A stretch of 64,000 bases of DNA from an uncultured virus (IMG/VR IMGVR_UViG_3300043473_000054) (IMGVR_UViG_3300043473_000054), one strand, 5' to 3'; positions 1-64,000 are shown, counted from the stretch's first letter. Translations and numbers: made by a program. The notes: generated by a model not told the origin, from the sequence alone.

Positions 1-463
1 CGCCGGGCCGGACCCGATGGACATGGATCTTCCGGGCCTGCCGTCGCTGGACAGCTTCATCTACCGCTCCGGAGCGCCCGTCCTCGCGGCAGTCGGCACG
101 GACTTGCAGCTCTCGACCATGGAGGGGCCTAACCTGGCGGCGACGTTGCTGACTGGCTCCCATGAGTTCCAGGCTGGGCGACGGGTGAGAATGCGCAGTG
201 TGCTGACCTACATCGAGGAAAGCCGGCGCGCAGGGGACGGGCTTACCTACGAGCCGAGCACCATCACCGTAAAAGTGTCGAAGCGGCAACGCTATGGCGA
301 CGACTGGCTGACGTCGTCCGCCATACCGCAGCAGCGTAGCGGTTACTACCGCATGAATGCAGACGGGCACTTTCACCGTTTTCAGATCGACATTCCGGCC
401 GGGACGGATTGGCAGCATGCGGCGGGCTGGGAGGCGGACTTCGTGCCGACGACTGGCCGGTGA
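1..463 (+). CDS. Tail nozzle/DNA-stabilisation-like protein, 3' part (5' truncated)
   Basis: Near-identical to the C-terminus of 40497..41975. Confidence 0.7.
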   Translation, partial: AGPDPMDMDLPGLPSLDSFIYRSGAPVLAAVGTDLQLSTMEGPNLAATLLTGSHEFQAGRRVRMRSVLTYIEESRRAGDGLTYEPSTITVKVSKRQRYGDDWLTSSAIPQQRSGYYRMNADGHFHRFQIDIPAGTDWQHAAGWEADFVPTTGR

Positions 464-768
464 AGCAAGTCGACGCGCGCTCTCGCGATATCAGGGAACA
501 CGCCGAGGCGCTGTTTCTGCTGACGCGGGATAGGGACGATATCGTGACGCTGACGGCGGGAGCGACGACAACTGTCGTGACAGATCCGACCGTGACACCG
601 GATACGGTATTTATCTTCGATCCGCTGACCGCCAGTGCGGCGGCGGAGCTCGCTGCCGGCACGATGTATGTGCTCGCTGCCGATCGGCTGCTGGGCTCTT
701 TCACCATTACCCACGCCAACGCCGGAACGACGGACAGAATCTTCCGCTGGCTGGCGGCTGGAGACTGA
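460..768 (+). CDS. Small virion/tail protein
   Basis: GTGA overlap with upstream gene; conserved copy at 41972..42280. Confidence 0.75.
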   Translation: MKQVDARSRDIREHAEALFLLTRDRDDIVTLTAGATTTVVTDPTVTPDTVFIFDPLTASAAAELAAGTMYVLAADRLLGSFTITHANAGTTDRIFRWLAAGD

Positions 769-772
769 CACC

Positions 773-3250
773 ATGGCAACAAGCGACAATCCCTTCGGAG
801 GAGCATCTTCCGGAGGTGCCGGAGGCATGTTCGGCGGCGGCATGTGGGGTGGGGGAGGTGGGATGTCCTACGGCATGCCCCCGCAGCAGGGCTATGGCGG
901 GTATGGTGGCGGCTACGGGGGCATGTCCTCGCCCTATGGAGGCGGCTACGGCGGTTTTGGCGGTGGGATGCCATACGGGGGCGGCTACGGCATGCAATCG
1001 CCCTACGGGCCTCCTGGAGGCTATGGCGGCGGCTATGGAATGCAGTCTCCCTATGGCGGATACGGAGGCGGCTACAGCCCCTATGGCATGCCGCAGGGCT
1101 ATGGCGGGTATGGTGGCGGCTATAGTCCCTATGGAATGCCGTCGCAGTATGGGCCGCAGGCGTCCTACGGCATGCCGCAGCAGCAGACGATGGCCGCGCC
1201 GCAGACAATGGCGGCAACACAGGAGGGCGCAGGAGACGCCACGGCAAGTGGCGATGTTGTCTCTCCCGCCGCCGCTGCTGGCGGCGCATTTAATTTCAGT
1301 GGCAGCCAATCACAGACATTCTCTCCGTGGGGGCCGCAGGGCGAGCAACTAAGGCGGCTCATGTCGGGATATACCGGCAGGATAGTCGATGGCAAACCCG
1401 AGGAAGTCTCGAACGCAGGGCTCGCCACGACCGGGGCAATGGGCGAGCTCTACAAGCAGCAGCAGCTCGGGCCGACCGGCTTTGATCCGCAGAGCGAGGC
1501 CGCCCTGCAGCGCATGCAGGCGCTCGCCACGGGCGCCAACCCGATGGTGGACGCCGCCACCGGGGCCACGCAGGACATCGCCTCCGGGCAGGCCGGCATC
1601 GGCACCGGCGGCATGTTCCAGGGCCTCTATGACCAGCCCGGCATCCAGAACCTGCAGCAATACCAGGACATGTACAACACGCCGGGCATCGGCGGCATTG
1701 ATCAGTATGGCAGGATGGCCGGGCAGAATGCCATCGGGAACGCTGACCAATACAGCCAGATGATCGGGCAGAACGCGATCGGCAACGAAGGTGACTACCG
1801 GAGCTTTGCCGCCAACCAACTCGATCCAAGCCAGTTCAATCAGCTTTACGCCAACAATGGCATCAGCCAGGGCGGCTATAACCAGCTTATCGGAGCGCCG
1901 GGCACGGACGCCAGTCGCATGGCGAGCATCTACGGCGGGCCGGGCGTCGATACGGCGATGTATGAGGGCCTGCGCAGCCCTAAATTTCAGGCGTCCACCG
2001 ACATGTACGCCAACCTCTACAACAACAATAACAACGCTTTTGGAGCCGAGAACTACCAGCCGCTCCTGCAGGGCTCGCAGGGACCGGGAAGTCTTGCCGG
2101 CGGCATGTTCGGACAGATGGCCGGTGGCGACCTCGTTAATGCCAATCCCTACCGCGAGCAGGCCATCCAGGACGCCATGGATCAGACCAGCGACCAGGTG
2201 AAGGCGACGATGTCTTCACGCGGACGCTACGGCTCGGACGCCTATGGCGATGCGATGGGCAAGGCGCTCGGGCAGGTCGCCACGCAGGCCCGCATGCAGG
2301 GCTACGACACCGATACCGCAAATATGATGCAGGCGGCACAGGCCCGTAGCGGCGAGGACTTGGCGCGACAGGGCGTTGGCCTGTCGGCGGCCGGCGGAAT
2401 AGCCGGGGCGCTCGGGCAGCGATACCAGGGCCTGCTCGGCGCCGCGGGCGGTTATGCCGGAGTGCAGCAGGGGAACCTGCAGAACCAACTAGCCGCAACG
2501 AATGCGCTCGCCGGAGCGCAGGGGACAAACATCGCCAACCGGATGGGCGCGGCACAGTCGCTGATGAATGTCGGCAGCACTGACTACCAGAACCGCCTGG
2601 CGGCCCTGCAGGGTCTTACCGGGGCGCAGGCGCAGGGCGGGCAATTGCAGCTCGGCGCCGCGCAGGGGGCATACGGGGCCGCTGCGCAAAACCGTCAAAA
2701 CCAACTCGCGGCCGCGCAGGGCATTACCGGCCTGCAGAGCCAGAATGCACAGCAGCGACTGGCGCAGATCCAAGGGCTATCGGGCATTCAGGGTACCAAT
2801 TACCAGTCGCAGCTTGGGGCGCTCGGGCAAATGAACGCCGCCCAGCAGATGGCCAATCAGCAGCGTATGGCTGCGGCGCAGGGGTTGACCGGAGCGCAAG
2901 GGCAAAACTGGCAGAATCAGCTCGGGGCAGCGCAGGGCCTGACCGGCGTCAGCGCGCAGGATCTGCAGAACCGCATGACGGCGGCCGGCATGGCTCCCGC
3001 CATGCAGGGGCTGCGCTACGACGATGCGCAGCGGCAGGCGCAGGTGGGCGCGGCGCGTGAGGCGATGCTGCAGCAGCAGCGGCAATTCGGCTGGGATCAG
3101 CTTGCCCGATACCAGGGCCTGATCGGCGGTGTCCCAGGCGCAAGCGGCACATCAAAGACAACAGAGCAACGTCCCTGGTGGCAGGATGCTCTCGGCGCCG
3201 CATCAACCGCCGCCGGAATATGGGGCGCTATTCCTGGTCCCACCGCTTAG
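773..3250 (+). CDS. Gly/Gln/Ala-rich putative ejection/internal virion protein with G/Y-rich low-complexity N-terminus
   Basis: GGAG RBS before ATG 773; homolog at 42285..44681; lies after tail genes. Confidence 0.65.
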   Translation: MATSDNPFGGASSGGAGGMFGGGMWGGGGGMSYGMPPQQGYGGYGGGYGGMSSPYGGGYGGFGGGMPYGGGYGMQSPYGPPGGYGGGYGMQSPYGGYGGGYSPYGMPQGYGGYGGGYSPYGMPSQYGPQASYGMPQQQTMAAPQTMAATQEGAGDATASGDVVSPAAAAGGAFNFSGSQSQTFSPWGPQGEQLRRLMSGYTGRIVDGKPEEVSNAGLATTGAMGELYKQQQLGPTGFDPQSEAALQRMQALATGANPMVDAATGATQDIASGQAGIGTGGMFQGLYDQPGIQNLQQYQDMYNTPGIGGIDQYGRMAGQNAIGNADQYSQMIGQNAIGNEGDYRSFAANQLDPSQFNQLYANNGISQGGYNQLIGAPGTDASRMASIYGGPGVDTAMYEGLRSPKFQASTDMYANLYNNNNNAFGAENYQPLLQGSQGPGSLAGGMFGQMAGGDLVNANPYREQAIQDAMDQTSDQVKATMSSRGRYGSDAYGDAMGKALGQVATQARMQGYDTDTANMMQAAQARSGEDLARQGVGLSAAGGIAGALGQRYQGLLGAAGGYAGVQQGNLQNQLAATNALAGAQGTNIANRMGAAQSLMNVGSTDYQNRLAALQGLTGAQAQGGQLQLGAAQGAYGAAAQNRQNQLAAAQGITGLQSQNAQQRLAQIQGLSGIQGTNYQSQLGALGQMNAAQQMANQQRMAAAQGLTGAQGQNWQNQLGAAQGLTGVSAQDLQNRMTAAGMAPAMQGLRYDDAQRQAQVGAAREAMLQQQRQFGWDQLARYQGLIGGVPGASGTSKTTEQRPWWQDALGAASTAAGIWGAIPGPTA

Positions 3251-3267
3251 TCTGAGGCAAGTCAACG

Positions 3268-4188
3268 ATGGCAAACACGGACTTCGACCCTCGCGCCCAG
3301 CCGCAGCCGCTGTTCGCTGGCAACAATCTGCTCGGCACTGCGCAGGGCATGTTCGGCGGCCTGCGACGCGGCTTCCGGGCGGGCGGCCAGGCGCTGCATC
3401 CCTACTCCAACCGGCTGATGCTGGCCGGGCTCGGCATGCTCGGCGGCGGGCCGCGGGATGCGATGAAGGGACTGGTGGCGGGCTCGGCGCTGGATACGGA
3501 GGATGCCGATCGGCGGAAGCTCAATGAAGCTATCCAGGGGCTGATGGACGACACAAGCGGCACTGGCCTTCTTGCCAAGGCATCTCCAGCAGAGAGAGCT
3601 TACCTGCTGGCGTCTCCGCCGACGCTGAGCAAGGTAATTGCGGACCAGATGTCGCCACCGAGCGCGGGCGTTCAGGTCTTTGCCGGCGACTATAAAGTCC
3701 CGACTGGCTATAGGCCAGCCGATCCGAACAACCCAGATGCGGGTGTTGAGCCCATTCCCGGCGGTCCGGCGGAGCAATTGTCGGGAGATTTGGCAGGGCG
3801 CATCGGCTTGGCAGATAGTTTTCTGGGCGAGGCTCCAGCCATACGGACGAAGATCGTTGGCGGAGAGGCTACCGGCCTAGTGGATCGCACGCAGGCGGGA
3901 TGGAACAGTTCTTCGACACAGGCTGAAGTGCGCCGCAAGATATTGTCCGGCGTCGATGCGTTAAAACGCATGTTGAGTGGAGCCGGACTGCCAATTGCTG
4001 AGCAGGCTGAATATGAGATGCGCTATCTCCCGTCCTACACTGACGATGCAGCCTCTGCCGCTTCAAAGCTCGATCAATTGACGATGGAGTTGAAGAAAAC
4101 CAAGGAAATGGTTTTGCGCGGGCGGGGCGGCGCGGATGAACCGCAATCGAGCGGTGCCGATCTCAAAAAGCAATATGGGCTCGAATAG
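3268..4188 (+). CDS. Putative DNA-ejection protein (constant N-terminus, variable C-terminus)
   Basis: First ~75 aa shared with 45165..46250; podovirus ejection-gene position. Confidence 0.6.
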   Translation: MANTDFDPRAQPQPLFAGNNLLGTAQGMFGGLRRGFRAGGQALHPYSNRLMLAGLGMLGGGPRDAMKGLVAGSALDTEDADRRKLNEAIQGLMDDTSGTGLLAKASPAERAYLLASPPTLSKVIADQMSPPSAGVQVFAGDYKVPTGYRPADPNNPDAGVEPIPGGPAEQLSGDLAGRIGLADSFLGEAPAIRTKIVGGEATGLVDRTQAGWNSSSTQAEVRRKILSGVDALKRMLSGAGLPIAEQAEYEMRYLPSYTDDAASAASKLDQLTMELKKTKEMVLRGRGGADEPQSSGADLKKQYGLE

Positions 4189-4190
4189 CC

Positions 4191-5801
4191 ATGGCTGACC
4201 CGCTCGATCTTCCGCGCATCAAGCGCAATATTTCCAAGATGATCGACCTCGGCGCGCCCAAGGCTGACATAGACCGATACCTCGCAGAGGAAGGGACAAC
4301 GCCTGAAGCAATCCGTGGTGCGCCTCTCCATGCGCCTGCACCTGATCGCATCTCGGGAGCCTTCGAGGCCGCTCAACCGGTCCGCCAGGTGGACAAGATC
4401 GTGGAGCCAAGGCGCGGCCTGTTCACGAGCCGTAACCGCCTTGGCGACGTGAGCTTCATCCCGCCCGCGCTGCAAGACCTCTACGGAGCGACCGAGACAG
4501 TTGGCGGTGTCTTGCGGGGCGACGTTCCAGCAATGGTGCCCGACACCGGACAGGGCGTCACCAACCCGCAAGTGGAAAGCGCAGCAAAGACGATCGGTGC
4601 GGCGGCCTTGCCGGTCAACCCGGCTTTCCGGGCGGGCGATTTGGCGATACCGGGAATGATGCGAGCCCCGCTGCGCAAGGCAGCGCCTAAAATACCGACA
4701 AGGGAGGAATTGTATCAGGTCGGGGATGCCGGCTATGATCGCGCCCGAGGTATGGGGGTAGACTACAATCCCAGCTTCGTTGCCAACCTAGCCGCACAAA
4801 CTCAAGCTGCCTTGGATCGCGATGGCTTCAGGATCAAAAACGCCCCCAATACGCTCAACGTCCTCCGCGATCTCCAACGCATCCCAAAGACAGGTCCGGG
4901 CGAAAGATCCATCGTCCAGCTTGACGACCTTGAGACAGCGCGAAAGGCACTCCGCAGGATACCCAAAGGCCCCTACTACAACCAGGACAGAGAGGCAGCG
5001 CGGCGCGTCATTGCCGCAATTGATCAGTTCGCTGAAGAGCCTCCTGCGGCGGGGGTTGTGGCTGGATCCGCTGATTTCCAAAGAGCAGAGCAAAGCGCTG
5101 GAAGCGGAGTATTGGGCAACACGCCAGGCGGTGGCCGAGGAGGCTTTGCACAGCAGGCGCAGCAAATCGCGGAAGATCGAGCCCGACAGGCTGGAGCCAT
5201 CCAGAAAGAAGCCCGAGCCAACTGGGCCGCAATGGAACGATCAAAGGAAGTTGCCGGAAAGCAGAAGTATGCCCAATGGCGAGCCTGGGCATCAAACTCC
5301 GGCGCAAATATCGACAACAACCTACGAAATCGCGTTACCGATCTCCTCATCGACATCGACAAAGGACGGATCAAGGGTTTTTCTAAAGCGGAGCAAGACG
5401 AGCTTATAGGCTTCGTCAAGGGCTCGAAAACCCGCAACTTTTCCCGCAAGGTAGCCAACCTTCTCGGCGGTGGTGGCGGCTTGGGAGCACTGCTTACCGG
5501 CGGTGTTGCAGGAGCTTATTACGGAATGCCGGGGGCTCTTGCGCTGCCAGTGGTGGGAGTTGGTACCAAGGTGGCGGAAAACGCTCTTGCTCGCAGCGCA
5601 ATGCGCAAGCTGGACGAGACAGTCCGTAAACGCTCCCCGCTCTTTGACCAGCGGCTGGCACTGTCACCCTCTGCGCCACTGACGGCCGAGGCAAGGGCGG
5701 CGGCGTTACGGGCGTTGGCGGCTGGGGGGCCGTCGCCCCTAACAGTCTACCTCAACGCCAACGAGCGCAAACGCTTCATGGGCGGCCCTCTTATTCGATA
5801 G
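4191..5801 (+). CDS. Putative DNA-ejection/transfer protein
   Basis: Same slot as 46247..47902 with weak C-terminal similarity and a Gly-rich hydrophobic tail. Confidence 0.6.
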   Translation: MADPLDLPRIKRNISKMIDLGAPKADIDRYLAEEGTTPEAIRGAPLHAPAPDRISGAFEAAQPVRQVDKIVEPRRGLFTSRNRLGDVSFIPPALQDLYGATETVGGVLRGDVPAMVPDTGQGVTNPQVESAAKTIGAAALPVNPAFRAGDLAIPGMMRAPLRKAAPKIPTREELYQVGDAGYDRARGMGVDYNPSFVANLAAQTQAALDRDGFRIKNAPNTLNVLRDLQRIPKTGPGERSIVQLDDLETARKALRRIPKGPYYNQDREAARRVIAAIDQFAEEPPAAGVVAGSADFQRAEQSAGSGVLGNTPGGGRGGFAQQAQQIAEDRARQAGAIQKEARANWAAMERSKEVAGKQKYAQWRAWASNSGANIDNNLRNRVTDLLIDIDKGRIKGFSKAEQDELIGFVKGSKTRNFSRKVANLLGGGGGLGALLTGGVAGAYYGMPGALALPVVGVGTKVAENALARSAMRKLDETVRKRSPLFDQRLALSPSAPLTAEARAAALRALAAGGPSPLTVYLNANERKRFMGGPLIR

Positions 5802-5860
5802 CTGGCCGCCCGCGCCTGTGGCCGTTCTTCCCTTCCCGACATTTTTTGAAAGGCACTTCG

Positions 5861-7672
5861 ATGGCCTATGAAGACGCGCGGATGCGAGCCGCGAGGCTTT
5901 TCCGTGAGGCTGTCACCCGCGATCCGAGCCTCTACAAGGAGTTCGCGCCGAAGTTCCAGACTGTGGGCCTGGACATCAGCATGGGAGCGCCCAAGGGCTG
6001 GACGCTGCCCGCCATGCCGGACACGACACCAAGCGCGTTTGGCGACCGAAACATGCCGCGTGCGCGCCCGGACATGCCTCCCGGATTTACTGCGACCGAC
6101 GATCCGTATCTGGCGCGTCAGAATATGCCGCCACCAGCGTCAGGACTGGCGCCAGACGCACCCTTCATGGCAAATCCGGCAGTCGCTGCCGGCGCAATGC
6201 AGCCGGCCTCGTCGCTCTATCCCGGCTTTGCCCAAGCACCCGAGAGGGAAAGGGCTACCGGGTCATCGTTTTCAGGGCTCACTCGTCGAAGGCTGGATGC
6301 CAATGCGCTCGCCCCGTTACAGCAATTGACGCCAGGCGCCCCCCCGCCGCCTATGGCAGGGGCAGGGCCGCCGTCACCTCTTGCGCAGGCTGGAGGGCCA
6401 TCACCGCTTACCGGGGCAGGCCCTCCGCCGCCAATGGCGGGCATGGGTCCGCCGTCGCCGATCGTCGGGAGAACTCCACTACCGAGCACCATGCCGGGCA
6501 GCGAGACGATGGGGCCGCCATCGCCGCTAGCCTCGCGCTTTGGCGACAATTCGCAGCTTGCCTCTGGAGCGTTCAGCGGCGGGCAGCCCAGACCGCCTTC
6601 GCCAATCGCCGGGATGATGGGGCCACCGTCCCCGCTAGCGTCAAGGTTCGGCGACAGATCGCAGCTTCCGGGTGGAGCGTTTACTGGTGGTGCGCCGCCA
6701 CCCATGGCGGGCGGGCCTACCCCGCAGCAATTGGAGGCCGCGCGGGACCAAGTGCGGCAGATGGCAGCCCTGCCGTCTGTTCCGCCGCCAAAGTCGCTTC
6801 AGCCGATCGAGACGACGCCCACCTCGACAATGCCCAACCCGCTGCAGAGGCAGCCGCTCGATCTCGCGGCAGGCGTAGGGGCACCCAAGCTGCCGCTCGG
6901 CTCGACGAACATGCCATTTGCAGGGATGCCAAGGGCGTCCGTTGCCGAGCGCACGGCAGATGTATTGGGGCCGTTGCCTCCAGGGGCGGGCACAGGGATT
7001 TCCGCCAAGCCCGTCGAGGCGCCGCTCGGCACCACCACCCGAGGGCTCCCGCCAGCGCCGGAAGTTCCTGTGGCCCCCCCGGCTGGCACGCCAACCATGA
7101 TTGCATCCATGCCTCCGGTAAACGTGCAATCGGTCGGCCTCGACCAAGCGCTGGCTCTTTCCGGCACTGCTCCGCCATCTGCCATAACGCCGACGACAGC
7201 GCCGCGCGGCAAAGGGGCGGCTCGTCAGGCGCCCGCCGCTCCTGCCCCAGAGGCTTCGACAACGCCGAAGTGGAGGAACGCCCCGAACCTTGGCACATAC
7301 GCAGGCGCGGCTGCGGGAGGACTCGTCAGCGGTATACCCGGAGCTCTTGCAGGTGCGACGCTGGGACGAGGCATCGGAAAAATTGTGCAGATGGTGCGCA
7401 GCGGCAAGGCGTCAGTCGACGAGAACGGCAACATCATCGATAAGGCCGGCAACATCCTCGGGAGGGCTGCCGACCTGGCCGGCAGTGCAGGCAGAGGCAT
7501 GGGCGGCATCTTCGGTGGTGGCGGCAGCAGCCTAAGTGGCGGCGGTGGCATGGGCGGCTGGGGCGGCTCTGGAGGATGGGGCGGCGGCAGCAGCTACACG
7601 GGCGGCGGATACGGCGGCAATGCCGGCGGGAACATAAATCAGGGCGTGGGCCAGCGGTTCGGCCAGCGCTAG
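5861..7672 (+). CDS. Pro/Gly-rich low-complexity protein, probably virion-associated
   Basis: GAAAGG RBS; SRFGDxSQLxxGAF repeats; homolog at 48149..50065. Confidence 0.65.
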   Translation: MAYEDARMRAARLFREAVTRDPSLYKEFAPKFQTVGLDISMGAPKGWTLPAMPDTTPSAFGDRNMPRARPDMPPGFTATDDPYLARQNMPPPASGLAPDAPFMANPAVAAGAMQPASSLYPGFAQAPERERATGSSFSGLTRRRLDANALAPLQQLTPGAPPPPMAGAGPPSPLAQAGGPSPLTGAGPPPPMAGMGPPSPIVGRTPLPSTMPGSETMGPPSPLASRFGDNSQLASGAFSGGQPRPPSPIAGMMGPPSPLASRFGDRSQLPGGAFTGGAPPPMAGGPTPQQLEAARDQVRQMAALPSVPPPKSLQPIETTPTSTMPNPLQRQPLDLAAGVGAPKLPLGSTNMPFAGMPRASVAERTADVLGPLPPGAGTGISAKPVEAPLGTTTRGLPPAPEVPVAPPAGTPTMIASMPPVNVQSVGLDQALALSGTAPPSAITPTTAPRGKGAARQAPAAPAPEASTTPKWRNAPNLGTYAGAAAGGLVSGIPGALAGATLGRGIGKIVQMVRSGKASVDENGNIIDKAGNILGRAADLAGSAGRGMGGIFGGGGSSLSGGGGMGGWGGSGGWGGGSSYTGGGYGGNAGGNINQGVGQRFGQR

Positions 7673-8127
7673 AGGTGCGTCCAGACTTGTCGCGTCTTTA
7701 TCTTCCACACGATCTGACGGCTGACGCCATAGTCTCTGGCGATGACACTGGATTTGCGGGTGTCCTCGCGTATCCGTAGCGCATCAACCTCTGTGAGCTT
7801 AGCTAGGGGATGGTTGCTTCCGTTGAGAATTGGACGACCATCTCCCCACCCACGGTGGCGTCGTTTCTGCTCCATGTCCCTGTGATTGTCGGTGCGAGTT
7901 CCAAGGAGCAGATGGTCGGGATTTACGCAGGACGGCGTATCACATTTATGGAGCACGCATAGGCCGGGTGGGATATCGCCACGATGCAGACCCCAAGAAA
8001 ACCGGTGCGCTCTGTCGCTATGGTGAAACCCATAGCCATGAGCATCCACAGGACCTTCCCAAAGCCAACAGCCTGAATTCGGCTCGGGGATATAGCGTTC
8101 ATTAAAGAGCGGCGTGCGCCATGCCAT
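7669..8127 (-). CDS. Free-standing HNH homing endonuclease
   Basis: GCWLW..AHR..VLHKCDTPSCVNPDHL..N motif; absent from unit Y. Confidence 0.9.
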   Translation of the reverse strand: MAWRTPLFNERYIPEPNSGCWLWEGPVDAHGYGFHHSDRAHRFSWGLHRGDIPPGLCVLHKCDTPSCVNPDHLLLGTRTDNHRDMEQKRRHRGWGDGRPILNGSNHPLAKLTEVDALRIREDTRKSSVIARDYGVSRQIVWKIKTRQVWTHL

Positions 8128-8166
8128 GCCGCCACCTTAGCACAATTTGTCTAAAGGAGAAGCCCC

Positions 8167-11100
8167 TTGAGCGGTGTAAGGGACTATTCGACCACGGCTG
8201 CGTCCAATCTATCTGTTGGGGGCATAAGTATCGCCGAAGGAATGGCGAGAGCTAGCGTCAACAATTCTATGCGCGAGCAGTTAAAGGACATCGCCAACCT
8301 CCTCCTCGACCAGGGTGGGAGCATTGCGACTACCGGCACCGGCACGGCCTATGTCCTGTCGCTCCCGAGCACGCCATCGGCCTACGATGACAACATGGCC
8401 TTCCTTGCCAAGATACACACGGCAGTCACCGGCGCGGCGACGATCAACATCAACGGGCTGGGCGTAAAACCCTTCAAGAAACTCGTCAACGGCGCCGCAG
8501 TAGACTTCGCAATCGGAGACATCCCGGCCGGGCATCGCGCGAGCTGCATCTATTCCTCCGCCGACAGTGCGGTGCTGATGCTGAATGCCGCGGTGACGTT
8601 CGGCGTCCAGTTCGTGGATAGCATCGACGACATGCGGGCGCTCCCCTCGCCCTCGCCGGGGACCGTTATTTTCGTCGGCCCGAACGCCGAGCAGTTCGTG
8701 GTCGTTGATGACCCGGCGCTCGCCACGGACGGCGGAACTGTCTTTATTCCCAACAGTGAATTGAGCGCCGTTTTTAGCGAGGCTATCCCCACCACTTATT
8801 TCCTCGGCGCGACCGGCTCCAACTGCACGATGGAATACGATCTCGCGCATACCGGCATCGACTTCGAGAGCGTCGAGCTGGTGGTGAGCGATCCGAATGT
8901 GCTGTTCCCGACCGGCGAGGTCATCAACATCTGGCACCTGCATGGGCATGTCTATAACCCCGGCTTTGTGGAACGTGCCGACCCGACGAGCGCCGGCTAT
9001 TCTCCGCAGCTTCCCAACATCGACACGGGCCGGGGAAAATTTCGTGATTCCATGGGAATATGGACACACGATTACGGCGGGGCGCATCCGCCCCTACGCA
9101 CCGGCGGAGCACTGCTGCGGTACAAATATGCTGTCAGCGGGCTTCGCTTCAAGCGCGTTATCAACGGCTCGGTGTTCCAGCTTCGCTGGTGGCCGGTGAT
9201 CTCAGTGGACGAGGAGACACCGGGCGTACAGACGGACAATTCCGGCAAGATATGCTGGTGCGCCAATGCTGCGGCGCTGGCCAATGCCGAGGCCGTTCTG
9301 ATCGACAAGATGTATCATTACAATCGCGTGGTCGAGTGGCCGAATGGCGTGGAAATGCGCGGCTATGGGCCGGGCGTCTCTGGTTTTCGTGTCGTTGATA
9401 ACGGGCAATACAAGGAGATCTTGCGGACGACTTCATCGGACGGCGGAGCCTCTGACTGGGCAACGGTCGGGCAGACGACGGACCCGCTGCTGAAGCCATC
9501 CACGCGGCAGTGGACTTACGACTCATTCTTCTATTCCCAGGCCACCGCATTCCTCCCGGCAACCGGCTCGGTGCGAACAAGAGTCAGCGGCATCGAGTGG
9601 GATGGGAATGTCGAAAACAACATGGAGATTTTCACACAGCGGGAGAACAAATACGCCTGGAAGTGGGCAAACAGCAGTAGTCAATTGTTTAACACGGTTT
9701 CCTCTTCGCCCATGACCATGTCAAATGCGGGGAACAGGATCATCCCGCCGGGGCATATCTGGGAAATCCATAATGTCAAGATGCACGGCTATGGGCACCT
9801 GATCCTCGGCAATCATAACAGCACCGCCATCGGCACCGGAACGCTTGAGCTTGGAAATTGCACCGTTAATCACTGGATGTATCTGGTGGACGGGGTCTTC
9901 GAGACGATCAGGTGCTTTGGCTATGTCATGGGGGACGCGCTACGCTGCCGTCTGATGGTGGCGAAAACCATAGAAATCCGCGCTGCACCGCACCCCGAGG
10001 CAATCTTCGCTCTCAGCTCGTTACCAGTTGGTGAGCAGACATACGTCGTTCGTGCGCAACAATATATTAATCTGAACGAGGGGGCACAGACCGACGATGA
10101 ATCCCATGGTGCGGTGTATCCGTCTCTAACGAAGACGAGGCTGGATATAGGGGATTTGTTCATTGACCTCACCGGGCTGGATGACTGGCCTACAGCCTAC
10201 GCCTATGAGGGGTCGATCCTCTGCTGGATCGGCGCCGACAACGTTCACATAAAGGCGGGGAAAATCCGCACCGGATCGAAGCAGCCGACGCAGCAGACAT
10301 TTATGAACACGAATACCGGATCACAGAGTTTTGGCCCTTTCAGAAACCAGGTCTACGAAAACATCCTCATCCAGTACGGGAACAGGGCGGGTTTTTCGCT
10401 ACAGTCGGCCGGGGTATCTGGCGATAACGGCGTCAGCCAACTGACATATCGGAATATCACTGTGGAGCCGATGGCGGCGACGCATATGACAAACGATCCC
10501 TCTCCGAGCGGGATTGTTATCCCGCTCGGCTCCTGGCGTTTTGCAGAGTACGTCCCGCCCGAGCCAACGCCGCCGGCTTATAGCATCTATGACGGAAGGA
10601 TTTTCGAGTTCAGCGCCACGACGGCCGCCACCTTAAGCGGCGACTGGATTGACATCACGCCGCCGGACGATGGGGCTCCGACATATCGTGTTTGGTTTAG
10701 CTATAATGGGTCGCCGGCAACAGTTGCCGGATCGAACCTGGTGCCTGTCGCACTCGTAACGGCCGACACTCCTGCAACGACGGCGGCCAAGTTCTCTGCC
10801 GCCATCGCAGGCACTAATCCGGTCCCAGGCGTCATGGCGGCGTATGTAACGGCGGCGACATTCAACACGCAATCGGTTGTCGGTTCCTGGTCAAGCTATC
10901 GTGGCGGGACAAAGAACGGGTTTATCGCGACGAACATCACCAACGCCACGGGTGTCACTACGGTGCTGCGCAGCTACCGGCGTAATTTCAATCCGGCATA
11001 TATCAGCTTCGAGCGCTACATAGCCCCCGATCCGATTTCGATATTTTTGATGACCATCGTTGAAGTCGGTCCGAATAAGGACATTACATTTTCGTTCAAG

Positions 11101-11748
11101 GAGTGTGTGCTGGGCGCATGGCAATTCAGCAATATAACATTGAACACTGCGGGAGCATTCACTGCCGGCGGCGTTGCCCCGGTGGATCTAGCCAAGGACC
11201 AGTTGCATTTCATGTTCACCGACACCGTATTCGACATGCGGGATACGGGGAATAATTCCTGGTCCAACATGGATCTGACCCTGTATTGCGGAAAATTCCG
11301 TGGCTGCAGGATCAGGACGCCAAGAGTCAGTACCGGCATCACGAATATGGGTCCGGGGTATGAGCAATTGGTGAGTGAGCAGGGCGATGTCGTTACGGTC
11401 CCGACAACGGCCGGCAACACCTGGATCGACATCCAGACCAATCTTTTCTGGGTGCCCAAGCCGGGGGGTATCCGGCTCTATCCTGTCGATGCAGCGGCAG
11501 CGGTAATCTGGAATACAAACATGCCGTCTGTGGAATGGCGGAAGAGCGCGCGCCCCGTAGGTGCGGCAATTACAGTGGGCACTGGTGCGGGCGGCACGTC
11601 TGTCGCGCTCGGCGGCGGCGGAGCTTATTATCAAGGCCCGGTAGCCGCCAATGAGGACCGCCGAGCCCCAGTGCTGCGATTGAATTTCGCCTCGGCATTG
11701 GCGGGGGGGTCGATACAGATCGGCTGGGCGGCGGCGGTATCGTCATGA
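8167..11748 (+). CDS. Tail fibre/tailspike receptor-binding protein
   Basis: AAAGGAG RBS; N-terminal IAEGM..VNN.MR anchor; beta-rich; homolog at 50117..53647. Confidence 0.75.
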   Translation: MSGVRDYSTTAASNLSVGGISIAEGMARASVNNSMREQLKDIANLLLDQGGSIATTGTGTAYVLSLPSTPSAYDDNMAFLAKIHTAVTGAATININGLGVKPFKKLVNGAAVDFAIGDIPAGHRASCIYSSADSAVLMLNAAVTFGVQFVDSIDDMRALPSPSPGTVIFVGPNAEQFVVVDDPALATDGGTVFIPNSELSAVFSEAIPTTYFLGATGSNCTMEYDLAHTGIDFESVELVVSDPNVLFPTGEVINIWHLHGHVYNPGFVERADPTSAGYSPQLPNIDTGRGKFRDSMGIWTHDYGGAHPPLRTGGALLRYKYAVSGLRFKRVINGSVFQLRWWPVISVDEETPGVQTDNSGKICWCANAAALANAEAVLIDKMYHYNRVVEWPNGVEMRGYGPGVSGFRVVDNGQYKEILRTTSSDGGASDWATVGQTTDPLLKPSTRQWTYDSFFYSQATAFLPATGSVRTRVSGIEWDGNVENNMEIFTQRENKYAWKWANSSSQLFNTVSSSPMTMSNAGNRIIPPGHIWEIHNVKMHGYGHLILGNHNSTAIGTGTLELGNCTVNHWMYLVDGVFETIRCFGYVMGDALRCRLMVAKTIEIRAAPHPEAIFALSSLPVGEQTYVVRAQQYINLNEGAQTDDESHGAVYPSLTKTRLDIGDLFIDLTGLDDWPTAYAYEGSILCWIGADNVHIKAGKIRTGSKQPTQQTFMNTNTGSQSFGPFRNQVYENILIQYGNRAGFSLQSAGVSGDNGVSQLTYRNITVEPMAATHMTNDPSPSGIVIPLGSWRFAEYVPPEPTPPAYSIYDGRIFEFSATTAATLSGDWIDITPPDDGAPTYRVWFSYNGSPATVAGSNLVPVALVTADTPATTAAKFSAAIAGTNPVPGVMAAYVTAATFNTQSVVGSWSSYRGGTKNGFIATNITNATGVTTVLRSYRRNFNPAYISFERYIAPDPISIFLMTIVEVGPNKDITFSFKECVLGAWQFSNITLNTAGAFTAGGVAPVDLAKDQLHFMFTDTVFDMRDTGNNSWSNMDLTLYCGKFRGCRIRTPRVSTGITNMGPGYEQLVSEQGDVVTVPTTAGNTWIDIQTNLFWVPKPGGIRLYPVDAAAAVIWNTNMPSVEWRKSARPVGAAITVGTGAGGTSVALGGGGAYYQGPVAANEDRRAPVLRLNFASALAGGSIQIGWAAAVSS

Positions 11749-12041
11749 GCATCCTAACTCGTTTTCACCCCAGCGACGACGGGAAGACGTTCACGATCCA
11801 GCGCCACGATCCTGATGTGTCGCCGACGCTTGAGTGGAACAAGAAGCTGCAGAACGAGCCGCAGAAGTCCGAGAGCTTCCACCACATCGCCAGCGTCCCG
11901 CCGATCGTCATTGAGAAGTGGATGCAGGAAAGCGGTGCGCCCCTTCTTTCTATGCCCGCGCATGAATTCAGTGCGTTCATCCGAAAGAAGCTGCGCGATC
12001 CTCAATGGCAGTTTCTGAAAACCACGGACAAGAGAATTTGA
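11745..12041 (+). CDS. Conserved small phage protein
   Basis: Homolog at 53644..53931. Confidence 0.8.
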   Translation: MSILTRFHPSDDGKTFTIQRHDPDVSPTLEWNKKLQNEPQKSESFHHIASVPPIVIEKWMQESGAPLLSMPAHEFSAFIRKKLRDPQWQFLKTTDKRI

Positions 12042-12042
12042 A

Positions 12043-12426
12043 ATGCCGCATCGCATTCGCCCTGTCGAGGACAGGTTTCGTGGCAAGGTAATCGTCGATG
12101 AAAAGACGGGGTGCCACAATTGGCAAGGAACGCTTTCAGGCGGCTATGGCAGATTGGGTGTCGGTAGTCGCTCTGACGGATCGCGTGTAACTGCTAAAGC
12201 TTCGCGGCTCGCGTACGAAATGGCCAATGGTCCAGTACCTGATGGCCTTCATGTCCTTCATAGGTGCGATAATACTCGCTGTGTAAATCCGCAGCATCTT
12301 TATGCCGGAACACGATCTCAGAATATGAAAGATGCGTGGGCGGGCGGGCGGCAGAGAAAGATTACCATACGCGATGTGGCCACTGGCCGCTTTGCTGGAG
12401 GTTCTGAATGGCGCTCACCAATCTAG
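12043..12426 (+). CDS. Free-standing HNH homing endonuclease
   Basis: VLHRCDNTRCVNPQHL..N motif; absent from unit Y. Confidence 0.9.
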   Translation: MPHRIRPVEDRFRGKVIVDEKTGCHNWQGTLSGGYGRLGVGSRSDGSRVTAKASRLAYEMANGPVPDGLHVLHRCDNTRCVNPQHLYAGTRSQNMKDAWAGGRQRKITIRDVATGRFAGGSEWRSPI

Positions 12427-13016
12427 CGGGCCTTCGCGCGGCTGCACTGGCGTGGATCGAGCGGACTGGCGACCCGGCCGCCGAGACCATCGTCGATGAC
12501 TGCGTGACGCTGTGCGAAAGCCGCATCAACAAGACACCGGATTTCCGCATATCGCACATGGAGACGAGCGCAACGATAACCCTTGAGGACGGCTCGGCCT
12601 ATCTCCCTAGCGACTTCCTGGCGATGAAGCGGGTCGTGGCTGCCACCAGCACGCCTTACGTGCTGGACTATGCCGAGCCCGGCACTTATGGCCCTACCGC
12701 CTCTGCTCCGTGGGAGGGGCAGTTTTACACTATCGTCGGGCTGAAAATACGGGCGAGGACGAGTTCCACCCTCACCATTCTCTATTACGCCAGGGTGCCG
12801 GCGCTGACCGGGACAGACAATACCAATTGGCTGCTGTCCAAAGCCCCGGACATTTACCTCTACGGCACCATTCTGGAGATGCTGGTGGCACTGGAGGGAG
12901 AGCAACAGGACAAGTATGCGGGGCTGTTCAGCGCGGCGCTGGAGAGCCTGATCCAGTCTGAGACATACTCGCGGGGCGGCGCGCTGCGTCAGCACGCCTC
13001 GATGCCGGCGCCGTGA
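12408..13016 (+). CDS. Head-tail adaptor protein
   Basis: LPxDFL and TNWLL..PDIYLYG motifs; homolog at 53933..54541. Confidence 0.75.
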   Translation: MALTNLAGLRAAALAWIERTGDPAAETIVDDCVTLCESRINKTPDFRISHMETSATITLEDGSAYLPSDFLAMKRVVAATSTPYVLDYAEPGTYGPTASAPWEGQFYTIVGLKIRARTSSTLTILYYARVPALTGTDNTNWLLSKAPDIYLYGTILEMLVALEGEQQDKYAGLFSAALESLIQSETYSRGGALRQHASMPAP

Positions 13017-13020
13017 CCCA

Positions 13021-14475
13021 ATGGCGGGGATCTTCGGCGACGGCCAGCGCGGCGGGATATTCGGCGCGAAGGTAGACCCGCGACTGCTGCAGATGGCGCT
13101 GGAGCAGCGGGCGGAGGCGGAGCGGCAGAGGCAAGCTGCAGAACAAAGCACAATAGGCTCGCGGGCGCAGGACTGGTGGAATAAGTCTACCTTCTTCAAG
13201 CCGGCCTATGACGAGCTTGTCGGCGGCGCGACAGTGTTCGGTGATGTCATGTCAGGCGCGCAGCCGACCATGGCGGCCGATCCGCAGACGGGCGAGTTTC
13301 ATACCGATCCAAGGCTTGCTGACAGGGCAATGAATGCGGCGGGCATGCTGACGCTGGGAGCGGGAGCGGTTCCGGCAGAAGCTGATGCGCTGCGAGCAGG
13401 TCTGACATGGAAGCATCCGGTCAGCGTCAACAAACTGCGCCGACCGCTTGAGGAGATGACGGCGACCTACAAGCCGGGGTCGAAGCTGCTGCCGGAAAAG
13501 GAGTTCAATTTCGAGGAGGTGCCCGAGGGCAGTCATTTCGTGGCTCTGCTCGGCGACAGGACGATGGGCGGCAAGCGCCTGACCGGCGTCAACGACACGC
13601 CGTTTGAGAACCCGGTGGATCTGCAGGCGGGCTCCGATTTCCTGCGCCGGCAGCGCAATCCAGACGATGCTTTCTGGGCCTCGGACAAGGGGCCGACCAC
13701 AGGCTACCAGAACCTCATCCGCGGGCTGCAGGAGACTGGCGATCCGGTCTATGGGGTCACCGCGGCAATGGCATCGCGCAGCGGGGACTACTCGGCGCAG
13801 ACCACCAAGACGCTGCTTGAGATGATCAAGCAGCAGCCGCTGTCGAGGAAGGCGAAAAAGACCCTCGACGATGCCATGCGCGCCCCTTGGGGGAAGAAGA
13901 TCCCCGGCTATCCCGATTGGCCGGGCGTGGACAATGTCACCGACGAATATCTGCAGGGTGCCGGCAGCGCGCGCACCAAGTTCGCGCAGTTGCTGGACAG
14001 CGACAGGATGGCCAAGCTGGGCGGGCCGGATGTCGGCTCAGCGCGCAAGGCGGTCACGCACCCGGAACTGCTCGACGCGCCTTTGCTGGGGACAGGGCAT
14101 CGCATCGTCAAGGTGGGCGACGAGGCCGTGCGGCACATCACAGACCCGAAGGTGCCGCACTTCGACTATGCCTCGCAGCTCGCGGCCAAGGGGACCACGT
14201 TCGATGGTGGCGTCAAGCCGATCCCGGGCGTCAATTTCTGGGCGGACTGGGCAAAACGTCAGAAGCCGGGGCTCGATGCGGCCAAGCTACAGCGCTCCTT
14301 CCAGACGCAGGGAGTGACGCAGCGGAAGACGCAGGAATGGCTGGATAATTTGATGAAGTTCGTGGAGAGCGAGAAGGGTCAGAAGCTCGGTATAGCCGGC
14401 GCCATCGGAGCCGGACTGCTCACCGCCGACGAGGCGATGGAGATGTTTGGCACTGACGGGGCGGCCGAGGGATGA
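13021..14475 (+). CDS. Polymorphic late protein, allele X (unrecognised C-terminal domain)
   Basis: First 38 aa identical to 54546..56081; remainder largely unrelated. Confidence 0.75.
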   Translation: MAGIFGDGQRGGIFGAKVDPRLLQMALEQRAEAERQRQAAEQSTIGSRAQDWWNKSTFFKPAYDELVGGATVFGDVMSGAQPTMAADPQTGEFHTDPRLADRAMNAAGMLTLGAGAVPAEADALRAGLTWKHPVSVNKLRRPLEEMTATYKPGSKLLPEKEFNFEEVPEGSHFVALLGDRTMGGKRLTGVNDTPFENPVDLQAGSDFLRRQRNPDDAFWASDKGPTTGYQNLIRGLQETGDPVYGVTAAMASRSGDYSAQTTKTLLEMIKQQPLSRKAKKTLDDAMRAPWGKKIPGYPDWPGVDNVTDEYLQGAGSARTKFAQLLDSDRMAKLGGPDVGSARKAVTHPELLDAPLLGTGHRIVKVGDEAVRHITDPKVPHFDYASQLAAKGTTFDGGVKPIPGVNFWADWAKRQKPGLDAAKLQRSFQTQGVTQRKTQEWLDNLMKFVESEKGQKLGIAGAIGAGLLTADEAMEMFGTDGAAEG

Positions 14476-14632
14476 TACCGGCGGCCCAGATGCGCTCCAC
14501 CTCATCCTCCGTCCATTCGCGCTCCCAGCGCGGCGGGATACCGAGCGCAGCAGCGGTGTTGTCCATCTCGTAGAACATCACGTCCGCGAAGTCCTGATCG
14601 CGCTGCTCTCGCCTAGTGGGTCTTCTGTCCAT
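14420..14632 (-). CDS. Small antisense protein (70 aa), candidate partner/immunity protein
   Basis: TG-T-TAGGAT 7 nt before ATG; present only with allele X. Confidence 0.45.
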   Translation of the reverse strand: MDRRPTRREQRDQDFADVMFYEMDNTAAALGIPPRWEREWTEDEVERIWAAGIIPRPPRQCQTSPSPRRR

Positions 14633-14672
14633 GCCGCACATCCTAACACATAGTGGGGGATAAATACATGCG

Positions 14673-14846
14673 ATGGGCGGCCTCATTGCGCTGGCCATGA
14701 TGCTTTGGCTTCAGGAGCATTACCCGCCAGCCGTCCACCATCCGCAGGAGCAGGTCATCCCCTGCTGCCTGTCTCGCGGCTGCGCCCGTCATCATCAACT
14801 CTCAGGCAATCCCTGCGGCCAATCGTGGGATTGGGAAGTCAAATAG
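14673..14846 (+). CDS. 57-aa Cys/His-rich protein with hydrophobic N-terminus
   Basis: Conserved at 56089..56262 with mostly synonymous changes. Confidence 0.75.
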   Translation: MGGLIALAMMLWLQEHYPPAVHHPQEQVIPCCLSRGCARHHQLSGNPCGQSWDWEVK

Positions 14847-14856
14847 GAGGAAGTCT

Positions 14857-15138
14857 GTGGCTATCAACATGACGTTTTTCCCGACCGAGGCGACGGGCAC
14901 AGTGTGGTTCGAAGACGGCAGCTCGCAGAGCCTTGATCCGCAGCAGGAGAACTCGCTGCAGCTTCCTGACGGGGACATCTGCACCGTCGCATCGAATGCC
15001 GGCTCCGTGGAGGGCGACGAGCACATGTCGCCCGAGGAGCGGGCGGTGGTGTTTGCCGAGCGGATGATCGCCATGTGGGTGGCGATCGCGGACAAGGCGC
15101 GGGAGGCTGCGCTGGGGCCGACTGCCACGCCGCAATAG
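14857..15138 (+). CDS. Hypothetical protein
   Basis: AGGAGG RBS; homolog at 56704..56979. Confidence 0.75.
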   Translation: MAINMTFFPTEATGTVWFEDGSSQSLDPQQENSLQLPDGDICTVASNAGSVEGDEHMSPEERAVVFAERMIAMWVAIADKAREAALGPTATPQ

Positions 15139-15140
15139 TG

Positions 15141-15171
15141 CGCCCGGCGCCCCGTAGAGAGGGGCGGGGGT
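15141..15171. terminator. GC-rich hairpin between convergent genes
   Basis: GCCCC/GGGGC stem; similar sequence at ~56983-57011. Confidence 0.4.
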
Positions 15172-15182
15172 AGGTCGGAGCG

Positions 15183-15599
15183 TCAGGCGCTGTCGGCAGA
15201 TGGCGACGGGCTGGCGGGCTTCAAGGCGCGCTTCCTCCACCTCATGTTGCGAATGTCCAAGACATATTGGGCGCTCACGCCATAGAGGCGTCCTGTTTTC
15301 GACGCATCCAATCGGCCATTGCGAATTGCGATGACCTGATCGTCAGTGAGTTTTGCGTTGCCATTACGTAGCCCAATAGGCTGCGGTGTCTTGCGTGAAT
15401 GGCATAGGACGCAAAGCCATCTGACCGCTAAGGGGTGGTTGTAGCCAAGGTAATGATGTCCTTGGATCAAACTGCGGCCATCTTTCCCCCTGCGTGGAAG
15501 CTGTCCGCATTCATCGCAAAGGTCTGGCTTAGCTAGGTCGCCCCGTTCAATAGCCGTCCTAACTTTCCGGTATGCTTGGTTTTTCTCGCGAGATGGCAT
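15183..15599 (-). CDS. HNH-like endonuclease with C-terminal DNA-binding motif
   Basis: CxxC..HH..Y..PL.VRWLCxxCH and GxRNGNAKLT motifs. Confidence 0.7.
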   Translation of the reverse strand: MPSREKNQAYRKVRTAIERGDLAKPDLCDECGQLPRRGKDGRSLIQGHHYLGYNHPLAVRWLCVLCHSRKTPQPIGLRNGNAKLTDDQVIAIRNGRLDASKTGRLYGVSAQYVLDIRNMRWRKRALKPASPSPSADSA

Positions 15600-15895
15600 C
15601 AGGATTTATCCCTTAAAGCGCGAATTGCGGCGATCACGCTTCTGGTCGCAAGAATGTTGCCGTGCTCGTCTAAGCAAGAGCACTGCCTAACAGCTTGCTC
15701 AGCCTCCTCCAGTGTGGCGTTACGGATGGCGGCGACGTGGATTGTGGCTCGGCTCCTGACGTAAGCGTCTTCGATCATCGGCGTGACGGCAGCGAGCATG
15801 GCGGTTGCGAGTCGCCCCGCTTCATCCATTTCAAAGAACATGTATGACTCGTCGCGCAGCGCCCGCGCCGCAGCTTCGATGATGGGATCGCTCAT
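15599..15895 (-). CDS. MSDP-family small protein, paralog 3
   Basis: MSDPIIEAAARAL..LEEA..AAIRAL. Confidence 0.75.
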   Translation of the reverse strand: MSDPIIEAAARALRDESYMFFEMDEAGRLATAMLAAVTPMIEDAYVRSRATIHVAAIRNATLEEAEQAVRQCSCLDEHGNILATRSVIAAIRALRDKS

Positions 15896-16145
15896 GGCTG
15901 CTCCTTGAGGGCGCGAATGGCGGCGGCGATCTCTTCTACTGTCCAGCGGTAGCTGTGGCTATCGTGGCCATCTTCGTCCGGTTCAAATGCTCTCGCCGCC
16001 TCCTCCAGCGCGGCGGCGCGGATCAGCGGCGCGACGGCAGTGAGGACGGCAATAGCAAGCACTCGCGCGTCGTCAGCGTAGGTCATCCGGATTTTCAGCG
16101 CCCGCGCCGCAGCTTCGATGATGGGATCGCTCATGGCTGCTCCTT
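15857..16145. repeat. 50-bp direct repeat (15857-15906 and 16096-16145) spanning RBS/stop/start junctions
   Basis: cagcgcccgcgccgcagcttcgatgatgggatcgctcatggctgctcctt twice. Confidence 0.9.
15892..16134 (-). CDS. MSDP-family small protein, paralog 2
   Basis: Same motifs; ATGA coupling. Confidence 0.75.
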   Translation of the reverse strand: MSDPIIEAAARALKIRMTYADDARVLAIAVLTAVAPLIRAAALEEAARAFEPDEDGHDSHSYRWTVEEIAAAIRALKEQP

Positions 16146-16421
16146 CGGGGGAATAATAAGCGCGCGAATATCTTGTGCGATAACCGCCCACTCTTCGTCA
16201 TCGACGCCTCCTAAACCCTCCACCATCTGAGCAGCCCGCTCCAGCGCGGCGGCTTCGATCAGCGGGAGGGCAGCAAGGGCAGCGTCGGCCCGCAGAAGAG
16301 CTTGCTTAGCGAACGGAGACTGATCTCCCACTGCGACCACAAAGGCTTGCCGGAACTCCTCCATTGCCCGCGTCGCAGCTTCGATGATGTCGGGGTTGCG
16401 TATCAGAGCGGGGTCACTCAT
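16131..16421 (-). CDS. MSDP-family small protein, paralog 1
   Basis: Same motifs; single homolog at 57025..57303. Confidence 0.75.
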   Translation of the reverse strand: MSDPALIRNPDIIEAATRAMEEFRQAFVVAVGDQSPFAKQALLRADAALAALPLIEAAALERAAQMVEGLGGVDDEEWAVIAQDIRALIIPPKEQP

Positions 16422-16557
16422 ACGAAAAACCTCTGTTTACGTAGAGCCCTGTGGAGTACCCATTCCACCAACCGTGCCTGAACCGTGAACAAACATCCGA
16501 AAACGGCATAATGTGTCCCGGAGAAAGCCCGCAATTCCGCCTGTTCCAGCTAGCATC

Positions 16558-16608
16558 CTACGTTGACATCGTAGGGGTTCACAGGTTCGAATCCTGTCGC
16601 GCCCACCA
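16558..16608 (+). other. att site: 3' half of tRNA-Val(GAC)
   Basis: CTACG-TTGACAT-CGTAG anticodon arm, ACAGG-TTCGAAT-CCTGT T arm, CGCGCCC-ACCA; 28 bp from integrase stop; no 5' half. Confidence 0.9.
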
Positions 16609-16635
16609 TCTTTTCAAGGAGTTAGGAGACCATCT

Positions 16636-17658
16636 TCATATTTTACTGCGGTCGCGGCGAACCTGCGGGGCCAGATCATCGAACTCCAGCGCACTCGCAG
16701 CGCGTCTCAGGTGATCAGGTTGGAAACGGGCATATGCCTGGAACGTGACCCGCTCATTCGAGTGTCCGAGGTATTGGCTGATCTCGCTTATGGACACGCC
16801 ATCTTCCGCCATATGGATCGCAGCAGATCTTCGGAGATCATGCGGCGATACGTGCTCCAGCCCAGCACGCTGCGCGGCGACTCTCAGGCCGCGCTTGACG
16901 CTCTTCACCGGCCTCCCGGCCCATTCTATCACCCAGTCCGTCAGAGCGCCCTGGCGGGCCTCCTGAAGGGCAGCGCGAGCGGTCCGCAGCATGGGGACTA
17001 TGGCGCGGCCTTTGTGGGGGGCGGATAGCGTAGGGTCGCGAAGATCAATTCGCCCTGTCTCGAAATCACAGCGGTCCCATGTAAGTCCAAGCAATGCAGC
17101 ATTTCGGGCGGCAGTCGTATAGGCGAGGATTCCGTAGAGCCGGATATGCGGTAAGTGTGCGTTATCGAATAGCGCACGGACCTGCTCTCGGGTGAGGTGT
17201 CGCTCTCGGGGCCTTGGCTTGGGCGGTCTTTTGATGTGCGGGGCACGGTCGATCAGCCCTTGCTTCTCGGCCCAGACGAGCACCATCCGGAGGTGTCCGA
17301 GTTCGGTATGGATTGTGCCGGGCTTAATACCGTCACGGAGACGTGCGTCAATGTGGGCACGGCAGTCGGCAACCGTAACAGAATGAGCCTCCATCGGCCC
17401 AAAGCGATCTCGTAGAGCCTTCCAAGTGTATCGCATCGTCCCTGTAACGGCGCGACCTTCCTTATCCTGAACATATGCGCTCCACAGTTCCTCGACCGTC
17501 GTTCCCTTCGGCCGCGTCAGCTCGGCGTAGAGCGCTGGCGCAAGCCGTTCAGCCTCGCTCGCGCTAGTGGTTCCAAGCGAGTAACGGTGCCGCTTTCCGT
17601 CTCGCCACCAGGTGAGGCAGAGCCGTCCGTTGAGCCGTCCGATGCGGTATTCCGGCAT
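16636..17658 (-). CDS. int: Tyrosine integrase
   Basis: R..HDLRR..LGH..Y catalytic motifs; start at MPEYRIG by comparison with 58423..59442. Confidence 0.95.
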   Translation of the reverse strand: MPEYRIGRLNGRLCLTWWRDGKRHRYSLGTTSASEAERLAPALYAELTRPKGTTVEELWSAYVQDKEGRAVTGTMRYTWKALRDRFGPMEAHSVTVADCRAHIDARLRDGIKPGTIHTELGHLRMVLVWAEKQGLIDRAPHIKRPPKPRPRERHLTREQVRALFDNAHLPHIRLYGILAYTTAARNAALLGLTWDRCDFETGRIDLRDPTLSAPHKGRAIVPMLRTARAALQEARQGALTDWVIEWAGRPVKSVKRGLRVAAQRAGLEHVSPHDLRRSAAIHMAEDGVSISEISQYLGHSNERVTFQAYARFQPDHLRRAASALEFDDLAPQVRRDRSKI

Positions 17659-17828
17659 GCGATGAACTCCTCCACGGCGTCTGACGGTATGCGGAGCAGC
17701 TTGCCGCCAAGCCGGAAGGCGCGCAACTGGCCTGCCGCGACGAGGTTGCGGATGTGCCGCTCCGAGCACATCCACTCGCGCGCCAAAGCGGCTGGCGTGT
17801 AGACTGAGCGGCTCGGAGCGGCGGCCAT
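17517..17828 (-). CDS. xis: Excisionase-type HTH protein
   Basis: YTPAALAREW..HIRNLV..G.L.AFRLG motif; overlaps int start. Confidence 0.8.
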   Translation of the reverse strand: MAAAPSRSVYTPAALAREWMCSERHIRNLVAAGQLRAFRLGGKLLRIPSDAVEEFIACRNTASDGSTDGSASPGGETESGTVTRLEPLARARLNGLRQRSTPS

Positions 17829-17830
17829 TG

Positions 17831-17992
17831 TCAGTTACAGTAAGTCTGATTGCCGAGTTGCTGGCATGTGATGCGATTGCCCTGACTGTCGGAGCAGTAG
17901 GTAAATTGCCCGATCTGCTGACAGGAGACCCCGGCCCACGCATTGCTCGCCAACAGGCAGGCAATCGCTGCACTCAAAAACACTCTACGCAT
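17831..17992 (-). CDS. Small secreted Cys-repeat protein
   Basis: Signal peptide plus two CQQxGxxTYC repeats. Confidence 0.65.
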   Translation of the reverse strand: MRRVFLSAAIACLLASNAWAGVSCQQIGQFTYCSDSQGNRITCQQLGNQTYCN

Positions 17993-18028
17993 TTTCACTT
18001 TCCTTCTCTCTTTCACTTCGCCGCAATC

Positions 18029-18589
18029 TCAGTCGCTCCCGCTCTTGTTCGGGTCGACGTCTTGTTTAGAAAAGCGCTCCAACTGCTCCTTCAGCATCGT
18101 CACGACGTCGGCGCGGTTGGTGTTCGAGATGTAGTTGACGAGTCCCTCGCAGCCCTTGAGCGGGAACGCCAGCAACACGAAGCCGACCATCCGCTCGTCC
18201 TTCAGGCCGGGGTTGAAGAGAGTGTCGAGATCTGCCGCGAGATCGTTCATCAGCTCGCGGAACTTCGGATCGATTGGCGCATCGCCGAGGCGTTCCTCGT
18301 GGGTCGCACTGGGCATTTTTATGTCCTCCTCTCGAACCCTCGTCCCCGCAGCGGGCGGCGGCTCCGGCGCATCCGGGATCGGCATCCAGAATTTTGGCAC
18401 ACTTTCGGCGATGGCGCTGTCTTGCATCTCGCGCCACGCAAAGCGCCCAAACGGTCCTGCCGGAGCTGGGCTATCGACCCAGCGCACAACGGTCGGCTCA
18501 CGCCCGTTCGCAAATTCGCAGAGCACCAGGATGCGCGTGCCGTCCTTCGGCGCTGTCGCGATGGGCCGCCACGGGCTCACCTCGGTCAT
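18029..18589 (-). CDS. DUF551-like (WRPIATAPKDG) domain in frame with a second domain
   Basis: Both halves occur in separate genes in unit Z. Confidence 0.65.
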   Translation of the reverse strand: MTEVSPWRPIATAPKDGTRILVLCEFANGREPTVVRWVDSPAPAGPFGRFAWREMQDSAIAESVPKFWMPIPDAPEPPPAAGTRVREEDIKMPSATHEERLGDAPIDPKFRELMNDLAADLDTLFNPGLKDERMVGFVLLAFPLKGCEGLVNYISNTNRADVVTMLKEQLERFSKQDVDPNKSGSD

Positions 18590-18984
18590 GCGGCGGCTTC
18601 CTTTGGGTCATTGAACTGAACATGATGTTTTGCGCCCCAAGCCTCGATGAGGGCGAGCAGGTCGGAAAACTCTTCCTTCGAGAGATCGCTCGAACTGCGG
18701 CCGAGGTTGACGAAGCCATCGCCGTCCAGGTTCGGCACAATCCGCAATTCCTTCTTCAAGGCGTCCAAGAAGATTAGCTTATAGTCGGCGGCTGAGAGCT
18801 TCACGCCGTGCCACGGCACTTGCGCAGCGACTTCCGTCAGCATTGCCCAGAGACGATCGTTAGCGGGCAGGGACCGCTTGGTAGCCTTGAACTCCACCCG
18901 GGTGCCTGGCGGTGCCTTGGAGGCCCACCGCGCCACCTTCTCGCGATCGGCAGCGTTCCACAGCACGACAAGCGCGCGGCTCAT
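18586..18984 (-). CDS. ninB: NinB-family recombination protein
   Basis: KRSLPANDRLWAML..SSSDLSKEEFSDL motif. Confidence 0.8.
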   Translation of the reverse strand: MSRALVVLWNAADREKVARWASKAPPGTRVEFKATKRSLPANDRLWAMLTEVAAQVPWHGVKLSAADYKLIFLDALKKELRIVPNLDGDGFVNLGRSSSDLSKEEFSDLLALIEAWGAKHHVQFNDPKEAAA

Positions 18985-19862
18985 TGCACTGCCTTCTGCA
19001 GCGTCTCCAGCTTCATTGCGCCGGCCTTGCGCACTGCGAGCTGCATCGGCCGAGGGAGAGCATCCAAATCGCGGCGGAAGGCGGGCGACTCCCGCCATAC
19101 CAGCAGCTCGCTCTCGGTGCCCGTCTGCTGGATGTGCTCGATCATCTGATCACGCAGCAGGGCGCGGTCGGCGTTATCCAATTCATCTGGTTCTTCGAGG
19201 CTGTCCTGCAGCGTCTGCTTCAGGTCCGCGCCTGAGAACTCGGCGAGGCGCTTCTCAAACGTCTCCTCGGCAACGTCGCGCCAATCGGCGTTCCAAGCGT
19301 GATATTGCTGCGCCTGGTATTCAGTGCGGAGGCGCTCGACCTCCCGCGCGCTTTGGCAGTCCGCGAGCGCTGCCTTGAACTTTTCCCAATCCCCATCCCG
19401 CTTGGCGGCGGCGGAGGACTTGCGCGCCGGTAGGGCGGGCAGAGACTTCGCGCCATTACGAGCGCCTTCTTGGGCAGCGTTGCCGTCCTCGTCCTCTTCG
19501 GCGGCGATGCCAGTTATCGCTGCCCATGAGTAGCGGCGCGCATACGTGATCGCTGATCCCATCTCATGCGGCTTGCTGGAGTTCGGGAGCGGATAGACGC
19601 TCTCGATCCATTGGCCGCTCGAATGCGCGAGACGAGTAGCCAGCACCATGCCGTCGCCATTGAGCTTCGTCACCTGATGGATCGAAAGTCCGTATTTGGC
19701 GAGGTGCGGGACAGTGGCGTCACGGATGCTCGCGAGTGTCGCGTATTTGCTCTTGAAATGAGGGTTGGTGGCATCAAACGGAGCGTTGGACATTTCGCCC
19801 TGCGCCTTGGCAAGCGCCGCCATCAACTCGTTGACCGGCTCGCGTCCCAGTGTCTCACTCAT
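18981..19862 (-). CDS. erf: ERF-family single-strand annealing protein
   Basis: NPHFKSKYATL, HSSGQWI, GSAITYARRY..GI..EDEDG. Confidence 0.9.
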   Translation of the reverse strand: MSETLGREPVNELMAALAKAQGEMSNAPFDATNPHFKSKYATLASIRDATVPHLAKYGLSIHQVTKLNGDGMVLATRLAHSSGQWIESVYPLPNSSKPHEMGSAITYARRYSWAAITGIAAEEDEDGNAAQEGARNGAKSLPALPARKSSAAAKRDGDWEKFKAALADCQSAREVERLRTEYQAQQYHAWNADWRDVAEETFEKRLAEFSGADLKQTLQDSLEEPDELDNADRALLRDQMIEHIQQTGTESELLVWRESPAFRRDLDALPRPMQLAVRKAGAMKLETLQKAVQ

Positions 19863-20268
19863 GGCTGCCTCTTCTGCATGGCTTCCAGAGCCTTCCTGTG
19901 GGTGCCGCGCGCCTCATCGAGGGCGCTTGTGGCGATGCTTTCCAACTGCAGCATGAGAACTGCGAGGTAGTGGCTGTCCGGAGCGCCGTCGCCGTAGTCG
20001 CCGGCGATTTCTGCGATCTTCGTCAGCGCCTCGTCCAGGTCGGCGATGACGCTCTCCTGCCGGGCGACTTCCGTATGCAGTCGCTCGACCTCGGCGTCTG
20101 CCTCCATCTGCTTTTCCTCTTCCGGGCTCATGTAGTAGGGGTCGTCGTCGTCGCGGGTGCGAAGGTAGCTCATTGTCTGTTGGTTCACTCTGTTGATGGC
20201 TGCTGCGCCTTCGCGCAGTTCAGCGCGGGCGGCGCGGTGAAGGGCGAGCACTTCGTCGCGGGTGCTCA
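19859..20268 (-). CDS. Hypothetical early protein (start uncertain)
   Basis: C-terminal part homologous to 61979..62236. Confidence 0.6.
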
Positions 20269-20499
20269 TGGCTCTCTCTTCATGGGCCGCATGCAGGCTT
20301 CGTACATCCAGCCACCGGCAGAGGGGCGGGCGGACCATTCGTGAGCAGGCTTCGGTGTCGGATGCCAAGCGATGTCGTAACCAGGCTTTCCCCGGTAGGG
20401 CTGGAGGCGCATTACGCACGCTTCCCGCCATGTGCCGTTGTCGGTGCGGCATTCGATGATGTCGCCGACGCTGTAAGCGAATGAGATATCGCTCATCAT
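20266..20499 (-). CDS. Hypothetical early protein
   Basis: Tightly packed ORF in leftward operon. Confidence 0.55.
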   Translation of the reverse strand: MMSDISFAYSVGDIIECRTDNGTWREACVMRLQPYRGKPGYDIAWHPTPKPAHEWSARPSAGGWMYEACMRPMKREP

Positions 20500-20612
20500 T
20501 GGCTCACCAGTGCCGCGATGTCCGGCGCGAGGCCGTAGAGGAGGAGGGCGACCGCGGCGTTGAAAGCCGCGAGCGCGAGGAGCGACAGGATGTCGTCGAT
20601 GAGGGGATTCAT
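20496..20612 (-). CDS. 38-aa single-TM protein
   Basis: MNPLIDDILSLLALAAFN..; homolog at 62520..62636. Confidence 0.7.
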   Translation of the reverse strand: MNPLIDDILSLLALAAFNAAVALLLYGLAPDIAALVSQ

Positions 20613-20929
20613 GGTGCGCACTCCGGATAGAGCGGCTTGAGGCGATAGGAGATGCAGGGCGACTTGACGCCCTTCGACCATCCCTTGCGGATAGTGTTCA
20701 TGTCGGCCTCGCGCAGGCGTTTGACGGTGGCGGCGGAGCCATGCTTGCGCTGATAAGAGAGCGCCCAGCCTGCAGACCAATCGAAGGCGCAGGTGCGGAG
20801 GGCGTGCCGTACATCGGGATGACAAAGCTCAAAAGCTTCCGCATCGGTAATGCGGCCTTGAAAGCTCGAACCGGAATGAGCGTTCCCGCGCGGCATCACC
20901 AGTCCCGGCGTTCGATATCGAAAAGCCAA
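20609..20929 (-). CDS. Hypothetical early protein (start uncertain)
   Basis: Coupled ORF in leftward operon. Confidence 0.5.
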   Translation of the reverse strand: MAFRYRTPGLVMPRGNAHSGSSFQGRITDAEAFELCHPDVRHALRTCAFDWSAGWALSYQRKHGSAATVKRLREADMNTIRKGWSKGVKSPCISYRLKPLYPECAP

Positions 20930-21219
20930 TCGATGGCTTTGTCGTCGCTCTCAAATCCGTCATTGAAATACCCGCCGGGGCCGTGGATCTCGTAATCGCC
21001 AATGAACGCGCCGGACGTGGACCGCACCACGGAGTAGACGCTGCCGGAGGCGAAGCGGACGCGGTGGCAGTAATTGACGGGCCAGCCGATCCACACTTCC
21101 TCGACGGTGGGCTCCGGCGGCAGCTCGTCCTCGTCCTCCGGCTCCGGGCCGAGGAACTCATCGGCCGGGTTGGTTGCCCGGTAGCTATCGTTCGTTCTGT
21201 GCAGCACGGCTCGCTCCAT
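20896..21219 (-). CDS. First gene of leftward early operon
   Basis: Homolog at 62848..63198. Confidence 0.7.
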   Translation of the reverse strand: MERAVLHRTNDSYRATNPADEFLGPEPEDEDELPPEPTVEEVWIGWPVNYCHRVRFASGSVYSVVRSTSGAFIGDYEIHGPGGYFNDGFESDDKAIDWLFDIERRDW

Positions 21220-21230
21220 CGCGTATTTGA

Positions 21231-21268
21231 TGGAGGACACGTTATCCTCCATAGAGGACATCTGTCAA
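21231..21268 (-). promoter_or_regulatory. PL-like promoter with TGTCCTC operator half-sites
   Basis: Minus strand TTGACA-18 nt-TAACGT; TGTCCTC repeated here and at PR. Confidence 0.55.
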
Positions 21269-21492
21269 GCGGTGTAAGCGAAAAAAGATAGCATATGAAA
21301 ACGGAACGGGAACCCTTGTTTCAGGGTTCGGACTGTGTTTTCTTTGAAGTCTGGGGAGAGAGAAGTTGGTCAAACTTCCACGCACGAACGCCATAGCAGC
21401 GTTCACGCGAGATGCGGCTGCACTGAAAGCCGCGACCGCTGGGCTATCCGCTACTCAGGAAGACGATCTGCTGGCCGAGGGCCTGGCTCGCT

Positions 21493-21807
21493 TCAGCCCT
21501 TATCGCGTGCGAGGGATCGCGCAATCTCTAGAAGAAGCTGCTGCTGTACGTCAGGCAGATCAGACATCAGCAGGAGCAGGGCTTCGTGCGTCGGGGACAT
21601 CTCGATCCCGAGAATAATGTAAGTCACGCTGACGCCGATCTCGGAGCAGATTCTCACCAGCCTGGGGAGCGTCGGCTCCTTATCCTCTTTCAGAATGCCG
21701 TGAAGGTAGGACGCGCTGCAGCCGGCGGTCAGAGATATGGCGCGCATGCTTTTGCCGCTTTTATCCACGGCCTCCTGCAGCCGCTTACGCCACTCTTCCT
21801 CTGACAT
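21493..21807 (-). CDS. CI-like XRE HTH repressor (unit Y)
   Basis: SMRAISLTAG.SASYL..IL...EPTL HTH; divergent from cro-like gene. Confidence 0.8.
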   Translation of the reverse strand: MSEEEWRKRLQEAVDKSGKSMRAISLTAGCSASYLHGILKEDKEPTLPRLVRICSEIGVSVTYIILGIEMSPTHEALLLLMSDLPDVQQQLLLEIARSLARDKG

Positions 21808-21861
21808 GGCAGGCGCTTAGCACCCTTTCGCCAAAAATGTCTCGGCCACGATAGCTTACAC

Positions 21862-21896
21862 TTGACGTGTCCTCAAGCGCGTAGATAGTGTATGCT
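21862..21896 (+). promoter_or_regulatory. PR-like promoter
   Basis: TTGACG-18 nt-TAGTGT containing TGTCCTC. Confidence 0.5.
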
Positions 21897-22124
21897 ATGG
21901 AAGACGCCCTGCTTCGCGAGATCCGCACATTCCTGGCCGAAAGCCGCATGTCGCCAACCTATTTCGGCAAGGCGGCGGTCGGGAATTCCGAAATGGTCGG
22001 CCGGCTTGAGGCGGGCAATACGGTCACGCTGCGCACGGCCGAGAAGGCGCGGAAGTTCATAGCCTCGCGGCGCGCACTCCGCCGATCGTTTCGGCGCAGC
22101 ATGGCGGAGGGAGCGGCCGAGTGA
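21897..22124 (+). CDS. Cro-like HTH protein
   Basis: MSPTYFGKAAVGN..V.RLEAG motif. Confidence 0.75.
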   Translation: MEDALLREIRTFLAESRMSPTYFGKAAVGNSEMVGRLEAGNTVTLRTAEKARKFIASRRALRRSFRRSMAEGAAE

Positions 22125-22372
22125 CCGCCACCATCCACCCCTTCCGTAAAAGCCTGGGTCGCGGTCCTCGCTCCTGGGCTTCAGGCCGGGTGGAGTGCGA
22201 GCTTCACCCGGCCGCTCTCCAGCAGCAGGAGGAGACGCTCCATCAGGCACATTGGAACATCGCCGAGGCGTGGCGCCTGAAGGCGGAGAGCGAGGCGGTG
22301 CGGCGCCGCTACGAGGCGCGGCAGGCGCGGATCGAGGATCTCATGCGGCGCTATGACGTGGAGCGGGCATGA
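22121..22372 (+). CDS. Hypothetical protein
   Basis: GTGA/ATGA coupling. Confidence 0.55.
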   Translation: MTATIHPFRKSLGRGPRSWASGRVECELHPAALQQQEETLHQAHWNIAEAWRLKAESEAVRRRYEARQARIEDLMRRYDVERA

Positions 22373-22578
22373 GCAAGTCCATCAAGGAGCAACTGGTGGA
22401 ACTGGCGGCAAGACGCGGCTGCCACGATCCGCTGAACATCAACGCATGGCTGGCCGCCGAGAACGACAGGGTGGAAGTCACGCCAGGGCGGCGCGTGAAG
22501 ATCCCTTACCGGCGTGCCGATGGCGGGCCGCGCCTGCCGGCGCAGGACGAAAACACGCGCGCCAGGAAGCCCGGATGA
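22369..22578 (+). CDS. Hypothetical protein
   Basis: ATGA coupling. Confidence 0.5.
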   Translation: MSKSIKEQLVELAARRGCHDPLNINAWLAAENDRVEVTPGRRVKIPYRRADGGPRLPAQDENTRARKPG

Positions 22579-22823
22579 GTGAAGCCCTCATCGACCGCAT
22601 CGCCAACGCCCTGCAGGCGCACCGCGACACGATCCTGTCGCTGCAGGAATTGGCCAGCGAGCTGCAGGACTTCACGTCGCGTGCGCGTGAGCTGGCGGAC
22701 CGGCTAGAAGCAGCTCCAGCGGTGCGCGCCACCCTCGTCCAAGCGCAGTCCTATGAGGCGCCGATGGATGTGACCCGCATGCCGGCAATCCTGCATGGCG
22801 GGCCAGTGAGGGGAGAGCGGTGA
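22575..22823 (+). CDS. Hypothetical coiled-coil protein
   Basis: MSEALIDRIA..; ATGA coupling. Confidence 0.55.
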   Translation: MSEALIDRIANALQAHRDTILSLQELASELQDFTSRARELADRLEAAPAVRATLVQAQSYEAPMDVTRMPAILHGGPVRGER

Positions 22824-22824
22824 A

Positions 22825-23352
22825 GTGGGAAACTGCCGCATTCACGACTGGACGGACGCGCGGATTGCGCTGCTCACAGAGCTGTGGCTCGGCGGCGTGA
22901 CGGGCGGCGAGATCGGCCGCCAGATGGGTGTCTCGCGTAGTGCCTGCATGGGCAAGCTTCGCAGGCTCGGCCTGCTGCGCCAGGACCGGCCGCGGATGCC
23001 GATTGTGCGGCGGGTTGCTCGAAACCTGCTCAAAACCACTGAGCAGGTGAGCAAGCGCCCGAACAAGCAGCCACTGCCGCCGCCGGAGCCATACCAGGCT
23101 CCCCCTCCTCCGCCCGTGCCGCCGATCGGCAGCTTCGACTTGCTGGAGCTGCGACATGGGCACTGCCGCTGGCCTGAGGGGCATCGGGCTCCCTACCGCT
23201 TCTGTGGTGCGCCCCAGGCGTCGCAGTCGAGCTACTGCTCCGAGCATGCGCGGCTCTCTCTGTCGCACGGCAGCCAGCGCGACTTCGACCGCCAGGCCGA
23301 GCAGGCGCTAGCGGGCAAGCTCTTCACCAGCCGCGCAGGCATTGAGCAATGA
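22825..23352 (+). CDS. gcrA: GcrA-like cell-cycle regulator
   Basis: WTDARI..L..LW..G..SRSACMGKLRRLGL and LLEL..CRWP.G..FCG..SYC..H. Confidence 0.85.
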   Translation: MGNCRIHDWTDARIALLTELWLGGVTGGEIGRQMGVSRSACMGKLRRLGLLRQDRPRMPIVRRVARNLLKTTEQVSKRPNKQPLPPPEPYQAPPPPPVPPIGSFDLLELRHGHCRWPEGHRAPYRFCGAPQASQSSYCSEHARLSLSHGSQRDFDRQAEQALAGKLFTSRAGIEQ

Positions 23353-23555
23353 CCATGCGCCTCGTCCCCTACGCCGGAACGGAGCGGCCTCGCCCTCGCC
23401 CACTGCGCGAGAAGGACCGCCGCGCGGCATTGCTGGCGAAGATCATGGTGCGCCAGCGGCAGGGCCGGCTGCTCTCCGAGATAGGCGTGGAGTTCGGCTC
23501 GCACATCATGGTGCGGTCGGTGGTGCTGGTGTGGCTGTTCGAGGCGGCGGCATGA
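23349..23555 (+). CDS. Hypothetical protein
   Basis: ATGA coupling. Confidence 0.45.
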   Translation: MTMRLVPYAGTERPRPRPLREKDRRAALLAKIMVRQRQGRLLSEIGVEFGSHIMVRSVVLVWLFEAAA

Positions 23556-24280
23556 GCGGGCGCGTCGAGCAGATCGGCGACTGTATGCTGGTGCTCGGCG
23601 ACTGCCGGGAGGTGCTCCCGACGCTTGGGCGCGTCGATGCTGTGGTGAGTGATCCGCCGTATGGAATCCAGTTTCGGTATGGCGGAGAATACCGAGACTT
23701 AAGAGGGTCTGCATACGTTAATATGCTGGCAGCATTGAAGCCCTTTCCCCGTTGCTTATTGCAGTATCCAGAAGAAACGATGGAATATTTCGTCCCGCTG
23801 TTCGGGGCTCCAAATGAATGCTTCATTTGGGTTTACAATTCGAATATCGCGAGACAGGCGAGAATATTCTCGTTTTGGGGGCTTGATGTAGACTTGTCTC
23901 GCGTTCGAGTGCCAGCCAAAAATCCTACAGATCCAAGAGTGAGTTCTTTAGTCACTTCCTACGACTGGACTGCAGATTTTCAGCAAGTCAAGAACGTCTC
24001 CCGAGAAAAGACGAAACATCCTTGCCAGGTTCCTTCAGGACTAATGGAGCGTATCGTCACGTTTATTCGCAGCGATACCGTCATCGACCCCTTCATGGGC
24101 AGCGGCACGACCGGCGTCGCGTGCGTCAAGCTAGGCCGCAAATTCATCGGCATCGAGATTGAGCCGAAGTACTTCGACATCGCCTGCCGTCGCATCGAAG
24201 CCGCCTACGCGCAGCCGGACCTGTTCATTGAGCCTGCCCCGAAGGAAGTGCAGCCGTCGCTCTTCGAGGCGGCGGCATGA
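23552..24280 (+). CDS. N4/N6 DNA methyltransferase (beta-type motif order)
   Basis: DPPY then HP and DPFMGSGTTG..FIGIE. Confidence 0.9.
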   Translation: MSGRVEQIGDCMLVLGDCREVLPTLGRVDAVVSDPPYGIQFRYGGEYRDLRGSAYVNMLAALKPFPRCLLQYPEETMEYFVPLFGAPNECFIWVYNSNIARQARIFSFWGLDVDLSRVRVPAKNPTDPRVSSLVTSYDWTADFQQVKNVSREKTKHPCQVPSGLMERIVTFIRSDTVIDPFMGSGTTGVACVKLGRKFIGIEIEPKYFDIACRRIEAAYAQPDLFIEPAPKEVQPSLFEAAA

Positions 24281-24687
24281 AGCGCCCTCGCGACTTATTC
24301 GGCCATGTGATCAAAGGCCCGCGCGAGGACGCCATACAGGAGGCGATCGTCCAGCTCCTGCGCCTCGCCGCCGACCGGCGCACGATCTATCTCGCGATCC
24401 CGAACGGTATTCCCGCCTCGCCCAGGATAGGCGCGCGCTTCGTCAAGCACGGGCTGTTGGCGGGGGCACCGGATCTGCTCATCATCACGCCGGACGGACG
24501 GACGAACTTCCTTGAGGTGAAGGCGCCGGACGGCAGACAGTCAGAGGCGCAGAAGGCCTTCCAGGCGCGCTGCGCTGTGGTGCGGTTGAACTATTCGGTC
24601 GTGCGCTCGCTCGGCGAGGCAGAGGTAGTGCTCACCAAGTGGGGAGCACTACGGACGCGCGAGCGTGACGTGAGTGTAGCGGCGTAG
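24277..24687 (+). CDS. VRR-NUC-domain nuclease
   Basis: IPNG..G.PDL..FLEVK..GRQSEAQ. Confidence 0.85.
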   Translation: MKRPRDLFGHVIKGPREDAIQEAIVQLLRLAADRRTIYLAIPNGIPASPRIGARFVKHGLLAGAPDLLIITPDGRTNFLEVKAPDGRQSEAQKAFQARCAVVRLNYSVVRSLGEAEVVLTKWGALRTRERDVSVAA

Positions 24688-24841
24688 CGTTAAAGCGTCT
24701 CAGGCCGGAGGGCTCCTTCCTCCGGCCTGACGATTATTGAAGCCTGTAACCCTTACAGAAGGCCTCAATGCTTGTGACAAAAGCAGTTTTACAGCGCTTG
24801 TCAATAATCATTGGCGTTCTATTGCGTAATACTACGCAGGG

Positions 24842-25339
24842 ATGTGCGGCATAATGAGCGTCGCCGCCAATGATCCGATTGCGCCGCCTGAGTGTCCGCA
24901 TGCGGAATTGCAGTCGGTAAAATACATAACCGCAAACGGACTCTGGCAGCATCGCCGCCAGTGTATCGAGTGCGGCAAATTCCTCGCCGGCTCGCTACCG
25001 CACAATCGCCTGCCGGCCGACGCCCCGGTAATCACCGCCGCCGAATACCAGAAGCGCCAGGACAGCGAATGGGAGCGGGAGGCGGCGCGCGTCGAGAGCC
25101 TGCGCAAATCCAAGCGGCAGGAATGGCTGCGCGAGCACGACCTCTACCTTCAGACTCCGCAATGGCGCCTAAAGCGCAAGGCGGTGTTGGACCGCTGCCA
25201 CTATGTCTGTGAAGGCTGCGGCCTGCAGAGCGCCGTGCAGGTGCATCATCTGACCTATACGCACTGGAAAAACGAATTTCTGTTTCAATTGGTCGGGCTC
25301 TGCGCCGGATGCCATGAGCGATTACATGAGGGGAGCTAG
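24842..25339 (+). CDS. HNH/zinc-finger protein
   Basis: YL.TPQW..KR..V..CEGCG..VHHLTY..LC..CH. Confidence 0.75.
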   Translation: MCGIMSVAANDPIAPPECPHAELQSVKYITANGLWQHRRQCIECGKFLAGSLPHNRLPADAPVITAAEYQKRQDSEWEREAARVESLRKSKRQEWLREHDLYLQTPQWRLKRKAVLDRCHYVCEGCGLQSAVQVHHLTYTHWKNEFLFQLVGLCAGCHERLHEGS

Positions 25340-27214
25340 ATGCAACAGCTCCCGGACTTTTCATCCTATTGCGAGAGGCTTTGCCGGCACTATTGGGGCG
25401 ATCCGACGCGCGAAACCAAAGCGCAATTGCGCTGGCTGGAACGCGACAACGATTATGGCGGCAAGTCCTACGATCGCGGCAAGCGGGTCTGGTATGACCG
25501 CGGCCTGGCGCGCGGCGGCTCCACGATCGAACTGATCCAAGAGCAGCAGGGGATCGAGGACTTCATTGACGCCTGGCGCTGGGGCCATGCCAACGGCTTC
25601 ATCGAGCAGCCGCCTGCCGATATTCCAGCCGGAATAGCTGCGACATATGACTATGTCGACGAGACGGGAGCGCTGCTGTTCCAGACGGTGCGGCTCCAGC
25701 CAAAGGCATTCCGGCAACGCCGGCCACTGAATGGCGGGGGGTGGGAATGGCGCACCAAGGGCGTGCGTCAGATACCCTATCGCCTGCCCGGACTGCTCAA
25801 GGCAATGGAAGCCGGGCGCGTGGTCTTTATTGTCGAGGGGGAGAAGGACGCCGACACTCTCGCCCGCCACGATATTGCCGGGACGACGAATGCCATGGGG
25901 GCCGGCAAGTGGCGCGATGCGCTGGCCGAGTTCTTCCAGGGCGCCTTGGCGGTCATCATCCAGGACAACGATTTGCCGGGGCGCGAGCACGCGCTTTCGG
26001 TATATCGCTCGCTGGAGGGCGTGGCCGAGCGCGTGCGCATCCTCGACCTCACCAGCATCTGGCCGGAATGCCCCGACAAGGGCGACGTTTCCGATTGGTT
26101 GGAACGCGGCGGAACGGCGGAACGGTTGCTCGTCACGGCCGATCAATTGCTACGCGATGAGCCGAAAATCCACTACGGCAATGGTGCCGCAAAAGAAGCG
26201 CCGGGAAGCCGGCTCCCGGCGATCCTGTCAACCGTCGAGTTCCTGGCCAGCTTCCAGGCCCCAGATCCGCTCGTCGAGGGGCTCATCCAGCGGCGTTTCT
26301 TCTATTCGATGACTGGCGCTACAGGATCAGGCAAGACCGGGGTATCCCTGCTTCTGGCCGGCTGCTGCGCTGTTGCACAACCCTTCGCTGGCCAGCATGT
26401 CAGCGGCGGCCGGGTGCTGTATCTCGCCGGAGAAAACCCGACCGACGTGCAAATGCGATGGGATGCCATGCTGCCGGAGTTTGGCCGCGGCACAGACATC
26501 AACGTTTTCTTCATGCCCGGCATATTCGACATCAGCGGGCTGGAAACGCGCATCGCAGCCGAGGTCGAAAAGCTCGGCGGCGTGGCACTGGTCATTATCG
26601 ACACCGCCGCGGCGTATTTCCTCGGCGATGAGGAGAACAGCAATTCCCAGCTCGGCGCCTATGCGCGACGCCTGCGCCGGCTCACCAACCTTCCGGGCGG
26701 ACCATGCATCATCGCCAACTGCCATCCGGTGAAGAACGCTGCAAGCGATAACCTGATACCGCGCGGCGGCGGAGCCTTCATTGCCGAGGTTGATGGCAAC
26801 CTGACGCTAGCGCGCGACGACCAGAGCCTCGCATTGCACTGGCAAGGCAAATTCCGCGGCTCGGACTTCGATCAAGTCGCCTTCGAGCTCGTTTCGTCCG
26901 ACTGCTCGACGCTGCGGGACAGCGGCGGTCGGGTGCTGAAGACGGTGATCGTCCGTTCCATGTCGGCGGCGCAGGAAACGCAGCGGGAGCGAAACGCCCG
27001 TTCTACCGAGGACGCGCTGCTGCTGGAAATGCGCGACAACTCGAATGCGTCGATTGAGGGGCTGCGCGTCGGACTGCGCTGGCCGAGCAAGCAGTCGGTG
27101 CATCGGGTGATGATGCGTCTAAAGCAGGAGCGCTTTGTGCAGAAATCCCGTGGCCGATGGGAGCTTACCGAGGCTGGTCGCAAGGAGGCCAAAAATGCTT
27201 CTACGCCGGCTTAG
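25340..27214 (+). CDS. Primase (TOPRIM)-helicase (RepA/AAA_25-like) fusion
   Basis: IVEGEKDAD, DNDxxG, KGDVSDW; Walker A GATGSGKT, Walker B VIIDT. Confidence 0.85.
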   Translation: MQQLPDFSSYCERLCRHYWGDPTRETKAQLRWLERDNDYGGKSYDRGKRVWYDRGLARGGSTIELIQEQQGIEDFIDAWRWGHANGFIEQPPADIPAGIAATYDYVDETGALLFQTVRLQPKAFRQRRPLNGGGWEWRTKGVRQIPYRLPGLLKAMEAGRVVFIVEGEKDADTLARHDIAGTTNAMGAGKWRDALAEFFQGALAVIIQDNDLPGREHALSVYRSLEGVAERVRILDLTSIWPECPDKGDVSDWLERGGTAERLLVTADQLLRDEPKIHYGNGAAKEAPGSRLPAILSTVEFLASFQAPDPLVEGLIQRRFFYSMTGATGSGKTGVSLLLAGCCAVAQPFAGQHVSGGRVLYLAGENPTDVQMRWDAMLPEFGRGTDINVFFMPGIFDISGLETRIAAEVEKLGGVALVIIDTAAAYFLGDEENSNSQLGAYARRLRRLTNLPGGPCIIANCHPVKNAASDNLIPRGGGAFIAEVDGNLTLARDDQSLALHWQGKFRGSDFDQVAFELVSSDCSTLRDSGGRVLKTVIVRSMSAAQETQRERNARSTEDALLLEMRDNSNASIEGLRVGLRWPSKQSVHRVMMRLKQERFVQKSRGRWELTEAGRKEAKNASTPA

Positions 27215-27218
27215 CAAT

Positions 27219-27418
27219 CGTTCCGAATTGGCAAAAAACAATGTGGAACGGCAAATCCAAACGTTCCGGATTATCGTTCCGCGGAACGAAATGGCGGAAC
27301 GACAGTACAAAAATCGCTCTACTCTCCTAGAGAACGGCGGCGTTCCAGCGGAACGGCCTCGCCCCAAAGCGCAGTCCCCGGACGGAGCGTTTTGGGGGTG
27401 CGTTTTGGCCGGAACGTT
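27219..27418. repeat. Cluster of GGAACG/CGTTCC hexamers, putative replication origin
   Basis: About nine copies in both orientations within 200 bp after the primase-helicase gene. Confidence 0.6.
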
Positions 27419-27531
27419 TCTTCCTCTTACTAGGGGGGTAGTAGGGGGGCCGGCCCCGGCCGATACCTCGGTATAGTTTGCCATCCGCGCGAACCGGCTT
27501 AGTGGGGCGTGGGGGCAGAATGGGAGTTTGC

Positions 27532-28047
27532 ATGGCGCGGGCAGGGCGCAAGCGCAAGGATGTTCCACGGCGCAAGGACGGCGGGCGCGTGGACTGGCGG
27601 CAGCTCGCCGAAGACCCGAGCCTGCTCACCAAGTGGACGAGGGCGCGCGACAACATCCTCGGCTATGGCGGCGATCCCTACCTCGCCAGCCAGGCCGGCA
27701 AGCTGTTTGTGTTCCGAAAGCTGAGTGTGCTTGAGATCGAGGCTGCCAAGCGCTGGAGCGTTTTGCTCGCCGAATATGATCGCCTGATCCTAGGAATGGC
27801 CCGCACAGCCCCTAGCGTGACGCTGGAGCGCGTTTCGAGGGGTGGGGGGCATGCCGACAGCCCGGAAGAGATAAAACGCTTCCTTGGTCGCTTCCAGGCC
27901 GCGCAAACAGCTATCTCAATGGCTGGGACGCCAGCGCTCAATGCGCTCAATAGGCTGTGTCATGACGAGGCGTCGTCCAGCGTCCTGCCGGAGGCACGCA
28001 AGGCTCTCGCACAACTGGTGGTTCATTTCCGGCTTGACGCGGCGTGA
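27532..28047 (+). CDS. Hypothetical protein, possible late-transcription regulator
   Basis: GGGAG RBS before MARAGRKRK; last early gene. Confidence 0.6.
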   Translation: MARAGRKRKDVPRRKDGGRVDWRQLAEDPSLLTKWTRARDNILGYGGDPYLASQAGKLFVFRKLSVLEIEAAKRWSVLLAEYDRLILGMARTAPSVTLERVSRGGGHADSPEEIKRFLGRFQAAQTAISMAGTPALNALNRLCHDEASSSVLPEARKALAQLVVHFRLDAA

Positions 28048-28073
28048 ATTCCGTGGCGAAATAGAGCCTCACA

Positions 28074-28111
28074 CCTCGCCGCCCATCAATTGGGCCGCGG
28101 GGTTTTTTGTT
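28074..28111 (+). terminator. Rho-independent terminator
   Basis: GCCCA/TGGGC stem with extension, followed by TTTTTTGTT. Confidence 0.65.
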
Positions 28112-28307
28112 GCCCGGTGCATGCTCCTCCCTGGCACCGGGAATGTTCGGGGGCCTCGCCAAGACCCAGCCCAAAACCCCGTGGTGGGGCCTCCGGGCGT
28201 TCTGGAATAGCGATTGCTGACGCAGGAAGGCACCGCCAGCGCGTCTTTCGGCGCTGGAGGCTTCATGGTAGCGGGCAAGAGCCCAAACGCAAAATGGAAC
28301 GGTTTTA

Positions 28308-28457
28308 CTAGGACTCGGTGACTTCCGCGTCCGGCACGGTCTTCTGCGAGCCGTCGGGAAGCTGGATCACTGACTTCGGCTTGGCGGCATCGAAGCCCTG
28401 GTCGCCCTGCTTGGCTGGGCGCACAACGGTAACCTGCTTGCCTTGATAGACGGGCAT
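28308..28457 (-). CDS. 49-aa antisense accessory protein
   Basis: GGGAGGAG RBS; MPVYQGKQVTVVRPAK.. Confidence 0.6.
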   Translation of the reverse strand: MPVYQGKQVTVVRPAKQGDQGFDAAKPKSVIQLPDGSQKTVPDAEVTES

Positions 28458-28549
28458 GGGGGATCTCCTCCCGCCGGGATGGCGGGAGTCAGCTAAACGC
28501 GCACGGGTGGCGTTGTGTTGCCCATTCTCTCCGGTAAGGAGGCAATCAC

Positions 28550-28765
28550 ATGAACACAGGTGGCCTTCTCGGCCTCTTGATTTTCATCATCATCGTCGTG
28601 GCAATCGCGGCCCTCGTCCTCTGGGTGGTGCAGTATTTCCTCCCCGAAGTCTATCCGCCCGCTAGAATCGTCGTCGGTGTCGTCGCCCTCGTCGCTATCC
28701 TCATCCGCGTCGCAGCATTCTTCGGCGTCGCTGTCGCTGCAATGCCCAGCGTATCAATGGTTTAG
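28550..28765 (+). CDS. Two-TM membrane protein (holin-like?)
   Basis: AAGGAGG RBS; two hydrophobic helices. Confidence 0.65.
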   Translation: MNTGGLLGLLIFIIIVVAIAALVLWVVQYFLPEVYPPARIVVGVVALVAILIRVAAFFGVAVAAMPSVSMV

Positions 28766-28777
28766 GGTGTTTTAACA

Positions 28778-29125
28778 ATGACATTCCAACCCGGTAATCA
28801 ATTGGCGAAAGCCAATGGCGTTCTGAAAAAGCCGCGCATCGTCACGCAAAGGCTTATCGCTGAACTCAATGCGACAGACGAAACCAACATCCCAAAACTC
28901 CATCGCCTCGCAAACGCTTTGCTCGACAAGGCGCTTGAAGGTGATGTGGCAGCCATCAAGGAAGTTATGGATCGCGTCGAGGGCAAAGTCCCGCAGCCCA
29001 TGAGCGGCGATCCAGACAATCCCCTCGTCATCCAGCACGTCACCAGAACCATCGTCCACGCAGATCCAAACCAGCGCAGCAACCCTATCGCCATAGTCGA
29101 TGCTGGCAATTCCAGAGCCGCTTGA
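28778..29125 (+). CDS. Terminase small subunit-like protein
   Basis: FQPGN..; KALEGDVAAIKEVMDRVEGKV; precedes TerL. Confidence 0.7.
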   Translation: MTFQPGNQLAKANGVLKKPRIVTQRLIAELNATDETNIPKLHRLANALLDKALEGDVAAIKEVMDRVEGKVPQPMSGDPDNPLVIQHVTRTIVHADPNQRSNPIAIVDAGNSRAA

Positions 29126-30410
29126 CGGCAACCTCGACATCAAGACGGCGCCCGTCTTCGAGCCGCTCCTCGAGCCAGCCCGATACAAAGGCGCCTACGG
29201 AGGCCGCGGCTCTGGCAAGTCACACTTCTTCGCGGAGGCCCTCGTCGAGGAGTGCATCGTCCACCCAGGCACCGCAGTCGTCTGCATCCGCGAGGTGCAG
29301 CGTACTCTCACGCAATCCGCCAAGCGCCTTATCGAGCAGAAGATCGCGCAGCTCGGCGTCGGCCCGCTGTTTCGCATCCTCGACGACCGCATAGAGGCGC
29401 CGGGCAAAGGGCTGATCATCTTTCAGGGCATGCAGGATCACACGGCGGAGTCCATCAAGAGCCTGGAAGGCTTCCGTATCGCCTGGATAGAGGAGGCACA
29501 GACGCTCTCGCATCGCTCCCTCGCGCTGCTTCGTCCGACAATTCGTGCCGAGAACTCCGAAATATGGGCATCCTGGAACCCGCGCCGCAAGTCAGACGCA
29601 ATCGACGAGTTCCTGCGCCAGCAGAAGCCGCCCGGCGCAGTCGTCGTCGAGGCGAATTGGCGGGACAACCCCTGGTTCCCCGAAGTTTTGGTCTCAGAGC
29701 GTGAAATTGACCAAGAACGCTATCCAGAGCGGTATGATCACATCTGGGAAGGTGGCTATGCGAAGGCGTTCGAGGGCGCTTATTTCGCGGCCGGCCTCAA
29801 CGAGGCCAAGGCGCAGGGACGAATTGGGCGAGTGTCCGCTGACCCGCTACTACCGCTCAGAGCCTTTTTTGACCTGGGAGGCTCAGGGGCTTCCGCCGAT
29901 GCCATGGCGATCTGGATTGTTCAGTGGGTCGGACAGGAAATCCGCGTCCTCGACTACATCGAGGGCATGGGCCAGGTGCTCGCCTACTACGTCGACGAGC
30001 TGCGCCAGCGCAAATACGACAAGGCCATCTGCTACCTCCCGCACGACGGCGTGAACGCTAACGCCATCACCGGCAAGCGGTATGAAGACCATCTGCGGGA
30101 GGCAGGCTTCTCCGTCGAACCGCCAGTGAAAAACCAGGGCAGGGGCGCCGCCATGATGCGAGTGGAAGCGGTGCGGCGGCTATTCCCGCGCATGTGGTTC
30201 AACGAGGCGACGACAGAGGCGGGAAGGGACGCCCTGGGCTATTACCACGAGCGCAGGGACGACGATCGGCAGTTGGGCCTCGGGCCGGAGCATGATTGGA
30301 GCAGTCATGCCGCGGACGCATTCGGCTTGATGGCTATCTGCTACGAGGAGCCGTCTCGGTCGGCGGGCTTCGGACGCAAGTTGGTGTATCAGAGGCTTGG
30401 CATCGTCTGA
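29100..30410 (+). CDS. terL: Terminase large subunit (PBSX-like)
   Basis: GGRGSGKS, WIEEA, DLG, HDWSSHAADAF. Confidence 0.95.
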   Translation: MLAIPEPLDGNLDIKTAPVFEPLLEPARYKGAYGGRGSGKSHFFAEALVEECIVHPGTAVVCIREVQRTLTQSAKRLIEQKIAQLGVGPLFRILDDRIEAPGKGLIIFQGMQDHTAESIKSLEGFRIAWIEEAQTLSHRSLALLRPTIRAENSEIWASWNPRRKSDAIDEFLRQQKPPGAVVVEANWRDNPWFPEVLVSEREIDQERYPERYDHIWEGGYAKAFEGAYFAAGLNEAKAQGRIGRVSADPLLPLRAFFDLGGSGASADAMAIWIVQWVGQEIRVLDYIEGMGQVLAYYVDELRQRKYDKAICYLPHDGVNANAITGKRYEDHLREAGFSVEPPVKNQGRGAAMMRVEAVRRLFPRMWFNEATTEAGRDALGYYHERRDDDRQLGLGPEHDWSSHAADAFGLMAICYEEPSRSAGFGRKLVYQRLGIV

Positions 30411-30524
30411 TCCCATATGCGCGCGCCTGCTGATACCTACGTGAAAGTGCTAAAGGCTGCGCGTGTGCCCGCGCGGTGTAGGAACTGGTTTATAAGTATT
30501 ATAACTAACTGCGCGCGCGAGACC

Positions 30525-30809
30525 CTATTGAGACGGCATGTTCTCGATCAGGGCCTGCAGGTCGGGAGGGAGTTGATCCCTGCGCCTGCCAAATCCCTGC
30601 TGGCGTTCCCATGCATGCCTCGGAGCATGCCGGCGCTTGCTGGGGATGCCGAAGTGAAAGAGGACAACGCGCACAGTCGTGCCGGAAATACCAAAATGCT
30701 TGGCGACATCCTTAACCGTCATGTCGGTGGTCAGAAACAGGCGGCAGAGTGCGATATTGCGCTCTCGCCAAGCAGCCTCTGCTTTGGCCGATGTGATCCA
30801 GTCGCTCAC
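30525..30809 (-). CDS. Antisense HTH protein
   Basis: MTVKDVAKHFGISGTTV HTH; CATAAT 7 nt before GTG. Confidence 0.6.
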   Translation of the reverse strand: MSDWITSAKAEAAWRERNIALCRLFLTTDMTVKDVAKHFGISGTTVRVVLFHFGIPSKRRHAPRHAWERQQGFGRRRDQLPPDLQALIENMPSQ

Positions 30810-31022
30810 GGGGGCCATTATGCCACGAAGACGCCGGGGCGCTAGCCGCTGCGTCTGCCAGCGCATGAGCCGCACCTGGCCGGCGCGCTGGGGGCTATGG
30901 CGGCGGGTGTCCTGGTAGAGTTCACGGCCCTCCCGGCCGCGCAAAACCGGGCCGAATGCACCCAGCCTGAGCGCACTCCGACACGGTCGGCCGGGAGGGC
31001 CACCAGCACAAGGAACCAAACA

Positions 31023-31193
31023 ATGTCTGATCCGAAGGAAGACGAATACACCGAGCCGGGCGAGAGCAAGGCCGGCCGTGGCGGGATTGTATCTCCCGGC
31101 GGCACGCAGCCAAAGCCCTCGGAAGACCCGCGCAAGGATAGCGGGCTGCACGACGAGCCTCCTGCACCCAACCAAGACCTGCCGAAAGAGTAG
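31023..31193 (+). CDS. 56-aa Pro/acidic protein
   Basis: AAGGA RBS; directly before portal. Confidence 0.5.
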   Translation: MSDPKEDEYTEPGESKAGRGGIVSPGGTQPKPSEDPRKDSGLHDEPPAPNQDLPKE

Positions 31194-31196
31194 CGC

Positions 31197-31766
31197 GTGG
31201 CCAAGCTGTCCGTCTCCGAGGTGCAGGCCATCCTCAAGGGCGAGAAGAGCGACGCGCTTAGCGCAGCCGAGAGCAGCAAGCTCTCCGAGGAGCGGGCGCG
31301 GGCGCTCGACTACTACCAGGGCGACATGGCACGCGACATGCCCGCTCCTGCCGATCGCTCCAAGGCCGTCTCGTCCGACGTGGCGGATGCCGTCGAGGGC
31401 CTGATGCCGTCGATGATGGAGGTGCTGCACGGCGGCGACGACGTGGTGGAGTTCGTCCCGACAGGTGCGGAGGACGAAGAGGCGGCGCAGCAGGAAACCG
31501 ACTACGTCAATTATGTATTCACGCAGAAAAACAATGGGTTTCTTATCGACTATACCTTTGTGAAGGATGCGCTGCTGTCGAAGGTCGCGATCGTGAAAGT
31601 ATATTGGGAAGACAAGGAAGAGAGCATTGAGGAGAGCTTCTGGGGCCTGCCGGAGGCGGCCTACGGAATGCTGAAGCAGGCAAAGGACATCGACATCATC
31701 GAGCACACTGAGCGGCAGGGCATTCCCGGCCAGCAGCCGCGTGACGAGCAGCAGGCCGCTTACTGA
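31197..31766 (+). CDS. Portal protein, N-terminal segment
   Basis: R..ALDYY.G..S.DVAD.VE..MPS..F.P..ED..AA.QETDYVNYVF..DALL.K..VKVYW. Confidence 0.8.
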   Translation: MAKLSVSEVQAILKGEKSDALSAAESSKLSEERARALDYYQGDMARDMPAPADRSKAVSSDVADAVEGLMPSMMEVLHGGDDVVEFVPTGAEDEEAAQQETDYVNYVFTQKNNGFLIDYTFVKDALLSKVAIVKVYWEDKEESIEESFWGLPEAAYGMLKQAKDIDIIEHTERQGIPGQQPRDEQQAAY

Positions 31767-32146
31767 TGGGCAAGCGCAAGGGCGATCTTCCGCCATCTAG
31801 AGAGAGGCGTAAAGACAGGATACGTCGGCTGAATAAAGCGACGCTGATTGAGATGGTATTTGCCGAGGAGAAGAGGACCCACTTTTGGTTTGAGGAGAAT
31901 AAGCACCACAAGGATGCGCTGAAGCAGATGAAGCGTGAACTGGACCGCGCAAAGCACGACCTGCATGTGCATGGCGTGAATGGCGACTACCTCGGCATGT
32001 CGGTGCGTCTGGAGGTCGCCCAAGCTGAACTGCGCGGTGCCAAGGCAGACCTGAAGATCCTTGAGGAGGCACTCGCCGACAAGCAGGCCGGCAATCCCAA
32101 TTGGGAGAACGTGGCCGTGATGAAGATGCGCAAGGCGCGCTACTGA
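31766..32146 (+). CDS. Coiled-coil hypothetical protein inserted between portal segments
   Basis: TGATG coupling at both ends; flanked by TACTGATGG repeats. Confidence 0.7.
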   Translation: MGKRKGDLPPSRERRKDRIRRLNKATLIEMVFAEEKRTHFWFEENKHHKDALKQMKRELDRAKHDLHVHGVNGDYLGMSVRLEVAQAELRGAKADLKILEEALADKQAGNPNWENVAVMKMRKARY

Positions 32147-34062
32147 TGGCCCTGCCTCCCTATCCCATGCAGCCTCCCGGGCCTCCCGGCGCAACCCCCG
32201 GGCTTGACCCGCGGGCCATGCCTATGGGGCCTCCTGGCGGCATGGGACCGCCACCGCCGGGAGGCCCGCCAGGGCCACCAGGGATGCCGCCAGGCGGGCC
32301 GATGCGTCCTCCCGGCCCTCCGCCGCCTCCTGGCGCTCCACCGCCTCCAGCGGGCATGCAGGGGCCTCCTGGCCCACCTCCAATGCCTCCACCTCCTCCG
32401 CCCATGCCGGAGACGGTGCATGACGTGAAGATCAGCCGCATCCGCAAATACGGCTGCGCCAGGGTCGAGAACGTGCCGCCGGAGGAGTTTGGCGTCTCGC
32501 GGCGGCAACGCTCCGTCATGCTGCGCGACTGCGACTACTGCTACCACGAAGTCAGGAAGACGGAGGCCGAGCTTATCGCTGCCGGCTACGACAAGGAGCA
32601 GGTCAAGGCGCTGCCCGACTATGCCGGCGATGGCACGACGGAGGAGATCGCCCGCGACACGGTGGACGACAATGCATTGTCGGGGTCCGAGGGGCTGAAC
32701 AAGGCCAACCGGCAGATCCGCGTCACCGAGCACTACGTGATGATGGACTATGAGGGCGACGGCAAGCCGCGCCGCTATCGGGTGACGACGGCTGGCAGCG
32801 GTAGCGAGATCCTGAAGCGCAAGGGCCGCCCGGAGATCGTGCCGGACATGGTGCGCTTTGCCGCCATGACGCCGTTCATCAATCCGCACCGCTTCTATGG
32901 CACGTCCATTGCCGACCTCGTCATGGACATTCAGAGGATTAAGACTGCGTTACTCCGGCAATTGCTCGACAACGTCTATTTTTCCAACAACCAGCGCTTG
33001 GAAGTCGCTGAGGATGGGGCGACAAAGGACACGATCGACGACGTGCTGTCGAATAGGGTCGGCGGCATCATCCGCACCCGTCGCATCGGCTCGGTCGCAC
33101 CTGTCCCGAACCAGCCGATCGGAAGCTTCGTGTTTCCCATGCTGGAATACATGGACACGCTGCGGGAGTGGCGCACGGGTGTGACGCGGCAGGGCCAGGG
33201 CCTCGACCCGAACGCCTTGCAGAACATCGGCGAGCGGGCCGTGCTCGACGCGCAGAACGCCGCCCGCGCCAAGATGAAGCTCATCGCTCGCATCTTCGCC
33301 GAGACGGGCATTCGGGAGATGTTCTGGCTGCTGCACGCGACGATCCGCCAGAACGCCAGTGAGGCCGAGACAGTGAAGCTGCGCGGCCAGTGGGTGAAGG
33401 TAGACGCGCAGGAATGGCGCGAGCGCAACGATCTCACCATCAACGTCGGGCTTGGCTCCGGCGACAAGAGCCAGGAAATCATGGTGCTGCGCGAGATCAT
33501 GCAGATCCAGGGCAACGCCATGACGAGCCCGAAGATGACCGGGCTCGCTGGGCCGCAGCAGGTTTACAACACGGTCAAGCAACTCACGCGCAAGGCGGGG
33601 CTGAACTCACCTGATCCCTACTTCACCGATCCGAGCAAGACGCCTCCGCAGCCTCCCGAGCCTTCTCCCGAGGAGAAGAAGGGCATGGCGGAGATGCAGT
33701 TGAAGCAGGCTGACATGCAGATGCGTCAGCAGGGCGCTATGGCCGACGCTCAGATGCGCCAACAGCAGGCGCAGCAGGACATGGCCATGCAGCAGGCCAA
33801 GGCGCAGCAGGATGCCGCGCTGCAGCGTGAGAAGTTCATGCTCGACGCGCAGCTTCAGCGTGAGCAGATGCAGGCCGACGCGGAATTGAAGCGGGCGCAG
33901 ATTGATGCCGAATTGATGCTGAAGCGGGAGACGCTCGCGGCGGAACTGGCATTGAAGCGCGAACTTGCGATGGCTGGGCTGCAGCTCAAAGCCTCAATGC
34001 CGCCTCCGGGCTCGAATGGCGGCGGGACGAGCGGCGTGCACATAGGCGGCGAGCCAGGGTAG
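32146..34062 (+). CDS. Portal protein, C-terminal segment with poly-Pro leader and Gln-rich coiled-coil
   Basis: ENVPPEEF, PHRFYG.SIADLVMDIQ.IKTALLRQLLDN, RTGVT, IARIFAETG. Confidence 0.85.
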   Translation: MALPPYPMQPPGPPGATPGLDPRAMPMGPPGGMGPPPPGGPPGPPGMPPGGPMRPPGPPPPPGAPPPPAGMQGPPGPPPMPPPPPPMPETVHDVKISRIRKYGCARVENVPPEEFGVSRRQRSVMLRDCDYCYHEVRKTEAELIAAGYDKEQVKALPDYAGDGTTEEIARDTVDDNALSGSEGLNKANRQIRVTEHYVMMDYEGDGKPRRYRVTTAGSGSEILKRKGRPEIVPDMVRFAAMTPFINPHRFYGTSIADLVMDIQRIKTALLRQLLDNVYFSNNQRLEVAEDGATKDTIDDVLSNRVGGIIRTRRIGSVAPVPNQPIGSFVFPMLEYMDTLREWRTGVTRQGQGLDPNALQNIGERAVLDAQNAARAKMKLIARIFAETGIREMFWLLHATIRQNASEAETVKLRGQWVKVDAQEWRERNDLTINVGLGSGDKSQEIMVLREIMQIQGNAMTSPKMTGLAGPQQVYNTVKQLTRKAGLNSPDPYFTDPSKTPPQPPEPSPEEKKGMAEMQLKQADMQMRQQGAMADAQMRQQQAQQDMAMQQAKAQQDAALQREKFMLDAQLQREQMQADAELKRAQIDAELMLKRETLAAELALKRELAMAGLQLKASMPPPGSNGGGTSGVHIGGEPG

Positions 34063-34079
34063 GGGTGACAAAAGCTGTC

Positions 34080-34364
34080 ATGGCAGACGATGAATTTGCC
34101 CTGCGCCGCGACATGGCGACGGCTGCACAGGTGCAGGCGGCGCTCGATGGGCCGATTGCTGCTGCGTTCGACGCCCTGAAGGCGGCCTATCACGAGGCGT
34201 GGGAGATGTCGGGCCCGCGTGACGACGAGGGCCGGAAGAACCTTCACATAGCGGTGACGATCGTCGGGAAAGTGCGATCGCACCTTGAGGCAATTGTCGC
34301 CAATGGGCGACTGGCGGAGCGGCAGATCGCCGAGATCACGGCCCGCCGAAGCGCTTCGGAATAG
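34080..34364 (+). CDS. Small conserved protein between portal and scaffold
   Basis: Position; W..S..D.EGR motif. Confidence 0.65.
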   Translation: MADDEFALRRDMATAAQVQAALDGPIAAAFDALKAAYHEAWEMSGPRDDEGRKNLHIAVTIVGKVRSHLEAIVANGRLAERQIAEITARRSASE

Positions 34365-34378
34365 TCTGAAATCTCGCC

Positions 34379-34412
34379 CTGGGCGCAACTGGGCGTAACT
34401 GGGCGTAACTAG
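34379..34412 (+). repeat. 10-bp tandem repeat x3 (CTGGGCGYAA)
   Basis: ctgggcgcaa ctgggcgtaa ctgggcgtaa ctag. Confidence 0.9.
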
Positions 34413-34423
34413 GAAATCCCTTC

Positions 34424-35512
34424 ATGTCTGAGCCAACCCAACCCGACGCGGGAGCGCCGGCACCCGAGCCTATTGCGCCCGTTCCCGAGCCTTCTACTCC
34501 TCCTCCATCTCCGCCGCCCTCCGACGCGCCAATTACCGCGCGCGAGGCCGCGGATCTCATTTCCGGTAAGACGGACAAACCTTCGGCACCAGATGGTGCT
34601 GACGCCGCCCCCGAAAGGCCCAGCGGCGAGACTGACGGTAGCGACGACCCTTCTCAGAAGCCCATCGACGCCCCGAGGTCATGGACGAAAGCCGACAAGG
34701 AAGCTTTTGCGAGCCTCCCCCGAGACACCCAGGAACGCATCCTGGCGCTCGACAGGACACGCGAGCTGGAATTGCGGCGCGGCCAGAACGAAGCCGCCGA
34801 GCAGCGAAAGGCCGCCGAGGCCTTGGCGCAGCAGGCGGAGCAGGCACAAGCGCAAGCACGATGGCAATACGAGCAGTCGCTGCCGCAGCAGGCGCTGTTG
34901 CTGGATGCCGAGTATCGAAAAGAGTTCGGAACGCCCTCCTGGGACGATCTGCAGGACTGGCAACGTAACGATCCGCTTCGATACCAGGCATGGGACTTGG
35001 CCTACAAGCGGCTGACGCATGCGTCAGCCGAACTGCAGGCGCAACAGGCCCAGCAAGCCCAGCAGCAGCAACTGCAGCATCAGCAGTTCATGCAGAACGC
35101 GGAGGCGTGGAGGGCTGAGGAGGCGCAGAAGTTCGCCGACAAGGCTCCGGAGTGGAAAGATCCAAAAGCCTATCCCGGCTTGGTCGCAGGGATGATGGAT
35201 TATCTGGGAGAGGTTGGGTTCGAGCAGGACTTTCTGCAACGGGCCGCAACCGAGTTCCTGCCAATCCAGATCCACGACCACCGCTTCCAGATGCTCGCAT
35301 GGGATGGCTACCAGTATCGACAGGCCCTTAAGGCCACCAAGTCACCGTCACGCGCACCTGTTCCACCTGTCCAGCGTCCGGGCAGCGCTCCCGCCAAGGG
35401 AGAGGCTCAAGAGGCTCGGTTCAAAGACCTCAACCGCCAATTGGACCGCACTGGCAGTCTCAAGGATGCCGCAAGGCTTATTGCGGCAATGAACGGCAGT
35501 CGGTCCCCGTAA
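34424..35512 (+). CDS. Capsid scaffolding protein
   Basis: Pro/acidic N-terminus, helical Gln-rich body, RTGSLKDAA tail; precedes capsid. Confidence 0.8.
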   Translation: MSEPTQPDAGAPAPEPIAPVPEPSTPPPSPPPSDAPITAREAADLISGKTDKPSAPDGADAAPERPSGETDGSDDPSQKPIDAPRSWTKADKEAFASLPRDTQERILALDRTRELELRRGQNEAAEQRKAAEALAQQAEQAQAQARWQYEQSLPQQALLLDAEYRKEFGTPSWDDLQDWQRNDPLRYQAWDLAYKRLTHASAELQAQQAQQAQQQQLQHQQFMQNAEAWRAEEAQKFADKAPEWKDPKAYPGLVAGMMDYLGEVGFEQDFLQRAATEFLPIQIHDHRFQMLAWDGYQYRQALKATKSPSRAPVPPVQRPGSAPAKGEAQEARFKDLNRQLDRTGSLKDAARLIAAMNGSRSP

Positions 35513-35522
35513 AGGACGGACA

Positions 35523-35670
35523 ATGACAGTTCCAACAGATGTCTTTGCTACCTATCAGTCGATCGGTAACAGAGAAGACCTCAGTGACACCATTTATCGT
35601 ATCAGCCCTACGGAAACTCCCTTCCTCAGTGGTGTAGAGAAAGTAAAAGCCAAGGCAGTGAACCACGAGT
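35523..35670 (+). CDS. Major capsid protein, exon 1
   Basis: AAAGGA RBS; GNREDLSD.IY.ISPTETPFLS..NHE (DUF5309/SU10-like). Confidence 0.9.
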
Positions 35671-36654
35671 AAACTTGATCTGCTCGTGTAAAACCGGGTG
35701 AATTGTCTGGGAAGCCCTTAGAGCCATCGACACTACAGCGTAGCTGGCAACGGCAAGCGCGAATGTTCGAAAAGTCAATGGATTGGGTAATCAGCAGCCA
35801 AGCGCCGCATGTAAGCCGGAGACGGCCTAGGGGCGGTGACGGTTCAACGACTAGCTCCCGCGCGAAAGCAGTAATGGAGCCGCGAGTGCCCGGCCTTATG
35901 TCCAGCTATCCAGAACTTTCTGATGTTTTCTACGGAGGAACCAACCGGCTTCGGTGTAGAGCCACCGGAGAACGTCTCGATCACGCCAGGAACCGATCAG
36001 CCTGCCGTGGCCAGAAGTAAACTTGGAATGAGCCAGCGCTTGGCCTGTGTGGCGTAAGACCGCCTTGCATATGCCATCGAGTACGTCTGCTGTTCCTGTA
36101 AATGCAAACTGGCGCGGCCCGATCCATCCGTCACCATCAAGCAGCCCCCTGAGAAAATGTCGTTCTACATCGGCAGGGATTAGGGGATAGGTGAGGGTCT
36201 TGGATTTGCCCGGCACGATGCCTAGCGAAGCCAAGTCACCAATCAGCTTTCGGCTGCAAAAGGTGATGACGCGCTGGGGTTTGGTGTTGGGATAACCTCC
36301 TCGGCTGATTTTGGCGGCAATAGGAGCACCGCTACCCATTGCCAAGCGCATTTCTTCGAGGATGTGAACGTCGGTTTCCGAGACGCAACACGCAACCCAC
36401 TTGCCGCTCTTTGCCACGTAACCGTCAGCAGCCAAGAACCCCAGAAAATAGGCTTTTGGCTCGGAGTTGACGGAGGCAAAGAAATCGCAGTCAAGAGGAT
36501 AGGCACTCGAACGACGCGCGCGGAGTTGGGGCAGAATTTCCATCTGGAAATGATAGCTGGATCGTAAGTGAAGATATAGTTCTGATCTCCGCTCGAAAGA
36601 CGGAGAGGGCGGCAGAAATGACCGCCCCGGCCCGCAAGGGCTGGTAACACATTG
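35671..36654 (+). ncRNA. Group I intron (984 nt)
   Basis: P1 CACGAGU/GCUCGUG with U.G; P, Q, R (35842-53), S (36571-) elements; P3; P9 hairpins; terminal G; removal restores HEWQ. Confidence 0.92.
35896..36543 (-). CDS. LAGLIDADG homing endonuclease, antisense within the intron
   Basis: AYFLGFLAADG and HFLRGLLDGDG motifs. Confidence 0.9.
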   Translation of the reverse strand: MEILPQLRARRSSAYPLDCDFFASVNSEPKAYFLGFLAADGYVAKSGKWVACCVSETDVHILEEMRLAMGSGAPIAAKISRGGYPNTKPQRVITFCSRKLIGDLASLGIVPGKSKTLTYPLIPADVERHFLRGLLDGDGWIGPRQFAFTGTADVLDGICKAVLRHTGQALAHSKFTSGHGRLIGSWRDRDVLRWLYTEAGWFLRRKHQKVLDSWT

Positions 36655-37463
36655 GGCAAGTTCAAAACCTCGCCGCCGCGAGCACGGCTAATGCGGTGCT
36701 CGAAGGCGACGACGCGACGATCGATGCCGCCACTCCAACCGTGCGGCTCGGCAACATCGCGCAAATCTCCGACAAGGTGGCGGCAGTCACCGGCACGGAG
36801 AACGCCATCGACCGGGCCGGGCGTGACAACGAGCTGTCCTATCAGCTTGCGCTGAAAGGGCAGGAGCTAAAGCGCGACATGGAGAGCATCCTGCTCTCCA
36901 ATCAAGCGAAAAACGCGGGCGCAATCGGCACGGCAAGAAAGACCGCGTCGGTGCTGGCATGGATCGGCACCAACGACGCATTCGGCGCATCGCCGGGTGC
37001 GTCTCCGGTCACTCTCGACGGGCTCGCTACAAGGACTGACGGCGTGCAGCGGGCTTTCACCGAGGCGCTTCTGAAGCCGGTCCTGCAGCTCATCTGGAAC
37101 GAGGGCGGCGATCCTGACGTGATCATGGTCGGGGGCGCAAACAAACAGGCGTTCAGCACGTTTACTGGTCGCACGGGAACGGCCGGGCCGAATGAGCAGA
37201 CATCGACGAAGAAAATCGTCAACAATGTCGAGATTTACGAGGGAGACTTCGGCACGCTGAAGGTGGTCGCCAACCGCTTCATGCGGACGAGGGACTGTCT
37301 TGTTCTTGAGATGGACAAGTGGGCCGTAGCATACCTCCGCAACATGCGGCGGTGGGACTTGGCCAAGACTGGTGACTCCGAGAAAACACAGATCTTGTGT
37401 GAGTATAGTTTGGAAAGCCGCAACGAAAAAGCTTCGGGTGGCGTTTTCGACCTGACACCGTAA
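36655..37463 (+). CDS. Major capsid protein, exon 2
   Basis: WQVQNLAAA..NAVLEGDD..RLGN..QIS.K..ELKRDME..YEGDFG..LAKTGDSEK..NEKA; spliced product 318 aa. Confidence 0.92.
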
Positions 37464-37560
37464 CACCCATCGCCGCCACGCCTTCAGTCCCGTTCACACT
37501 GGACCGAGAGCGAGCACCTCCTGTGGCGTGGCGGCGACCTTAAAGCAGGGAGGAGAACAC

Positions 37561-38319
37561 ATGGCCAGGCCGAAGGGCTCGAAGAACAAGCCGAAGGCCC
37601 GCCCTCCGGCGAAAGCCAAGGCGAAGCCCAGGCCACAGGCCAAGGCTGAGCCGCCCGATTGGCTGCGCAAGGCAATGGCGCCGACCAAGACACCGCAAAA
37701 ACGTGGGCCGAGGCCCACGAGAGTGAAGGAAAAAGCTCAAACACTGGCGAAAGCCAAGAGAGGAAAGAAACCCATGGCGAACAAGCCGCACTACGACCCG
37801 ATGGACGATCCAGACCTGCGGGCTGGCGACGCGAAGGGCGATGCACCCGGCTGGGAGAGCCCGATCAAGCCGCCGGATACGAGCCTGAAGCCCGGCAATC
37901 AGCTTCCCGGTGCGCCCGACAACACTCTGCCCGGCGCTGGCGGCAAGCCCGACCAGTCCCTGCCGGGTAACCCGATCAAGCCTGGCAAGCCCGCCCCGCT
38001 TCCTGGCGGTGGCGTGCGTCCCGACAATGTGCTGCCGGAAGTGCCGGAGGAAGCACCTCAATTCGACGAGGTGCAGTCGGGCGGGGACATCCCCGACGAG
38101 AACATTCAGATGCTGATTGCCGGCACGCTCGGCGGCTCTGGGGACAATCACGCCAGCGCAAAGCGTATCGTGGAGCGCATGCACCAGGCCGAGTGGGTCG
38201 TCACCAAGGCGCTCGATGCCGGGAGCGGCGACACAGCCAAGGCCAGGAAGGCCAAGGCAGACAAGGACGCCAAGGCCAAGGCAGACAAGGAAGAGGCGGA
38301 TGCCAAGCGCAAGGCTTGA
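37561..38319 (+). CDS. Lys/Pro-rich protein (possible internal start at 37774)
   Basis: GGAGGAG RBS; RPKGSKNK motif; PDNxLPG repeats. Confidence 0.6.
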   Translation: MARPKGSKNKPKARPPAKAKAKPRPQAKAEPPDWLRKAMAPTKTPQKRGPRPTRVKEKAQTLAKAKRGKKPMANKPHYDPMDDPDLRAGDAKGDAPGWESPIKPPDTSLKPGNQLPGAPDNTLPGAGGKPDQSLPGNPIKPGKPAPLPGGGVRPDNVLPEVPEEAPQFDEVQSGGDIPDENIQMLIAGTLGGSGDNHASAKRIVERMHQAEWVVTKALDAGSGDTAKARKAKADKDAKAKADKEEADAKRKA

Positions 38320-38320
38320 G

Positions 38321-38578
38321 ATGCCGGAATTGCCTGCCTCCTTGGACCGGCGTCCGGCCATGCCCAACGCCGCCTTTGAGGGCGGCGATGTGGGCGACGA
38401 TGAGATCGTCACGGGCATCATTCCGACCGAGCGCAGCGTAGTCGACGTAGTCGACCCGGCGAAGGTCCGCGCGCTCATTTCCGAAGGGCTCGGCGGCGGC
38501 AGGCGGCAATACGGGATTGCCGATGCCGTTCTCGCGCTGTTTGCCGAAAAGCGCTGGCACGTCATCAGAGAGGGCTGA
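38321..38578 (+). CDS. Hypothetical protein
   Basis: Packed ORF in late operon. Confidence 0.55.
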   Translation: MPELPASLDRRPAMPNAAFEGGDVGDDEIVTGIIPTERSVVDVVDPAKVRALISEGLGGGRRQYGIADAVLALFAEKRWHVIREG

Positions 38579-38579
38579 T

Positions 38580-38867
38580 ATGGCAACACAATATTGGGGT
38601 GCGGGTCGCATCGGCACGCACCAGTCGGTCGCCTATACGGGAACAGCAGGGACGGTAGCCAATACCATCACGGCCGGGGTGCAGAAGGTGCGCGTCTGTG
38701 CGACGAGCGCCTGCTACATCGCAATTGGCGTCTCGCCCACGGCCACGACAGCCGGCATCTACATGCCGGCCGACACGGTGGAGTATTTCACGGTCGCGGC
38801 GGGCGAGAAGGTGTCGGCCATCCAGAGTTCGGCCGGCGGCACCCTGCACGTCACCGAGGTCAGCTAG
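38580..38867 (+). CDS. Head decoration/spike-base-like protein
   Basis: Small beta-rich protein before fibre gene. Confidence 0.55.
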   Translation: MATQYWGAGRIGTHQSVAYTGTAGTVANTITAGVQKVRVCATSACYIAIGVSPTATTAGIYMPADTVEYFTVAAGEKVSAIQSSAGGTLHVTEVS

Positions 38868-38871
38868 GCCA

Positions 38872-40500
38872 ATGGCGTTTGGGCGGGTTGGCAGCCTCGG
38901 GACAGGCTTCGGCCGGCTCGGGGCAAAACCGCACGGTGGTGTTTCCGGCCCTGTCGGCGGAGCGGCCCTGCTGGCCAATGAGACGGACGGCTTTGCGACG
39001 GACTTCACCTACACGACGGACGCGCAGCGCGTGGCGGTGAAGACGGCCGGCGTGACGGTAGCGTCAGCACTGAATACGTTTTACCTGAATACTGGAACCA
39101 GCCCAAAGCAAGTTTTCGACGTGGCCGGCGCCCTCGGCTGGTCGCCACACAATATGTGCATACAGTCGCAGGCGTTTGATCAGACGACGCCGTGGAATCC
39201 GACCACGACGGTAACTGTCACGGCGAACGTGACAACCGCGCCGGACGGGACGCTGACGGCAGACAAGATCGTCGAGGTGGCGAACACCAGCAGCCACCAG
39301 CTCATCCACGCCAACGCTGGCTGGATAACGGGCATGACATATACCCTAAGTGTCTATGCCAAGGCCGCCGAGCGCAATTGGCTGTCGATGGTGCCCTTGA
39401 ATGGCTTCACGCTGGCCGACTGGTTCGATCTTACCAATGGCGTTGTCGGCACGTCGGCGAATGGTGGGGTCATCACGTCAGTCGGCAGTGGCTGGTATCG
39501 TTGCTCGATAACCTTCGTTAAGGATGCAACTGTTGGTGGCCCGACGTTCCTTGTCCGCACCGCCAATGGCCAGGTTGGCACCTATGCCGGCAATGCAAGT
39601 TCCGGGTTATATCTGTGGGGGGCGCAGCTCAACCGCGGCTCTACGCCACTGATTTACCTTCCTACTACGACATTGGCGCGTGCCGGTCTGGCCGTTGACT
39701 ACGATGTGGTGACGCATGTGGCGACGGGCTTGCTGTATGAGTTGGCAGCCACCAACATGCTGCTAAACAGCGCGGCGCTCTCGACGCAGACTGTTGCGGT
39801 CGCCAATCTGACAACCTATACCCTGTCGTTCTGGGGCACCGGGACGGTCACGCTGACGGGGGCCTCGACGGCCGGGCCGCTGACGGGGAGCAGTGCCACA
39901 ACACGGGTTTCCCTGACATTCTCGACGACATCGACGTCGCTGACACTGACGGTGACTGGAACTGTCAGCAACGCGCAGCTCGAGCTTGGCACTGTGCCCA
40001 CGTCGCCGATCCTGACGTTCGGGGCGACGGTCACGCGAGTGGCGGACAATTACACGTTCCTGCTGTCCACCATCCCGGCGCTCGGCAGCGAGTATTCCAT
40101 CTACGCGCGGTTTTCGACGCCGAATATCGCCAACGGTAAATACGCTGTGGCGCTGACCGATGGCACGGCGAATGAGATCGCGGGCTTTGTGGCCAACACA
40201 ACGGCGCGGCTGGCGGTCGTGGACGGGGGCGTGGCGGTCGGAGCCATCATCGGGCCGACGCTGGTGGCCAATACCGCAGCCTCGGCGGCAGCGCGTATCA
40301 AGCTCAACGACTGCGCCATGTCGGTGGGCGGAGGAGCTGCTGCTTTCGACACCACCGTTACGCTGCCGACCGTCACTGAGGTGCGGTTTGGCGGCACCGG
40401 CAACAACGTGGCGTCCACTGCGAGCTTCTACATCGAGAAGCTGATGATCCTGCCGCGCGGCTTAAGCGATGCCGAGTTGGCAGCAAAGTCTGCCTTATGA
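38872..40500 (+). CDS. Head spike/fibre-like protein
   Basis: APDGTLTADK, YTLSVYAK, GWYRC, WGAQL, GLL.E..TN.L..S, AQLE.G..PTSPI.T motifs. Confidence 0.7.
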   Translation: MAFGRVGSLGTGFGRLGAKPHGGVSGPVGGAALLANETDGFATDFTYTTDAQRVAVKTAGVTVASALNTFYLNTGTSPKQVFDVAGALGWSPHNMCIQSQAFDQTTPWNPTTTVTVTANVTTAPDGTLTADKIVEVANTSSHQLIHANAGWITGMTYTLSVYAKAAERNWLSMVPLNGFTLADWFDLTNGVVGTSANGGVITSVGSGWYRCSITFVKDATVGGPTFLVRTANGQVGTYAGNASSGLYLWGAQLNRGSTPLIYLPTTTLARAGLAVDYDVVTHVATGLLYELAATNMLLNSAALSTQTVAVANLTTYTLSFWGTGTVTLTGASTAGPLTGSSATTRVSLTFSTTSTSLTLTVTGTVSNAQLELGTVPTSPILTFGATVTRVADNYTFLLSTIPALGSEYSIYARFSTPNIANGKYAVALTDGTANEIAGFVANTTARLAVVDGGVAVGAIIGPTLVANTAASAAARIKLNDCAMSVGGGAAAFDTTVTLPTVTEVRFGGTGNNVASTASFYIEKLMILPRGLSDAELAAKSAL

Positions 40501-41975
40501 GACAGTTCGGCGAGTTCTCACCGGATGTGAGTGACTTAAACACTGACACGCTCGATATCGCCCGCAATGTCCTGCCCGGCATAAACTCATATTTACCGGC
40601 TCCCGGCCTGATCGCACATTCCGTCACGCCGCTGCCGCTGCCCTGTCGCGGCCTCTGGTATGTGCAGACGGCGGCGGGGGACTACGACACCTACGCGGCG
40701 ACCGCCGAAAAACTCTACAAATACGAGCCGGACACCGGCACATTTGCCGATGTGTCGAGGCTGGTAGGTGGCAACTATGCCCTGCCGACTGACGACTATT
40801 GGAGCGGCACGCAATACGGCAACCGGCTGATCGTCTGTAATGGTGGCAACGAGCCGCAATTCATCGACGTGGACAGTGGCGCCAACTTTGCAGACTTACC
40901 GAATGCGCCGATCGCAAGCTTCGTCACCGTCATGGATGACCACGTGGTCTTTTCGCGGCTGTTCACCAACCCGCGTGCGATCCGCTGGTCGGCGATCAAC
41001 GACAGCGAGGACTACACGTCCGGCACGGCGGGCTTTCAGGAGTTCAGTGACGCGGGCGAGGTGACGGGCTTTTGCGCCAACGCGCATATTCTGTTTCTGC
41101 AGCGCGGCCTGAGAGGTATCATCAGCACAGGTGATAAATACGCTTTCAGCTTCCCGACGATGAGCAGCGAGAAGGGCACCGTTTCGCCCTTCGGCGTCAT
41201 CGAGTTTGGCGGCATTGCCTATTGGCTCAGTGACAATGGGTTCTATGTGGGCAATGCGGACCAGCAGAAGAGCATCTCGGAAAAGCGCATCAGTGGCTAT
41301 TTCTATGATGCGCTGAACCAGGGAGCCGTCACTCGGGTATTCTCGACCTTCGACCCGCACGCCTCACGCATTTATTGGACCTACGCGGTGGGTGACGAGC
41401 AATGGAACGACCGCGTGCTGGTCTATGATTGGGGCATCGACCGCTGGTCCGAGTTGGAAGTCAACACCTACATCCTGTCGCGCCTGGCGACAGCTTCGGT
41501 GAGCCTCGATAGCGCCGGGCCGGACCCGATGGACATGGATCTTCCGGGCCTGCCGTCGCTGGACAGCTTCATCTACCGCTCCGGAGCGCCCGTCCTCGCG
41601 GCAGTCGGCACGGACTTGCAGCTCTCGACCATGGAAGGCCCCAACCTCGCGGCGACACTCCTCACCGGCTCGTATGAGTTTCAGGCTGGGCGGCGGGTGC
41701 GCATGCGCAGCGTGCTTCCCTACATCGAGGAGAGCCGGCGCGCGGAGGACGGGCTCACCTATGAGCCGAGCAGCATCACGGTGAAGGTGTCGAAGCGGCA
41801 GCGTTATGGCGATGCGTGGAGCGTCTCGTCGCCGATCATGCAGCAGCGCAGCGGCTACTACCGCATGAACGCTGACGGGCATTTCCATCGGTTCCAGATC
41901 GACATTCCGGCCGGCACCGACTGGCAGCACGCGCAGGGCTGGGAGCCGGACTTTGCGCTGACGACTGGCCGATGA
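40497..41975 (+). CDS. Tail nozzle/DNA-stabilisation-like protein
   Basis: FGEFSPD start, IRWSAIND, YWLSDNGFY; beta-propeller-like. Confidence 0.7.
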   Translation: MRQFGEFSPDVSDLNTDTLDIARNVLPGINSYLPAPGLIAHSVTPLPLPCRGLWYVQTAAGDYDTYAATAEKLYKYEPDTGTFADVSRLVGGNYALPTDDYWSGTQYGNRLIVCNGGNEPQFIDVDSGANFADLPNAPIASFVTVMDDHVVFSRLFTNPRAIRWSAINDSEDYTSGTAGFQEFSDAGEVTGFCANAHILFLQRGLRGIISTGDKYAFSFPTMSSEKGTVSPFGVIEFGGIAYWLSDNGFYVGNADQQKSISEKRISGYFYDALNQGAVTRVFSTFDPHASRIYWTYAVGDEQWNDRVLVYDWGIDRWSELEVNTYILSRLATASVSLDSAGPDPMDMDLPGLPSLDSFIYRSGAPVLAAVGTDLQLSTMEGPNLAATLLTGSYEFQAGRRVRMRSVLPYIEESRRAEDGLTYEPSSITVKVSKRQRYGDAWSVSSPIMQQRSGYYRMNADGHFHRFQIDIPAGTDWQHAQGWEPDFALTTGR

Positions 41976-42280
41976 AGCAGGTTGACGCGCGTTCCCTGAA
42001 TGTCAGGGAGCATGCCGAGGCGCTGTTTCTGCTGACGCGCGACCGCGATGATGTCGTGACGCTGACGGCGGGGGCGACAATTACCACGGTGACTGATCCA
42101 ACCGTGACGCCGGATACCGTTTTCATCTTCGATCCGCTGACGGCGACGGCAGCAGCGGAGAAGGCGGCCGGAACAATGTATGTGCTGGCGGCCGATCGGC
42201 GGCTCGGCAGCTTCACCATCACCCACGCCAACGCTGGCACTACCGACAGAATCTTCCGCTGGCTGGCGGCTGGAGACTGA
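41972..42280 (+). CDS. Small virion/tail protein
   Basis: Homolog of 460..768. Confidence 0.75.
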   Translation: MKQVDARSLNVREHAEALFLLTRDRDDVVTLTAGATITTVTDPTVTPDTVFIFDPLTATAAAEKAAGTMYVLAADRRLGSFTITHANAGTTDRIFRWLAAGD

Positions 42281-42284
42281 CACC

Positions 42285-44681
42285 ATGGCAACGAACGACA
42301 ACCCCTTCGGCGGCGGCGCTTCCGGGGGCGGCGGAGGCATGTTCGGCGGCGGCATGTGGGGTAGTTCGCCCTACGGCGGCTTCAGTGGGGGCTTCGGCGG
42401 AGGCTACGGCATGCCGCAGGGCTATGGTGGCGGCTATGGCATGCAGAGCCCCTACGGAGGCGGCTACGGCGGTTTTGGCGGCGGGATGCCATACGGGGGC
42501 GGCTATGGCATGCAATCGCCCTACGGGGCTCCTGGGGGCTACGGGGGCTACGGGGGCATGCAGTCGCCGTATGGAGGCGGCTACAGCCCCTACGGCATGC
42601 CGCAGGGCTATGGCGGCTATCCGCAGCAGTCTCCGTATGGCGGGTATGGTGGCGGCTATAGTCCCTATGGAATGCCGTCGCAGTATGGGCCGCAGCCGTC
42701 CTACGGCATGCCGCAGCAGCAGACGATGATGGCTACAGACGCCGCCCAGCCGCAAGCGATGGCGGCAACGGTGGACGGCAGTGCGGGAGACGCAACAGGG
42801 GCTGCCGCCGATGCGGCCGCCGCTGCTGGCGGCCTCTTTAATTTCAGCGGCAGCCAATCACAGACGTTCTCCCCGTGGGGTCCGCAGGGCGAGCAACTGA
42901 GAAGACTCTTCTCGGGTCTGAATGCCAACGGAGAAGAAATCTCACAAGAGAACATGCCCACCACGGGCGCGCAGGGCGAACTCTACAAGCAGCAGCAGCT
43001 CGGGCCGACCGGCTTCGACCCGCAGAGCGAGGCCGCCCTGCAGCGGATGCAGGCGCTGGCGACGGGTGCCAATCCGATGGTGGACGCCGCCACCGGGGCC
43101 ACGCAGGGTATTGCCTCCGGGCAGGCCAATATCGGCACCGGCGGGATGTTCCAAGGGCTCTATGACCAGCCCGGCATCCAGAACCTGCAGCAATACCAGG
43201 ACATGTATGCTGATCCCGGCATTGGCGGCATTGAAAAATACGGTGCCATGGCCAACCGCAATGCCATCGGGAACGCCGACCAATACAGCACGATGATCGG
43301 CCAGAACGCGGTCGGCAACGAGGGCGACTACCGGGCCTTCGGCGCCAACCAGATCGGGGCGGACCAGTTCAATCAGCTTTACGGCAACAACGGCGGCATC
43401 AGCCAAGCCGGCTATGGCGATCTCGCCAACCGGGATGCCATGAGCACCCAGCGCATGGAGAGCATCTATAATCAGCCGGGGGTCAATCGGGACTATTACC
43501 GTACCGCCTATGACCTGCCGGGAGTGAACATCGAGAACTTCCAGAGTGCATGGGGAGGCGCGCAGGGGCAGGGCGAGCTCGCGGGCGGCATGTTCGGGCA
43601 GGTAGCACGCGGTGGTCTTGTCAACGGTAACCCGTTCCGCGAGCAAGCCATCCAAGACGCCATGGATCAAACCAGCGACCAGGTGAAGGCGACCATGTCC
43701 TCACGCGGGCGCTACGGCTCCGACGCCTACGGCGATGCCATGGGCAAGGCGCTCGGTCAGGTCGCTACGCAGGCTAGAATGCAAGGCTATGATACCGACA
43801 CCGCCAACATGATGGCGGCGGCGCAGGCGCGGAGCGGCGAGACGCTGGCGCGACAGGGCGTCGGACTGCAGGCGGCGCAGGGCACTATGTCGGCACAGAG
43901 CCAGAATGCCGCTAATCGCCTGGCGGCGGCAGGCGGCCTTGCCGGAATAGAGGGGACGAACATCGCCAACCGGATGGGCCAGGCGCAATCCATCATGAAC
44001 GCCGGCGGCGCAAATGCCCAGCAACGACTGGCGGCGCTGCAGGGGCTTACCGGGGCACAGCAGGCGGGCGGGCAGCAGATGCTCGGTGCGGCGCAGGGAG
44101 CCTACGGTGTCGCCGCGCAGAACCGCGCCAACCAACTCGCGGCCGCGCAGGGCATTACCGGCCTGCAGGGTCAGAACGCCCAGCAGCGACTGGCGCAGAT
44201 ACAAGGGCTATCGGGCATTCAGGGTACCAATTACCAGTCGCAGCTTGGGGCGCTCGGGCAAATGAACGCCGCCCAGCAGATGGCCAACCAGCAGCGCATG
44301 GCAGCGGCGCAGGGCTTAACCGGAGCGCAAGGGCAAAACTGGCAAAATCAGCTAGGCGCGGCGAACGCACTCACGGGCGTTAACTCGCAGGACATACAGA
44401 ACCGCATGCAGGCGGCGGGCATGGCTCCTGCCATGCAGGGGCTGCGCTACGACGACGCGCAGCGGCAGGCGCAGGTGGGCGCGGCGCGTGAGGCGATGCT
44501 GCAGCAGCAGCGGCAATTCGGCTGGGATCAGCTTGCCCGATACCAGGGCCTGATCGGCGGTGTCCCAGGCGCAAGCGGCACATCAAAGACAACAGAGCAA
44601 CGTCCCTGGTGGCAGGACGCTCTCGGCGCAGCATCAACGGCCGCTGGGATATGGGGAGCTATTCCAGGGCCGACTGCTTAA
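42285..44681 (+). CDS. Gly/Gln/Ala-rich putative ejection/internal virion protein
   Basis: Homolog of 773..3250. Confidence 0.65.
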   Translation: MATNDNPFGGGASGGGGGMFGGGMWGSSPYGGFSGGFGGGYGMPQGYGGGYGMQSPYGGGYGGFGGGMPYGGGYGMQSPYGAPGGYGGYGGMQSPYGGGYSPYGMPQGYGGYPQQSPYGGYGGGYSPYGMPSQYGPQPSYGMPQQQTMMATDAAQPQAMAATVDGSAGDATGAAADAAAAAGGLFNFSGSQSQTFSPWGPQGEQLRRLFSGLNANGEEISQENMPTTGAQGELYKQQQLGPTGFDPQSEAALQRMQALATGANPMVDAATGATQGIASGQANIGTGGMFQGLYDQPGIQNLQQYQDMYADPGIGGIEKYGAMANRNAIGNADQYSTMIGQNAVGNEGDYRAFGANQIGADQFNQLYGNNGGISQAGYGDLANRDAMSTQRMESIYNQPGVNRDYYRTAYDLPGVNIENFQSAWGGAQGQGELAGGMFGQVARGGLVNGNPFREQAIQDAMDQTSDQVKATMSSRGRYGSDAYGDAMGKALGQVATQARMQGYDTDTANMMAAAQARSGETLARQGVGLQAAQGTMSAQSQNAANRLAAAGGLAGIEGTNIANRMGQAQSIMNAGGANAQQRLAALQGLTGAQQAGGQQMLGAAQGAYGVAAQNRANQLAAAQGITGLQGQNAQQRLAQIQGLSGIQGTNYQSQLGALGQMNAAQQMANQQRMAAAQGLTGAQGQNWQNQLGAANALTGVNSQDIQNRMQAAGMAPAMQGLRYDDAQRQAQVGAAREAMLQQQRQFGWDQLARYQGLIGGVPGASGTSKTTEQRPWWQDALGAASTAAGIWGAIPGPTA

Positions 44682-45150
44682 CGGCTTCTCGTTTTTGCCG
44701 CTGGCGCTCCCGCGAGAGCGTTCGGTTTAGAGATTTAGGTTGTCCCAATTTCCCACGCTCCAAGGCGTGATACCACGAATGGCAGGCGGGGCAAAGCCAG
44801 ATTACGTCGAGGGGCTTCGTGTAGTCTTCGTGGTGCGCCTGGACGAAGTGAGTGGTTTGGCAGTAGCGGCATGGGCCTTTCTGGAGCCGCCCGCTCCGCA
44901 GCGCGTATTTGACAGCCTGATGTGCCTTCGCCTTTTTGGTATTGTCCCGCCAATACGCGCGGCTTCTCTTGTTTCTGTTTTCCCTAGTGATGCCGCCCTT
45001 CCATGTCGGAGCCTGTTCACCGAGCCGCGGGTGGGCGCGATCGTATTCCTGACGGCAGGCATTTGAGCAGAAGCGCCCCTCGCCCCTCGCAATCTGAGCA
45101 GGGCTTTTATTGAACTCTTCAGCGCACTGTTCGCAGACCCGTTTCACCAT
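44659..45150 (-). CDS. HNH-like endonuclease with zinc-finger N-terminus
   Basis: CEQC..FCSNAC, WKGG, AHHEDY.KPLDVIWLCPACH; absent from unit X. Confidence 0.75.
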   Translation of the reverse strand: MVKRVCEQCAEEFNKSPAQIARGEGRFCSNACRQEYDRAHPRLGEQAPTWKGGITRENRNKRSRAYWRDNTKKAKAHQAVKYALRSGRLQKGPCRYCQTTHFVQAHHEDYTKPLDVIWLCPACHSWYHALERGKLGQPKSLNRTLSRERQRQKREAVKQSALE

Positions 45151-45167
45151 TCTCGCAGGATAGCATG

Positions 45168-46250
45168 ATGGCATACGGCTACGGCAACCCCTCTCCCGAT
45201 CAGATCCAGCCGCAGCCGCTGTTCGCTGGCAACAATCTGCTCGGCACTGCGCAGGGCATGTTCGGTGGGCTCAGGCGCGGCTTTCAGGCCGGCAACCGTG
45301 CCCTGCATCCCTACAGCAACCGACTGATGCTCGCGGGCATGGGCATGCTCGGCGGCGGGCCGAAAGAGGCCATGAAGGGCTTGGTGGCGGGCTCAGCGCT
45401 GGATACGGAGGATGCCGATCGGCGGAAGCTCAATAAGGCGCTCCAGGATCTGATGAGCAGCGAGAGCGACCTGATACCGGATGACCCGGCTATTCGGGGC
45501 TTGATGGCGGCCGACGATAAGTTCGCCGAGGCCACGCTGTTGCAGCGTATGAAGCCAACGGACTACGGCGAAAAATATAACGGATATTTGCGGGCAAAAG
45601 CGGAAGGCTATCCCGGCGACTGGATGCAGTATCAGGAGGACACAAAGACTGGACCCATGGTCACAGTGGGCGGCGAAGAGAAGTCTTTCGACAAGACGTT
45701 CGGCGAGACACTCGCAAAAGACTATGGCTCCATGCAGCAGGGCGGAAGAGACGCAACCGCAGGCATCGGCAAGCTGGAGCGTCTCAGGCAGGCTCTGAGC
45801 AATCCGGCCGTCTATCAGGGGACTGGCGGAAACGCTGTGAATTACCTCAAGGGCGTCGGCGCTAGCCTCGGGTTCCAGGTGGAAGGGTTAACCGATGCGG
45901 AAGTGGCGCAAGGGCTCACTCGCGAACTGGCATTGGAAATTCGTAACCCGTCCGGCGGTGCCGGAATGCCTGGCGCGCTGTCCGACTCCGATCGGAAATA
46001 CCTGGAAAGCATTGCTGCCAGTTTAGGCAATCGTCCGGAAACCAATGCGCAAAAGATAGATATCGCCATAAAGCTGAAGCAGCGCGAGCAAGATGTTGCG
46101 CGACTGGCTCGCGAATACAGGAAGCAGAACGGCGGGCAATTTGACGATGGGTTCTATGACTACCTAGACCAATGGTCTCAGGCAAATCCGCTGTTTGCCA
46201 ATGCGCCACCTCTGACGCCGGGTGGCAATAGCTTCACTTCGGGAGAGTGA
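45168..46250 (+). CDS. Putative DNA-ejection protein, allele Y
   Basis: Shares N-terminus with 3268..4188. Confidence 0.6.
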   Translation: MAYGYGNPSPDQIQPQPLFAGNNLLGTAQGMFGGLRRGFQAGNRALHPYSNRLMLAGMGMLGGGPKEAMKGLVAGSALDTEDADRRKLNKALQDLMSSESDLIPDDPAIRGLMAADDKFAEATLLQRMKPTDYGEKYNGYLRAKAEGYPGDWMQYQEDTKTGPMVTVGGEEKSFDKTFGETLAKDYGSMQQGGRDATAGIGKLERLRQALSNPAVYQGTGGNAVNYLKGVGASLGFQVEGLTDAEVAQGLTRELALEIRNPSGGAGMPGALSDSDRKYLESIAASLGNRPETNAQKIDIAIKLKQREQDVARLAREYRKQNGGQFDDGFYDYLDQWSQANPLFANAPPLTPGGNSFTSGE

Positions 46251-46252
46251 GC

Positions 46253-47902
46253 ATGCCAACCATACGTATCAACGGCGGCGACCCTGTCCCGGTGGACAGT
46301 TCGTTTTTCAAGCTTCCGAAAGACGAACAGGAAAGGCGGGTGGACGCCTACGTGGCCGGCAATCCCGCAGCCCTGCAGAGTCTCGATCCGGCGCAGATAC
46401 CTTCAAAAGAACTGCCGCAGTCGTTCGACGAGACGCTGACCGGCATGGTTGGCTCTGGGCTTTACGGTGTGCCTGTGGCTGGGCCTGCGCTGCTTGGTGC
46501 AGGCGCACGTCTAGGGGCTGCAGGGCAGGCACTGACGGGGAAGCAGCCCTATTCCCAAGCCCTGGAAGACATTCAGACAAAGCAGGAGCAGTTTCGCCGT
46601 AATAACCCGGTGCTGGCAGGAAGCGCCGAGGCGGGAGGCGCAACTCTCGCGACAATGGGCGCAGGCAGTACAGGCGCTGGCGCGCGGGCGCTGGGGATCA
46701 CTGGTGCTAGCCTTCCAATACGGTCGGCTACAAGTGCTTTAACTGGCGGCACAATAGGAGGGCTAGACGCACTTGCGAGGGGCAATGATCCAGTAACAGG
46801 GGTGGAAGTAGGAGCCACTTTTGGGGCACTCGCACCAGCGGCTGGGCAGGCGGCAGGCAGCGGCGTGCGCTCTGTGTTCGGGCGCAAGGCAGTAGCGGCA
46901 CCAGCCCTTGAAGATATCCGCAACTCTTCCAGTGCGGCCTTTCAGCGAATGGACAATTCCGGGGTTGCCTTGCGTCCGGCGAAAGTGAACAGGATGCTGG
47001 ACGACATCGTGCAGACGGCAACCAAGTCCAACTTGGATCGCTATATGCATCCAGACACCTACAAAGCGTTCAACGAAGCCATAAGCTATCGCTTCCAAAG
47101 GCCGACGCTTTCCGACCTGCATCAATTGCGACAGAAATTGCAGGACGCAACAGGAGCGGCCCTGCCGCGTGACAGGCAGAAGGCTGCTCTTCTACTCAAT
47201 AAGCTCAACGAGCATATCGACAGCCTCAATGCCCTCGACGTGACAGGACCGGACCCGAGGGCGGCTGTCGCCTCGCTACAGCAGGGAATTGCCGAGTGGC
47301 ATCGGATGAGGAAGGGCGAGACAATCGCCAAGCTGTTTGAGAACGCCAACGACGCGAAGGGCGACTATCAGGAAGCCCTTCGCGGTGAGTTCCGTAAACT
47401 GAAGAAGAACGACAAACAGATGCGGGGCTTCACCCCGGAGGAGCGCGCGGCGATAGCGAAAGTTGTTCGCGGCGGGTCTGTCGAGAACGTCTTCCGGTTC
47501 TTTGGAGCGTTTGCTCCGACGGCCAGTGGCGGGCCGATCAGGAATATGGCTTCCTTGGTGCCTTCCATTGCGGCGACCCACCAGCTTGGCTGGGAACTTG
47601 CAGCGCCGCTGGCAGTGGGCACAGTAGGAGCTCAAACTGCAGCCAAGCAAATGAACCTGCGCAGTGCGACGCTTGCTGACGAACTCGTGCGACGGGGGCG
47701 TGGAAGAGGGCCATTGACGGGTGCGTCAGCCTTAACACAGCGGGCGGTGCAGGCCGCTACCCTTGGCGTGCCGCTGTCGCAATACCCACCCATGACGGGG
47801 CCGGAGTCGCCCCTGTTGCCCTATCTACCGCAGCGCATTCCATTCACGAATATCCCGGCCCCTTATCTACCCTCGCCATCCTCAACGCGCGAGCCGAGAT
47901 AG
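46253..47902 (+). CDS. Putative DNA-ejection/transfer protein, allele Y
   Basis: Slot equivalent of 4191..5801. Confidence 0.6.
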   Translation: MPTIRINGGDPVPVDSSFFKLPKDEQERRVDAYVAGNPAALQSLDPAQIPSKELPQSFDETLTGMVGSGLYGVPVAGPALLGAGARLGAAGQALTGKQPYSQALEDIQTKQEQFRRNNPVLAGSAEAGGATLATMGAGSTGAGARALGITGASLPIRSATSALTGGTIGGLDALARGNDPVTGVEVGATFGALAPAAGQAAGSGVRSVFGRKAVAAPALEDIRNSSSAAFQRMDNSGVALRPAKVNRMLDDIVQTATKSNLDRYMHPDTYKAFNEAISYRFQRPTLSDLHQLRQKLQDATGAALPRDRQKAALLLNKLNEHIDSLNALDVTGPDPRAAVASLQQGIAEWHRMRKGETIAKLFENANDAKGDYQEALRGEFRKLKKNDKQMRGFTPEERAAIAKVVRGGSVENVFRFFGAFAPTASGGPIRNMASLVPSIAATHQLGWELAAPLAVGTVGAQTAAKQMNLRSATLADELVRRGRGRGPLTGASALTQRAVQAATLGVPLSQYPPMTGPESPLLPYLPQRIPFTNIPAPYLPSPSSTREPR

Positions 47903-48078
47903 AACATTGCCAGTGCGAACATCGTCCCGGCAAAGAAGCCGTGACCGAACTGGCGTGAAATGCCGGTTATCATCCAATAAACGAACTCGAAAAGCCCATA
48001 CATGATCGCCAGGCAGGCGGCATAGTAGAGATAGCGATAAGTGGCGCGCGTCTTCGGCCGAATGTCGATGGTCTGCAT
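47863..48078 (-). CDS. 71-aa two-TM antisense protein, candidate superinfection exclusion
   Basis: MQTIDIRPK..YLYYAACLAIMYGLFEFVYW..FFAGTMFALAMFYLG; convergent with ejection gene. Confidence 0.6.
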   Translation of the reverse strand: MQTIDIRPKTRATYRYLYYAACLAIMYGLFEFVYWMITGISRQFGHGFFAGTMFALAMFYLGSRVEDGEGR

Positions 48079-48148
48079 CCGGCGTTTGTAGCAAGCACTG
48101 CCGCCAGCCTCAACTACCCCTTCCCGACATTCCACGAAAGGCACTTCG

Positions 48149-50065
48149 ATGGCCCTGACTGACCCGCGGAGCGTCATTCGCGAGATACTCTCGCGCCGTC
48201 CTGACTTGCACGCGGCATTTGCCCCGCAATTGAGTGCTGCTGGCATACAGGTCGCAGGCCCGAAGTTTTCCGGGGAAACCCGACGCAGACTGGATGCTGC
48301 AAACAATCCATTTTCCCCCACGATCGCCGGCATGCCTCCAACGCCGCCGCCGACTGGCTTTCCGGCCGCTCCGCCGGGATTAGGCGGACTTACGGCCGCC
48401 GATCGCGCAATCCCGTTTGGAGGAACGGGCGGCGATCCAAACAGCCTCACCGCAATGGCCAATCGAGGCGACCCAAGCCAGGCTCCCGACTTTCGCTCAC
48501 GGCTCACTGACGCCCGCATGCTGCAGGGCTCGGCCAGGGTGCCGCCGGGATCGGGGCTAGTCGCCGCCGGCACCAACCCGACTGCCCAGGTGCAGGGGCA
48601 ATTGCCTGCCAATTTTATGAACCCTGGCAATATCCCGCGCACACGTCCACCGCAGGAATTGTCCGCACTAGGCCCGCCTTCGCCGCTCACTGGGTCCGTT
48701 CCTCCATCACCTCTAGCCGGGGTTGGCCCGTCTGCACCGATCATCGGGAGAGAAGCTCCGCCCGGCCTCAACGGTCCTCTCTCGCCGCTGGCGTCTCGCT
48801 TTGGCGACCAGTCGCAGCTTCCTGGCGGCGCGTTCAGCGGCAGCCTCCCAAGGCCGCCACAGGCCCGCCCGTTCGAGAGCATGATCGCGGGGCGTCCCAT
48901 GCCGCCCGGCGGCCCCGGAAGCCTTCCAGCGGCTCCCCTGCTTGCGGGAAAGCCATTCCCCAGCGCGCCCGGCATGTCGTCGAGGTTCGGCGATCAGTCG
49001 CAGCTCGCCAGCGGCGCGTTCACTGGTGGCCCTCCGCCCCCAATGGCTGGCGGGCCGACGCCACCCACTCCGCAGCAACTGGAGGCGGCTCGCGATCAGG
49101 TGCGGCAGATGGCGTCCTTGCCACAGGTCGCGCCGCCAAAGTCGCTTCAGCCGATCGAGACGACACCCACCTCGACAATGCCCAATCCGCTGCAGAGGGC
49201 ACCGCTCAACCTCGCGGCGGGAGTGGGAGCGACCGCACAGCCGCTCGGCTCGACGAACCTGCCCTTCGCGGGCATTCCTCCAACGCCCGCCTCCGTTGCC
49301 CAGCGCACGGCAGATGTGCTTGGGCCTCTGCCGCCGGGCGCAGGCACTGGGACTCCTGTCCGGTCTGCTCAAGCGCCGCTCATTAGCAGCGTGCCTCCGG
49401 CGGCTGGGACGGTCCCTCCTGTGGGGACGGTCACCAGCCAACCGCTTCCTCCGCCCGGGGCAATTTCCTCCATACCGCCGGCAAACATACAGTCCGGCAA
49501 TCTCAATGATGTGCTGGCGCTCTCCGGCACAGCTCCGCCTCCCGCCATGGTAGGGCAGCAGGCCGGCCAGCGGACGGCAGGAGCGCCGCGCGGCAAGGGC
49601 GCTCGTCAGGCAACTGTAGCTGCGCCGCCCGTTGTTCCTGCGCAAGAGCAGCAAAAGCCGTTCTGGAATGCCCCGAACATCGCCACGGCGGTAGGCGCAG
49701 GCGCAGGTCTGCTTGCAGGCGGCGGTATAGGCGGAGCGGCTGCCGGTGCGGGAGGCGGACGGGTCATAGGAAAGATCGTACAAGCCATACGCAATCGCGG
49801 CCAGAACGTCGATGCGCAGGGCAATATTATCGACAAGGCCGGCAATATCATCGGGCACGTCTCCGACATGCTGGGCAAGGCGGGGAGCAGCATGGGCGGT
49901 ATCTTCGGTGGTGGCGGCAGCAGCCTAAGTGGCGGCGGTGGCATGGGCGGCTGGGGCGGTCCCGGAGGCTGGGGCGGCGGCAGCAGCTACACGGGCGGCG
50001 GATACGGCGGCAATGCCGGCGGGAACATAAATCAGGGCGTGGGCCAGCGGTTCGGCCAGCGCTGA
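48149..50065 (+). CDS. Pro/Gly-rich low-complexity protein
   Basis: Homolog of 5861..7672. Confidence 0.65.
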   Translation: MALTDPRSVIREILSRRPDLHAAFAPQLSAAGIQVAGPKFSGETRRRLDAANNPFSPTIAGMPPTPPPTGFPAAPPGLGGLTAADRAIPFGGTGGDPNSLTAMANRGDPSQAPDFRSRLTDARMLQGSARVPPGSGLVAAGTNPTAQVQGQLPANFMNPGNIPRTRPPQELSALGPPSPLTGSVPPSPLAGVGPSAPIIGREAPPGLNGPLSPLASRFGDQSQLPGGAFSGSLPRPPQARPFESMIAGRPMPPGGPGSLPAAPLLAGKPFPSAPGMSSRFGDQSQLASGAFTGGPPPPMAGGPTPPTPQQLEAARDQVRQMASLPQVAPPKSLQPIETTPTSTMPNPLQRAPLNLAAGVGATAQPLGSTNLPFAGIPPTPASVAQRTADVLGPLPPGAGTGTPVRSAQAPLISSVPPAAGTVPPVGTVTSQPLPPPGAISSIPPANIQSGNLNDVLALSGTAPPPAMVGQQAGQRTAGAPRGKGARQATVAAPPVVPAQEQQKPFWNAPNIATAVGAGAGLLAGGGIGGAAAGAGGGRVIGKIVQAIRNRGQNVDAQGNIIDKAGNIIGHVSDMLGKAGSSMGGIFGGGGSSLSGGGGMGGWGGPGGWGGGSSYTGGGYGGNAGGNINQGVGQRFGQR

Positions 50066-50116
50066 CGACTAGCCGCCTCTCTTCTCACAATTCACGTCTG
50101 AAAAAGGAGCAACGCC

Positions 50117-53100
50117 TTGGCTGGTGTTCGCGACTATTCGTCTACTGCGGCCTCGAATTTGAGCGTCGGCGGGATCTCGATAGCGGAAGGAATGGCAAGG
50201 TCCAGCGTGAACAACGCTATTCGCGCAACTCTCGCCGATACTGCTAATCTACTGCTCGACCAGGGCGGCTCGGCAACGACCACAGGCAGCGGCAACGCAT
50301 TTCTGCTGTCGCTTCCCACCGCGCCTACGGCTCTTGCCGATAATCTCGCATTCGTCTGCAAGCTGCACCATGCCGTCACCGGCGCAGCGACCCTCAATAT
50401 CAACGGACTGGGCGTAAAATCCTGGAAGAAGATCGTCAACGGCATCCTGACCGAACTCACTGGCGGCGATGCGCCAACCGGACACCGCGCAAGCTGCATC
50501 TATTCCTCGTCCGACAACGCCGTGCTGATGCTCAATGCCGGTGGCGCCGGCAATGTGCTTTTCGTGGATGATATCGACGATGCGCGGGCGCTGTCGGATC
50601 TGCAGGTTGGCGCCACGATTTACGTCGGAGACGACCAGTTCGTCGTCGTGGACGACGCCACGCTCGGCGCGGACGGCGGGACCGTCTTCATCCCGAACAG
50701 CGAACTCAGCACGCTGCAGCAGACGGCAATCCCCACGACCGAGTTCATCGGCAGCGACAGTCAGACGCACGAGTACTTCCTCGGCCATGCCGGCATCGAC
50801 TTCGAGAGCGTCGAGGTGGTGCTGTCGGACAGCGGCGAGACAATCAACATTTGGGACATGCACGGGCATGTCATGCTGCCGCAGCACGCAGATCGTCCGT
50901 CGCAGTGGCCGCTGATCAATACCGCAACGGGGATGTATCGCGATCCCTACTCCACCTATTCCTCCCGGACACCCGTCAATCACCCGCCAGTGCGTACTGG
51001 CGGCATCCTGGTGCGCTACAAGTATGCCCTGAGCGGCCTGCGCCTGAAGCGCATTACCGGGCCGGTCTTCAATCTTCGCTGGTGGCCGGTCGTGGCGGTG
51101 GAGGACGAGGCGCCCGGCGTGCAGACCGACAACAGCGGCAAGATCTGCTGGGCAGCCAATGCCGCCGCACTGGCAAAGGCGGAAGCCGTCTACATCGACA
51201 GCATGTATTATTACAGCCGCTGCGTCGAATGGCCGGAGGGGGTGGAATTACGCGGCAAGGGTCCGGGTCTTTCCGGCTTCCGTGTCATGGACAACGCCGC
51301 ATGGAAGGAACTACTGCTTTCCACCTCGTCGGAAGCTCCAGGCCCGACCAAGGAATACCATTTCCCGATGGACATGCCGGCCACCCGCCGCTGGTCATAC
51401 GACAGTCTCTACTATTCCAACGCCTGCGCTTTTTACCCGGCGAACAGGGCGACGCGCATTCGCATCAGCGGCATCGAGTTCGACGGCAATGTCGCCGGAA
51501 ACATGCGCATGTTCACGCAGAAGGGCGCGGAATACGCCTACGGCTACGCGCAGCCATCTATCTATTTCTTCAATACGCAGTCCTACAGCGGCTTTGCATT
51601 CAGTGACGGTGGAGGGCGGGTAATTCCAGAAGGACAGGTTGCCGAACTGCACAACGTCAAGATCCACGGCTACGCCAGTCATCTGCTGCTCGGCAATCAG
51701 CACACGACTTTCATCGGGACCGGCGTGCTGGAGCTCGGCGACACACTCTGCGGGCATTGGACTTACCTGGCGGATGGCGTCTACGAGACCATCCGCTGTT
51801 TTGGCTATTGCTCCAACGACGGGCTGCGGCATCGAAAACTGATAGCCAAGTCGGTCGAGATGGTTCTGGCTCCCATGCCGGACGTGATGTTCAATCTCGT
51901 TCCGTATCCCAACTCCGTCGGCACGCTCGTCGCGGATGTCTACAAAGCTACGAACATGTATCTCGTGACGATGTCGGAGTATGTGTCGCAATACCAGAGC
52001 GCCACTCTCGGGTTTCCTTATCCGATACTTTCGAAGTTTCGCATTGTCATCGACCACTTCTTTCTCGACGCGACTGGCCTGGACACCTTCCCTGCCGGGA
52101 CGACATATGAGGCGGCCACCCCGTTCGCGCTGAGCGGCGACAACATCCACATCAAGTCCGGGAAAATACGTTTTGGCTCGCTCACGCAGACGACCAGCGT
52201 TGTCCTGAGCACTTCCGTAAACAATGTCGGCGGGCTGGCCCCAATCCGCAATGCGATCTTTGAAAACCTGCACGTCGAATATGGCTCACGCAAGGGCGTC
52301 TCGCTTTATTCAAACAACGTGATTGATGGCGGCTGGACGGAGACGCAATTCCGCAACATCACATTCGAGCCGCGGGCGGCAACCCACCTTCCGGGTGACG
52401 CTACTCCGAGCGGCATAAACGTCCTGCTCGGGGCGTGGCGGTTCCGCGAGTTGGTTAGTTCCTCCTATTCCGAGGGGCGGGACTACGAGTTCAGCGGCGT
52501 TGCAGCCGATGCGACGCTGAACGGCAAATATATCGACATCACGCCACCTGATGCGGGTGCCCCGACCTACCGGCTGTGGTTCAACTACAATGCGGCCGGG
52601 TCGGCGCCGGCAGCGGGTGGGACAACGCTGATCCAGGTGCCGGTCGCCGCGGCAGGCGTGACCACGGCGCGGCTGGCGTATGCCTTCTCCCTGGCTGTCG
52701 ACGGAACCGTCGCATCGCCTGGCGTTGCAGCGCCATACCTGACTGCGGCGACCTACGGGACCAAGTCGGTGGTCGGCTCCTGGTCGCAATATCACCACGA
52801 GACGAATAGCCTGGTGACGACCGACGTGACGCATGCGGCCGGCGTGGCGACCGCACTGCGGTCTTTTCGGCGCAATTACGAGCCGTCCGTCATCAGCTTC
52901 GAGCGGTTCAAGGCAAATGATCCGAGTTATCTCTGGCTCCTGAACCTGAATGAGGTCGGCACAAACCGGGACATCTATTTCACTTTCAAGGACTGCGTGT
53001 TCGGGGCTTATTTCGCGAGCCTGATCCTCATCAACGGCGGGGGTAATTTCAATGCTGCCGGCAGTAGCGCCTCGGACCTGATCAAGGACAAGGTGCATTG

Positions 53101-53647
53101 GAGCTTTGAGAATTGCGTTTTTGATCTGCGTGACGGCACGACCTGGCAGATCCTCGACCTGTTCCTCTACGCCGGCAGGTTCCGCAATTGCCGTGTGCGG
53201 ACGCCGGCAGTCGGAACGACCCTCACACAGAATGCCGGCCTGACGACGCTCGGCACCGGCTACGAGGCGCTGTTTAGTGAGGACAGCGGCGTCTACACGG
53301 TGACACCGGGTGCCGATGCGAGCAGTACGACAACCTGGATAGACATCCAAACCAAGCTGTTCTGGATGGCCAAGCCGGGGAATGTCCGTGTGTATCCTGC
53401 CGACGCAGCGACGGCAGCGGTATGGAATACCAACATTCCATACGTGGAGTGGCGGAGGAGCCCCCGTCCCGTCAATCCGATCTCTGTTGCATCCATCACA
53501 CTCGGCGACGATGAATATTATCAGGGCTCGGCAACACCATCAGCCATCAACGAGGATCGTCGTGCGCCCGTGCTGCGGCTGAACTTTGCTTCGGCACTCG
53601 CGGCATCGCCGCTGAAGATCGGCTGGGCAGCATCGGTGTCGCCATGA
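50117..53647 (+). CDS. Tail fibre/tailspike receptor-binding protein
   Basis: Diverged full-length homolog of 8167..11748. Confidence 0.75.
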   Translation: MAGVRDYSSTAASNLSVGGISIAEGMARSSVNNAIRATLADTANLLLDQGGSATTTGSGNAFLLSLPTAPTALADNLAFVCKLHHAVTGAATLNINGLGVKSWKKIVNGILTELTGGDAPTGHRASCIYSSSDNAVLMLNAGGAGNVLFVDDIDDARALSDLQVGATIYVGDDQFVVVDDATLGADGGTVFIPNSELSTLQQTAIPTTEFIGSDSQTHEYFLGHAGIDFESVEVVLSDSGETINIWDMHGHVMLPQHADRPSQWPLINTATGMYRDPYSTYSSRTPVNHPPVRTGGILVRYKYALSGLRLKRITGPVFNLRWWPVVAVEDEAPGVQTDNSGKICWAANAAALAKAEAVYIDSMYYYSRCVEWPEGVELRGKGPGLSGFRVMDNAAWKELLLSTSSEAPGPTKEYHFPMDMPATRRWSYDSLYYSNACAFYPANRATRIRISGIEFDGNVAGNMRMFTQKGAEYAYGYAQPSIYFFNTQSYSGFAFSDGGGRVIPEGQVAELHNVKIHGYASHLLLGNQHTTFIGTGVLELGDTLCGHWTYLADGVYETIRCFGYCSNDGLRHRKLIAKSVEMVLAPMPDVMFNLVPYPNSVGTLVADVYKATNMYLVTMSEYVSQYQSATLGFPYPILSKFRIVIDHFFLDATGLDTFPAGTTYEAATPFALSGDNIHIKSGKIRFGSLTQTTSVVLSTSVNNVGGLAPIRNAIFENLHVEYGSRKGVSLYSNNVIDGGWTETQFRNITFEPRAATHLPGDATPSGINVLLGAWRFRELVSSSYSEGRDYEFSGVAADATLNGKYIDITPPDAGAPTYRLWFNYNAAGSAPAAGGTTLIQVPVAAAGVTTARLAYAFSLAVDGTVASPGVAAPYLTAATYGTKSVVGSWSQYHHETNSLVTTDVTHAAGVATALRSFRRNYEPSVISFERFKANDPSYLWLLNLNEVGTNRDIYFTFKDCVFGAYFASLILINGGGNFNAAGSSASDLIKDKVHWSFENCVFDLRDGTTWQILDLFLYAGRFRNCRVRTPAVGTTLTQNAGLTTLGTGYEALFSEDSGVYTVTPGADASSTTTWIDIQTKLFWMAKPGNVRVYPADAATAAVWNTNIPYVEWRRSPRPVNPISVASITLGDDEYYQGSATPSAINEDRRAPVLRLNFASALAASPLKIGWAASVSP

Positions 53648-53931
53648 GCATCCGTACCCGCTTCCATCCCAGCGATGACGGGAAGACGTTCACGATCCAG
53701 CGGCACGACCCGGACGTGTCACCCACGCTGGAGTGGAACAAGAAGCTGCAGAACGAGCCGCAGAAAAGCGAGAGTTTTCACCACATTGCCAGCGTCCCGC
53801 CGATCGTCATCGAGCAATGGCTGATCGAGAGCGGCCTTTCATATGGATCGCGGGAGTTCACGGCATTCATGAAGCGGAAATTGCGCTCTCGCGATTGGCT
53901 TTTCCTGCGCACTACGGACAAGAGGTTTTGA
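53644..53931 (+). CDS. Conserved small phage protein
   Basis: Homolog of 11745..12041. Confidence 0.8.
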   Translation: MSIRTRFHPSDDGKTFTIQRHDPDVSPTLEWNKKLQNEPQKSESFHHIASVPPIVIEQWLIESGLSYGSREFTAFMKRKLRSRDWLFLRTTDKRF

Positions 53932-53932
53932 G

Positions 53933-54541
53933 ATGGCGCTCAACAACCTTGCCGGCCTTCGCGCGGCTGCACTGGCGTGGATCGAACGGACTGGCGACCC
54001 GGCCGCCGAGACCATCGTCGATGACTGCGTGACGCTGTGCGAAAGCCGCATCAACAAGACACCGGATTTCCGCATATCGCACATGGAGACAAGCGCAACG
54101 ATAGTCCTTGAGGACGGCTCGGCCTATCTCCCCGGCGACTTCCTGGCGATGAAGCGGGTCGTGGCTGCCACCAGCACTCCTTACGTGCTGGACTATGCCG
54201 AGCCCGGCACTTATGGCCCTACCGCCTCTGCCCCGTTGGAGGGGCAGTTTTACACTATCGTCGGGCTGAAAATACGGGCGAGGACGAGTTCCACCCTCAC
54301 CATCCTCTATTATGCCAGGGTGCCGGCGCTTACCGGGACAGACAATACCAATTGGCTGCTGTCAAAAGCCCCGGACATCTACCTCTACGGCACCATCATG
54401 GAGATGCTGAACGCGCTGGAGGGCGAGGGTGTGGAGAAATACGCCGGGCTGTTCAGCGGGGCGCTGGAGAGTTTGATCCAGTCTGAGACATACTCGCGTG
54501 GCGGCGTGCTGACGCAGCGCGCCAGTATGCCGGCGCCGTGA
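53933..54541 (+). CDS. Head-tail adaptor protein
   Basis: Homolog of 12408..13016. Confidence 0.75.
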   Translation: MALNNLAGLRAAALAWIERTGDPAAETIVDDCVTLCESRINKTPDFRISHMETSATIVLEDGSAYLPGDFLAMKRVVAATSTPYVLDYAEPGTYGPTASAPLEGQFYTIVGLKIRARTSSTLTILYYARVPALTGTDNTNWLLSKAPDIYLYGTIMEMLNALEGEGVEKYAGLFSGALESLIQSETYSRGGVLTQRASMPAP

Positions 54542-54545
54542 CCCG

Positions 54546-56081
54546 ATGGCGGGCATTTTCGGCGACGGCCAGCGCGGCGGGATATTCGGCGCGAAGGTAG
54601 ATCCGCGCCTGCTGCAGATGGCGCTGGAGCAGCGTGCGGAAGCCGAGCGGCAGCGGCAGGGGCAGGCGCGCATTGCCGGGGCGTTCGATGCCTCGCAAGG
54701 CATGCAGGAGCCTTCCAGAGCCCTTTACGAGGCCAAGCATCAGCGGGCGATGGATGTCCTGGGCAATCGTCCGCCGGAGGGGCCGGGCTTCCGAGATGCC
54801 ATAGCATCACTCGCCTCGCTAGGCCCGCGCGCATGGGGCGGGGCGCAGAAGATGTGGCAAGCAGCGCCTATGGCTGCAGAGGCGCTCTACAACGATCCGC
54901 TGGGTTCGATAAACAGCGTCGGGCTGGCGGGGCAGGCTGCAACGGATGCCATTGTCCAGGGGATGGTCAGGCCATTTACGCAGTTCGGCGATCCGAACGT
55001 CGATCCGGTCGAGAATGCAGCCGATCTGGCCATGACGGTAATGGGTGGGTCGAGCGTGGTGCCGGCAGAAGCAAACTCGCTGCGGATGGGCATCAAAGCC
55101 TACCACGGCTCGCCGCACGACTTCGAGCGGTTTGACGCCTCGAAGATCGGCACGGGCGAGGGCGCGCAGGCTTACGGGCATGGGCTGTATCTGGCCGAGA
55201 ATGAGGGGGTGGCAAGGAGTTACAAGCCTGGAGCGAATGCAACGTATAGAGCCAACGACGTTGTGAAGGGACACGTCGCGAGCGCTTTGAAGTCTGCGTA
55301 TAAAGCAGGTCTTTCTGGGCAGGCGGCGAAGAAGGAAGCTCTGCGGTATCTTCAGGAATATGCCGATAACGCGGGCCAGAGTGCGCGGAGGCAAGAGTTT
55401 CACGACGCTATCAACAACTTCGACGCTCTCTCCGATCTCGGCCACATGTATGAAGTGGACATCGCCGCCGATCCCGAGCACTTCCTCGACTGGGACAAGC
55501 CGCTGAGCGAGCAGCCAGAAGCGGTGCGCAAGGCTTTTGATGAGTATGGCGCGGGCGAGAACGTATTCCCTTACGAGGACAAGTGGATCGTCAAAGACCC
55601 GACGCACGGATGGTCGTTTCACAATACGCAGGAAGAAGCGATTGCTGCTTCACATGGCAGACTGACAGGGCAGGACTTTCACAGGGCGCTTTCACAGCTT
55701 GGCGGTGATGCATCAACCTCGGAGCTATTGAAGAGCAAGGGAGTTCCCGGCATCCGCTACCTCGACCAGGGCTCGCGCGTCCCGAACAACAACTTCACTC
55801 TCATTTCCCCGAAACAGGGGCAGATAGACGAGTGGACGGTCATCAACCGGCAGACAGGGAAGCACGAACTCTTCAACGACGAGGCTGCTGCCCGCGATTA
55901 TTATGACAAGCAGACCAGCCCGACCCGCAATTACGTCATCTTTCCCGGCAACGAGCACCTCATTTCCATCCTGAAGAAATACGGCCTGCCCATCTCCGCC
56001 GCTGGACTGGCCGCGCTCTCGCAGCTTCACCCGCAAGAGGCGCAGGCTGCGCAGCGCAAGCCGCCAGCAGCGCGGAAATAA
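54546..56081 (+). CDS. Polymorphic late protein, allele Y, with ADP-ribosyltransferase-like (polyvalent-protein type) domain
   Basis: AYHGSPHDFERFD..IGTGEGAQAYG.GLY.AE, MYEVDI, GIRY..NYVIF. Confidence 0.75.
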   Translation: MAGIFGDGQRGGIFGAKVDPRLLQMALEQRAEAERQRQGQARIAGAFDASQGMQEPSRALYEAKHQRAMDVLGNRPPEGPGFRDAIASLASLGPRAWGGAQKMWQAAPMAAEALYNDPLGSINSVGLAGQAATDAIVQGMVRPFTQFGDPNVDPVENAADLAMTVMGGSSVVPAEANSLRMGIKAYHGSPHDFERFDASKIGTGEGAQAYGHGLYLAENEGVARSYKPGANATYRANDVVKGHVASALKSAYKAGLSGQAAKKEALRYLQEYADNAGQSARRQEFHDAINNFDALSDLGHMYEVDIAADPEHFLDWDKPLSEQPEAVRKAFDEYGAGENVFPYEDKWIVKDPTHGWSFHNTQEEAIAASHGRLTGQDFHRALSQLGGDASTSELLKSKGVPGIRYLDQGSRVPNNNFTLISPKQGQIDEWTVINRQTGKHELFNDEAAARDYYDKQTSPTRNYVIFPGNEHLISILKKYGLPISAAGLAALSQLHPQEAQAAQRKPPAARK

Positions 56082-56088
56082 CAATGCG

Positions 56089-56262
56089 ATGGGCGGGCTC
56101 ATTGCGCTGGCCATGATGCTCTATCTTGAGAAGCATTACCCGCCAGCCGTCCACCATCCGCAGGAGCAAGTCATCCCTTGCTGCCTCTCGCGCGGCTGCG
56201 CCCGCCACCACCAGCTTTCCGGCAATCCCTGTGGCCAGTCGTGGGATTGGGAAGTCAAATAG
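56089..56262 (+). CDS. 57-aa Cys/His-rich protein
   Basis: Homolog of 14673..14846. Confidence 0.75.
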   Translation: MGGLIALAMMLYLEKHYPPAVHHPQEQVIPCCLSRGCARHHQLSGNPCGQSWDWEVK

Positions 56263-56277
56263 GCAATAGTCCGGTTT

Positions 56278-56648
56278 CCGCCTTCCTCCCCTCCCACGAA
56301 TTGTGGTAAGGCGGCGGTGCCGAGGGACTAGTCTCTGCACGGTATAGCCTGGGTGTCCGATATCGGGGACCAACCGTCTCCCCTCCTCCCTGCGAGTTGG
56401 GGTTCTGATGCCCAGGTTATCCCTCATTCCCTAGTCGGAAATTCGGGCGGTCGGAAACCTCGCCTTAGAGTAAAAGATCCCGCCGTGCTATCCGGGGGAT
56501 AAGGCGGCCCGGCACCGCCGTTGAACCTTCATCGCGACGTATCGGCGGCGGGGCAAGGTCGATGGAAGACCGCGCGCTGGGCTGTTTGAGTGGCAGCATC
56601 AAAAGCCTTACCGCATTCATGCCAAGCCCAGCGGGCCTTCTCAAGGGG
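56278..56648. ncRNA. Candidate structured non-coding RNA
   Basis: Insert without a credible ORF; several 9-14 bp nested helices. Confidence 0.55.
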
Positions 56649-56703
56649 CGGCAAAGTTCCTACTGACAACTACTGACATTTTCCAATCCAAGAGGGGCGC
56701 AGA

Positions 56704-56979
56704 ATGAGCGTAAACCTTAACATTTTTCCGACTGAGGCGCAGGCCGATGTTTTTCTCGCTGACGGTTCGATAGTCCCCATAGCAGCGCAGCAGGAGAGCT
56801 TTATCCAGCTCCCCAGCGGCAGCTTCTGCACCATCGTCAGCACTGCAGGAAACGAAGAGACCAGCGAGCACCCGCCGACCGGCGAGAAATTTGCCGAGGC
56901 AATGGTTTCCTTTTGGCGGTCGATCGTGGACAAGATCCGCGCCGAGGCGGCAGGAGCACCGACTGCCACGCCGACCTAG
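56704..56979 (+). CDS. Hypothetical protein
   Basis: Homolog of 14857..15138. Confidence 0.75.
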   Translation: MSVNLNIFPTEAQADVFLADGSIVPIAAQQESFIQLPSGSFCTIVSTAGNEETSEHPPTGEKFAEAMVSFWRSIVDKIRAEAAGAPTATPT

Positions 56980-57024
56980 GTGCGCCCGGCGCCCCGTAGA
57001 GGGGGGGCGGGTGAGGATAGGGCG

Positions 57025-57303
57025 TCAGGCGCTGTCGGCAGATGGCGACGGGCTGGCGGGCTTCAAGGCGCGAATGTCCTCTGCGATTACATCGGCGACT
57101 TGACTTGTCATTCTGTAGTCCTCAGCCACCTTCGCGGCCTCCTCCAGCGCGGCGGCGCGGATCAGCGGCGTGACGGCGGCGAGAACGGCAATAGCAAGCC
57201 TCTGCGCTTCATCCATTTCGAAGAACATGTATGACTCGTCACGCAGTGCCCGTGCCGCAGCTTCGATGATGGTGTGGTCGCGTATCAGAGCGGGGTCACT
57301 CAT
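57025..57303 (-). CDS. MSDP-family small protein (single copy)
   Basis: Mosaic of the paralogs at 15183-16421. Confidence 0.75.
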   Translation of the reverse strand: MSDPALIRDHTIIEAAARALRDESYMFFEMDEAQRLAIAVLAAVTPLIRAAALEEAAKVAEDYRMTSQVADVIAEDIRALKPASPSPSADSA

Positions 57304-57439
57304 ACGAAAAACCTCTGTTTACGTAGAGCCCTGTGGAGTACCCATTCCACCAACCGTGCCTGAACCGTGAACAAACATCCGAAAACGGCATAATGTGTCC
57401 CGGAGAAAGCCCGCAATTCCGCCTGTTCCAGCTAGCATC

Positions 57440-57456
57440 CTACGTTGACATCGTAG
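57440..57456 (+). other. att core (tRNA-Val anticodon arm only)
   Basis: CTACGTTGACATCGTAG; identity with 16398-16574 stops exactly here. Confidence 0.85.
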
Positions 57457-57535
57457 TGACCGCCTCCTGAAAATACGAGCTAAGTGCCTGTTCTAATTGG
57501 GTCGCCAGAAAATGGCGCTGGAATGAGTACTCCAG

Positions 57536-57609
57536 GGGCCCTTAGCTCAACGGGAGAGCGTCGCCTCGACACGGCGGAGACGTAGGTTCGACCCCTACAG
57601 GGCCCACCA
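57536..57609 (+). tRNA. tRNA-Val(GAC)
   Basis: GGGCCCT/AGGGCCC acceptor stem, GCTC/GAGC D arm, TCGCC-TCGACAC-GGCGG, GTAGG-TTCGACC-CCTAC, ACCA. Confidence 0.92.
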
Positions 57610-58051
57610 CCTTCCAGCTTCTTCCGCTGCGAATATAGCTGACTGTCGCCTTGGCAATACCGAACCGAGCGGCTAGTGCCGTAATTGTTAGGCCGTCAGG
57701 GTTCTGGCGAATGTAGCTGACATCCTCTGCGGTCAGCGTCGTTCTTCCATGGCGTTCACCCCTAGCTATTTGGCCGCGCTCCACCGCATCGTTGCTGTTG
57801 TCCTGTGCCGTGCCTGTAAGAAGGTGACGGGGATTGCAGCACGGTTTGTTATCGCAACGGTGACGAACGATGAGCCCGTCAGGAACTGGGCCATGGATAA
57901 GCTCATAGGCCACTCGGTGAGCCATTGTGCCTCTGAAGCGGCCATATCCGTTGCCGTTCTTATTGCCGATCCAAGGCCAACACTGGAAGGGTGTCGAGCC
58001 ATCCACCCTTGACCAGAATGCAGCGATATCAATAGGTGCCAGATCAGCCAT
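57542..58051 (-). CDS. HNH homing endonuclease overlapping the tRNA antisense
   Basis: CWPW.G..GYG.F..AHRVAY..VRHRCDNKPCCNPRHL; GGAGGAG RBS. Confidence 0.9.
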   Translation of the reverse strand: MADLAPIDIAAFWSRVDGSTPFQCWPWIGNKNGNGYGRFRGTMAHRVAYELIHGPVPDGLIVRHRCDNKPCCNPRHLLTGTAQDNSNDAVERGQIARGERHGRTTLTAEDVSYIRQNPDGLTITALAARFGIAKATVSYIRSGRSWKVVGPVGVEPTSPPCRGDALPLS

Positions 58052-58080
58052 CGTCGCTCCTCCTACGGGCGGCTTGGTTA

Positions 58081-58115
58081 GGGTCAGGAGCCGGTTTGCA
58101 GACCGTTCCTGACCC
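58081..58115. promoter_or_regulatory. Strong hairpin in the HNH leader
   Basis: GGGTCAGGA/TCCTGACCC plus CGGT/ACCG stems. Confidence 0.5.
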
Positions 58116-58189
58116 GCCTTTCTATCTCATCTAGGCGGCTATTTCACTTAGAACGTAGCGGCTTCTCTGGACGTTTGCGGAATGCGCGC

Positions 58190-58426
58190 CTATCCCTTCG
58201 CTTTCGGCTCGAAGCGATCTTTAAGTGTTTTGTACATATCTTCGGCATACATCGGATGCCGACCACCGCCTTGAGAGCGGGTTAGAAATTCCTCTTCACT
58301 GAAGAGTTTCCGCAATATGTTGTCGATGCAGGATTTGTGATGCGCGATGTTCACGTTGTGAGCGTAAACAGAAAAGAGCGCGTCCTCTAGATCATCTATC
58401 CGCTGCTTCATCTGTTGCGGCGTCAT
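58190..58426 (-). CDS. Hypothetical protein coupled to int
   Basis: ATGA overlap with integrase stop; lower GC. Confidence 0.6.
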   Translation of the reverse strand: MTPQQMKQRIDDLEDALFSVYAHNVNIAHHKSCIDNILRKLFSEEEFLTRSQGGGRHPMYAEDMYKTLKDRFEPKAKG

Positions 58427-59442
58427 GGCACTTTTCTCCTTATCTTCGCTGGCTCCAGGTCGTCGAACTCCAGCGCACTGGCAGCCCGCCGTAGGTGATC
58501 TGGTTGGAAGCGGGCGTAGGTGGAGAAAGTCACCCGCTCATTCGAGTGTCCGAGGTACTGGCTGATCTCACTTATCGGCACGCCGTCTTCAGCCATATGG
58601 ATAGCGGCACTTCTCCTGAGATCATGCGGTGATACATGCTCCAGCCCGGCACGCTGCGCCGCGACTCTCAGGCCGCGCTTGACGCTCTTCACCGGCCTCC
58701 CGGCCCATTCTATCACCCAGTCCGTCAGAGCGCCCTGGCGGGCCTCCAGAAGGGCAGCGCGAGCGGTCCGCAGCATGGGGACTATGGCGCGTCCTTTGTG
58801 TGGCGCGGTAAGTTCAGGATCACGGAGGTCGATCCGTCCTGTCTCGAAATCGCAACGCTCCCACCTGAGTCCAAGCAGCGCACTATTCCGGGCAGCAGTC
58901 GTGTAAGCCAGGATAGCGTAGAGGCGGACGTGGGGGAGGTTTGCGTTATCGAAAAGGGTGCGGACTTGCTCTCTGGTGAGGTGTCGCTCTCTGGGGCGGG
59001 GCTTGGGCGGTCTTTCGATGTGCGGGGCACGGGCGATCAGTCCTTGCTTCTCAGCCCATCGAAGCACCATTCGCAAGTGACCAAGTTCGGTGTGGATGGT
59101 TCCGTCTTTGATGTTGTTACGGCGACGTTCGTCAATGTGTGCGCGGCAGTCGGCAACCGTAATAGCAGCACCCTCCATCGGCCCCAGCCGATCTCGTAGA
59201 GCCTTGAACGTGTGGCCCATAGTGACCGTGACAGCTCGTCCTTCCTTATCCCTGACATAGGCCCTCCATAACTCCTCGACCGTTGTTCCCTTCGGGCGCG
59301 TCAGCTCTGCGTAGAGCGCTGGCGCAAGGCGCTCAGCCTCGCTCGCGCTAGTGGTTCCAAGCGAGTAACGGTGCCGCTTTCCGTCTCGCCACCAGGTGAG
59401 GCAGAGCCGTCCGTTGAGCCGTCCGATGCGGTATTCCGGCAT
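58423..59442 (-). CDS. int: Tyrosine integrase
   Basis: Close homolog of 16636..17658. Confidence 0.95.
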   Translation of the reverse strand: MPEYRIGRLNGRLCLTWWRDGKRHRYSLGTTSASEAERLAPALYAELTRPKGTTVEELWRAYVRDKEGRAVTVTMGHTFKALRDRLGPMEGAAITVADCRAHIDERRRNNIKDGTIHTELGHLRMVLRWAEKQGLIARAPHIERPPKPRPRERHLTREQVRTLFDNANLPHVRLYAILAYTTAARNSALLGLRWERCDFETGRIDLRDPELTAPHKGRAIVPMLRTARAALLEARQGALTDWVIEWAGRPVKSVKRGLRVAAQRAGLEHVSPHDLRRSAAIHMAEDGVPISEISQYLGHSNERVTFSTYARFQPDHLRRAASALEFDDLEPAKIRRKVP

Positions 59443-59594
59443 TCGTATGCCTCGACCTGTTGCAGGCTGACGCGCAGTAGTTTCGCGCCAACCTTGAAGC
59501 TTGGCAATTCACCACGCGCGATCAGATTCCGCACGTGGCGTTCCGAGCATTTCCAACGTTCTGCCAGCATTGCAGGCGTTACCACGTCGGCCAT
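59301..59594 (-). CDS. xis: Excisionase-type HTH protein
   Basis: Homolog of 17517..17828. Confidence 0.8.
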   Translation of the reverse strand: MADVVTPAMLAERWKCSERHVRNLIARGELPSFKVGAKLLRVSLQQVEAYECRNTASDGSTDGSASPGGETESGTVTRLEPLARARLSALRQRSTQS

Positions 59595-59603
59595 GGTGCT
59601 CCC

Positions 59604-59699
59604 TCAGAAAAACCAGATGGCCAGGACGGCCCAGAATATCAGCGCGGCGAACATCACCCACGCGAGCGCAATACCGTGCGGGAGGCGTGGCTCGGTCAT
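59604..59699 (-). CDS. 31-aa single-TM protein
   Basis: MTEPRLPHGIALAWVMFAALIFWAVLAIWFF. Confidence 0.5.
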   Translation of the reverse strand: MTEPRLPHGIALAWVMFAALIFWAVLAIWFF

Positions 59700-59712
59700 G
59701 CGGCCGTGTGGC

Positions 59713-60213
59713 TCACGGGATTGCCTCCGGCGCATCCGGGATCGGCATCCAGAACTTCGGCACACTTTCGGCGATGGCGCTGTCTTGCATCTCGCGCCAC
59801 GCAAAGCGCCCAAACGGTCCTGCCGGAGCTGGGCTATCAACCCAGCGCACAACGGTCGGCTCACGCCCGTTCGCAAATTCGCAGAGCACCAGGATGCGCG
59901 TGCCGTCCTTCGGCGCTGTCGCGATGGGCCGCCACCCGCCGGCCTGCTCTCCACGAGAGGAGAGAAGTGCCCGTCGCCAAATTTCCCGCTGTTTCTCCGG
60001 CCCCAGCCCGTCCACCCCGCCGGCCTGCTCCAGGCGGGAGAGGGCGGCGAGTGCTTCACGAGCACGCTGCACCGGCTCCATGTCGCGCTCGTAGCGTCGT
60101 TGCTCGCTCGGGTAGTGCTTGCTGCCAACATAGACTCTTTCGACCAGTGCGCTCAGGTCTTCCATGCACTCTTCCAGCGCCGCCTTCACCTCTGCGATGT
60201 CGGTCAGAGACAT
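59713..60213 (-). CDS. Protein with C-terminal DUF551-like domain
   Basis: WRPIATAPKDG..WMPIP. Confidence 0.65.
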   Translation of the reverse strand: MSLTDIAEVKAALEECMEDLSALVERVYVGSKHYPSEQRRYERDMEPVQRAREALAALSRLEQAGGVDGLGPEKQREIWRRALLSSRGEQAGGWRPIATAPKDGTRILVLCEFANGREPTVVRWVDSPAPAGPFGRFAWREMQDSAIAESVPKFWMPIPDAPEAIP

Positions 60214-60497
60214 CAGTCTTGCCCCTTGATTTCCGACTGGCCTTCGAAGCGCGCGAGCTGCTCCTTCAGCATCGTCACGACATCGGCGCGGTTGGCGTTG
60301 CTGATGTAGTTGACGAGCCCCTCGTGGTCTTCGCCGAACGGGAACACCAGCAGGACGAAGCCGACCATCCGCTCGGTGTTCTTCAAGCCGGGGTTGAGGA
60401 GAGTGTCCAGGTCTGCTGCGAGATTGTTCATCACCTCGCGGAACTTCGGATCGATCGGAGCATCGCCGAGGAGTTCTTCGTGGGTTGCGCTGGTCAT
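60213..60497 (-). CDS. Hypothetical protein
   Basis: Homolog of C-half of 18029..18589 (GFVLL.FP..NYISN..RADV). Confidence 0.7.
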   Translation of the reverse strand: MTSATHEELLGDAPIDPKFREVMNNLAADLDTLLNPGLKNTERMVGFVLLVFPFGEDHEGLVNYISNANRADVVTMLKEQLARFEGQSEIKGQD

Positions 60498-60721
60498 TTT
60501 GTCATCCGTCTCCCTGTGGCAGGTCCTATCGCCTTGGCGATGGCCGCATCGATGCGGGCGTTGATTTCCGTTGTGCTGCCGCCGCCGTAGTTCTTGCGGA
60601 CCCAGACCAACGTGTCGACCAGCATCTCGACCAGACCCGGCTCCGGCGGCACGAAGGCGGTGGCTCTCCCCAGAGCCATCAGGCCCTCGCTCAGCCCGTG
60701 CGGAAGGCGTGGCTCGGTCAT
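60494..60721 (-). CDS. Hypothetical protein (MTEPRLPHG start)
   Basis: ATGA coupling. Confidence 0.55.
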   Translation of the reverse strand: MTEPRLPHGLSEGLMALGRATAFVPPEPGLVEMLVDTLVWVRKNYGGGSTTEINARIDAAIAKAIGPATGRRMTK

Positions 60722-61122
60722 GCGGCCGCCTCTATGCCGGCAGGATCGTTGAATTTGATGCCATGCTCCACGCCCCAAGCGGTGATGATCTCAAGGAGAT
60801 CGCTCATCTCCTCCTTGCTCAAGTCGCTGGACGAGCGGCCGAGGTTCACGAAGCCATTGCCGGCAAGGTTTGGAACGATGCGCAGCTCGCGCTTCAGAGC
60901 GTCCAAAAACAGGAGCTTCCAGTCGTCGGCAGATAGCTTCACGCCATGCCAGTCGCACTGCGCGGCAATCTCTGAAAGGAAGGCCCACATCCGAGCCGAC
61001 TGAGGCAAGGATCTCTTCGTCGCTTTGTATTCAACCCGAGTGCCAAGCGGAGCTTTCCTGCACCAGGCAGCAGCGCGCAAGCGAGCCTCCGCGCTATTCA
61101 GGACGATAAGCGCCCGGCTCAT
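60718..61122 (-). CDS. ninB: NinB-family recombination protein
   Basis: Homolog of 18586..18984. Confidence 0.8.
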   Translation of the reverse strand: MSRALIVLNSAEARLRAAAWCRKAPLGTRVEYKATKRSLPQSARMWAFLSEIAAQCDWHGVKLSADDWKLLFLDALKRELRIVPNLAGNGFVNLGRSSSDLSKEEMSDLLEIITAWGVEHGIKFNDPAGIEAAA

Positions 61123-61982
61123 TACTGCCCCGCCTTCTGCAGCGTCTCCAGCTTCGTCGCGCCGGCCCGCCGCACCGCGATCTGCATCGGTTTTGGCAGA
61201 GCGTCCATATCGCGGCGGAAGCCCGGCGACTCCTTCCAGACGAGAAGATCGGCTTCGGTGTCCATCGTTTGAATGCGCTCGATCATCTGATCGCGTATCC
61301 GCTCGCGAGCTTGCTCTGGGTCTTCCAGACTATCCTGCAGCGTCTGCTTCAGGTCCGCGCCTGAGAACTCGGCGAGGCGCTTCTCGAACTCCTCGTCTGC
61401 CACATCTTGCCAATCACGGTTCCAAGCGGGGTAGAGGTTATTCCGATACTCGGAGCGGAGGCGCTCGACTTCGCGCGCGCTTTGGCAATCGGCCAGAGCT
61501 GCTTTTAGGGTTTCCCAATCTCCATCCCTTTTAGCAGCGGCGCTGCTTTTCCTCGCCGGCACGGCCTTGGTGCCGTTCTTTGCGCCTTCCTGCGCGGCGT
61601 TGCCGTCCTCATCCTCCTCGGCGGCAATGCCGGTTATGGCGGCCCACGAATAGCGGCGGGCGTACGTAATGGCACTCCCCATCTCGTGCGGCTTGCTGGA
61701 GTTCGGGAGCGGATAGACGCTCTCGATCCATTGGCCGCTCGAATGCGCGAGACGAGTAGCCAACAGCATGCCGTCGCCGTTGATCTTCGTCACCTGGTGG
61801 ATCGAAAGCCCGTGCTTGGCGAGGTGCGGGATCGTCGCATCGCGGATGCTCGCAAGTGTCGCGTATTTGCTCTTGAAATGAGGGTTGGTGGCATCAAACG
61901 GCGCGTTGGACATTTCGCCCTGCGCCTTGGCAAGCGCCGCCATCAACTCGTTGACCGGCTCGCGTCCCAGTGTCTCGCTCAT
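61122..61982 (-). CDS. erf: ERF-family single-strand annealing protein
   Basis: Homolog of 18981..19862. Confidence 0.9.
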   Translation of the reverse strand: MSETLGREPVNELMAALAKAQGEMSNAPFDATNPHFKSKYATLASIRDATIPHLAKHGLSIHQVTKINGDGMLLATRLAHSSGQWIESVYPLPNSSKPHEMGSAITYARRYSWAAITGIAAEEDEDGNAAQEGAKNGTKAVPARKSSAAAKRDGDWETLKAALADCQSAREVERLRSEYRNNLYPAWNRDWQDVADEEFEKRLAEFSGADLKQTLQDSLEDPEQARERIRDQMIERIQTMDTEADLLVWKESPGFRRDMDALPKPMQIAVRRAGATKLETLQKAGQ

Positions 61983-62236
61983 GGGAGTGCCTTCCTTGCG
62001 CTTTCGAGCGCGTCCTTGGCCATGCTCTCAAGCTTGAGCAGGAGGTGGGCTAGGTAATGATCATCGGGTGCGCCATCGCCGTAGTCGCCGCATATCTCGG
62101 CGATGTCGGTGAGGGCTGAGTGCAGGTCGGCGATGACGCTGGCCTGCTGGGCGATCTCAGCCTCCATCTGCTTTTTCTCCTCCTCCGGGCTCACGTAGTA
62201 TGGATCGTCGTCGTCGCGGGTGCGTAGGTAGCTCAT
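61979..62236 (-). CDS. Hypothetical early protein
   Basis: Homolog in unit Y. Confidence 0.7.
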   Translation of the reverse strand: MSYLRTRDDDDPYYVSPEEEKKQMEAEIAQQASVIADLHSALTDIAEICGDYGDGAPDDHYLAHLLLKLESMAKDALESARKALP

Positions 62237-62523
62237 TGCTCCTCCTCAACCAGGCGGTTCGTCTCGCGATCGAAGAACCAGTCTTCGATGGCGCTCTGGA
62301 TTGTCCACGCGAGTGCGTCATTCTCTGCTTCGGAGAAGGGCACGTGGTCGGCGAGGAACTGCTCGGCGAGGAGGTGGCACTTGGGATCGTAGGATCGCGG
62401 TTTCGGCGGCATGCGCAGTCCTGTCGGTTGGAGTTTCCCTTTGGCGGCGGCGCGGGCGAGGGCCGCATTGCCGTCCCGCAGGTCTTCGAAAGCGGCGCGG
62501 AAGAGGGGGTGAAGGTTTTTCAT
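62233..62523 (-). CDS. Hypothetical early protein
   Basis: MKNLHPLF..; ATGA coupling. Confidence 0.55.
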   Translation of the reverse strand: MKNLHPLFRAAFEDLRDGNAALARAAAKGKLQPTGLRMPPKPRSYDPKCHLLAEQFLADHVPFSEAENDALAWTIQSAIEDWFFDRETNRLVEEEQ

Positions 62524-62636
62524 CTCGCCACCCACGCTGCGATATCCGGCGCGAAGCCGTAGAGGATGAGCGCGATCGCGACGTTGAAGACGGCGAGCGC
62601 GAGGAGCGACAGGATGTCGTCGAGGATGGGAGGCAT
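62520..62636 (-). CDS. 38-aa single-TM protein
   Basis: Homolog of 20496..20612. Confidence 0.7.
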   Translation of the reverse strand: MPPILDDILSLLALAVFNVAIALILYGFAPDIAAWVAR

Positions 62637-62641
62637 GGCTC

Positions 62642-62851
62642 TCATTTCCATTGCCTCTCAAGGGCAGTCTTTGCGGTCTTCTCCACCCAGCGAACGAGAC
62701 TTGAGGCAGAGGGGTGGCGAGGATCATCCCAGTCTCGGCATTGCTCCACGATGGCGTCTAGGGCTTTGGCGAGGCGGTTGCGTTGACGGGCGGCACTTTC
62801 ATACGCCTTCTGATATTCGTCGGCGTTCGGCTGCTGGAAGATGTCGCTCAC
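62642..62851 (-). CDS. Hypothetical early protein
   Basis: GAGG RBS; GTGA coupling. Confidence 0.55.
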   Translation of the reverse strand: MSDIFQQPNADEYQKAYESAARQRNRLAKALDAIVEQCRDWDDPRHPSASSLVRWVEKTAKTALERQWK

Positions 62852-63198
62852 CAGCCCCTCCTCTCGGCATCGAGCAGGTAGTTGATCGCCTTCTCCGGGC
62901 TGCTGAAGCCGTCAGAGTAGAAACCGCAGGCGTTGCGGGGGTATCGCGGGTGCTCCGCGCCGACTATCTCGTAGTCGCCTGAGTAGGCTCCTCCGCGCGT
63001 CTGCTGGATGCAGAACTTATGGCCGGAAGCAAAGGTGACGACGTGGACGTATTCGCCGCGCGAGCCGCTCCACATCTCCTCGACGGTGGGCTCCGGCGGC
63101 AGCTCGTCCTCGTCCTCCGGCTCCGGGCCGAGGAACTCGTCGGCCGGGTTGGTAGCGCGAAAGCTATCGTTCGTTCTGTGCAGCACGGCTCGCTCCAT
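62848..63198 (-). CDS. First gene of leftward early operon
   Basis: Homolog of 20896..21219. Confidence 0.7.
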   Translation of the reverse strand: MERAVLHRTNDSFRATNPADEFLGPEPEDEDELPPEPTVEEMWSGSRGEYVHVVTFASGHKFCIQQTRGGAYSGDYEIVGAEHPRYPRNACGFYSDGFSSPEKAINYLLDAERRGW

Positions 63199-63219
63199 CG
63201 ATCTGATGAAGCAGGCATA

Positions 63220-63236
63220 CTAAAACATTGTTTTAG
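63220..63236. promoter_or_regulatory. Operator OL (unit Z)
   Basis: Palindrome CTAAAAC-ATT-GTTTTAG. Confidence 0.7.
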
Positions 63237-63337
63237 ACGCAAGCCCCTTTTTCAAATAATTTGGGAAAACGAAAATCCCATGGAATTCGCAGGGGGCCGC
63301 TGTGATAATCTATCGCAGGAGAACGGGGAGAGAACAA

Positions 63338-63574
63338 ATGCTGGTTCATGAGCGCGACCTCAACGAGTCCCGGATCAAGGAACTGAAAAAGCTGGCGCTT
63401 CAGGTTGTCCCGTTGCTCCCCGACGATCAGAACGAGGCAGAATACGTGCTCGGCCTAGCGTGGGTCCACGTGGCCTTTCTGAATGAGCACAAGACGCCGA
63501 GTGAGATCGCCGAAGAGACAGTGATGGACAAGACTGTCCTGGAATTCAAGCGGACTGGCTCTTCGCGTCCGTGA
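63338..63574 (+). CDS. Hypothetical protein convergent with repressor
   Basis: GGGGAG RBS; LALQVV..LPDD..EA..VL. Confidence 0.55.
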   Translation: MLVHERDLNESRIKELKKLALQVVPLLPDDQNEAEYVLGLAWVHVAFLNEHKTPSEIAEETVMDKTVLEFKRTGSSRP

Positions 63575-63854
63575 CGGGAAACATCTTGTCATAAAGGCTG
63601 CGGGGAAGCCCGCCAGTGTCCCCCAGGTAGAGGAAATTGCTGTCTACCCGGAGAAGCTGGAATATCTTGACCGCATAACTGGGGGGCACCATCGCGATGC
63701 CGTGCTCCCAGTTCGATAAATTCCCCGCAGCCGGCAATTTCAGACGCTGGGCAAATTCCACCTGAGAGAACCCGGCAGCTTCGCGGGCCGCTCGCAGACG
63801 CTTCCCCACTTCCAATGCAAACGGATCTCGGGGACGCGGGGCCATCTCAGCCAT
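63546..63854 (-). CDS. CI-like XRE HTH repressor (unit Z)
   Basis: VGKRLRAAREAAGFSQVEFAQRL..LSNWEHG. Confidence 0.85.
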   Translation of the reverse strand: MAEMAPRPRDPFALEVGKRLRAAREAAGFSQVEFAQRLKLPAAGNLSNWEHGIAMVPPSYAVKIFQLLRVDSNFLYLGDTGGLPRSLYDKMFPVTDAKSQSA

Positions 63855-63900
63855 TGGGGTAGTCCAATATGATTTTTGGCGTCTATCTAACAGATTGTGA

Positions 63901-63936
63901 TTGACCGGCCTAAAACATGGTTTTAGAAACGCCGAC
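63901..63936 (+). promoter_or_regulatory. PR promoter with operator OR (63910-63926)
   Basis: TTGACC-17 nt-TAGAAA overlapping CTAAAAC-ATG-GTTTTAG. Confidence 0.7.
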
Positions 63937-64000
63937 ATGTCAAGTTACATTCGGACGGTTCCTGAACTGATTGCGCATTTCGGCGGGCTGACGCGGATGG
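63937..64000 (+). CDS. Cro-like protein (3' truncated by window)
   Basis: MSSYIRTVPELIAHFGGLTRM. Confidence 0.6.
   Translation, partial: MSSYIRTVPELIAHFGGLTRM

Follow-up and report, generated by a model that had tools for sequence, protein, structure and literature searches.

In the DNA analysed here, a stretch of 64,000 nucleotides from an uncultured virus (hereafter the window), the SU10-type major capsid gene of a prophage is very probably split inside the tryptophan codon of the motif NHEW by a 984-nt group I intron, whose P8 is filled by a LAGLIDADG homing endonuclease gene running antisense to it. Judged from the sequence, the intron would remove itself from the late mRNA by splicing, leaving a message for a capsid protein of 318 aa, exon 1 being held by a 7-bp P1 with a U.G pair at the cut and exon 2 by an 8-bp P10. 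The single-chain LAGLIDADG enzyme would most likely cut intron-less capsid alleles of related phages at NHEW, and the repair of the cut allele would copy the intron in (homing). This layout is already known, since it has been published once for a phage (LittleE) and it recurs in uncultured phages. The main additions made here are the definition of the boundaries to the exact base, the independent confirmation of a variant in P7, an intron-less allele coexisting with the intron form and evidence for a conserved lineage of introns with an antisense gene in P8. With this arrangement the capsid output of the phage would hinge on catalysis by RNA, and automatic gene calling would give such a capsid gene as two fragments or truncated.

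PHROG and Rfam searches have revealed that the window holds the prophage of a temperate phage, in which the genes leading to the capsid gene follow the order terminase, portal, scaffold and capsid (Table 1). One of the reading frames upstream of the capsid gene (ORF 30525-31796) gave no usable match in the Atlas search. A virus record from IMG/VR (G001; 41,942 bp, 93% complete by CheckV) is 100% identical to the window over 35400-37500. With an integrase and a tRNA in the window, the phage is an integrated one, and it could be defective.

Table 1. Positions of the phage genes, the capsid exons, the intron elements and the endonuclease gene, counted from the first letter of the window.
Feature	Position	Strand	Basis and remarks
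Integrase	16636-17973	-	PHROG search
Erf, methyltransferase, primase-helicase	in the window		PHROG search
Large terminase	29100-30410	+	Late genes
Portal	32101-34062	+	Late genes
Scaffold	34424-35512	+	Late genes
Capsid exon 1	35523-35670	+	49 codons and T of the Trp codon; SU10_MCP positions 5-44, E 7.5e-8
P1 hairpin	35664-35688	+	CACGAGT (35664-35670) with GCTCGTG (35682-35688); U35670.G35682 at the 5' splice site
Group I intron, 984 nt	35671-36654	+	Rfam RF00028; boundaries by frame and homologues; subgroup IA-like, hairpin inserted between P7 and P3'
P10 guide (P1 loop)	35672-35681	+	Sequence
P3 5' strand, CCGGGTG	35694-35700	+	Pairs with 35887-35893
P4-P5(abc)-P6 domain	35703-35840	+	Rfam alignment, RNAalifold
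R element (J6/7 and P7 5' strand), GGTTCAACGACTA	35841-35853	+	Rfam alignment
P7.1-like hairpin between P7 and P3'	35854-35886	+	Insertion in the Rfam alignment; predicted helix
P3 3' strand, TGCCCGG	35887-35893	+	Sequence, RNAalifold
P8 5' strand	35895-35903	+	Rfam alignment; contains the complement of the endonuclease TAA
Two-motif LAGLIDADG homing endonuclease gene, 215 aa	35896-36543	-	Antisense to the intron, in the P8 loop; LAGLIDADG_3
P8 3' strand	36559-36568	+	Rfam alignment
J8/7 and P7 3' strand (S element, 36571-36582), one U extra	36569-36584	+	Sequence, contigs, L165
P9 (GAAA loop), P9.1, P9.2 (GCAA loop)	36586-36643	+	RNAfold
Terminal G of the intron (3' splice site)	36654	+	Sequence, homologues, joined frame, contigs
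Capsid exon 2	36655-37463	+	GG of the Trp codon, 268 codons, stop; SU10_MCP positions 47-292, E 2.4e-80
Tail genes	after the capsid gene	+	Late genes
tRNA	57536-57606		Second integrase after the tRNA

The two exons are collinear with the 292 positions of the Pfam profile SU10_MCP (PF17236), the matches coming from ORF 35523-35672 (49 aa) and from the frame that is open over 36657-37463. Joining 35670 to 36655 gives 957 nt coding for 318 aa with no internal stop, and the joined product reads NHE-W-QVQNL, as do the uninterrupted homologues P0001 and P0003. When exon 2 was used as query, thousands of capsid proteins of about 314-320 aa were recovered; the best of them, P0001 (318 aa, 95% identical) and P0002 (90%), are both uninterrupted and read ...AKAVNHEWQVQNLAAAS... 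or ...NHEWQRQDL... at this place. The product of exon 1 is identical to the first 49 residues of P0002. The splice sites are fixed to the base by the 3' side, ...CATTG/GGCAA, because the cut 35670/36655 is the only one that keeps the frame and restores the tryptophan codon (T/GG), followed by CAA. They fit the rule for group I introns, with a U before the 5' cut and a G before the 3' cut. The preliminary description had located the group I intron inside the major capsid gene, giving CACGAGT at 35670 as the end of exon 1 and G at 36654 as that of the intron, and had predicted NHEWQVQNL and 318 aa after splicing. Both ends can be read directly, the joined frame lacks a stop and matches the uninterrupted homologues, and Pfam, Rfam, the homologues and the joined frame agree on the intron as well as on the need for exon ligation at these two sites to obtain a full-length capsid protein.

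The intron is recognised by the Rfam model Intron_gpI (RF00028), which matches the plus strand over 35613-36605 at all 253 model positions with 45.2 bits (E 5.8e-10) when 35500-36800 is searched alone. As this score lies under the gathering score of 50 bits, the intron is missing from the search of the whole window at the gathering threshold, which returned the tRNA alone. The group I assignment is borne out by the covariance model, though below the bit-score cut-off. The alignment loops about 620 nt out of P8 and places an insertion of 31 nt between P7 and P3'.

The pairings at the exon boundaries can be read from the sequence. The P1 hairpin is formed by RNAfold (z -3.5; 1 of 200 shuffles as good), and it covaries in the intron of a related locus (L013), in which CCATGAAT faces GTTCATG. 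Within the P1 loop, AACTTG (35672-35677) is complementary to CAAGTT of exon 2 (36657-36662), and the GG of exon 2 (36655-36656) can pair with CT (35680-35681); P10 has therefore 8 bp with a 2-nt bulge when exon-2 GGCAAGTT is set against 35672-35681. The pairing of P1, with its U.G at the splice site, and the two strands of P3 are exactly those proposed from the first inspection, and P10, which had been proposed as AACTTG/CAAGTT, turns out to be better than claimed owing to GG/CT. At the P10 site the window reads CAAGTTCAA; the intron-less loci L003 and L005 read CAGGTGCAG and L004 reads CAGGTTCAG. The synonymous differences that separate the window from L003 improve P10, and they could be co-adapted to the intron or could have arrived with it.

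The core was further analysed with RNAalifold on 10 related cores of the antisense type (the window's included, L419 left out), which gave P3, P4, P5, P5a-c, P6 and a P7.1-like helix. Changes on both sides of the pair (compensatory) were found in 25 of the 52 pairs of the P3-P6 consensus, and in 4/7 pairs of P3. The columns of the R element are invariant in the 10 cores, except one. P9-P9.2 fold better than shuffles with RNAfold (z -5.0, none of 200 shuffles as good). For 35694-35894 taken by itself, the minimum free energy fold does not surpass those of shuffles (z -0.8), as expected of a pseudoknotted core.

The insertion site can be compared with its empty form. Related SU10-type capsid genes were examined at 79 loci of IMG/VR; the gene is uninterrupted in 73 of them and interrupted in 5, one could not be judged, and the closest uninterrupted loci are 97%, 92% and 85% identical. 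Besides, a contig from another study (X3) joins 89 other exon-1 letters straight to 36655 at a depth of 23, the intron form having 10.3; it is an intron-less allele that coexists with the intron form in one sample. The G+C content is 0.47 in exon 1, 0.60 in exon 2 and 0.55 in the endonuclease gene. The low value of exon 1 was considered as a signal of co-conversion and rejected, because it is common to the intron-less alleles (0.50-0.52) and so is not a footprint of homing.

The interrupted loci are the window's own record, L006, L007, L013 and L010. The inserts of L006/L007 (832 nt) and L013 (905 nt) lie at the same tryptophan codon as that of the window and, unlike it, carry the LAGLIDADG gene on the sense strand: the gene starts after the 5' strand of P5 behind a Shine-Dalgarno sequence, runs through the core and stops in J8/7. 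These introns differ from that of the window in having a small hairpin as P8, in lacking the P7.1-like insert and in their canonical P7. L006 has the P1 letters of the window, where L013 has its covarying version, and over its last 80 nt the L006 intron matches that of the window at 95% identity (intron positions 899-979, which include P9-P9.2), while the middle differs. P1, P3 and P8 covary among these introns. The insert of L010 (958 nt) is found about 17 codons upstream of the window's site and contains an HNH gene. When L006, L010 and L013 were searched with Rfam as whole loci, no match came up at E 0.01, and narrower or per-record searches gave weak partial matches of 21, 23.6 and 16.9 bits. 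One family of SU10-type capsid genes holds, in this way, three combinations of intron and endonuclease at two sites.

The product of the antisense gene matches LAGLIDADG_3 (PF14528) in two stretches (30.9 bits against a cut-off of 22.5, E 3.2e-7) and contains the motifs LGFLAADGYV and LRGLLDGDGWI, D40/G41 and D136/G137 being invariant in 7 endonuclease sequences. The gene sits between the R and S elements, and the minus-strand frame, the Pfam match and the presence of both motifs bear out the inverted two-motif gene that had been recognised there. Its TAA (35896-35898) falls inside the 5' strand of P8 and its ATG is 16 nt from the 3' strand, so that the gene fills the P8 loop; in L165, another locus with an antisense gene, the stop likewise falls inside P8. 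On the plus strand, the frames inside the intron are short and broken, so the capsid-sense strand across the endonuclease gene is not kept free of stops. Homologues with 88%, 50% and 41% identity were found, and the ORF remains unbroken even in relatives of about 30% identity. A profile built from the window endonuclease and six relatives finds the putative homing endonuclease of PDB entry 2dch (E 2.1e-6) and, with weaker matches, I-MsoI, I-AniI and intein endonuclease domains.

The same profile has among its weak PDB matches the mRNA maturase 2ab5 (E 0.029), which would suit an ORF that is no longer an active homing endonuclease and is silent, decaying or kept as a maturase only. This reading is improbable, given that the frame of 215 aa is intact and both motifs are conserved. 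It could also appeal to the helix-turn-helix domains found at the N-terminus of distant relatives, a DNA-binding part which the window protein and its 88%-identical relative lack and which would have been lost; nevertheless, the short start is shared by these two proteins. Furthermore, the data set X5 contains a variant of the intron and endonuclease gene with a nucleotide identity of about 88%, its contigs of 302-396 nt each showing 29-48 differences. Of the 39 differences listed inside the ORF, 21 affect third codon positions when read in the minus-strand frame (binomial p 0.0066), which speaks against an inactive ORF, as does the coexistence of intron-less and intron-bearing alleles that is expected of a still-homing element.

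Expression signals are the other point at which an inactive ORF would gain credit. A consensus scan of 35300-37600 found no sigma-70-like site on either strand, and the promoter signature of its own that the gene had been credited with is not upheld; nor does the sequence before the ATG contain a Shine-Dalgarno motif. In the same interval there are two terminator-like sites, no more than in shuffles. On the minus strand, TATCAT is placed six bases before the ATG, without a -35 element, and from it a leaderless endonuclease mRNA could arise. In L165 the ATG of the endonuclease gene is preceded, at seven bases, by AGGAG, so no single expression solution is common to the relatives. Because of its reversed direction, the gene of the window is uncoupled in its expression from the transcription of the capsid gene, and its own transcript would have to start from a putative promoter within exon 2 or the 3' portion of the intron. 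It might be speculated that such antisense transcription modulates splicing.

The 3' strand of P7 reads TAGTTCTG (36577-36584), where nine related introns read TAGTC. The G-C pair of P7 is present and the extra U lies beside the guanosine-binding pair, so it could weaken catalysis. The preliminary description had given these letters correctly and had considered a read error at 36580-36581. This can be discarded, since the letters recur in contigs of two other studies and in the diverged intron of L165: the X2 contig (1144 nt over 35531-36674) has no difference from the window, and the X3 contig (1338 nt over 35400-36731) has one difference and no gaps. Both carry the extra T at 36580/36581, so a slip in the assembly of a single data set does not account for it.

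The extra U, together with the integration of the phage and the Rfam score under the cut-off, could be taken as the mark of a splicing-dead relic in a defective prophage, in which guanosine binding is disabled and no functional capsid protein is made. Such a relic is quite improbable. The extra U is kept in L165, of which the core is 74% and the endonuclease 54% identical to those of the window and which scores 59.8 bits with Intron_gpI, above the cut-off; its retention across this divergence makes it unlikely that the change is lethal. The X5 variant contig (29 differences in 373 nt) also crosses the site without a gap. The two exons, too, are undamaged, at 95% identity to uninterrupted homologues, and the sequence is unchanged in the contigs of the two other studies, all of which speaks against a relic. 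Apart from G001, IMG/VR has a single contig (L165/G002) in which this S element of 19 bases, extra U included, recurs exactly. Most matches to a 14-base pattern of the S element in viral and genome collections were due to chance; among 229 loci, either upstream motif was present in 10 and both only in the window's own record. Comparison of the 3' core with phage genomes by blastn gave 31-nt matches at chance level only. Finally, it is extremely improbable that the capsid protein is made without splicing from an internal GTG at 36696 (255 aa), for the ORF 36696-37463 exists but exon 1 matches the conserved N-terminus of the family, this N-terminus is contiguous with the rest in 73/79 related loci, and the frame is open and homologous from 36657, upstream of the GTG.

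The closest precedent for a capsid intron with a backward endonuclease gene is the mycobacteriophage LittleE (Pope et al. 2013), whose spliced major capsid gene contains a group I-type intron with the bottom-strand LAGLIDADG gene 14, splicing having been demonstrated by RT-PCR and N-terminal sequencing (PMC3706429). The GenBank record JF937101 annotates the joined capsid CDS and gene 14 on the minus strand. The rarity of the layout implied at the outset does not hold in view of this precedent, as far as it is described in PMC3706429, and of ten more loci treated below. In a literature search with most subscription journals outside its scope, the LittleE paper gave the only other phage case found of an antisense endonuclease gene. 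LittleE resembles the window in being a temperate phage, in the U ending exon 1, in the G ending the intron and in the antisense LAGLIDADG-type gene. Its core matches Intron_gpI with 30.7 bits (L162 3859-4062) and ends directly before gene 14 (L162 4065-4598), and hence the gene is there 3' of P9, whereas that of the window fills P8. There is no BLASTP similarity between gp14 and the window endonuclease (E 3.3). The LittleE record names no capsid family; the host of LittleE is an actinobacterium, whereas that of the window is most likely an alphaproteobacterium, judged from the names of the capsid homologues only. A capsid intron of the lactococcal phage Tuc2009 is also cited in connection with LittleE (PMC3706429). 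The window strengthens the view that mobile group I introns repeatedly take up residence in major capsid genes.

In the classical phage introns, the endonuclease genes lie in a peripheral loop, on the sense strand, and code for GIY-YIG or HNH enzymes. These introns are located in DNA-metabolism genes (T4 td, nrdB and nrdD, and the SPO1 DNA polymerase gene); like that of the window they are of the self-splicing type and interrupt a protein-coding gene, and some are mobile via the endonuclease they encode (PMC3706429). Group I introns of nuclear rDNA also have the homing endonuclease gene on the opposite strand, as in the window, and differ from it in that they occupy eukaryotic nucleolar rRNA genes, encode His-Cys box endonucleases and express their antisense genes through spliceosomal introns and polyadenylation (PMC9548176).

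Related to the wider distribution of the layout, a search with the endonuclease family covered 80 metagenome and 80 viral loci, in which the 5' core was sought with an nhmmer model. The core was detected in 28 of the 160 loci, in 13 of them opposite to the endonuclease strand and in 15 on the same strand. Motifs like R and S bracket a related endonuclease gene of the other strand in 10 loci besides the window (L165, L142, L412, L416, L418, L419, L437, L439, L447 and L473), several of them near-duplicates. The host gene was examined in five of these ten (L165, L142, L416, L412, with an approximate exon layout, and L473), and all five match phrog_1357 (major head protein), not SU10. The upstream intron of G002 (L166 1-1450) had no Rfam match. 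Taken together, the loci are evidence that introns with an antisense gene in P8 may constitute a conserved lineage, mostly in capsid genes.

It could be proposed, although this is rather doubtful, that the backwards orientation has been selected and is not an accident. A long-lived lineage of capsid introns would then have kept the layout while its endonucleases diverged to about 30%, and the endonuclease would be transcribed apart from the very strong late transcription of the capsid gene. The enzyme could be present in the lysogen or in early infection, ready to cleave the capsid genes of intron-less relatives as they enter. If this were so, such cleavage would serve homing as well as competition between phages, and a role in homing and phage competition has been reported for the intron endonuclease of PhiPA3 (PMC11620839). 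These introns offer a natural system for the study of antisense endonuclease expression, and of whether orientation matters in very highly transcribed host genes. At the locus L150 the intron of a helicase gene contains an antisense gene 3' of P7, and the antisense layout is therefore not limited to capsid genes.

Introns interrupting the same Trp codon of the major capsid gene as the window's intron, each carrying a sense-strand LAGLIDADG gene, were found in related SU10-type capsid loci (L006/L007 and L013; see table). In both cases, the endonuclease gene starts in the P5 region, where it is preceded by a Shine-Dalgarno sequence, and the reading frame crosses the ribozyme core, ending at a stop codon located in J8/7. 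Over its final 80 nt, the L006 intron shares 95% identity with the window's intron, whereas the capsid exons share only 78%, a contrast that suggests recombination between the introns.

Another related capsid gene (L010, from IMG/VR record G005) has an exon 2 that is 96% identical to that of the window, yet it carries a different insertion, placed around 17 codons upstream of the window's intron site. This insertion encodes an HNH endonuclease on the sense strand (Pfam HNH, E 7.4e-7); its Intron_gpI match is weak (16.9 bits).

In L166/L165, from record G002, a single phrog_1357-type (major head protein) capsid gene seems to contain two introns with a mini-exon between them. Of these, the downstream intron is the antisense-type sister of that in the window; the upstream one bears a sense LAGLIDADG gene and its 3' end is similar to the P9-P9.2 helices of the window's intron, with no match in Rfam. 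A second group I intron, lacking any ORF, is also present in the metagenome contig L142, in the same capsid gene as the antisense-type intron and a few hundred bases upstream of it. In L150, the intron of a helicase gene includes a related LAGLIDADG gene, antisense and 3' of P7, a position like that of the antisense LAGLIDADG gene in the mycobacteriophage LittleE.

Features in the window and in related loci
Locus	Coordinates	Strand	Feature	Details
L006/L007	1666-2497		intron at the window's Trp codon	sense LAGLIDADG gene, 222 aa
L013	1593-2497		intron at the window's Trp codon	sense LAGLIDADG gene, 240 aa
L010	about 1482-2440		insertion, ~958 nt	HNH gene, 283 aa
L166	678-1265	sense	LAGLIDADG gene	in upstream intron
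L142	2433-2716	minus	second group I intron, ORF-less	55 bits
L150	2592-3992	minus	intron-split DNA helicase gene	phrog_1967
Window	30411-32100		terminase-portal gap	1.7 kb
Window	30525-31796	minus	ORF, 423 aa	in gap
Window	37528-38319		ORF, 263 aa	rich in Lys/Ala/Pro; directly 3' of capsid gene
Window	57536-59442		tRNA and integrase region
Window	58423-59442	minus	second tyrosine-integrase gene

Elsewhere in the window, the 263-aa ORF gave no PHROG match and might encode a decoration or internal protein. The sole content of the gap between the large terminase and portal genes is the 423-aa ORF, with neither PHROG nor Atlas matches and a weak helix-turn-helix match (Pfam, E 0.0024); in DNA this rich in G+C, such a reading frame may be spurious, or else it may represent a further insertion. 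The far end of the prophage region has a tRNA (62.4 bits) and, after it, the second integrase gene; this stretch may correspond either to a second integrated element or to the surroundings of the attachment site.

Follow-up and report, generated by a model that had tools for sequence, protein, structure and literature searches.

A phage attachment site with its own tRNA-Val(GAC) gene and an adjoining HNH endonuclease gene suggests tRNA-dependent lysogeny in a soil phage

Introduction

tRNA-dependent lysogeny has been described for actinobacteriophages, among them Fionnbharth (K4), the phages of cluster L and Gaia (X) (Guerrero-Bustamante and Hatfull, mBio 2024, PMC10865867). In the sections of that paper cited here, the attachment cores of these phages measure 8-17 bp and the host tRNA is not rebuilt upon integration, as was shown experimentally; survival of the lysogen requires the cognate tRNA encoded by the phage. 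Sister phages with cores of 43-45 bp rebuild the tRNA and carry none of their own. The same sections report that a convergent ORF runs with its 3' end into the Fionnbharth tRNA gene, and for a possible example beyond this group of phages they point to Lj965 of Lactobacillus (PMC10865867). A comparable case, found in silico, concerns tRNA-Leu(UAG) in Sinorhizobium prophages and is likened by its authors, in the passages concerned, to tRNA-dependent lysogeny (PMC11476347, PMC12429752). A phrase search of the literature on tRNA-dependent lysogeny, covering titles and the openings of abstracts, showed nothing on tRNA-Val or on an HNH partner among the papers listed.

Here we describe an attachment region that shares the short core and the cognate phage tRNA of these systems. 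It lies in a stretch of 64,000 nucleotides from an uncultured virus (IMG/VR IMGVR_UViG_3300043473_000054), which we refer to as a whole as the window. The features discussed below are collected in Table 1.

Results

Two related temperate phages in one window

Direct-repeat and BLAST analysis showed that a phage genome is present twice in the window, in diverged form and at an offset of ~41.5 kb; the two copies belong to related temperate phages, A (1-41512) and B (41513-64000). The A portion is a full circular permutation of the 41,942-bp IMG/VR record G001 (the same record as G002), at 99-100% identity. The share of phage B in the window is only 22.5 kb, and by BLAST it is 72-99% identical to A across homologous blocks. 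Window positions 1-123 are identical to 41513-41635, and the switch from A to B falls in this stretch, coinciding with the window start. In run X1, possibly the source sample, a contig covering 40938-41635, which is common to A and B, had a depth of 43.8, and B-specific contigs had depths of 10.4-14.1. All ORFs with PHROG matches were phage genes (terminase, portal, head, tail, Erf, NinB, methyltransferase, primase and integrase), and no host DNA was found in the 64,000-nt window.

The contig has the look of an assembly walk that wraps around through two genomes occurring together. Because 1-41512 is the full circle of A, the switch lies in a shared stretch and the window holds no host DNA, both att regions are attP-type junctions (P arm, core and P' arm) rather than prophage-host junctions. 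The initial annotation had taken the two copies for tandem prophage units with outer att sites, an arrangement against which these same observations argue. The att anatomy is the same even if A-B were a true concatemer or tandem. Phage B is a soil phage with integrase relatives in Alphaproteobacteria. A search of genome contigs with its integrase returned only five loci, at 41-57% identity. Comparison of the DNA at 57244-58500 with 50,697 phage records gave no match.

Table 1. Features of the attachment regions of phages A and B (positions counted from the first letter of the window)
Feature	Position	Strand	Evidence or remark
P arm of phage B attP	57244..57439	+	with the core, 206/213 bases match phage A 16362-16574
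att core, phage B	57440..57456	+	equals the anticodon stem-loop (positions 27-43) of host-type tRNA-Val(GAC)
Spacer, 79 bp	57457..57535	+	no tRNA remnant; promoter-like site spans core and spacer
Complete tRNA-Val(GAC)	57536..57609	+	ARAGORN; Rfam tRNA 62.4 bits against a cut-off of 29
HNH_3 endonuclease, 169 aa, C-terminal HTH	57542..58051	-	Pfam HNH_3 1.5e-14; PHROG endonuclease families to 1.6e-28
78-aa ORF	58190..58426	-	start codon overlaps int stop codon; protein atlas best 0.85, unnamed viral clusters
Tyrosine integrase of B, 339 aa	58423..59442	-	Pfam Phage_integrase 8.3e-21; PHROG 1 7.2e-55
Excisionase-like HTH_17 protein	59301..59594	-	Pfam HTH_17 7.8e-08; PHROG excisionase 9.1e-06
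Phage A attP core and tRNA-Val 3' segment	16558..16608	+	variable loop GGGTTC, T arm, acceptor strand, CCA
Integrase of A, 340 aa from MPEYRIG start	16636..17658	-	PHROG 1, 4.4e-55

Phages A and B diverge at the first base after a common core

The 17-bp core CTACGTTGACATCGTAG occurs in exactly two copies in the window, one in A (16558-16574) and one in B (57440-57456). The P arm and core of the two phages match at 206 of 213 bases, whereas the homologous DNA flanking the P arm is ~85% identical. In B, the P arm overlaps the start of a small minus-strand ORF (57025-57303).

On the 3' side of its core, phage A continues with GGGTTC, a T arm (ACAGG/TTCGAAT/CCTGT) and CGCGCCC-A-CCA, which ends at 16608; the minus-strand int follows 27 bases later. 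The T arm and ACCA gave a weak Rfam match, and the whole segment is identical in record G001/G002. According to the alignment, A/B identity ends at the first base after the core, and both stem strands of the core are kept exactly in B although everything 3' of them is replaced. Alignment and Rfam bear out the initial annotation on this point, which had A (its unit Y) carrying the T arm, acceptor strand and CCA after the core and B (its unit Z) lacking them. The extra T that it suspected in the variable loop of A was found as well: A has GGGTTC, against GGGTC in 41 of 42 core copies from Rhizobiales-order genomes and in the integrase relatives L007 and L008. As GGGTC is the variable loop in 41/42 copies read, the extra T of A is real relative to hosts.

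In phage B a block of 998 bp (57457-58454) replaces 96 bp of A (16575-16670), with homology on both sides. The block holds the 79-bp spacer, a tRNA-Val(GAC) gene, a convergent HNH_3 ORF and a 78-aa ORF that is coupled to int and has no Pfam or PHROG match. Homology to A begins again at 58455, inside the last int codons; the two int genes are 85% identical in DNA, and the core of B lies ~1 kb 3' of int. The 96 bp missing from B may have included the arm-type Int sites of the P' arm, in which case B could not integrate. A search of 57330-57535 for tRNA-like sequence gave 0 matches (Rfam at E<=1). The promoter-like site consists of TTGACA at 57445, within the core, then 18 bases and GAAAAT ending at 57474; the scan yielded one site at 10/12 where 0.8 were expected in shuffles, which is about the chance rate, and the same scan found none in G805, the second phage described below. 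We regard the site as a weak lead only.

Since the window passes from one genome into another, we weighed whether the junction of core and cassette could be an assembly chimera that arose where the core or the P arm is shared. Such an origin would fit a contig that resembles a graph walk with its switch in a shared stretch at the window start, and it would fit the X1 depths given above. It is, however, highly improbable: run X1 yielded a contig that matches the window over 57427-58690 with 0 differences, and run X2, which belongs to another study, yielded one that extends across 57249-57581 (P arm, core, spacer and tRNA start) with 23 differences and 3 gaps (~93% identity). The HNH-tRNA overlap is also present in the proteins P0001 and P0002, which stem from other ENA contigs. 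Because the X1 and X2 contigs cross the core-cassette junction, the join is neither chance nor an assembly error. In runs X3 and X4 the bin holding the cassette had depths of 29 and 88, against 673-776 and 1544-2110 for its neighbours (sums over all contigs placed), a hint that the cassette is a minority form in these two runs.

Phage B carries a complete tRNA with the anticodon of the att target

The only tRNA gene of the window (57536-57609) has the orientation of the target tRNA. The initial annotation had described a full tRNA ~80 bp beyond the core with the same GAC anticodon and a different stem, TCGCC/GGCGG; ARAGORN and Rfam agree with it, and the spacer measures 79 bp. The tRNA folds as a cloverleaf with the loop TCGACAC (C33), a 4-nt variable loop and an encoded CCA. 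It carries A35, C36 and A73 which, together with the CCA, we take to be ValRS identity elements. C33 was present in 2 of 105 distinct tRNAs from the fetched loci, the other 103 having T33, and this base could impair the function of the B tRNA. The gene is 83% identical to Rhizobiales tRNA-Val(CAC) genes and unlike the target Val(GAC); its loop may record a one-base shift from a Val(CAC) loop to a Val(GAC) loop matching the att target. The HNH homologue P0002 is 84-86% identical to that of B, yet all 22 of 22 residues of the tail antisense to the tRNA are identical, including the Arg codon that fixes C33, which argues that the B tRNA is conserved. The codons GTC and GTT account for 266 of the 491 Val codons in 17 phage genes.

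Alignment and Rfam also uphold the earlier statements that the att region of B cannot rebuild the target tRNA and that the anticodon arm of the B tRNA is not an att core. As this arm differs from the core, phage B has no second att core. We considered whether the B tRNA might be the bacterial target gene itself. This was ruled out, since the gene is flanked by the phage P arm and the phage int, and no host copy read has the same acceptor stem or the same anticodon arm. A split or intron-containing tRNA formed by the stump and downstream DNA was also rejected: the 3' acceptor strand of B, AGGGCCC, cannot pair with the host 5' strand GGGCGCG.

The target tRNA is mostly a single-copy gene in sampled genomes

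The exact core lies within complete tRNA-Val(GAC) genes and was present in 190 of 401 Rhizobiales-order genomes. One copy was found in 183 of these 190 and two copies in 7, counts that refer to sampled genomes and not to the host of B; attB was likewise deduced from the tRNA genes of these genomes rather than from B's own host. Among the two-copy cases read there were a complete gene accompanied by an att remnant of the 3' half, ~36 kb with a complete gene at either end, a tandem pair, and copies truncated at contig ends. In each of the 42 core contexts read, a tRNA 3' half follows the core (in one case cut short by a contig end). B and the sampled host tRNAs have exactly 17 bp in common, and the bases differ on both flanks.

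Neither the 401 Rhizobiales-order genomes nor the 42 core contexts read contained an attL or attR junction of a B-type prophage. The run contigs listed included none with the cassette attached to a host tRNA 5' half, and contigs drop rare forms. The cassette DNA was absent from the 401 Rhizobiales-order genomes, where only the tRNA (83%, Val(CAC), 2 genomes) and int (65%, 1 genome) matched. The 24-base string of the anticodon arm gave 0 matches in viral contigs.

The short-core design recurs in an unrelated phage

Four integrase relatives, L007 and L008 (81%) and L001 and L009 (57%), retain the tRNA 3' half beside the core. Among these, A and B, the 3' half adjoins the core in all but B, which is also the only one with a tRNA. 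The interval between att and int is a variable slot, because relatives carry other small ORFs there (two unrelated ORFs in L007 and one in L008). None of the three canonical-attP viral records, G001 (phage A), G003 and G004, contains a tRNA gene above the Rfam cut-off (0/3). The pattern is complementary: long cores go without a phage tRNA, and short cores go with one.

We then classified 100 IMG/VR stretches containing the core. It lay inside a complete tRNA in 38 and outside any tRNA, with no tRNA-Val in the available flank, in 61; a single stretch (L069) was B-like. L069 belongs to G805, a genome of 60,532 bp with direct terminal repeats that CheckV rates 100% complete. G805 has a single core copy followed by a 100-bp spacer and by the only tRNA of the genome, a Val(GAC) (71 bits) in the same orientation, which abuts an integrase 32% identical to that of B and then an HTH gene. 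The tRNA is host-like except in its anticodon stem, which reads CTGCC/GGCAG instead of CTACG/CGTAG, a difference of two compensatory pairs. Such a difference would be expected if the phage copy has to avoid acting as another att core, and it supports the idea of an integration-resistant copy. G805, an unrelated phage, has thus reached the same design at the same core independently. No HNH gene was found beside the att design of G805, so a tRNA-dependent att design needs no HNH gene. Both the cassette and the HNH gene are absent from A, G003 and G004.

These comparisons bear on a simpler reading, in which the B tRNA is an ordinary accessory gene (one that helps with codon supply or diverts tRNA-cleaving defences as a decoy) that happens to lie in a variable slot, the attP being crippled or another site being used. 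The variability of the att-int interval in L007 and L008, the oddity of C33 and the failure to find an integrated B in 401 genomes and 42 core contexts would all suit it, as would the frequency of phage tRNAs beside HNH genes in lytic phages described in the relevant passages of PMC13096335. We nevertheless consider it quite unlikely. The anticodon is that of the att target; the core has been kept exactly, yet the tRNA 3' half retained in every canonical relative is gone; int and xis are intact; and the coincidence recurs in G805, whose only tRNA is again Val(GAC).

The HNH gene belongs to a clade that is repeatedly joined to tRNA-Val

The HNH ORF of B is convergent with the tRNA and overlaps it by 68 bases, so that the antisense overlap noted earlier is real; the last ~22 codons of the ORF are the antisense strand of the tRNA. 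The conserved part of the gene is 57614-58051. Residues H64, C66, D67, C71, C72, N73 and H76 are invariant across 21 homologues, and the catalytic motif is intact. The gene is present in B and absent from A, G003 and G004, within the block bounded by the P arm (206/213) and int (85%). Phage A has an endonuclease-like ORF of its own at 15183-15599, which is unrelated to the HNH of B (BLASTP E 0.17).

When homologues were collected with a query lacking the tail, 15 of 87 had C-terminal tails that read as antisense tRNA (T-arm signature). A second search found such tails in 31 of 120 listed proteins; its profile contained the tails and was therefore biased towards them. Of these 31, 30 are compatible with an NAC anticodon, and P0254 allows no assignment. 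About half of the NAC-compatible tails are uniquely Val, and the remainder are compatible only. For these assignments the reading register was fixed by the CCA end and the T loop, and the two codons over the anticodon were read: Met/Val followed by Ser denotes G-A-N (uniquely GAC if Met), and Met/Val/Leu followed by a stop denotes C/U-A-N. In the register of the window, Cys-Arg denotes GAC, and Cys-Glu or Cys-Asp denotes CAC. For most homologues the tRNA link was thus read from protein tails, and the pairs verified in DNA are those of the window, L206 and L212. In L206 a Val(TAC) gene is convergent with and abuts an HNH gene 46% identical to that of B, away from any att site; in L212 a Val(CAC) gene lies directly upstream of the HNH gene.

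Distant HNH_3 relatives are rarely found next to a tRNA, namely in 1 of the 80 best metagenome loci (a Thr tRNA) and in 2 of 80 viral loci (both Val). The tRNA region of phage T5 carries HNH enzymes, and some of the distant homologues sit inside phage tRNA arrays (L345, L357 and L392). Against isolate phages, 704 records matched the HNH protein, all at <60% identity. The best 80 metagenome loci, found with generic HNH patterns, were at most 50% identical, and the DNA of the close homologues was not among the matches listed, either there or in the viral-contig scans with queries A1 and P0007. In 401 Alphaproteobacteria there was one match at E<=1e-25, 43% identical. The HNH_3 family comprises 218,376 representative proteins at E<=0.001; the representative search brought no further informative tails, since clustering at 50% merges the close clade into a single cluster.

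The close HNH_3 clade is thus repeatedly joined to tRNA-Val genes, which hints at a mobile tRNA-plus-nuclease cassette. The HNH gene and tRNA-Val might form a free-standing homing unit that cuts tRNA-Val-like DNA of cassette-free genomes, such as the tRNA 3' half of an A-type attP, repair from a B-type genome then copying the cassette and deleting the half. This would add to tRNA-dependent lysogeny rather than exclude it, since a phage that rebuilds the tRNA would become one that depends on its own. The proposal in the initial annotation, that the unit entered an A-type att region, is also in keeping with these data. The replaced block is bounded by homology with an unusually similar left flank (206/213), antisense-tRNA tails occur in homologues from the unbiased search as well as from the biased one, and three tRNA-Val pairs are verified in DNA. 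The rarity of tRNAs beside distant relatives (1/80 metagenome, 2/80 viral) points in the same direction, as does the resemblance of the B tRNA to Val(CAC) instead of the target Val(GAC), as if it had arrived with the HNH gene. On the other side, G805 has the same att design without HNH, most homologues were judged from protein tails and the second search was profile-biased, and an HNH gene beside a tRNA may reflect insertion into tolerated intergenic sites, as in the arrays of L345, L357 and L392. We hold a homing unit to be possible, with odds clearly against it. The stronger version, in which an HNH_3 clade welded to tRNA-Val homes as a two-gene cassette into the attP fragment and deletes it, producing a tRNA-dependent lysogen in one step, strikes us as doubtful; the whole tRNA that such a cassette leaves behind would not be an att substrate. 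The HNH link is the part of this work that could be new, a view we put forward tentatively.

Discussion

We propose that 57244-59594 is the attP-int-xis module of a temperate phage, B, that practises tRNA-dependent lysogeny, and that its sister A has a tRNA-rebuilding attP; we give this reading, whose mechanism the initial annotation had put forward, a probability of roughly 0.6. From the observed anatomy, the A/B contrast, the recurrence in G805 and a single-copy target in the sampled genomes, we infer integration at tRNA-Val, loss of the host tRNA, and the expression, charging and need of the phage tRNA. The B integrase would most likely recombine the 17-bp core with the anticodon stem-loop of the host tRNA-Val(GAC) gene. 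Because the P' side of B has no variable loop, T arm or acceptor strand, attL would hold a dead tRNA stump, and attR would be without the 5' half. The predicted attL consists of the host tRNA-Val 5' half, the core and TGACCGCC..., and the predicted attR of the B P arm, the core and GGGTC... of the host 3' half. In the lysogen, the phage tRNA-Val(GAC) would stand directly behind the stump, in the same direction and 79 bp from the core, and could be driven either by the host tRNA promoter or by its own. It would then replace the lost GUC and GUU decoding. The case for transcription is made from the orientation of the phage tRNA and its proximity downstream of the truncated host gene, in both B and G805.

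The att design of B is of a known kind and not a new idea, because it matches tRNA-dependent lysogeny (PMC10865867). New here are the recurrence in G805, the lack of a tRNA in the canonical-attP relatives (0/3) and an HNH clade joined to tRNA-Val. tRNA-dependent lysogeny, for which experiments come from actinobacteriophages only, would be extended to Alphaproteobacteria-linked soil phages and to tRNA-Val(GAC). Phages A and B make up a natural matched pair, maybe from one sample, in which A rebuilds the tRNA and B replaces it while P arm and core are nearly the same; such a pair is suited to tests of the minimum core length that an integrase accepts. The linkage of nuclease and tRNA suggests a testable route to phages of this type. 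If a homing cassette were true, it would provide a concrete origin for tRNA-dependent lysogeny, whose evolution is called unclear in the part of PMC10865867 consulted. For annotation, a phage tRNA beside int may be a lysogeny gene and not a codon-usage gene.

Several described systems resemble this locus in part. To judge from the sections cited, the actinobacteriophage systems and B are alike in their tyrosine integrase, an attB in a tRNA gene, a short core and a phage tRNA of the same isotype (PMC10865867), and the complementary pattern among the relatives of A and B, long core without tRNA and short core with tRNA, matches Table 2 of that paper. Unlike the actinobacteriophages, B has alphaproteobacterial integrase relatives, a soil source, and a tRNA-Val(GAC) that lies 79 bp from the core in the orientation of the target, all known here from sequence alone. 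The partner ORF of B is an HNH_3 endonuclease, whereas PMC10865867 uses neither the word HNH nor the word endonuclease (0 occurrences). The Sinorhizobium case is like B in its alphaproteobacterial host and in a prophage tRNA of the integration-target isotype, and differs in tRNA, integrase and phage; the passages that describe it mention no nuclease partner (PMC11476347, PMC12429752). The canonical rebuilding attP, represented by A, L007 and L008 and by the sister phages in the sections of PMC10865867 cited, has the integrase family, P arm, core and int adjoining attP in common with B, but depends on a 34-base tRNA 3' segment that B lacks. Finally, homing endonucleases of the free-standing HNH or GIY-YIG kind, such as T4 SegB in the relevant passages of PMC13096335, are like the HNH of B nuclease ORFs beside a phage tRNA, absent from close relatives and located at an exchange boundary. 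The SegB and T5-type enzymes belong to lytic phages with tRNA arrays, whereas B is temperate and pairs a single tRNA, cognate to its att target, with a nuclease of a clade tied to Val.

Nuclease-like genes beside the attachment sites

The region to the left of the attP of phage A (15183-16421) holds three tandem paralogues and an endonuclease-like ORF, listed in the table below. A search of the latter against Pfam returned no match. Phage B carries a single paralogue of the three small ORFs (57025-57303) and has no counterpart of the endonuclease-like ORF; consequently, the nuclease-like gene that flanks att on one side differs between the two phages. Phage A also contains a second HNH-like ORF, for which the Pfam search likewise gave no match.

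Nuclease-like and neighboring small ORFs of phage A
Feature	Coordinates	Strand	Position	Family match
Small paralogous ORF 1 of tandem three	15599-15895	-	left of A attP	
Small paralogous ORF 2 of tandem three	15892-16191	-	left of A attP	
Small paralogous ORF 3 of tandem three	16131-16421	-	left of A attP	
Endonuclease-like ORF, 138 aa	15183-15599		adjoins the three tandem paralogues	PHROG 2340, 4.4e-11
Second HNH-like ORF	24842-25339		directly upstream of primase/helicase gene	PHROG 119, 1.4e-10

Variation of the integration module and of repeats

The integration module appears to be missing altogether from some relatives. In a contig of sequencing run X4, position 57271 is joined to 59597 with 14 other nucleotides in between, so that att, the cassette, int and xis are all skipped. 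Many contig joints of runs X3 and X4 also fall within 42361-42698. Gly/Tyr-rich tandem repeats of 48-51 nt are found at 42384-42695 in phage B and at 1013-1159 in phage A, within long ORFs (42180-44681 and 635-3250, respectively), and the arrangement of the copies differs between the two phages.

Structural genes of phage A

The portal gene of phage A (31197-34062) appears as two ORFs, 31197-31766 and 32101-34062, which match positions 14-180 and 194-701 of PHROG 1216, respectively, and are separated by a gap of 335 bp. Either a frameshift or the presence of an insertion or intron could account for this split. The major head protein ORF (36696-37463) covers a 583-position profile only from position 69 to position 307; the 1 kb that follows it contains a minus-strand ORF of 349 aa (region 36696-38589) that matched nothing in the family search.

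Anticodon loop and other designs at the tRNA-Val(GAC) core

The anticodon loop of the phage B tRNA reads TCGACAC (57566-57572), and xTCACAC loops are inferred for the sister Val(CAC) tRNAs linked to the HNH homologues P0236 and P0018. Comparison of these loops raises the speculative idea that the register shifted by one base, which would place the former C34 at position 33.

A separate phage group, comprising L028, L037, L039, L043, L051 and about a dozen more IMG/VR loci, has the same 17-bp core. Here, a degenerate tRNA 5'-half look-alike (…GCGTAGAGCTCAC…AAGAGCG) precedes the core and non-tRNA DNA follows it; at L028, no tRNA was found within the available flanks. In this group, the orientation of att may be reversed, or the design may be another one that does not rebuild the tRNA. 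Finally, a Phyllobacterium sophorae contig (G006) contains two complete tRNA-Val(GAC) genes 36 kb apart (L286 and L287), one of which is adjoined by an integrase 46% identical to that of phage B. In this prophage, the tRNA copy within the att site appears to be full-length instead of a half.
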